Assembly (NCBI GenBank): GCA_002269645.1
Contig: NIVC01004903.1
Coordinates: forward strand, 1-31,890
From: Macrostomum lignano
Taxonomy: Eukaryota
Length of the DNA stretch: 31,890 bases
Direction: 5' to 3'
The notes under the pieces: model-generated
The model's input: the letters and a program-made list of their open reading frames with translations, nothing else
Told to the model about the DNA's origin: nothing
The model's database searches: none
In this document: piece after piece, positions 1 through 31,890 of the stretch
Numbering within the stretch: position 1 is the stretch's first letter
How the letters are laid out: every line of letters starts with the position of its first letter
Position numbers and translations under genes: made by a program

Positions 1-136
1 CCCAGCCAAATAGTAACCATGGCAACCAAACTGCTAGCGCGGCGGCGGCCGGCAACGCATTTTGCTTTCAACTTGGCGGTTTCAACGCTCATTTAGCGAG
101 ACAGAATTGACTGATCTTTGTTTGACCTTTTATAAG

Positions 137-193
137 GATGGCTTTCGGAAGCCAATGACACTGCAGGATTCTGCGATTGCTGATGGTGTTGAG
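137..193 (+). CDS. VPS13: VPS13-like exon (DGFRKPMTLQDSAIADGVE), phase 0-0
   Basis: Acceptor ttttataag at 135-136, donor GAG|gtgagc at 194; 19 open codons. Confidence 0.55.
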
Positions 194-3100
194 GTGAGCG
201 TTTGAAGGTCAAAAGTTTGTTAGCTTGCAAAGTTCCCCATTGGCTAGATTTTCACTGGGGATGTGGGGTGAAATTTTTATCCTTAACTGTGATCTAGTTG
301 TGAGATTTCGATCACATGGTGAGATTTTGCGCTTAGAGTGAGATTTAGAACATATAATGAGATTTTGATCACAGGGTAAGATTTTGATCAAAGGGTGAGA
401 TTTTAATCACAGGGTGAGAATTCTATCCCAAATTCGAATCTAGCGTGAGATTTTGATGCCGAACTGTGAGATTTTGTTCGGACAATGAAAATATTTTGTT
501 TAACTGTTGAACCTGTTGCCCCAACACTCGCAGCTGCTCAGCACCGAGACTATTTGTCTATCGCTGCCTGCTCCTACTTTGATCTTCAAATCACGACTCA
601 ATATTAGAATTGCTCCTTCCGCTGTGAGTAGCGCTGTTTCCATTGTCAACACTTGGCAACCGTTGCTAAGGCCTCAACAGACCGCTGGTGAGAGAGCAGT
701 TGTTATTTTAATGAGTCTTTTTTGTCCAAACCTTTGCCTTGAATTATTATTTAAAAAGAAATCAAACTACTTGAAGTAGTTTAAATGAGTTTGAAAAAGT
801 AATTCAATGTAGATTAGTTATTATTAAAACAAAATTGCACGCACACTTGCCTTAATATGAGTAGTTATTCTGTTTTTTGTCTTATTTTTTAAATATTTTC
901 ATTTCTCTGCCAAGTTTTTTTACAACACAAGTCGCCAATATTGCAGCCACCACCTCAGCGTCTCCAGCCTCATCTAAGATGGTAATGATAGATAGAAATA
1001 TTCTAATTACAAAACTCAAGCTCTGCTTGTTTGGCGCTAGTCAAATTTATCTACTCAATACCCACACCGTGTTAATGGTGTTGAATGTTTCTTTCTATAA
1101 TTTTGCATGCCTACTGAGTATTGAAGACTAATAAAAACTCTTGTTGAGTGTAGTGTAAATCTTTTTACCATAAACCACAGATAATAGAATTATCTAGATG
1201 GACAACTGAAGCAGGCACATTTACTAAGTAAAACAGCTTTCTACTTTCAGTTCAGTAGCAAAGAAGAATACATAAGCTGTTTTATAAATTTAAAGGCAGC
1301 TGAAATCACTTTGATAAGTTTAGAAGCCAAAGCTTGCAAGCGTAAACAACTTGCTAATTGGTTCTGCCACAATGTACATTGCCCAGTCCACTGAAATGTA
1401 CATGGCAGCTTTAGGCTGGAATTCCGAGAAAGGCAATAAAAATTGGGGCGGGCGGAGGGGTGGGGTAGTGTGGAAAGGCGCGGTTTGGGCTTTAAGCTGA
1501 GGGGGGTAAGAGCCAATAAATGAGTTTAAATGGCTTTAAAAATGCATTAGAATGCTTTAGTTTGACTTACTACTGAACTGAAAGTAGCTGGCACGCAAAT
1601 GTGCTGAGTGGCCCATTTAGTTATTATAGTATGTGCTTTAAACTGATTTAATCTGATTTGTTGTGACTGTTAATATAAAATACTACTGACATTTTAATTA
1701 CTAGTAGTATGTTGCGCGCGCGACTATTTTGCCAACAGTGTTCTGCGAAGTTATAATAAATTCCTAAATGACATTGCTAATTTGCAGTTTGGCAGCTTGA
1801 CTGTCGCTACAAATACCGTTTCCATGGTGATTGGCGACTCACCCACTGGCGCAGGCAGCGTTGCGTTTAGCCTTGACCATCTCACAGTTGGCTTTGAACA
1901 TGTGAGTGTGGGCCAGCATCTCTTTTAGCCGTAGTGTTCTGTCAGCATGTCTGTTTGGCTTTGCACCTGGCAATTGTCTCTCTCTGTGTTTTTGTATCCT
2001 CGTGTCTGTGTTCTTGTGTCCTCTTGTTGTGTTTTGGTTTTTGTGTCCTTGTGTCCTTGTCTCTTTATATCTGTGTCCTCGTGCCTTATATTTTCTTTGT
2101 GTCCTTGTGTCTGCATCTGTGCTGTGTGTCCTTTCTGTATCCTTGCATCTTTGTCTACACATTCCCATATTAACTGCAGGCCTCCTGCTCTGCGACCTTC
2201 GAACGCCCATCCGCCAGCGCCTCGCTGACCAGCACAAGCGCGGAACTCATTGAAGAGCCTCTGCTGATTCTGGAGACTCCTTCATCTGATAGCTATCAGT
2301 CGGCCTGCACTTATCCGCGATTCCAACTTGCGGCCAACTGGTCTGCCGATGTTACATCCGTAGTGCTGTCCTGTCCGCTTCACAGAATCTGCTTGGTCGT
2401 GTCGCCTGCCGTAGCCGCTGCGATCGCTCAGTTAGTCGAAAATTTGCGTCAAGCGTTTGCCGGAAGTAGACCAAGTACTAAAAATGACGATATCGGACGT
2501 GTACATGTCGCAGGAAATGAAACTGAACATGAACCACCTAATAGCTTTAATGGTAACGATTCTGGACAAGAGAAACCAACTGGAAATGGTTCCGATGACG
2601 CTAGTAAGTGCAAAAATCAAACCGGAACTATTTCTAGTAACGGAAATGGACGGAAAAATCGTACCGGAAGTGGTTCGAATGGAAATACAGTTCGAGAAAC
2701 TCGAACCAGAGGCGTGTCAGTTGACGGAACTAGACGCGAGAATCGAACCGGAAGTGGGTCAGGTGACGGAACTAGACGCGAGAATCGAACCGGAAGTGGG
2801 TCAGGTGACGGAACTAGACGCGAGAATCGAACCGGAAGTGGGTCAGGTGACGGAACTGGACGCGAGAATCAAACCGGAAGTGGGTCAGGTGACGGAACTA
2901 GACGCGAGAATCAAACCGGAAGTGGGTCAGGTGACGGAACTAGACGCGAGAATCGAACCGGAAGTGAGTCAGGTGACGGAACTGGACGTGAGAATCGAAC
3001 CGGAAGTGGGTCAGGTGACGGAACTGGACGTGAGAATCGAACCGGAAGTGGGTCAGGTGACGGAACTGGACGCGAGAATGGAACCGGAACCGGAAACGGA

Positions 3101-6100
3101 AGCCAAGCGTGGAAGTTCCGCGTCGACCTGCACAGCATTGGCATTCTGTTACGTTTGGATTCGAACCTACTAACAACAATGACAACGACGCCTGACGGCG
3201 CAGCTTGCCAGCGCTGCAGAGGCTCCGGCAGAGGCTGTAGAAACGTTGCCAACCTCAGCATCGACAACGTCGGTCCCGTATGGTTGAAAACCAAATTAAC
3301 TGGCGTCAAGCGTCGTTTCGTGCGATTGAAACCCGACGCAGCGGCTGCTGTCGAACGGCTTTACCGACGCTGGCTGTCTACGCCGGTCTCGTCGGTATTG
3401 TCAAATCAATCGTCAGTGGAGCTGGTCGATTCCGACCAATGGAGAGTCTGTTTTGAACAATTGGTCAATGACAACGCTATTACTTCTAGCAGTAGTATTA
3501 GCAGTAGTATGGAGGTCGGCATGACGATGTTACAGCCGAAATCGCGACGTCTCTACCGACGCTGCCTTCCTGGATTTGTCGGGCAAGTCGAATTTTCGCA
3601 ACAGCCTGACAAAGGAGAAGTTAATCGTCCAGTTCGATTCCAGATCAAGCTGGGCCGCTTGCAGGTGGACCAGTCGTGTCCTCAGGCGCCCGACCAGTTC
3701 AGGGTGCCGCTGTCCTTGAAGGCAAGGCCTAAAGCTGACGTCCTTGGTGAAGGTCGTCTTTTAGGAGCGGATTTGAAAGTCTGCATGGCTGCTGCCGGTT
3801 CTGCTGAAGTCGAGGATGATGGAGCGTGAGTCTGCTAATCTTCGATAATCTATCGCTAATTCTACATAATCCATCGCTAATCTTATATAATCCATCGCTA
3901 ATCTTCGATAATTCATCGCTAATCTTATATAATCCATCGCTAATCTTACATAATCCATCGCTTATCTTAGATAATCCATCGCTAATCTTAGATAATCCAT
4001 CGCTAATCTTACATAATCCATCGCTAATCTTAGATAATCCATCGCTAATCTTCGATAATATGTCGCTAATCTTAGATAATCCATCGCTAATCTTCGATAA
4101 TATGTCGCTAATCTTAGATAATCCATCGCTAATCTTCGATAATATGTCGCTAATCTTAGATAATCCATCGCTGATCTTACATAATCCATCGCTAATCTTA
4201 AATAATCCATCGCTGAATTTACATCACCCAGGTCTGCCCAGCCGCCACCGCTGCACATCTCTGAGATGTCGCTCGCACTCGGTCGCCTGGACCTCTGCTA
4301 CGACCCGGCGTTCTTCGTCCGCCTGCTGGCCACGCTGACGCCCCAGTCTGACGCGCCATCGAGCGGTGTTCGCATCGACCGGTTCCAACTGTTGCGCAAT
4401 CTGCGTTTGTACGCCGAAAATCTGCCGTTGCGAACGTCAGAATCTGCGGCCCAAGGCAACGGCTGGCGTCTTCGAGCCACGGTTCCCGCCGGCAACGCTC
4501 TCGGAGTCGCCTGGCCGGACAACGACGGTGGCGACGCCCAGCAGTGGGCCAGGAGGGAGTTCAAGCGGCTGATTAAGCGTCGGCCAGGGATGGCCGTCAC
4601 CCTGCCGCTGGGCTGCCTGCTCGGCACCTGTCGTGAGTTATTTTTCTATATTCTAATTTTTAGTTGATTTGTTGACGATATTACGCAGCAAATTTTATGG
4701 AAGAATCCAGGGCTTCCTCTAACGATTTTCTAAAAATTTCTTAGCGATTCCCCCGGAAGTCTCTTGGAATTTCCCAAAAAGTCCTCAGGGATTTCCCAGA
4801 ATTCCTCAGGGATTCCCCAGAATTCCTCAGGGATTCCCCCCAGAATTCCTCAGGGATTCCCCCAGAATTCCTCAGGGATTCCCCAGAATTCCTCAGGGAT
4901 TCCCCCAGAATTCCTCAGGGATTCCCCCAAAATTCCTCAGGGATTCCCCCAGAATTCCTCAGGGATTCCCCTAGAACTCCTCAGGGATTTCCCAGAATTT
5001 TTCAGGGATTGCTCCAGAAATTTCCAGAAAAAATCCAGAAAAACTCCCTAATCGTCTCCTAAAGATTTTTGCAAAAGATTTTCTCCTTCTCCATGTGGAA
5101 CGAAAATTTCCATGGTTGAATACTAGCGTTAATTTAGTTAAGAGTTCTGTCAAAGAACTTAAGCAAGATTGGTATTTGAAATTATCTAAAAAATTCCTAA
5201 AAATCGATTTTTTTGTAGTGCGTCGCAAAGAGTTTACACCTGTTCAACTGTCATCGTGGATGCAGTCGGCTCTGTCGTCAACAAAATCGACGCCGATTGC
5301 CATTGTCGATGTCGACGTGCCCGACAGTTCAGCGACGTCCGCTGCCGCGTTGCTTCATCAACTTGGTAGATGCTGTCCAAGCGAGCAAATTGTAGCCGTG
5401 GATTCGAACTCCGGACTACTGCTAACAACTGCTCGCCTGATTGAGCTGCACGTAGAGGCGGCTGGAGCTGCTGCAGCTTCAGTTCCGCCTGTGCGTCGTC
5501 AGTTCCGCTTGCTAACGCAACAGTCGGGTGACGGCGGGTGCAGCGACGGTGCTGATGCTGTTGAAAACGTTGAAGCCACCGTTGACGGCGTGCGGCTGCT
5601 GCCTGGCGGGGAGACCCTCGCCACTGGGCCTGAGTTTGCCAGGGTAAGTGTGGAGGCAAGTGCGGAAGCTTCTCGTAGGGGGTGTGAGAGTTAAGGACCA
5701 TAGACAGTCAGTGAAGAGGGATAGAGAGGTGGTGGGTGTGAGATATAAGGGCCATGGACAGTCATTGGGGAGGGATAGAAAGGTGGTGGGTGTGAGAGAT
5801 AAGGGCCATAGACAGTCAGTGGGGAGGGATAGAGGGGTGGTGGGTGTGAGAGATAAGGGCCATAGACAGTCAATGGAGAGGGATAGAGAGGTGGTGGGTG
5901 TGAGAGATAAGGGCCATAGACAGTCAGTGGGGAGGGATAGAGGGTGGTGGGTGTGAGAGATAAGGGCCATAGACAGTCAGTGGAGAGGGATAGAAAGGTG
6001 GTGGGGCATGAAGAAAAGGGTCATCGACAACGTGGTGGGGGTAGAAAGTCGCAAAGTTTGCCAGTTAGTAGAAACTAGACGGTTTGAAGCGATATGCAAG

Positions 6101-6253
6101 TGTGAAAATCGGTTTAGAGTGATCTGCAAGAGTGAAAAATATTTTTTTATATTATAACTTTTCGCATATGTGAGCTGAAGTAAATACATGTGTATAATTT
6201 TTTTTCAGAAATTCTTGGAACTAATGCTACCCGAAAACGACACGGCCTTTTAA
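137..6253 (+). CDS. VPS13: VPS13A/C-like bulk lipid transfer protein (RBG repeats, WWE-like insert, C-terminal PH-like domain), 5'-partial, spliced; lacks VAB and most of ATG2_C
   Basis: Hand-built exons 137-193, 534-687, 932-981, 1788-1901, 2180-3825, 4232-4632, 5219-5643, 6209-6253 have GT..AG boundaries with matching phases and total 2892 nt = 964 codons ending TAA. Motif order matches VPS13A as recalled: VDLHSIGILL (LALQDVGISL), VANLSIDNVGPVW (VAYIGITSSDVVW), MTMLQPKSRRLYRRCLPG (MKILQPHVIALRRNYLPA), FQIKLGRLQVD, ISEMSLALGRLDLCYDPAFF (IKYFKVLIQEMDLRLDLGF), TGPEFARKFL (KTPEDARWIL). Exon structure between 932 and 1788 is uncertain. Confidence 0.8.
245..480. repeat. Degenerate ~19-nt tandem repeat (GTGAGATTTTGATCACAGG) in intron 194-533
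   Basis: Recurrent TGAGATTTT core at ~19-nt spacing. Confidence 0.75.
534..687 (+). CDS. VPS13: VPS13-like exon (LLSTETICLSLP...NIRIAPSAVSSAVSIVNTWQPLL...), phase 0-1
   Basis: Acceptor cactcgcag at 532-533, donor G|gtgaga at 688. RBG-type strand then helix pattern. An alternative donor gtgagt exists at 624. Confidence 0.65.
932..981 (+). CDS. VPS13: VPS13-like exon (VANIAATTSASPASSKM), phase 1-0; may extend further 3'
   Basis: Acceptor acacaag at 930-931 matches the phase-1 donor at 688. The donor gtaatg at 982 is weak and the frame stays open to 1131. Confidence 0.45.
1788..1901 (+). CDS. VPS13: VPS13-like exon (FGSLTVATNTVSMVIGD...SVAFSLDHLTVGFEH), phase 0-0
   Basis: gctaatttgcag acceptor, donor gtgagt at 1902; 38 codons with alternating hydrophobic beta-strand pattern. 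Confidence 0.75.
1960..2160. repeat. Degenerate TGTGTC(CT) low-complexity repeat in intron 1902-2179
   Basis: Repeated tgtgtc/tgtgtt motifs with an almost A-free + strand. Confidence 0.75.
2180..3825 (+). CDS. VPS13: Large VPS13-like exon: RBG helix, low-complexity/repeat linker, WWE-like segment and last RBG strands; phase 0-2
   Basis: Acceptor taactgcag at 2178-2179, in frame with ORF 2363..3829. Donor gc|gtgagt at 3826 pre-empts the TGA. Confidence 0.85.
2722..3088 (+). repeat. Coding 42-nt tandem repeat (~9 copies; GSGSGDGTRRENRT)
   Basis: Directly visible in DNA and in the ORF 2363 translation. Confidence 0.95.
3833..4214. repeat. 21-nt minisatellite (ATAATCCATCGCTAATCTTAG), ~18 copies, fills intron 3826-4231
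   Basis: Direct tandem periodicity; ORFs 3826, 3761 and 3962 are 7-aa repeat read-throughs. Confidence 0.95.
4232..4632 (+). CDS. VPS13: VPS13-like exon (ISEMSLALGRLDLCYDPAFFVRLL...PGMAVTLPLGCLLGTC), phase 2-1
   Basis: Acceptor catcacccag at 4230-4231, donor gtgagt at 4633; in frame with ORF 4266..4667. Confidence 0.85.
4778..5015. repeat. 21-23-nt quasi-palindromic minisatellite (CCCAGAATTCCTCAGGGATTC with variable C-run), ~10 copies, intron 4633-5218
   Basis: Direct tandem periodicity; GAATTCC-TCA-GGGATTC dyad. Confidence 0.9.
5219..5643 (+). CDS. VPS13: VPS13-like exon, C-terminal PH-like region (GLLLTTARLIEL...TGPEFAR), phase 1-0
   Basis: Acceptor ttttttgtag at 5217-5218, donor AGG|gtaagt at 5644; in frame with ORF 5095..5694. 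Confidence 0.8.
5678..6005. repeat. 54-nt G-rich minisatellite, cluster 1 (~6 copies), intron 5644-6208
   Basis: GGTGGTGGGTGTGAGAGATAAGGGCCATAGACAGTCAGTGGGGAGGGATAGA periodicity. Confidence 0.9.
6209..6253 (+). CDS. VPS13: Probable terminal exon KFLELMLPENDTAF*
   Basis: Strong acceptor ttttttttcag at 6207-6208, phase 0, TAA at 6251-6253. It completes a PEFARKFLELM helix like the VPS13 C-terminal helix, and AATAAA follows. Confidence 0.65.
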   Translation, partial: KFLELMLPENDTAF

Positions 6254-6411
6254 TGGGTTTAATCTTCGAGGCTAGTTGGACAGACGATTTATGCATTAGA
6301 ATAAGATTATCGATTCATTATTTTGCTACAATTCATTTTTAATCAAATATTTTAAATCTCTACCTTTTAACTTGTTGTAATAATAGAATTTTATGCATGT
6401 TTTTATATATG

Positions 6412-6417
6412 AATAAA
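6412..6417 (+). promoter_or_regulatory. Candidate polyadenylation signal of the VPS13-like gene
   Basis: AATAAA ~160 nt after the stop, followed by T-rich sequence at 6445-6470. Confidence 0.4.
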
Positions 6418-6664
6418 TCTTACTCAACCAAGCAATCTATGATGTTTTTTTGTTTTTTTCCGCTTTTTGCCTGATTAAAAAACTATTTATCTTAGTTTTG
6501 TCAGAAGCTGCAATACTTACTATTGGATAGTTACTGTATTTATTTCACAAGAATTAATGCTACCGAATGTTCTCTAGCTGTAATTTATTCCAGTCAGGTT
6601 ACTACAAATGTTTATTGGCACTTAGTTTGACATTCAAAAGCAATCCTAAGGGGGGGCGATGACG

Positions 6665-7290
6665 TGTGAGATAAGGGGCATAAACAGGGGGTGCGATAGA
6701 TAAGGACCGTAGATAGAGGGGTGGTGGGTGTGAGAGATAAGAGCCATATACAGTCAGTGGGGAGGGATAGAAGGGTGGTGGGTGTGAGAGATAAGAGCCA
6801 TATACAGTCAGTGGGGAGGGATAGAAGGGTGGTGGGTGTGAGAGATAAGAGCCATATACAGTCAGTGGGGAGGGATAGAAGGGTGGTGGGTGTGAGAGAT
6901 AAGAGCCATATACAGTCAGTGGGGAGGGATAGAAGGGTGGTGGGTGTGAGAGATAAGAGCCATATACAGTCAGTGGGGAGGGATAGAAGGGTGGTGGGTG
7001 TGAGAAATAAAGGCCATAGGCAGTCAGTCAGTGGGCAGGGATGAAGGGGTGGTGGGTGTGAGAGTTAAGGGTCATAGACAGCAGTGAGGGTGGGATAGAG
7101 GGGTGGTGGGTATGAGAGATAAGGGTCATAGGCAGTCAGTGGGCAGGGATGGAGGGTTGGTGGGTATGAGAGTTAAGGGTCATAGGCGGTCAGTGGGGAG
7201 GGATAGGGGGGTGTTGGGTGTAAGAAATAAGAGCCATATGCAATTAGAAATAAGAACAGAAGGTGGTTGGATGGCAAAGATAAGAGCCAT
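6665..7290. repeat. 54-nt G-rich minisatellite, cluster 2 (~11 copies, degenerate ends), same family as 5678-6005
   Basis: Same consensus with AAGAGCCATATAC variant; ORF 6721 is an 18-aa repeat. Confidence 0.9.
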
Positions 7291-7825
7291 GAACTATTAA
7301 GATTGGGTCCTGCAATCAATTATTATCGCCAATCAATTATTTCACATGAGCAGCGTAATTTTAAGGTCAAAAACAGTACTTAATTGATTATAATAATATT
7401 TGTAAATTTGTCGCATACAATAAATGTTTAAAAAGTGTAACGAAATTTTACCTTCCTTAATTTTCTATTTACATGTTTGAATAAAATTAATTTACTGCTT
7501 ATAATTAGTGCCACACACACTCAGACTTTCTATTGTGCAATATGGAGTTAATCCAGCTTTTAATCGAATATTCCGACTTAGTCTTTGGTTTCTTATTTTT
7601 GAACTTTTTTAATTCTTAATTAATTCTTGCTTTAATTCTCCCACTCCGTACTCATGAGCCGCCAGTATTATTGTATATTATCGCGAAAAATATATAGCAA
7701 TTCTAATCATTGCGAATTCATTGTACTATTTTTTTCTCTTACTTATTTTTGTCACTTCATTACTAATAATTAGTAGTACCTGTTACTTCGACTTTCTAGT
7801 TGTTTTTTTTCATAATTATTTGAAG

Positions 7826-8228
7826 ACATCAAGACTCAATAAATGTCGCCAAAGTACATCAAGACTCGGTAAATGTCGCCAAAGTACATCAAGACTCAAT
7901 AAATGTCGCCAAAGTACATCAAGACTCGGTAAATGTCGCCAAAGTACATCAAGACTCGGTAAATGTCGCCAAAGTACATCAAGACTCGGTAAATGTCGCC
8001 AAAGTACATCAAGACTCGGTAAATGTCGCCAAAGTACATCAAGACTCAATAAATGTCGCCAAAGTACATCAAGACTCGGTAAATGTCGCCAAAGTACATC
8101 AAGACTCGGTAAATGTCGCCAAAGTACATCAAGACTCGGTAAATGTCGCCAAAGTACATCAAGACTCGGTAAATGTCGCCAAAGTACATCAAGACTCAAT
8201 AAATGCCGCCAAAGTACATCAAGACTCA
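7826..8228. repeat. 30-nt minisatellite (ACATCAAGACTC[GG/AA]TAAATGTCGCCAAAGT), ~13.5 copies
   Basis: Exact 30-nt period with two unit variants. Confidence 0.95.
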
Positions 8229-8411
8229 AGACTTAATGGTTATCGCTAAAGTACATCAAGACTTGGTGTTTCAGGTATGGCACATAGACAATGAAGTTGT
8301 CTTAATTAACACGTAGTTAATATGGCTATAAAATTTCTAGTTAAACGGTAAAGCAAGACCTAAATAAAAGACTACGCAGATTTTAAATCATCCAAAGTAT
8401 TGTATTTAAAA

Positions 8412-9475
8412 ATGATAAAAACATTTCTGAGCAGCCTTGGCTTAGCCCCAACCGAGCTGAGCCTGTTGAGCACAGCATCTCCGCCTCGAATCCTGTCGAC
8501 TCTGGTGGGAACAGGCCACTTCGAGCAGGGCATCTGGCGGTTGCCTTCGGGCGAGGCGGTTGCCTACGAGATCATCAACTGGGGCGACACGCACAGCAGC
8601 CGCAACCGTCTGCCCGCCTTCGATTCGTGCACTGACGGCGAGTCGAAGAAACTCTCTGGCATTCTAACGGAAGAGGAAGAACTGGTTGAGGATGAGAATG
8701 AGCTGTCAGATCAAGATGCAGAGGTTCCGTGCGCTTCTGCGAACGATTTGTGAGTTGTCGCTGGTGTGCTTATGCTGGGCTATGCAGTGACACCATGGTT
8801 TTAAGCCTATAGGATTCTTAATGTCCAATGGCATCATCCTCTCCTCTCCTCTCCTCTCCTCTCCTCTCCTCCCCTGTCCTCTCCTCTCCTCTCCTGTCCT
8901 CTCCTCTCCTTTCTCCTCTCCTCTCCTCTCCTTTCTCCTCTCCTCTCCTCTCCTCTTCTCTTCTCTTCTCTCTCCTCTCCTCTCCTCTCCTCTCCTCTCG
9001 CCTCTCCTCTCGCCTCTCCTCTCTTAGCTGGTCCGCAGTCCTTAGCTCAGGGCAGAAAAACTTTGCCGACCCCTGCAGTCCTGGGAATTTCAGTTGCCTC
9101 AGTGTTTTTCTGTCCCGCAGGCCGGGGCCGCCACTGCTCGACCGGCTGCCGCCAGACTGTCTGGCCCGAATCGCTGCCAGCCTCAACCTACTCGAACTGG
9201 CCCGCGTCTGCAAGGTTTCGCCAGCTTTTCGTCGCCTCTGCGGCGTCGTGGACGTCAACATCGACTCGCCGACAACCGACCGAGGCGCCAGCGACGCCTG
9301 CTGGGTTGAACGAATTCGACGCCATTTTGGCGCCGATTATCTGCGCAACTGTTGGGCGTTTGTTAATAAAGACACCTGCTGCGGTAGGAACCCGTTCGCG
9401 AGGCTCTACCTGCACGCGCTGCTGGGGCTGTACAGGGCTCAGCCTGAGCAGCTGCTCTTTGACGGACGTGCTCAA
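8412..9475 (+). CDS. F-box protein, 5' exons (8412-8749 and 9121-9475); substrate-binding domain not recognised
   Basis: Exon 1 is open from ATG 8412 (true start uncertain), has an acidic tract EEEELVEDENELSDQD and donor gtgagt at 8750 (phase 2). Acceptor tttttctgtcccgcag at 9119-9120 is phase 2. F-box motif LLDRLPPDCLARIAASLNLLELARVCKVSPAFRRLC at 9134-9241. Donor CAA|gtgaga at 9476 is phase 0. Confidence 0.8.
8839..9023. repeat. (CTCTC)n pyrimidine microsatellite in intron 8750-9120
   Basis: Pure C/T pentamer-type repeat. Confidence 0.95.
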
Positions 9476-9506
9476 GTGAGATTTGAAACCAGTTGAAAAT
9501 TATCCA

Positions 9507-10321
9507 TTTGACACCGCAGACAGGCAACTCATTTTGGCGCCGCAGACAGGCGACTAATTTTGGCGCCACAGACAGGCAACTCATTTTGACGCCGCAGACA
9601 GGCAACTCATTTTGGCGCCGCAGACAGGCGACTAATTTTGGCGCCACAGACAGGCAACTCATTTTGGCGCCACAGACAGGCAACTCATTTTGACGCCGCA
9701 GACAGGCAACTCATTTTGGCGCCGCAGACAGGCGACTAATTTTGGCGCCACAGACAGGCAACTCATTTTGGCGCCACAGACAGGCAACTCATTTTGGCGC
9801 CACAGACAGGCAACTCATTTTGGCGCCACAGACAGGCAACTCATTTTGGCGCCGCAAACAGGCAACTCATTTTGGCGCCACAGACAGGCAACTCATTTTG
9901 GCGCCGCAGACAGGCGACTAATTTTGGCGCCACAGACAGGCAACTCATTTTGGCGCCACAGACAGACAACTCATTTTGGCGCCGCAAACAGGCAACTCAT
10001 TTTGGCGCCACAGACAGGCAACTCATTTTGGCGCCGCAGACAGGCGACTAATTTTGGCGCCACAGACAGGCAACTCATTTTGGCGCCACAGACAGGCAAC
10101 TCATTTTGGCGCCACAGACAGGCAACTCATTTTGGCGCCACAGACAGGCAACTCATTTTGGCGCCACAGACAGGCGACTAATTTTGGCGCCGCAAACAGG
10201 CAACTCATTTTGGCGCCGCAGACAGGCGACTAATTTTGGCGCCACAGACAGGCAACTCATTTTGGCGCCACAGACAGGCAACTCATTTTGGCGCCACAGA
10301 CAGGCAACTCATTTTGGCGCC
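9507..10321. repeat. 26-nt minisatellite (TTTTGGCGCCACAGACAGGCAACTCA), ~31 copies
   Basis: Direct tandem units with a few recurrent variants and no unique spacers. Confidence 0.95.
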
Positions 10322-10663
10322 CTAAAGCAACAATATTGATTTCCACAACGGGGCGTTTGGATGACGCAGAATGTAGAAATGACACAATCGAATATATCCT
10401 CTAAATAACTAAAAATGACGCGCAAAAAATTACCGTTTCTAAAAAGGATATATTCTAAATATACGCCATAAAAAAATGACGAAACTTAAACCAATAAAAC
10501 AACACAAGATTTTCCCTATCCCAACAAAAATAAAGCTAAAATCAGATACACTACTTTAAGGAGAAAAACAAAGACACATATTAGACTTCAAGAGACAAAA
10601 CTACAATCCTTCGAAAAACTATTTGAAGTTATAGTTATTCAAATAACTATGTAAATAACAATA

Positions 10664-13600
10664 TTTGCACCTGCGTATATCAGCCCCATTGAGTGTCATT
10701 TCTAAGCTCTCCATTTAATTCTATATATTGACAGCGACAGGGCTAGTTAGAGATGCTGAGAGTAGCGGGCTCTGCGTCATCTTTGCACCTGTGTATATCA
10801 GCCCCATTGAGTGTCATTTCTAAGCTCTCCATTTAATTCTATATATTGACAGCGACAGGGCTAGTTAGAGATGCTGAGAGTAGCGGCTCTGCGTCATCTT
10901 TGCACCTGTGTATATCAGCCCCATTGAGTGTCATTTCTAAGCTCTCCATTTAATTCTATATATTGACAGCGACAGGGCTAGTTAGAGATGCTGAGAGTAG
11001 CGGGCTCTGCGTCATCTTTGCACCTGTGTATATCAGCCCCATTGAGTGTCATTTCTAAGCTCTCCATTTAATTCTATATATTGACAGCGACAGGGCTAGT
11101 TAGAGATGCTGAGAGTAGCGGCTCTGCGTCATCTTTGCACCTGTGTATATCAGCCCCATTGAGTGTCATTTCTAAGCTCTCCATTTAATTCTATATATTG
11201 ACAGCGACAGGGCTAGTTAGAGATGCTGAGAGTAGCGGGCTCTGCGTCATCTTTGCACCTGTGTATATCAGCCCCATTGAGTGTCATTTCTAAGCTCTCC
11301 ATTTAATTCTATATATTGACAGCGACAGGGCTAGTTAGAGATGCTGAGAGTAGCGGGCTCTGCGTCATCTTTGCACCTGTGTATATCAGCCCCATTGAGT
11401 GTCATTTCTAAGCTCTCCATTTAATTCTATATATTGACAGCGACAGGGCTAGTTAGAGATGCTGAGAGTAGCGGGCTCTGCGTCATCTTTGCACCTGTGT
11501 ATATCAGCCCCATTGAGTGTCATTTCTAAGCTCTCCATTTAATTCTATATATTGACAGCGACAGGGCTAGTTAGAGATGCTGAGAGTAGCGGGCTCTGCG
11601 TCATCTTTGCACCTGTGTATATCAGCCCCATTGAGTGTCATTTCTAAGCTCTCCATTTAATTCTATATATTGACAGCGACAGGGCTAGTTAGAGATGCTG
11701 AGAGTAGCGGGCTCTGCGTCATCTTTGCACCTGTGTATATCAGCCCCATTGAGTGTCATTTCTAAGCTCTCCATTTAATTCTATATATTGACAGCGACAG
11801 GGCTAGTTAGAGATGCTGAGAGTAGCGGGCTCTGCGTCATCTTTGCACCTGTGTATATCAGCCCCATTGAGTGTCATTTCTAAGCTCTCCATTTAATTCT
11901 ATATATTGACAGCGACAGGGCTAGTTAGAGATGCTGAGAGTAGCGGGCTCTGCGTCATCTTTGCACCTGTGTATATCAGCCCCATTGAGTGTCATTTCTA
12001 AGCTCTCCATTTAATTCTATATATTGACAGCGACAGGGCTAGTTAGAGATGCTGAGAGTAGCGGGCTCTGCGTCATCTTTGCACCTGTGTATATCAGCCC
12101 CATTGAGTGTCATTTCTAAGCTCTCCATTTAATTCTATATATTGACAGCGACAGGGCTAGTTAGAGATGCTGAGAGTAGCGGGCTCTGCGTCATCTTTGC
12201 ACCTGTGTATATCAGCCCCATTGAGTGTCATTTCTAAGCTCTCCATTTAATTCTATATATTGACAGCGACAGGGCTAGTTAGAGATGCTGAGAGTAGCGG
12301 GCTCTGCGTCATCTTTGCACCTGTGTATATCAGCCCCATTGAGTGTCATTTCTAAGCTCTCCATTTAATTCTATATATTGACAGCGACAGGGCTAGTTAG
12401 AGATGCTGAGAGTAGCGGGCTCTGCGTCATCTTTGCACCTGTGTATATCAGCCCCATTGAGTGTCATTTCTAAGCTCTCCATTTAATTCTATATATTGAC
12501 AGCGACAGGGCTAGTTAGAGATGCTGAGAGTAGCGGGCTCTGCGTCATCTTTGCACCTGTGTATATCAGCCCCATTGAGTGTCATTTCTAAGCTCTCCAT
12601 TTAATTCTATATATTGACAGCGACAGGGCTAGTTAGAGATGCTGAGAGTAGCGGGCTCTGCGTCATCTTTGCACCTGTGTATATCAGCCCCATTGAGTGT
12701 CATTTCTAAGCTCTCCATTTAATTCTATATATTGACAGCGACAGGGCTAGTTAGAGATGCTGAGAGTAGCGGGCTCTGCGTCATCTTTGCACCTGTGTAT
12801 ATCAGCCCCATTGAGTGTCATTTCTAAGCTCTCCATTTAATTCTATATATTGACAGCGACAGGGCTAGTTAGAGATGCTGAGAGTAGCGGGCTCTGCGTC
12901 ATCTTTGCACCTGTGTATATCAGCCCCATTGAGTGTCATTTCTAAGCTCTCCATTTAATTCTATATATTGACAGCGACAGGGCTAGTTAGAGATGCTGAG
13001 AGTAGCGGGCTCTGCGTCATCTTTGCACCTGTGTATATCAGCCCCATTGAGTGTCATTTCTAAGCTCTCCATTTAATTCTATATATTGACAGCGACAGGG
13101 CTAGTTAGAGATGCTGAGAGTAGCGGGCTCTGCGTCATCTTTGCACCTGTGTATATCAGCCCCATTGAGTGTCATTTCTAAGCTCTCCATTTAATTCTAT
13201 ATATTGACAGCGACAGGGCTAGTTAGAGATGCTGAGAGTAGCGGGCTCTGCGTCATCTTTGCACCTGTGTATATCAGCCCCATTGAGTGTCATTTCTAAG
13301 CTCTCCATTTAATTCTATATATTGACAGCGACAGGGCTAGTTAGAGATGCTGAGAGTAGCGGGCTCTGCGTCATCTTTGCACCTGTGTATATCAGCCCCA
13401 TTGAGTGTCATTTCTAAGCTCTCCATTTAATTCTATATATTGACAGCGACAGGGCTAGTTAGAGATGCTGAGAGTAGCGGGCTCTGCGTCATCTTTGCAC
13501 CTGTGTATATCAGCCCCATTGAGTGTCATTTCTAAGCTCTCCATTTAATTCTATATATTGACAGCGACAGGGCTAGTTAGAGATGCTGAGAGTAGCGGGC

Positions 13601-16600
13601 TCTGCGTCATCTTTGCACCTGTGTATATCAGCCCCATTGAGTGTCATTTCTAAGCTCTCCATTTAATTCTATATATTGACAGCGACAGGGCTAGTTAGAG
13701 ATGCTGAGAGTAGCGGGCTCTGCGTCATCTTTGCACCTGTGTATATCAGCCCCATTGAGTGTCATTTCTAAGCTCTCCATTTAATTCTATATATTGACAG
13801 CGACAGGGCTAGTTAGAGATGCTGAGAGTAGCGGGCTCTGCGTCATCTTTGCACCTGTGTATATCAGCCCCATTGAGTGTCATTTCTAAGCTCTCCATTT
13901 AATTCTATATATTGACAGCGACAGGGCTAGTTAGAGATGCTGAGAGTAGCGGGCTCTGCGTCATCTTTGCACCTGTGTATATCAGCCCCATTGAGTGTCA
14001 TTTCTAAGCTCTCCATTTAATTCTATATATTGACAGCGACAGGGCTAGTTAGAGATGCTGAGAGTAGCGGGCTCTGCGTCATCTTTGCACCTGTGTATAT
14101 CAGCCCCATTGAGTGTCATTTCTAAGCTCTCCATTTAATTCTATATATTGACAGCGACAGGGCTAGTTAGAGATGCTGAGAGTAGCGGGCTCTGCGTCAT
14201 CTTTGCACCTGTGTATATCAGCCCCATTGAGTGTCATTTCTAAGCTCTCCATTTAATTCTATATATTGACAGCGACAGGGCTAGTTAGAGATGCTGAGAG
14301 TAGCGGGCTCTGCGTCATCTTTGCACCTGTGTATATCAGCCCCATTGAGTGTCATTTCTAAGCTCTCCATTTAATTCTATATATTGACAGCGACAGGGCT
14401 AGTTAGAGATGCTGAGAGTAGCGGGCTCTGCGTCATCTTTGCACCTGTGTATATCAGCCCCATTGAGTGTCATTTCTAAGCTCTCCATTTAATTCTATAT
14501 ATTGACAGCGACAGGGCTAGTTAGAGATGCTGAGAGTAGCGGGCTCTGCGTCATCTTTGCACCTGTGTATATCAGCCCCATTGAGTGTCATTTCTAAGCT
14601 CTCCATTTAATTCTATATATTGACAGCGACAGGGCTAGTTAGAGATGCTGAGAGTAGCGGGCTCTGCGTCATCTTTGCACCTGTGTATATCAGCCCCATT
14701 GAGTGTCATTTCTAAGCTCTCCATTTAATTCTATATATTGACAGCGACAGGGCTAGTTAGAGATGCTGAGAGTAGCGGGCTCTGCGTCATCTTTGCACCT
14801 GTGTATATCAGCCCCATTGAGTGTCATTTCTAAGCTCTCCATTTAATTCTATATATTGACAGCGACAGGGCTAGTTAGAGATGCTGAGAGTAGCGGGCTC
14901 TGCGTCATCTTTGCACCTGTGTATATCAGCCCCATTGAGTGTCATTTCTAAGCTCTCCATTTAATTCTATATATTGACAGCGACAGGGCTAGTTAGAGAT
15001 GCTGAGAGTAGCGGGCTCTGCGTCATCTTTGCACCTGTGTATATCAGCCCCATTGAGTGTCATTTCTAAGCTCTCCATTTAATTCTATATATTGACAGCG
15101 ACAGGGCTAGTTAGAGATGCTGAGAGTAGCGGGCTCTGCGTCATCTTTGCACCTGTGTATATCAGCCCCATTGAGTGTCATTTCTAAGCTCTCCATTTAA
15201 TTCTATATATTGACAGCGACAGGGCTAGTTAGAGATGCTGAGAGTAGCGGGCTCTGCGTCATCTTTGCACCTGTGTATATCAGCCCCATTGAGTGTCATT
15301 TCTAAGCTCTCCATTTAATTCTATATATTGACAGCGACAGGGCTAGTTAGAGATGCTGAGAGTAGCGGGCTCTGCGTCATCTTTGCACCTGTGTATATCA
15401 GCCCCATTGAGTGTCATTTCTAAGCTCTCCATTTAATTCTATATATTGACAGCGACAGGGCTAGTTAGAGATGCTGAGAGTAGCGGGCTCTGCGTCATCT
15501 TTGCACCTGTGTATATCAGCCCCATTGAGTGTCATTTCTAAGCTCTCCATTTAATTCTATATATTGACAGCGACAGGGCTAGTTAGAGATGCTGAGAGTA
15601 GCGGGCTCTGCGTCATCTTTGCACCTGTGTATATCAGCCCCATTGAGTGTCATTTCTAAGCTCTCCATTTAATTCTATATATTGACAGCGACAGGGCTAG
15701 TTAGAGATGCTGAGAGTAGCGGGCTCTGCGTCATCTTTGCACCTGTGTATATCAGCCCCATTGAGTGTCATTTCTAAGCTCTCCATTTAATTCTATATAT
15801 TGACAGCGACAGGGCTAGTTAGAGATGCTGAGAGTAGCGGGCTCTGCGTCATCTTTGCACCTGTGTATATCAGCCCCATTGAGTGTCATTTCTAAGCTCT
15901 CCATTTAATTCTATATATTGACAGCGACAGGGCTAGTTAGAGATGCTGAGAGTAGCGGGCTCTGCGTCATCTTTGCACCTGTGTATATCAGCCCCATTGA
16001 GTGTCATTTCTAAGCTCTCCATTTAATTCTATATATTGACAGCGACAGGGCTAGTTAGAGATGCTGAGAGTAGCGGGCTCTGCGTCATCTTTGCACCTGT
16101 GTATATCAGCCCCATTGAGTGTCATTTCTAAGCTCTCCATTTAATTCTATATATTGACAGCGACAGGGCTAGTTAGAGATGCTGAGAGTAGCGGGCTCTG
16201 CGTCATCTTTGCACCTGTGTATATCAGCCCCATTGAGTGTCATTTCTAAGCTCTCCATTTAATTCTATATATTGACAGCGACAGGGCTAGTTAGAGATGC
16301 TGAGAGTAGCGGGCTCTGCGTCATCTTTGCACCTGTGTATATCAGCCCCATTGAGTGTCATTTCTAAGCTCTCCATTTAATTCTATATATTGACAGCGAC
16401 AGGGCTAGTTAGAGATGCTGAGAGTAGCGGGCTCTGCGTCATCTTTGCACCTGTGTATATCAGCCCCATTGAGTGTCATTTCTAAGCTCTCCATTTAATT
16501 CTATATATTGACAGCGACAGGGCTAGTTAGAGATGCTGAGAGTAGCGGGCTCTGCGTCATCTTTGCACCTGTGTATATCAGCCCCATTGAGTGTCATTTC

Positions 16601-19600
16601 TAAGCTCTCCATTTAATTCTATATATTGACAGCGACAGGGCTAGTTAGAGATGCTGAGAGTAGCGGGCTCTGCGTCATCTTTGCACCTGTGTATATCAGC
16701 CCCATTGAGTGTCATTTCTAAGCTCTCCATTTAATTCTATATATTGACAGCGACAGGGCTAGTTAGAGATGCTGAGAGTAGCGGGCTCTGCGTCATCTTT
16801 GCACCTGTGTATATCAGCCCCATTGAGTGTCATTTCTAAGCTCTCCATTTAATTCTATATATTGACAGCGACAGGGCTAGTTAGAGATGCTGAGAGTAGC
16901 GGGCTCTGCGTCATCTTTGCACCTGTGTATATCAGCCCCATTGAGTGTCATTTCTAAGCTCTCCATTTAATTCTATATATTGACAGCGACAGGGCTAGTT
17001 AGAGATGCTGAGAGTAGCGGGCTCTGCGTCATCTTTGCACCTGTGTATATCAGCCCCATTGAGTGTCATTTCTAAGCTCTCCATTTAATTCTATATATTG
17101 ACAGCGACAGGGCTAGTTAGAGATGCTGAGAGTAGCGGGCTCTGCGTCATCTTTGCACCTGTGTATATCAGCCCCATTGAGTGTCATTTCTAAGCTCTCC
17201 ATTTAATTCTATATATTGACAGCGACAGGGCTAGTTAGAGATGCTGAGAGTAGCGGGCTCTGCGTCATCTTTGCACCTGTGTATATCAGCCCCATTGAGT
17301 GTCATTTCTAAGCTCTCCATTTAATTCTATATATTGACAGCGACAGGGCTAGTTAGAGATGCTGAGAGTAGCGGGCTCTGCGTCATCTTTGCACCTGTGT
17401 ATATCAGCCCCATTGAGTGTCATTTCTAAGCTCTCCATTTAATTCTATATATTGACAGCGACAGGGCTAGTTAGAGATGCTGAGAGTAGCGGGCTCTGCG
17501 TCATCTTTGCACCTGTGTATATCAGCCCCATTGAGTGTCATTTCTAAGCTCTCCATTTAATTCTATATATTGACAGCGACAGGGCTAGTTAGAGATGCTG
17601 AGAGTAGCGGGCTCTGCGTCATCTTTGCACCTGTGTATATCAGCCCCATTGAGTGTCATTTCTAAGCTCTCCATTTAATTCTATATATTGACAGCGACAG
17701 GGCTAGTTAGAGATGCTGAGAGTAGCGGGCTCTGCGTCATCTTTGCACCTGTGTATATCAGCCCCATTGAGTGTCATTTCTAAGCTCTCCATTTAATTCT
17801 ATATATTGACAGCGACAGGGCTAGTTAGAGATGCTGAGAGTAGCGGGCTCTGCGTCATCTTTGCACCTGTGTATATCAGCCCCATTGAGTGTCATTTCTA
17901 AGCTCTCCATTTAATTCTATATATTGACAGCGACAGGGCTAGTTAGAGATGCTGAGAGTAGCGGGCTCTGCGTCATCTTTGCACCTGTGTATATCAGCCC
18001 CATTGAGTGTCATTTCTAAGCTCTCCATTTAATTCTATATATTGACAGCGACAGGGCTAGTTAGAGATGCTGAGAGTAGCGGGCTCTGCGTCATCTTTGC
18101 ACCTGTGTATATCAGCCCCATTGAGTGTCATTTCTAAGCTCTCCATTTAATTCTATATATTGACAGCGACAGGGCTAGTTAGAGATGCTGAGAGTAGCGG
18201 GCTCTGCGTCATCTTTGCACCTGTGTATATCAGCCCCATTGAGTGTCATTTCTAAGCTCTCCATTTAATTCTATATATTGACAGCGACAGGGCTAGTTAG
18301 AGATGCTGAGAGTAGCGGGCTCTGCGTCATCTTTGCACCTGTGTATATCAGCCCCATTGAGTGTCATTTCTAAGCTCTCCATTTAATTCTATATATTGAC
18401 AGCGACAGGGCTAGTTAGAGATGCTGAGAGTAGCGGGCTCTGCGTCATCTTTGCACCTGTGTATATCAGCCCCATTGAGTGTCATTTCTAAGCTCTCCAT
18501 TTAATTCTATATATTGACAGCGACAGGGCTAGTTAGAGATGCTGAGAGTAGCGGGCTCTGCGTCATCTTTGCACCTGTGTATATCAGCCCCATTGAGTGT
18601 CATTTCTAAGCTCTCCATTTAATTCTATATATTGACAGCGACAGGGCTAGTTAGAGATGCTGAGAGTAGCGGGCTCTGCGTCATCTTTGCACCTGTGTAT
18701 ATCAGCCCCATTGAGTGTCATTTCTAAGCTCTCCATTTAATTCTATATATTGACAGCGACAGGGCTAGTTAGAGATGCTGAGAGTAGCGGGCTCTGCGTC
18801 ATCTTTGCACCTGTGTATATCAGCCCCATTGAGTGTCATTTCTAAGCTCTCCATTTAATTCTATATATTGACAGCGACAGGGCTAGTTAGAGATGCTGAG
18901 AGTAGCGGGCTCTGCGTCATCTTTGCACCTGTGTATATCAGCCCCATTGAGTGTCATTTCTAAGCTCTCCATTTAATTCTATATATTGACAGCGACAGGG
19001 CTAGTTAGAGATGCTGAGAGTAGCGGGCTCTGCGTCATCTTTGCACCTGTGTATATCAGCCCCATTGAGTGTCATTTCTAAGCTCTCCATTTAATTCTAT
19101 ATATTGACAGCGACAGGGCTAGTTAGAGATGCTGAGAGTAGCGGGCTCTGCGTCATCTTTGCACCTGTGTATATCAGCCCCATTGAGTGTCATTTCTAAG
19201 CTCTCCATTTAATTCTATATATTGACAGCGACAGGGCTAGTTAGAGATGCTGAGAGTAGCGGGCTCTGCGTCATCTTTGCACCTGTGTATATCAGCCCCA
19301 TTGAGTGTCATTTCTAAGCTCTCCATTTAATTCTATATATTGACAGCGACAGGGCTAGTTAGAGATGCTGAGAGTAGCGGGCTCTGCGTCATCTTTGCAC
19401 CTGTGTATATCAGCCCCATTGAGTGTCATTTCTAAGCTCTCCATTTAATTCTATATATTGACAGCGACAGGGCTAGTTAGAGATGCTGAGAGTAGCGGGC
19501 TCTGCGTCATCTTTGCACCTGTGTATATCAGCCCCATTGAGTGTCATTTCTAAGCTCTCCATTTAATTCTATATATTGACAGCGACAGGGCTAGTTAGAG

Positions 19601-22600
19601 ATGCTGAGAGTAGCGGGCTCTGCGTCATCTTTGCACCTGTGTATATCAGCCCCATTGAGTGTCATTTCTAAGCTCTCCATTTAATTCTATATATTGACAG
19701 CGACAGGGCTAGTTAGAGATGCTGAGAGTAGCGGGCTCTGCGTCATCTTTGCACCTGTGTATATCAGCCCCATTGAGTGTCATTTCTAAGCTCTCCATTT
19801 AATTCTATATATTGACAGCGACAGGGCTAGTTAGAGATGCTGAGAGTAGCGGGCTCTGCGTCATCTTTGCACCTGTGTATATCAGCCCCATTGAGTGTCA
19901 TTTCTAAGCTCTCCATTTAATTCTATATATTGACAGCGACAGGGCTAGTTAGAGATGCTGAGAGTAGCGGGCTCTGCGTCATCTTTGCACCTGTGTATAT
20001 CAGCCCCATTGAGTGTCATTTCTAAGCTCTCCATTTAATTCTATATATTGACAGCGACAGGGCTAGTTAGAGATGCTGAGAGTAGCGGGCTCTGCGTCAT
20101 CTTTGCACCTGTGTATATCAGCCCCATTGAGTGTCATTTCTAAGCTCTCCATTTAATTCTATATATTGACAGCGACAGGGCTAGTTAGAGATGCTGAGAG
20201 TAGCGGGCTCTGCGTCATCTTTGCACCTGTGTATATCAGCCCCATTGAGTGTCATTTCTAAGCTCTCCATTTAATTCTATATATTGACAGCGACAGGGCT
20301 AGTTAGAGATGCTGAGAGTAGCGGGCTCTGCGTCATCTTTGCACCTGTGTATATCAGCCCCATTGAGTGTCATTTCTAAGCTCTCCATTTAATTCTATAT
20401 ATTGACAGCGACAGGGCTAGTTAGAGATGCTGAGAGTAGCGGGCTCTGCGTCATCTTTGCACCTGTGTATATCAGCCCCATTGAGTGTCATTTCTAAGCT
20501 CTCCATTTAATTCTATATATTGACAGCGACAGGGCTAGTTAGAGATGCTGAGAGTAGCGGGCTCTGCGTCATCTTTGCACCTGTGTATATCAGCCCCATT
20601 GAGTGTCATTTCTAAGCTCTCCATTTAATTCTATATATTGACAGCGACAGGGCTAGTTAGAGATGCTGAGAGTAGCGGGCTCTGCGTCATCTTTGCACCT
20701 GTGTATATCAGCCCCATTGAGTGTCATTTCTAAGCTCTCCATTTAATTCTATATATTGACAGCGACAGGGCTAGTTAGAGATGCTGAGAGTAGCGGGCTC
20801 TGCGTCATCTTTGCACCTGTGTATATCAGCCCCATTGAGTGTCATTTCTAAGCTCTCCATTTAATTCTATATATTGACAGCGACAGGGCTAGTTAGAGAT
20901 GCTGAGAGTAGCGGGCTCTGCGTCATCTTTGCACCTGTGTATATCAGCCCCATTGAGTGTCATTTCTAAGCTCTCCATTTAATTCTATATATTGACAGCG
21001 ACAGGGCTAGTTAGAGATGCTGAGAGTAGCGGGCTCTGCGTCATCTTTGCACCTGTGTATATCAGCCCATTGAGTGTCATTTCTAAGCTCTCCATTTAAT
21101 TCTATATATTGACAGCGACAGGGCTAGTTAGAGATGCTGAGAGTAGCGGGCTCTGCGTCATCTTTGCACCTGTGTATATCAGCCCCATTGAGTGTCATTT
21201 CTAAGCTCTCCATTTAATTCTATATATTGACAGCGACAGGGCTAGTTAGAGATGCTGAGAGTAGCGGGCTCTGCGTCATCTTTGCACCTGTGTATATCAG
21301 CCCCATTGAGTGTCATTTCTAAGCTCTCCATTTAATTCTATATATTGACAGCGACAGGGCTAGTTAGAGATGCTGAGAGTAGCGGGCTCTGCGTCATCTT
21401 TGCACCTGTGTATATCAGCCCCATTGAGTGTCATTTCTAAGCTCTCCATTTAATTCTATATATTGACAGCGACAGGGCTAGTTAGAGATGCTGAGAGTAG
21501 CGGGCTCTGCGTCATCTTTGCACCTGTGTATATCAGCCCCATTGAGTGTCATTTCTAAGCTCTCCATTTAATTCTATATATTGACAGCGACAGGGCTAGT
21601 TAGAGATGCTGAGAGTAGCGGGCTCTGCGTCATCTTTGCACCTGTGTATATCAGCCCCATTGAGTGTCATTTCTAAGCTCTCCATTTAATTCTATATATT
21701 GACAGCGACAGGGCTAGTTAGAGATGCTGAGAGTAGCGGGCTCTGCGTCATCTTTGCACCTGTGTATATCAGCCCCATTGAGTGTCATTTCTAAGCTCTC
21801 CATTTAATTCTATATATTGACAGCGACAGGGCTAGTTAGAGATGCTGAGAGTAGCGGGCTCTGCGTCATCTTTGCACCTGTGTATATCAGCCCCATTGAG
21901 TGTCATTTCTAAGCTCTCCATTTAATTCTATATATTGACAGCGACAGGGCTAGTTAGAGATGCTGAGAGTAGCGGGCTCTGCGTCATCTTTGCACCTGTG
22001 TATATCAGCCCCATTGAGTGTCATTTCTAAGCTCTCCATTTAATTCTATATATTGACAGCGACAGGGCTAGTTAGAGATGCTGAGAGTAGCGGGCTCTGC
22101 GTCATCTTTGCACCTGTGTATATCAGCCCCATTGAGTGTCATTTCTAAGCTCTCCATTTAATTCTATATATTGACAGCGACAGGGCTAGTTAGAGATGCT
22201 GAGAGTAGCGGGCTCTGCGTCATCTTTGCACCTGTGTATATCAGCCCCATTGAGTGTCATTTCTAAGCTCTCCATTTAATTCTATATATTGACAGCGACA
22301 GGGCTAGTTAGAGATGCTGAGAGTAGCGGGCTCTGCGTCATCTTTGCACCTGTGTATATCAGCCCCATTGAGTGTCATTTCTAAGCTCTCCATTTAATTC
22401 TATATATTGACAGCGACAGGGCTAGTTAGAGATGCTGAGAGTAGCGGGCTCTGCGTCATCTTTGCACCTGTGTATATCAGCCCCATTGAGTGTCATTTCT
22501 AAGCTCTCCATTTAATTCTATATATTGACAGCGACAGGGCTAGTTAGAGATGCTGAGAGTAGCGGGCTCTGCGTCATCTTTGCACCTGTGTATATCAGCC

Positions 22601-23713
22601 CCATTGAGTGTCATTTCTAAGCTCTCCATTTAATTCTATATATTGACAGCGACAGGGCTAGTTAGAGATGCTGAGAGTAGCGGGCTCTGCGTCATCTTTG
22701 CACCTGTGTATATCAGCCCCATTGAGTGTCATTTCTAAGCTCTCCATTTAATTCTATATATTGACAGCGACAGGGCTAGTTAGAGATGCTGAGAGTAGCG
22801 GGCTCTGCGTCATCTTTGCACCTGTGTATATCAGCCCCATTGAGTGTCATTTCTAAGCTCTCCATTTAATTCTATATATTGACAGCGACAGGGCTAGTTA
22901 GAGATGCTGAGAGTAGCGGGCTCTGCGTCATCTTTGCACCTGTGTATATCAGCCCCATTGAGTGTCATTTCTAAGCTCTCCATTTAATTCTATATATTGA
23001 CAGCGACAGGGCTAGTTAGAGATGCTGAGAGTAGCGGGCTCTGCGTCATCTTTGCACCTGTGTATATCAGCCCCATTGAGTGTCATTTCTAAGCTCTCCA
23101 TTTAATTCTATATATTGACAGCGACAGGGCTAGTTAGAGATGCTGAGAGTAGCGGGCTCTGCGTCATCTTTGCACCTGTGTATATCAGCCCCATTGAGTG
23201 TCATTTCTAAGCTCTCCATTTAATTCTATATATTGACAGCGACAGGGCTAGTTAGAGATGCTGAGAGTAGCGGGCTCTGCGTCATCTTTGCACCTGTGTA
23301 TATCAGCCCCATTGAGTGTCATTTCTAAGCTCTCCATTTAATTCTATATATTGACAGCGACAGGGCTAGTTAGAGATGCTGAGAGTAGCGGGCTCTGCGT
23401 CATCTTTGCACCTGTGTATATCAGCCCCATTGAGTGTCATTTCTAAGCTCTCCATTTAATTCTATATATTGACAGCGACAGGGCTAGTTAGAGATGCTGA
23501 GAGTAGCGGGCTCTGCGTCATCTTTGCACCTGTGTATATCAGCCCCATTGAGTGTCATTTCTAAGCTCTCCATTTAATTCTATATATTGACAGCGACAGG
23601 GCTAGTTAGAGATGCTGAGAGTAGCGGGCTCTGCGTCATCTTTGCACCTGTGTATATCAGCCCCATTGAGTGTCATTTCTAAGCTCTCCATTTAATTCTA
23701 TATATTGACAGCG
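10664..23713. repeat. 118-bp satellite array, ~110.6 near-identical head-to-tail copies (13.05 kb)
   Basis: The pattern shifts 2 nt every two 60-nt lines, giving a period of 118. By eye the only variants are one T>C at 10674 and 1-nt homopolymer deletions near 10885, 11120 and 21066. Confidence 0.98.
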
Positions 23714-24486
23714 CCGCTATAGTTTAAATCCATGTTTGAATTTACTGCGCTCGTACATTTTAACTTATACTTGATATTGACAGGTTAGCTCAGAAATATT
23801 TCGCCAGCTTCTTTAGTAATGGCTTTTTATCAAAATACAATTGGGCTTTGCTTTTACTTTTGGTTTGGTCACCTGCTGTGAGCGTTCCACTTTTTATCTA
23901 TATATTGTTTTGTATTATGCACAGCGGTTTGTTTGGAGGTGTGTTTCGCGCTTTTCTCGATCTTTCCACTGTAGCTGGATTTTGAGTAAAGATAAGAATC
24001 GCAGTTCTCACGATTGCTTAAAAGCAAATACGTGCTCTGGGTATGCTCAAGATTGCGCAATGCTCGGTGACAGTGATGGGTGGTTCATGGTGGAAGACAC
24101 CTATCTAAGCAAATTTGTTGCACCAAACTTATGATTGCGCCATTATCGTAAAGAATAGTGTCAAGCAGTTCCAAATATGTAAAATTGTAAACTTTATTTA
24201 GTCACCAAAGAGAAATTTTATCTACTCTTTGATTTGTTGATGACTGACTTCATCCTAATTTTTGAGCATATACGTCTTTTTCTTGCATATTTAATCTATT
24301 TCTCGAATTTCTATTTTGCATCATTCATTTAATTCCTATCCAATTCATTGTGTGTCATTTATTTTTTATCCACTGCCCACTGTATATTGACAGCAGCGGA
24401 TCTCACAGAGCTACTCAATGAATTGAAAATGCAGAAATAACTGAGTATTCGAAACCCAAACTGGATTAGGGTCGATCAGTGAGTCT

Positions 24487-24541
24487 GGCTGTGAGGCTGT
24501 GAATGAGGCAGTGAATGAGGCTGTGAATGAGGCTGTGAATG
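24487..24541. repeat. 12-nt repeat (GGCTGTGAATGA), ~4.5 copies
   Basis: Direct periodicity. Confidence 0.8.
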
Positions 24542-24890
24542 TGAGTGGGGCATATTGTACCTAATGTATGTTTCATGCTGGTTAATGCGCATGTTTCATT
24601 TTGAATCAAAGTAATTTGGTGTCAAAATGAGTCACTACTGAAATGAAGCAGTCCACCCCTTTGAGTCTAAAAGCATAGTGGATTTGACACGTACTATGAA
24701 CGTGAAATATTTTGACCACCCCATTCCGAACCAATGAAAATTAGAGTGAACTTGTTGATGTCAAACTGCCGCTTCATATAAAATGGGACTTCAGTTGGCC
24801 TTTCAAAAAGCCAGATTTCTATTTGTCAATTAATTTCATTTTTTCAATAAATTAACCCAAATGTCCAAACAATTGGAGTTCATAAAACAG

Positions 24891-24983
24891 CTGATAAGCC
24901 GCAAAGGCAAATGCTATGACGTCGCTAAGCGGCAAAAGTCGTTTGAGAAAGAGCTCGCCGCGTCTGATCGATTCCAGTTAATG
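24891..24983 (+). CDS. Exon LISRKGKCYDVAKRQKSFEKELAASDRFQLM, probable continuation of the F-box gene
   Basis: Acceptor taaaacag, donor ATG|gtaagt at 24984. 93 nt, open only in phase 0, compatible with the phase-0 donor at 9476. Confidence 0.6.
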
Positions 24984-25010
24984 GTAAGTGAAGGTGAAGA
25001 GCAATATTTT

Positions 25011-26711
25011 TACCAATAACTGCCCTGTCTCTACCATTCTACCCTGTCTCTACCATTCTACCCTGTCTCTACCATTCTACCCTGTCTCTACCATTCTACC
25101 CTGTCTCTACCATTCTACCCTGTCTCTACCATTCTGCCCTGTCTCTACCATTCTACCCTGTCTCTACCATTCTGCCCTGTCTCTACCATTCTACCCTGTC
25201 TCTACCATTCTGCCCTGTCTCTACCATTCTGCCCTTTCTCTACCATTCTGCCCTGTCTCTACCATTCTGCCCTGTCTCTACCATTCTGCCCTGTCTCTAC
25301 CATTCTGCCCTGTCTCTACCATTCTGCCCTGTCTCTACCATACTGCCCTGTTTCTACCATACTGCCCTGTCTCTACCATTCTGCCCTGTCTCTACCATTC
25401 TGCCCTGTCTCTACCATTCTGCCCTGTCTCTACCATTCTGCCCTGTCTCTACCATTCTGCCCTGTCTCTACCATTCTGCCCTGTGTCTACCATACTGCCC
25501 TGTTTCTACCATACTGCCCTGTCTCTACCATTCTACCCTGTCTCTACCATTCTACCATGTCTCTACCATTCTACCCTGTCTCTACCATTCTGCCCTGTCT
25601 CTACCATTCTACCCTGTCTCTACCATTCTGCCCTGTCTCTACCATTCTACCCTGTCTCTACCATTCTGCCCTGTCTCTACCATTCTGCCCTGTCTCTACC
25701 ATTCTGCCCTGTCTCTACCATTCTGCCCTGTCTCTACCATTCTGCCCTGTCTCTACCATTCTGCCCTGTCTCTACCATACTGCCCTGTCTCTACCATACT
25801 GCCCTGTCTCTACCATTCTGCCCTGTCTCTACCATTCTGCCCTTTCTCTACCAATAACTGCCCTGTCTCTACCATTCTGCCCTGTCTCTACCATTCTACC
25901 CTGTCTCTACCATTCTGCCCTGTCTCTACCATTCTACCCTGTCTCTACCATTCTGCCCTGTCTCTACCATTCTGCCCTGTCTCTACCATTCTGCCCTGTC
26001 TCTACCATTCTGCCCTGTCTCTACCATTCTGCCCTGTCTCTACCATACTGCCCTGTTTCTACCATACTGCCCTGTCTCTACCATTCTGCCCTGTCTCTAC
26101 CATTCTGCCCTGTCTCTACCATTCTGCCCTGTCTCTACCATACTGCCCTGTCTCTACCATACTGCCCTGTCTCTACCATTCTGCCCTGTCTCTACCATTC
26201 TGCCCTTTCTCTACCAATAACTGCCCTGTCTCTACCATTCTGCCCTGTCTCTACCAATAACTGCCCTGTCTCTACCATTCTGCCCTGTCTCTACCATTCT
26301 GCCCTGTCTCTACCATTCTGCCCTGTCTCTACCATTCTGCCCTGTCTCTACCAATAACTGCCCTGTCTCTACCATTCTGCCCTGTCTCTACCATTCTGCC
26401 CTGTCTCTACCATTCTGCCCTTTCTCTACCAATAACTGCCCTGTCTCTACCATTCTGCCCTGTCTCTACCAATAACTGCCCTGTCTCTACCATTCTGCCC
26501 TGTCTCTACCATTCTGCCCTGTCTCTACCATTCTGCCCTGTCTCTACCATTCTGCCCTGTCTCTACCAATAACTGCCCTGTCTCTACCATTCTGCCCTGT
26601 CTCTACCATTCTGCCCTGTCTCTACCATTCTGCCCTGTCTCTACCATACTGCCCTGTCTCTACCATTCTGCCCTGTCTCTACCATTCTGCCCTGTCTCTA
26701 CCAATAACTGC
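25011..26711. repeat. 19-nt minisatellite (CTGCCCTGTCTCTACCATT), ~89 copies with 21-nt ACCAATAA variants; fills intron 24984-26726
   Basis: Direct periodicity; ORFs 24988 and 25557 are 19-aa (3-unit) repeat artefacts. Confidence 0.97.
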
Positions 26712-26726
26712 AATTTCTCTACTCAG

Positions 26727-26840
26727 ACCGATGCGTCACAGCCCGGATCAGCTGAGCAGCCGCCCACCGCAGCCCAGCAGCCGCCCGGCCCAGCTGAGCG
26801 GCCCAAGTCGCATGCCGGCAGGAGTACATTTGCCCATTCG
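26727..26840 (+). CDS. GC-rich P/Q/A-rich exon (TDASQPGSAEQPPTAAQQPPGPAERPK...)
   Basis: Acceptor tttctctactcag, donor TCG|gtgact at 26841; 114 nt, phase 0-0. Confidence 0.5.
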
Positions 26841-27258
26841 GTGACTGCCTACCAATGCACTATTTCAACATGCTAATATAACTATTTTCTAACATGTGAA
26901 ACATGTAAAGATAATATAATATTTGAAAACTTATTAATTATAACTAAAATTCGTATGCACATAAAATATAATTATAAAATTTGCAAGTAAATAATATATA
27001 TAACTAAAATAGCTGGACTTGTGTCTAATGCGATTTATTTGAAACCCTTTGGAGCTGCGATCGAATTATTTTCGCATTTCTACTATTAGTAGCATGTAAT
27101 GCAAAATTTATAGTTTTTTGCGAAACTTTTATGTGTCATATTTCGAAATATTCTGGTCGGATATATTTTTTTGGAGTGTCATATCTGTGATGTGGCCTGT
27201 CGGGTATCCCCTACGATGTGCGTCATTTCTTTGTTTTGGGTCATCACTGATAACATAG

Positions 27259-27541
27259 GGAAAGCGCAACAGTAACAGAACAAACAGAACAGGAAAACAG
27301 AGACGAGCAAAATCGCGACAAGACTTTAATAGGACCAAATTATCTGACAGTCAATCCAATCAATCAAAAATGTCTGCGCGGGCCAGACACCGCGGTCCGT
27401 AACAAAGTGTGGCCGGTTCTGCAGGGTCTCACCTGCCGCTACTGCCGCCTGACGATCATTAACTTCAAAGACGACTTGAGGATCGGTCAAGCGCTGCTTC
27501 AGGGCGCCTTCAATGCAAGAAATCGCCATTTCAGTGGCTAG
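27259..27541 (+). CDS. Candidate exon (ESATVTEQ...VWPVLQGLTCRYCRLTIINFKDDLRIGQALLQGAFNARNRHFSG*); strand and linkage unresolved
   Basis: Open frame 27254-27541 with strong C-ending codon bias; acceptor ctgataacatag. The same-register antisense frame is also open. Confidence 0.3.
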
Positions 27542-28667
27542 AGATGTCTAGAGCTATCCACAGACGAAATTCTAGTGTAGGGCATTTCTAATGACAATTA
27601 AAAGGATGAAGAGTTCAAGAATCTGGGCTATAGTTTTCCACAGACGAAATTCACTCACTTTTTACTTAAATTTACCATAAGCCACCATATTTTTTGCCAT
27701 AGACAAAGCAAAGATATTTTCTGATCAATTTGAACTAAAAATCAGTTAGAAGGGAAGAGGAGGCTTGGAATGGATAGCGTGACACACCTCAGCCCACCAT
27801 CTGTCAGCATTAATAGCCCATATATAGACAAAGAGACATGTCAAAATGAGGGGGGAGGGGGTTGGAGGGCCAAAAAACTTGTCCATTGTGAGTTATTGTC
27901 CCGAGCCCACCAGCGACTTCTCTGCTTGGGAATTGGAGAGTCGTTTGCTCCTCTTTTACTCAGACGGAACTCAAGGAGAGCCACCGTACCAGCAGCCGCC
28001 CTCATTGCTCTCTCGCTGGCTTCAGCCGTCTCAGTTTTCTCTTAAAAAACGCCCCCAAGAGCCTGCAGACTCTCTTCTGCCATTTGAGTAGGAGAAAAAA
28101 ATACCCAGCCCATGCAGGTAGTTTGCACAGGGGGCTCTCTTTGTTCTGATTTCTCAGTTCCCGCGGCCTCACCACCACTTTCACTGGCTGGCGTCAATTC
28201 TTTTGCTTGCTTTTTTTCGTTTGCTCCAGCTCAGCTCAAAGTTGGCTGGCTGGTTCTGGTTGGAGTCGGGTCGCAAGTCTCTTCCTTCCGACCCCCACCC
28301 GCGTCTTCCGCTGTTCTTTCGTGGCTTTCTTCAGTTCAGTTCAGAAGTCGATTTAAAAAAAATCAATTAGAAAAATTGATGTCAGATTTAAATGAAAAGC
28401 AATTACAAACTCTGATATAAAAATTAGTGTTTCAAATTCATGGTTTCAAATTTAATATAATAATATTTTGCTTCTCTTATTATAACAAATCCAATGGCAC
28501 CCATTTCAAAAAATTATTACTTAGCGACTCCGTGGACAATCAAGAATGCTTGTAGATGGATATTTTTCAGTTGAATCAGAAAACTTTTCTTTTAATTAAA
28601 GCAAATCGAATGGCACTACTTTTTAATTTATTCAGGATTTAGGGTTCAGGAAACCATTTTTGGAATA

Positions 28668-29230
28668 TGAATTTAGAGTTTAGAATTTAGAGTTCGGATT
28701 TAGAGTTCAGGACTCAGAGTTCAGGATTTAGAGTTCGGGATTTAGAGTTCAGGATTTAGAGTTCAGGATTTAGAGTTCGGGATTTAGAGTTCAGGATTTA
28801 GAGTTCGGGATTTAGAGTTCAGGATTTAGAGTTCAGGATTTAGAGTTCAGGATTTAGAGTTCAGGATTTAGAGTTCAGGATTTAGAGTTCAGGATTTAGA
28901 GTTCAGGATTTAGAGTTCAGGATTTAGAGTTCAGGATTTAGAGTTCGGGATTTAGAGTTCAGGATTTAGAGTTCAGGACTCAGAGTTCAGGATTTAGAGT
29001 TCAGGATTTAGAGTTCAGGATTTAGAGTTCAGGATTTAGAGTTCAGGATTTAGAGTTCAGGATTTAGAGTTCAGGATTTAGAGTTCAGGATTTAGAGTTC
29101 AGGATTTAGAGTTCAGGATTTAGAGTTCAGGACTCAGAGTTCAGGATTTAGAGTTCAGGATTTAGAGTTCAGGACTCAGAGTTCAGGATTTAGAGTTCAG
29201 GATTTAGAGTTCCGTATTTAGAGTTCAGGT
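28668..29230. repeat. 14-nt repeat (TTCAGGA-TTTAGAG), ~40 copies, telomere-like heptamer dimer
   Basis: Direct periodicity; flanks contain TTTAGGG and TTCAGGG. Confidence 0.95.
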
Positions 29231-29595
29231 TCAGGGTATAGGGTTCAGGACTTATAATTCAGGGCTTAGTTCTCCCTGGGCAAATCAATGTTTGTCTGAA
29301 GCGAAAAGTATTATACTGTTTTATAACATTCGCATTGCGTGTTAAATAAACCCCTAGAATATTAGCGTCTATCTAAACGTGTACCATATACGTATAACTC
29401 AAAGGCAATAATCATCATATAGTTTTATTATAGTCATTCTATTTGCTGTTTAATAATTTAAAGTTTCACACGAATCTAAAATTACACAATTTTCAAGCTT
29501 AAGCTGCTTGGTGAATAAAATCGATTGGAGACCACTTTAGCTGTAAAAATAAATTTGTTTAAATCGGGTTCACCGAATGATTCACGATTCAGTAT

Positions 29596-30092
29596 TCGAT
29601 GCCATTCTACCCAATTTGATGCCGTATTACACAATTTGATGCTATTCTACACAATTCAGAGCCATTCTACACAATTTGATGCTATATTACACAATTCAGT
29701 GCCATTCTACACAATTTGATGCCATTCTACTTAACTTGATGTCATATTACACAATTTGATGCCATATTACACAGATTGGTTCCATATTACACTATTTGAT
29801 GCCGCATTACACAATTTGATGCCATTCTACACAATTTGATGTCATATTACACAGTTTAATGCCATATTACACAGTTTAATGCCATATTACACAATTTGAT
29901 GCCATGTTACACAATTCAATGCCTTTCTACACAATTTGATGCCATATTACATAATTCGATGCTATATTACAGAGTTTGATACCATATTACACAATTTGAT
30001 ACCATATTACACAATTTGATGCCGTATTACACAATTTGGTGCCATATTACACAATTTGGTGCCATATTACACAATCCAGTTCCATACTACAC
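29596..30092. repeat. Diverged 20-nt minisatellite (GCCATATTACACAATTTGAT), ~25 copies
   Basis: 20-nt period with many substitutions. Confidence 0.92.
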
Positions 30093-30143
30093 AAGTGAAA
30101 GATTTATAGAAAGCCAAAAAGTGTCTACTATTTACCAATGCAG

Positions 30144-30386
30144 ATTCCGGGAACTCATCATCAATCAGAGGAGACTCTGTGCAGTGGTGGAGCTAGCTAG
30201 TTATGGATGGTGACCTCATCTCCAAAAAATCCCTTTTTATATATCCCCAATACATTTTTGTCGGATTCCAGCCCGGTCGCATATCAACTACTCATATCTA
30301 TCTCATCTATCTTGGGATCTTTGGAGGCTGTGAATAATGAATGCATGGATGGGGTGGAAGAACCGCCAGTTCTGAGACACCGCTAA
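30144..30386 (+). CDS. Two candidate exons (30144-30209; 30272-30329 or -30386): FRELIINQRRLCAVVELASYGC/PVAYQLLISISSILGSLEA...; unknown protein
   Basis: Acceptors aatgcag and ggattccag, donor G|gtgacc at 30210. Phase 2 matches across a 62-nt intron; composition is protein-like. Confidence 0.4.
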
Positions 30387-30769
30387 GACACAAAAAAAAT
30401 CTACTGCCTGAAAGTTAACTGCATGGCTGAGCAAGATCAAGAAGGCGCTAGTAGTTTGGGAAAAGTTGTCAAAATCTAGACAAAATCATTCGCAAGCTAC
30501 CATGCCGTTCGTGTTTCTTTTTTTGCCAAGCTTTTGTTGATGTTGAACTCCCGCTGCACTGGCGATACATGAATGCCAAGGAATGGCAGTGGAAAAAAAT
30601 CTGTGTGCTTTTTGCTTTTTGCAAAATCGCAAGTTGAAATGTGTGTCTGCGTGTAATGTTGGTTTTTATGCTTTTTTGCTGTGGCCTGAATACAGATTTA
30701 TAGATTTGCTTGGTGGGTGTGGAGAGATGAAGATCAGATTGGAAAGATTGGGAAGTGAAATAGCAAATG

Positions 30770-31200
30770 AAGGGAGGGTGAGAAGAAAGAAGATAGGGTA
30801 AGTAGGGAGAGGAGAGGGTGAGAAAGGAAAAGAGAGGGTGAGAAAGGGAAAGAGAGGGTGAGAAAGGAGATAGAGAGGGTGAAGGGAGATGAGAGGGTGA
30901 GAAGGGAGAAAGAGAGGGTGAGAAGGGAGATGGAGAGGGTGAGATGAGAAAGAGAAGAGAGGTGAGAAAGGAGAAAGAGAGGGTGAGAAATGAGATAGAG
31001 AGGGTGAGAAGGTTGGAAAGAGAGGGTGAGAAGGTAGAAAGAGAGGGTGAGAAGGGAGATGGAGAGGGTGAGAAGGAAAAGAGAGGTGAGAAGGGAGATG
31101 GAGAGGTGAGAAGGGAGAAAGAGGGGGTGAGAAAGGAGATAGAGAGGGTGGGAAGTAGAAAAAGGGTGAGAAAGGAGAGAGGGTGAGGAGGGAGGGGTAA
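30770..31200. repeat. Purine-rich ~20-nt degenerate repeat (GAGAGGGTGAGAAGGGAGAT-like)
   Basis: Recurrent GAGAGGGTGAGAA core; ORFs 30666, 30734 and 30944 are artefacts. Confidence 0.9.
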
Positions 31201-31890
31201 AAAGCAATAAACGACAACACAATTTTACCATCTGACCAGCAAATCGGCACAAGATCTCCGCTTTTTCTCAATCCCGATTTCCATCTGTAGATTTTTGCTC
31301 CTCCCGGTGGGCAAAAATCGCATTTATAGGGGAAAATTTGCGCACCTGCCGCTGAAGCAGAAGTTGCTTCCTTCTAGGAGCAGAGAATAGAATAGCGGAG
31401 CGGAGCGGAGAGTCGCCAAGAGTAGAAACCCGGAAGCGACTCTGAAGTTGCAAGTTACTTCTTTTTCTCATTCTTAGAAAGCAAAAGAAAATCTGAAAGC
31501 GCAGCAATGGGCAGTTCGCTGGAAAAAATCACTTTTATGATAGGAAATGCATTGTGCGAATTTCTGGTACAAAAAAGCGCCGAGTACAAGAAGGTACTGC
31601 AGAGCAGTGCCGATATGCTTGGCTAAACTGACTCAAGTGACTCATTGTTGTAAGAGCAAAAAAACACAATTTCCCAGCAGGCTTGAAAATTGCGTCTATG
31701 AATTCTGTAGAATATGGTGCCGCTTCTGTTTGTGTAATAATCGGCGCCTTCGATTGTAATTAATGGCGGCCAGAATGTATTAATGGACGCTCAATAATGT
31801 AAAAACAATGAAATAGGTAACTCCAAATTGAAACGACCAGTTTAGAAAATCTAACGATCAATTCAAAAAACGTAATGATCAGTTCAGAAA

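What the first reader, a model, noticed from the sequence alone, without database searches (positions are those of the whole stretch)
2462..3109. VPS13A/C-like protein in which the VAB adaptor-binding domain is replaced by a 216-aa repeat linker
Seen: inside one uninterrupted exon (2180-3825), the RBG helix ICLVVSPAVAAAIAQLVENLRQAFA is joined to WKFRVDLHSIGILL by only 216 aa of G/S/N/T/R-rich sequence that includes ~9 GSGSGDGTRRENRT repeats. Recalled knowledge: in VPS13A/C the matching segments (LNITLSK..LVKAFTEA and ITLALQDVGISL) flank the six-repeat VAB domain of several hundred aa, which binds Pro-X-Pro adaptors. Inference: a precise VAB deletion or replacement that keeps the lipid groove and the WWE-like insert, giving an adaptor-independent mini-VPS13. 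No intron here could hide VAB exons. If the linker were itself spliced out, VAB would still be absent.
Basis: partly seen in the sequence, partly recalled or inferred. Interest (0 to 1): 0.72.

Follow-up and report, generated by a model that had tools for sequence, protein, structure and literature searches.

The report
Flatworm VPS13-like protein without VAB domain
A transcribed gene of the flatworm Macrostomum lignano encodes a very divergent relative of the lipid-bridge proteins VPS13A/C in which the adaptor-binding (VAB) domain is absent, a floppy 216-residue loop made mostly of an expanded 42-base repeat sits where it should be, and the C-terminal membrane-binding helices also go undetected, so it is a natural 'stripped-down' VPS13.

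Summary
Window 2462-3109 encodes 216 aa of G/S/T/R/N-rich sequence inside one open exon (2180-3825), including a 42-bp x 9.3 tandem array at 2701-3089.

The window is Macrostomum lignano. My 8-exon model is letter for letter the C-terminal 971 aa of the RNA-seq-based GenBank protein PAA62105.1 (2408 aa), which keeps all nine repeats in this frame.

The protein gets no Pfam call above threshold and no phmmer hit outside its own species. Profile-profile comparison with 29 VPS13A/C proteins gives three collinear anchors that clearly beat shuffled controls:
- N-terminal region, z 9.2.
- Middle region, z 8.1.
- The segment straight after the linker, z 11.5, which matches the post-VAB RBG11 + WWE insert + 'LQxDNQ' + RBG12 region.

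No VAB signal exists in the protein or in any frame of three loci. Only 584 structured residues lie where references have 1300, so a 610-aa VAB cannot fit. ATG2_C helices are also undetectable, and a PH domain is doubtful.

Weak points: the N-side junction is only marginally mapped (z 2.7), the groove structure could not be modelled, and I could not check whether a canonical VPS13A/C also exists in this genome.

Verdict: a real, expressed, VAB-less variant derived from VPS13A/C. It is a new variant of a known kind, of moderate interest.

The parts
97..193 (+). Coding exon. The gene starts upstream of the window; about 1437 aa precede it.
   Evidence: AG/GT borders. Part of the exact match to PAA62105.1.
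534..687 (+). Coding exon (RBG strands plus the helix LNIRIAPSAVSSAVSIVNTW).
947..981 (+). Small coding exon of 35 nt.
1788..1901 (+). Coding exon.
2180..3825 (+). Large exon that holds the pre-linker flank, the linker and the RBG11/WWE-like region.
   Evidence: Open frame 2174-3826. AG/GT borders. Exact in PAA62105.1.
2180..2461 (+). Pre-linker flank of 94 aa, ending in the helix ICLVVSPAVAAAIAQLVENLRQAFA. It is RBG-like, and its equivalence to the last pre-VAB unit (RBG10) is only weakly supported.
   Evidence: hhalign of the pre-VAB references against this region scores 21.1 against shuffles at 14.2+-2.5. There is a competing weak match to reference 1203-1354. The length budget between the significant anchors favours a position at or near the VAB site.
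2462..3109 (+). Linker of 216 aa, of low complexity and predicted disordered, at the place where VPS13A/C carry the VAB domain.
   Evidence: It has no counterpart in the references.
2562..2700 (+). Degenerate older copies of the 42-bp unit.
   Evidence: 77-83% matches to the array in BLAST.
2701..3089 (+). Coding minisatellite, 42 bp x 9.3, giving GSGSGDGTRRENRT x9. Every unit contains CAG|GTGACG.
   Evidence: TRF. The same nine units are in PAA62105.1. A second homeolog also has nine units, with different substitutions.
3110..3244 (+). First strand(s) after the linker (WKFRVDLHSIGILLRLDS), matching the first post-VAB strand of VPS13A/C, followed by a Cys/Gly-rich lineage-specific insert.
   Evidence: hhalign alignment. 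MAFFT.
3245..3589 (+). Region homologous to the WWE insert of VPS13A/C. It keeps all 6 invariant residues of the reference set.
   Evidence: The WWE-region HMM hits only this exon among 1699 ORFs, E 8e-5. Alignment A3. AF2 pLDDT 81.6. The fold search is not significant.
3653..3673 (+). GRLQVDQ, the counterpart of the conserved 'NRLQxDNQ' motif of VPS13.
4232..4632 (+). Coding exon. The RBG11/12 homology continues (ISEMSLALGRLDLCYDPAFFVRLL matches KVLIQEMxxKVDxGFLxAxxxLF).
5219..5643 (+). Coding exon: the end of the RBG12-like region, then a short tail. No ATG2_C helices are detectable, and a PH-like remnant is doubtful.
6209..6253 (+). Last coding exon (KFLELMLPENDTAF) plus the stop codon.

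Best explanation
The window carries the 3' third of Macrostomum lignano gene BOX15_Mlig000660g6 (protein PAA62105.1, 2408 aa).

The protein is a highly divergent descendant of the metazoan VPS13A/C lineage of bridge-like lipid-transfer proteins:
- It keeps a VPS13-type N-terminal region and a middle RBG region.
- It keeps the C-terminal RBG11-WWE-RBG12 block.
- The roughly 600-aa VAB adaptor-binding domain, which in VPS13 is an insert in the loop before RBG11, is gone.
- The amphipathic ATG2_C helices are not detectable either.

The loop where the VAB would sit is now 216 aa of Gly/Ser/Thr/Arg/Asn-rich, presumably disordered sequence. About 80% of it grew by expansion of a 42-bp coding minisatellite, a process rampant in this genome.

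Inferred mechanism, not shown here:
- The RBG units before and after the loop still abut to form one hydrophobic groove. They do so when the VAB is left out in silico (Levine 2022).
- The protein would therefore still be a lipid bridge, but it cannot be recruited by Pro-X-Pro adaptors or Rab7 through a VAB.
- It must be targeted by what is left (the WWE insert, the short C-terminal tail, N-terminal determinants), or it acts as a specialised or regulatory paralog.
For: Identity and expression:
- UniRef and GenBank members are all M. lignano.
- The GenBank annotation of Mlig_3_7 is built from RNA-seq, StringTie/TACO and TransDecoder (PMC5730564).
- My spliced model is an exact substring of PAA62105.1 with all nine repeats in frame.
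- The window is 99.9% identical to that locus.

Constraint:
- The ORF is intact in three loci at 98-99% aa identity.
- Against a homeologous locus there is 1 difference in 2917 coding nt and 172 in 3483 non-coding nt.

Homology to VPS13A/C (hhalign score against shuffles):
- N region: 42.2 against 17.4+-2.7.
- Middle region: 38.4 against 16.9+-2.7.
- Post-VAB block: 50.9 against 17.5+-2.9, probability 70-82%.
- The three anchors are collinear.
- Pfam VPS13_N gives a weak hit, E 0.0045.
- UniProt's own names are 'VPS13 domain-' and 'VPS13_C domain-containing protein'.

WWE region:
- All 6 invariant columns are kept.
- The HMM hit is specific to this exon.
- The same profile hits the annotated WWE region of human VPS13C and VPS13A in the PDB.

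VAB absent:
- hhalign P 0.7-0.95.
- Pfam VPS13_VAB finds nothing, although it hits the control references at 1e-42 and 1e-47.
- Six-frame scans of the window, L001 and L002 are negative.
- Between the middle and post anchors the references have 1300 aa and this protein has 584 aa excluding the linker.

ATG2_C absent.

Genome context: tandem repeats make up 15% of the genome and many lie in this window.
Against: - No Pfam VPS13 family reaches its curated threshold.
- phmmer finds no relative outside M. lignano among 1.84 billion representatives, using the 241-aa post-linker piece.
- phmmer finds none in the PDB.
- The mapping of the pre-linker flank to the last pre-VAB RBG unit is marginal (z 2.7). 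The same helix also resembles an RBG unit at reference 1310-1355.
- AF2 gave only low confidence for the RBG parts (pLDDT below 50), so groove continuity is not shown.
- Foldseek gave no significant match for the WWE-like model.
- Two homeolog CDS models skip six repeat units, so the mRNA copy number is uncertain.
- Lipid transfer and targeting are pure inference.
Confidence: 0.72

Rival explanations
1. This is a lineage-specific extra paralog that is decaying or has taken on a new function. A canonical VAB-containing VPS13A/C does the standard job elsewhere in the genome. This copy has shed its targeting modules and may no longer act as an autonomous lipid bridge. This rival concerns function and orthology, not the anatomy, so it overlaps the best explanation.
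For: The divergence is extreme: nothing found outside the species. Several modules are lost at once, namely VAB and ATG2_C, and perhaps PH. The linker evolves quickly between homeologs, with 5 substitutions in 128 aligned linker columns.
Against: The roughly 2400-aa ORF is intact in three loci. Exons are almost invariant while introns differ. The gene is transcribed. The invariant residues of the WWE region are kept. I could not search the M. lignano proteome for another VPS13, so the premise is untested.
Confidence: 0.3
2. The deletion is larger than, or offset from, the VAB. The linker would replace the VAB together with one or more neighbouring RBG units, so the junction is not 'precise'.
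For: The best-scoring local match of the pre-linker flank is to an RBG unit at reference 1203-1354, score 27.2, P 0.027. The match to the true pre-VAB segment scores 21.1, P 0.04. The protein is about 1000 aa shorter than the references, which is more than a VAB.
Against: The significant middle anchor already places Mlig 943-1092 on reference 1125-1287, so a collinear match of 1470-1668 to reference 1203-1354 is impossible. From that anchor to the linker there are 580 aa against 688 aa in the references, which include about 100 aa of loops, leaving room for essentially all pre-VAB units. RBG units resemble each other by descent (Levine 2022), which explains the cross-match.
Confidence: 0.2
3. 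It belongs to a family that never had a VAB, such as ATG2, BLTP3/SHIP164 or BLTP1/2, and the VPS13 resemblance is generic RBG similarity.
For: At about 2400 aa its length is nearer to ATG2 than to VPS13. One homeolog is named 'FSA_C domain-containing protein' in UniRef. The N-terminal motif is shared by VPS13, ATG2 and BLTP3.
Against: Pfam ATG2_CAD, FSA_C and Apt1 give no hit at the E<=10 setting, whereas VPS13_N does. The strongest similarity (z 11.5) is to the VPS13A/C-specific RBG11 with its WWE insert and the LQxDNQ motif. The literature describes the WWE insert only for VPS13A and VPS13C. ATG2's hallmark ATG_C helices are absent. I had no ATG2 or BLTP3 profile of my own to run the reciprocal test.
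Confidence: 0.06
4. It is an assembly or annotation artefact: VAB exons were lost in a collapsed assembly, or the repeat is mis-assembled.
For: The genome is very repeat-rich. Public models disagree in this very stretch: some shift frame, others skip 252 nt.
Against: The same junction and nine-unit array occur in the window, in two contigs of Mlig_3_7 (L001, L002), and in models from the independent ML2 assembly. A second homeolog has nine units with its own substitutions. The exon is one continuous ORF. No VAB-like coding potential exists anywhere in about 45 kb around either locus.
Confidence: 0.02

Closest known systems
Metazoan VPS13A / VPS13C (chorein family bridge-like lipid transfer proteins)
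   Same: Collinear, statistically supported similarity in three regions: the N-terminal region, the middle RBG region, and the RBG11-WWE-'LQxDNQ'-RBG12 block. The WWE insert sits at the same position in RBG11.
   Different: There is no VAB domain and there are no ATG2_C amphipathic helices. No PH/VPS13_C Pfam domain is detectable. The protein is about 800-1300 aa shorter. It is too divergent for Pfam or phmmer. A 216-aa minisatellite-derived loop sits at the VAB position.
Engineered delta-VAB VPS13 constructs (for example VPS13C delta-VAB in PMC13430412; the in-silico VAB-omitted VPS13 of Levine 2022, PMC7613979)
   Same: The bridge domain is joined directly across the VAB insertion point. Modelling in Levine 2022 shows that RBG10 and RBG11 then abut normally.
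   Different: Those are laboratory constructs, and delta-VAB VPS13C loses Rab7 binding. This is a natural, expressed gene that also lacks ATG2_C.
Arabidopsis VPS13X (At3g50380), the most reduced VPS13 described by Levine 2022
   Same: A short VPS13 (9 RBG units) with altered accessory domains. It is a precedent for the trimming of VPS13 modules.
   Different: VPS13X keeps its VAB repeats, which is what identifies it as a VPS13, and loses only the PH domain. The flatworm protein loses the VAB.
ATG2
   Same: An RBG protein with a chorein-type N-terminus, no VAB, and a length of about 2000 aa.
   Different: ATG2 has ATG_C helices and no WWE insert. Pfam ATG2_CAD does not match this protein.

Membership tests
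VPS13 (Pfam-defined) | Pfam VPS13_N (PF12624), VPS13_M (PF25033), VPS13_VAB (PF25036) or VPS13_C (PF25037) above the gathering score | tested here: not met
   The only hit is VPS13_N, at 15.2 bits against a cut-off of 80, E 0.0045. The other three give nothing. Two control references give 1e-26 to 1e-263 for all four families. The precomputed Pfam field is '-' for all M. lignano copies.
VPS13 (homology) | N-terminal chorein/VPS13_N-type region | tested here: met
   hhalign maps reference 135-325 to Mlig 153-306, score 42.2 against shuffles 17.4+-2.7. The motif IEVHQLHVCYEDKS..PLLAGVAFEKL corresponds to NIHxRYED...PFSxGxTL.
VPS13 (homology) | Middle RBG region (VPS13_M) | tested here: met
   hhalign maps reference 1125-1287 to Mlig 943-1092, score 38.4 against 16.9+-2.7. 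hmmsearch gives a domain with i-E 3e-5.
VPS13 | VAB domain: six beta-sandwich repeats, each with an invariant Asn, inserted before the penultimate RBG unit. The literature treats it as the feature that identifies a VPS13. | tested here: not met
   hhalign P 0.69-0.95. No Pfam VAB hit. Six-frame HMM scans of the window, L001 and L002 give a best E of 0.3-0.7. The length budget leaves no room.
VPS13A/C subfamily | RBG11 carrying a WWE insert, followed by the LQxDNQ motif and RBG12 | tested here: met
   By sequence: hhalign probability 70-82%, score 50.9 against 17.5+-2.9. All 6 invariant columns of the WWE region are kept. The HMM hit is specific to this exon.
WWE domain (fold) | WWE alpha/beta fold. 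Pfam WWE is PF02825. | tested here: inconclusive
   No Pfam WWE hit. The AF2 model made with a VPS13A/C alignment has pLDDT 81.6. Foldseek against the PDB gives nothing with E<=0.001, and the highest-probability matches are WWE domains: HUWE1 at probability 0.41 and DTX1 at 0.38.
VPS13 / ATG2 | ATG2_C amphipathic helices after the last RBG unit | tested here: not met
   hhalign 10.8 against shuffles 12.1+-2.2. Six-frame scans are negative. About 16 aa lie where the references have about 150.
VPS13 | C-terminal PH domain (Pfam VPS13_C, PF25037) | tested here: inconclusive
   No Pfam hit. hhalign 13.8 against 11.3+-1.6. By eye the strand/helix pattern of the last 110 aa is PH-compatible, which is inference only.
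RBG / bridge-like lipid transfer proteins | A continuous hydrophobic beta-groove, and lipid transfer | not testable with these tools
   AF2 gave pLDDT below 50 for the RBG parts even with a 21-row alignment. No assay was possible.
ATG2 | Pfam ATG2_CAD (PF13329) / ATG_C | tested here: not met
   No hit at the E<=10 setting on the full-length protein. ATG_C is absent.
BLTP1 (Tweek/FSA) and BLTP2 (Hobbit) | Pfam FSA_C / Apt1 C-terminal regions | tested here: not met
   No hit in the Pfam scan at the E<=10 setting. The only link is a UniRef name, 'FSA_C domain-containing', on one homeolog.

The most novel reading that the evidence does not exclude
This would be the only VPS13A/C-type gene of Macrostomum, and perhaps of a wider flatworm clade. 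A free-living animal would then run its VPS13A/C function with a bridge that has lost the VAB and the ATG2_C helices, and possibly the PH domain. The bridge would be targeted instead through the retained WWE insert and/or the Arg/Ser/Thr-rich repeat loop, whose unit number may even be adjusted by splicing at the CAG|GTGACG site present in every unit. That would be a natural proof that VAB-adaptor recruitment is dispensable for a VPS13A/C-lineage bridge.
Probability: 0.2. Interest if true: 0.75.

Novelty: new variant of a known kind. Interest (0 to 1): 0.5.

Why it matters
The VAB domain is regarded as the signature of VPS13 proteins. It is the module through which adaptors (yeast Mcp1, Ypt35 and Spo71; human Rab7 for VPS13C) recruit the bridge to its acceptor organelle. 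In the papers I could search, only engineered delta-VAB constructs appear.

A naturally evolved, expressed and conserved VAB-less and ATG2_C-less derivative gives a test case for two questions. What is the minimal bridge? What can the poorly understood WWE insert do on its own? M. lignano has transgenesis and RNAi, so the case is experimentally tractable.

It also shows a coding minisatellite growing inside a tolerated surface loop of a large structural protein.

There is a practical point as well. Public models of this gene are wrong in this stretch (frame-shifting 13-nt and 5-nt 'introns', 252-nt skips), and current Pfam does not recognise the protein at all.

Tried and rejected
1. Pfam scans of each exon, the spliced peptide, and the 1503-aa and 2330-aa models gave nothing above threshold.

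2. The search for homologous proteins with the linker-less 746-aa peptide gave 0 hits. This turned out to be a limit of the tool, which appears not to return targets longer than about twice the query. A chimeric 2119-aa query (coral VPS13A N-terminus + M. lignano sequence) solved both problems.

3. phmmer against the PDB found nothing except the mis-framed repeat matching a phage tail-needle coiled coil, which is spurious.

4. An exact look-up of the ORF 2363-3829 found nothing on record.

5. MAFFT alignments meant to give AlphaFold an MSA across the junction failed. With contiguous references the pre-linker part was forced onto the VAB. With split references the pre and post rows were mixed. 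The groove-continuity prediction was therefore not attempted.

6. AF2 of the 421-aa post-linker block had pLDDT 44 overall. Foldseek on it and on the WWE-only model found no significant match.

7. hhalign -glob gave a trivial alignment.

8. I considered and rejected the frame-3 reading of the repeat (ELDARIEPEVGQVT) used by UniProt models. It needs 'introns' of 13 and 5 nt, and the RNA-based CDS uses frame 1.

9. I could not search the M. lignano genome or proteome for other VPS13 genes.

Full report
**What is in the sequence**

The window is eukaryotic DNA with GT-AG introns that are crowded with minisatellites (27 TRF rows). The frame 2174-3826 is open on the + strand. Translation of 2180-3827 reads ...ICLVVSPAVAAAIAQLVENLRQAFA, then 216 aa of G/S/T/R/N-rich sequence (nt 2462-3109), then WKFRVDLHSIGILL....

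TRF finds a 42-bp unit in 9.3 copies, with 95% matches and no indels, at 2701-3089. In this frame it gives GSGSGDGTRRENRT x9. BLAST self-matches at 77-83% show degenerate older units back to about 2562, so roughly four fifths of the linker derives from the repeat. The linker is 25% Gly and only 5% hydrophobic.

**Gene model, organism and expression**

I built an exon model from AG/GT sites: 97-193, 534-687, 947-981, 1788-1901, 2180-3825, 4232-4632, 5219-5643, and later 6209-6253.

An exhaustive HMMER search with the 241 aa that follow the linker found one protein among 1.84 billion representatives. It is a Macrostomum lignano UniRef entry named 'VPS13_C domain-containing protein'.

A later search and a cluster look-up gave three GenBank proteins from assembly Mlig_3_7:
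- PAA62105.1, 2408 aa.
- PAA50818.1, 2330 aa.
- PAA83878.1, 2322 aa.
They are 98-99% identical to each other.

The GenBank annotation of that assembly is built from RNA-seq (STAR, StringTie, TACO, a de novo transcriptome, TransDecoder; PMC5730564). My spliced 971-aa peptide is an exact substring, the C-terminus, of PAA62105.1, including all nine repeat units in this frame. The window is 99.9% identical to that locus over 16 kb.

So the gene is transcribed and the linker is part of the annotated coding sequence.

Against a homeologous locus, the coding parts differ at 1 of 2917 nt and the non-coding parts at 172 of 3483 positions. This is not a decaying pseudogene. A second homeolog, in an independent assembly, also has nine units, with its own amino-acid substitutions. 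The array is therefore inherited and is not an assembly accident.

**Is it a VPS13?**

By the usual tools it is not recognisable:
- No Pfam family reaches threshold. The only hit is VPS13_N, at 15 bits against a cut-off of 80.
- phmmer finds nothing in the PDB, even though human VPS13A and VPS13C chains are there.

I therefore collected 29 full-length metazoan VPS13A/C proteins (alignment A1) and compared profile segments with the flatworm protein using hhalign. Shuffled versions of the flatworm segment served as controls. Three anchors stand out, and they are collinear.

| Anchor | Reference | Flatworm (PAA50818.1 numbering) | Score | Shuffles |
|---|---|---|---|---|
| N-terminal | 135-325 | 153-306 | 42.2 | 17.4+-2.7 |
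| Middle | 1125-1287 | 943-1092 | 38.4 | 16.9+-2.7 |
| Post-VAB | 2588-2930 | 1804-2211 | 50.9 | 17.5+-2.9 |

The post-VAB anchor has a probability of 70-82%. Its alignment starts at the first strand after the linker: KFRVDLHSIGILL against EIxxSLQGxGLSL. It then runs through three further elements:
- The region that the literature calls the WWE insert of RBG11 in VPS13A/C.
- The NRLQxDNQ motif, here GRLQVDQ.
- The KVLIQEMxxKVDxGFL segment, here EMSLALGRLDLCYDPAFF.

In the WWE region the flatworm sequence keeps all six residues that are invariant in the reference set. The profile of this region hits human VPS13C 3106-3194 and VPS13A in the PDB.

An HMM of the region picks out only this exon among about 1700 six-frame ORFs, at E 8e-5. 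The same holds at the true locus.

An AlphaFold model of the region, made with the VPS13A/C rows as its alignment, has pLDDT 81.6. Foldseek finds no significant PDB match for it. The highest-probability hits are WWE domains, but the E-values are above 1. The WWE fold itself therefore stays unproven here.

**Is the VAB really missing, and missing here?**

- The VAB segment of the references gives no signal against the protein (P 0.69-0.95).
- Pfam VPS13_VAB is silent on it, while it scores 1e-42 and 1e-47 on two control references.
- A VAB HMM finds nothing in any frame of the window or of the two complete gene loci with 10-kb flanks (best E 0.3-0.7).
- The exon is one continuous ORF, so no intron can hide VAB exons at this spot.
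- Between the middle and post-VAB anchors the references have 1300 residues. The flatworm protein has 711, of which 127 are linker in that model. That leaves 584 residues for what takes 688 residues before the VAB in the references. A 610-residue VAB does not fit.

The C-side of the junction is thus well defined. The N-side is not:
- The pre-VAB reference segment scores only 21.1 against shuffles at 14.2+-2.5.
- The pre-linker helix also resembles another RBG unit, at reference 1310-1355. The collinear middle anchor excludes that match. RBG units are related to one another, which accounts for the cross-match.

I conclude that the linker sits at or very near the VAB insertion point. 'Precise' is not shown.

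The strongly conserved ATG2_C stretch of the references (LGLDVLGNPFG...) has no counterpart. hhalign scores below the shuffles, the six-frame scans are negative, and about 16 residues stand where the references have about 150. The C-terminal PH domain (Pfam VPS13_C) is not detected either (hhalign z about 1.6), although the last 110 residues could be a degenerate PH. The protein ends at ...KFLELMLPENDTAF (window 6209-6253).

**How it probably works**

Shown:
- An expressed, conserved, roughly 2400-aa protein homologous to VPS13A/C at both ends and in the middle.
- It has a WWE-region homolog and no detectable VAB or ATG2_C.
- A disordered, repeat-derived loop sits at the VAB position.

Inferred:
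- The VAB is an insert in an inter-RBG loop, and modelling of VPS13 without it places the flanking RBG units in direct continuity (Levine 2022). The flatworm protein can therefore still form one groove and move lipids.
- It cannot use the Pro-X-Pro adaptors or Rab7 through a VAB. Delta-VAB VPS13C loses Rab7 binding.
- The loop most likely arose when the VAB was lost, and it then grew by minisatellite expansion. That process affects 15% of this genome and almost every intron of this gene.
- Whether the loop has a role is unknown. Possible roles are a spacer or a multi-site phosphorylation target, since each unit holds an R-x-x-S.

**Rivals**

- Extra or decaying paralog. This concerns function and orthology only. 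I could not test whether a canonical VPS13A/C exists in the genome.
- A larger or offset deletion. This is possible for the N-side.
- ATG2 or another VAB-less RBG family. This is unlikely, because the strongest similarity is to the VPS13A/C-specific block, and Pfam ATG2_CAD, FSA_C and Apt1 do not match. I had no ATG2 profile of my own for the reciprocal test.
- Assembly or annotation artefact. This is excluded by three loci, two assemblies and an RNA-based CDS.

**Comparison and novelty**

The literature treats the VAB as the characteristic feature of VPS13. The most reduced natural member described, plant VPS13X, keeps it. The only VAB-less forms I found in the searchable papers are engineered. 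No paper mentions VPS13 together with Macrostomum.

The protein fails a defining feature, so I do not file it as a canonical VPS13. It is best described as a VAB-less derivative of the VPS13A/C lineage, a new variant of a known kind.

Interest is moderate (0.5):
- For: it is a natural minimal bridge in an experimentally tractable animal.
- Against: the species is fast-evolving and repeat-ridden, and function and orthology are unknown.

Noticed in passing
window 2498-2510 and about 3053-3057; UniRef A0A1I8IN26, A0A1I8JLW3, A0A1I8IWN8: UniProt models from the ML2 assembly read the repeat in another frame (ELDARIEPEVGQVT). They do so by inserting a 13-nt and a 5-nt GT..AG 'intron'. These are impossible introns, so this is a gene-prediction artefact. 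The mis-framed repeat even produces a spurious PDB hit to the P22 tail needle.
   Followed up: yes
window 2701-3089; GenBank PAA50818.1 and PAA83878.1: Two RNA-based homeolog models skip exactly six units (252 nt) inside the array, although the genomic locus of PAA50818.1 (L001, the one fetched and compared) has nine units. Every unit contains CAG|GTGACG, which can serve as both donor and acceptor. The skip is either a collapsed transcript assembly or real in-frame splicing within the repeat.
   Followed up: partly
window 10664-23713: A 118-bp satellite in 110.6 copies at 99% identity, 13 kb long, lies directly downstream of the gene. The homologous GenBank contig ends inside it.
   Followed up: no
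window 3834-4214, 4735-5019, 5680-6005, 6712-7239, 7826-8227, 9517-10321, 25020-26703, 28671-29229, 29594-30075, 30770-31178: Almost every intron and intergenic stretch holds its own minisatellite, with units of 14-60 bp and 6-88 copies. Their lengths differ between homeologous loci. This is the likely source of the coding repeat.
   Followed up: partly
window 8435-8751 and 9027-9480 (+): Two exon-like ORFs with splice-site-like borders lie downstream of the VPS13-like gene. The second has an F-box (Pfam PF00646, E 3e-5). No called gene covers this stretch in the gene lists returned for the homologous contigs. It is possibly an unannotated F-box gene.
   Followed up: no
window 5219-5643 and 6209-6253: The protein also lacks the ATG2_C amphipathic helices. 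It has at best a degenerate PH domain, and it ends only about 120 aa after the last aligned RBG12-like residue.
   Followed up: yes
window 1174-1630: An intronic segment of about 450 bp also occurs twice elsewhere in the homeologous contig L001 (85-86% identity, in both orientations). It is probably a dispersed repeat or mobile-element fragment.
   Followed up: no
window 3161-3240: A Cys/Gly/Arg-rich insert of about 25 aa (TPDGAACQRCRGSGRGCRN) lies between the first post-linker strand and the WWE-like region. It has no counterpart in the 29 references.
   Followed up: no
tool behaviour: the search for homologous proteins appears not to return targets longer than about twice the query. A negative result with a fragment of a giant protein is therefore not informative.
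   Followed up: yes
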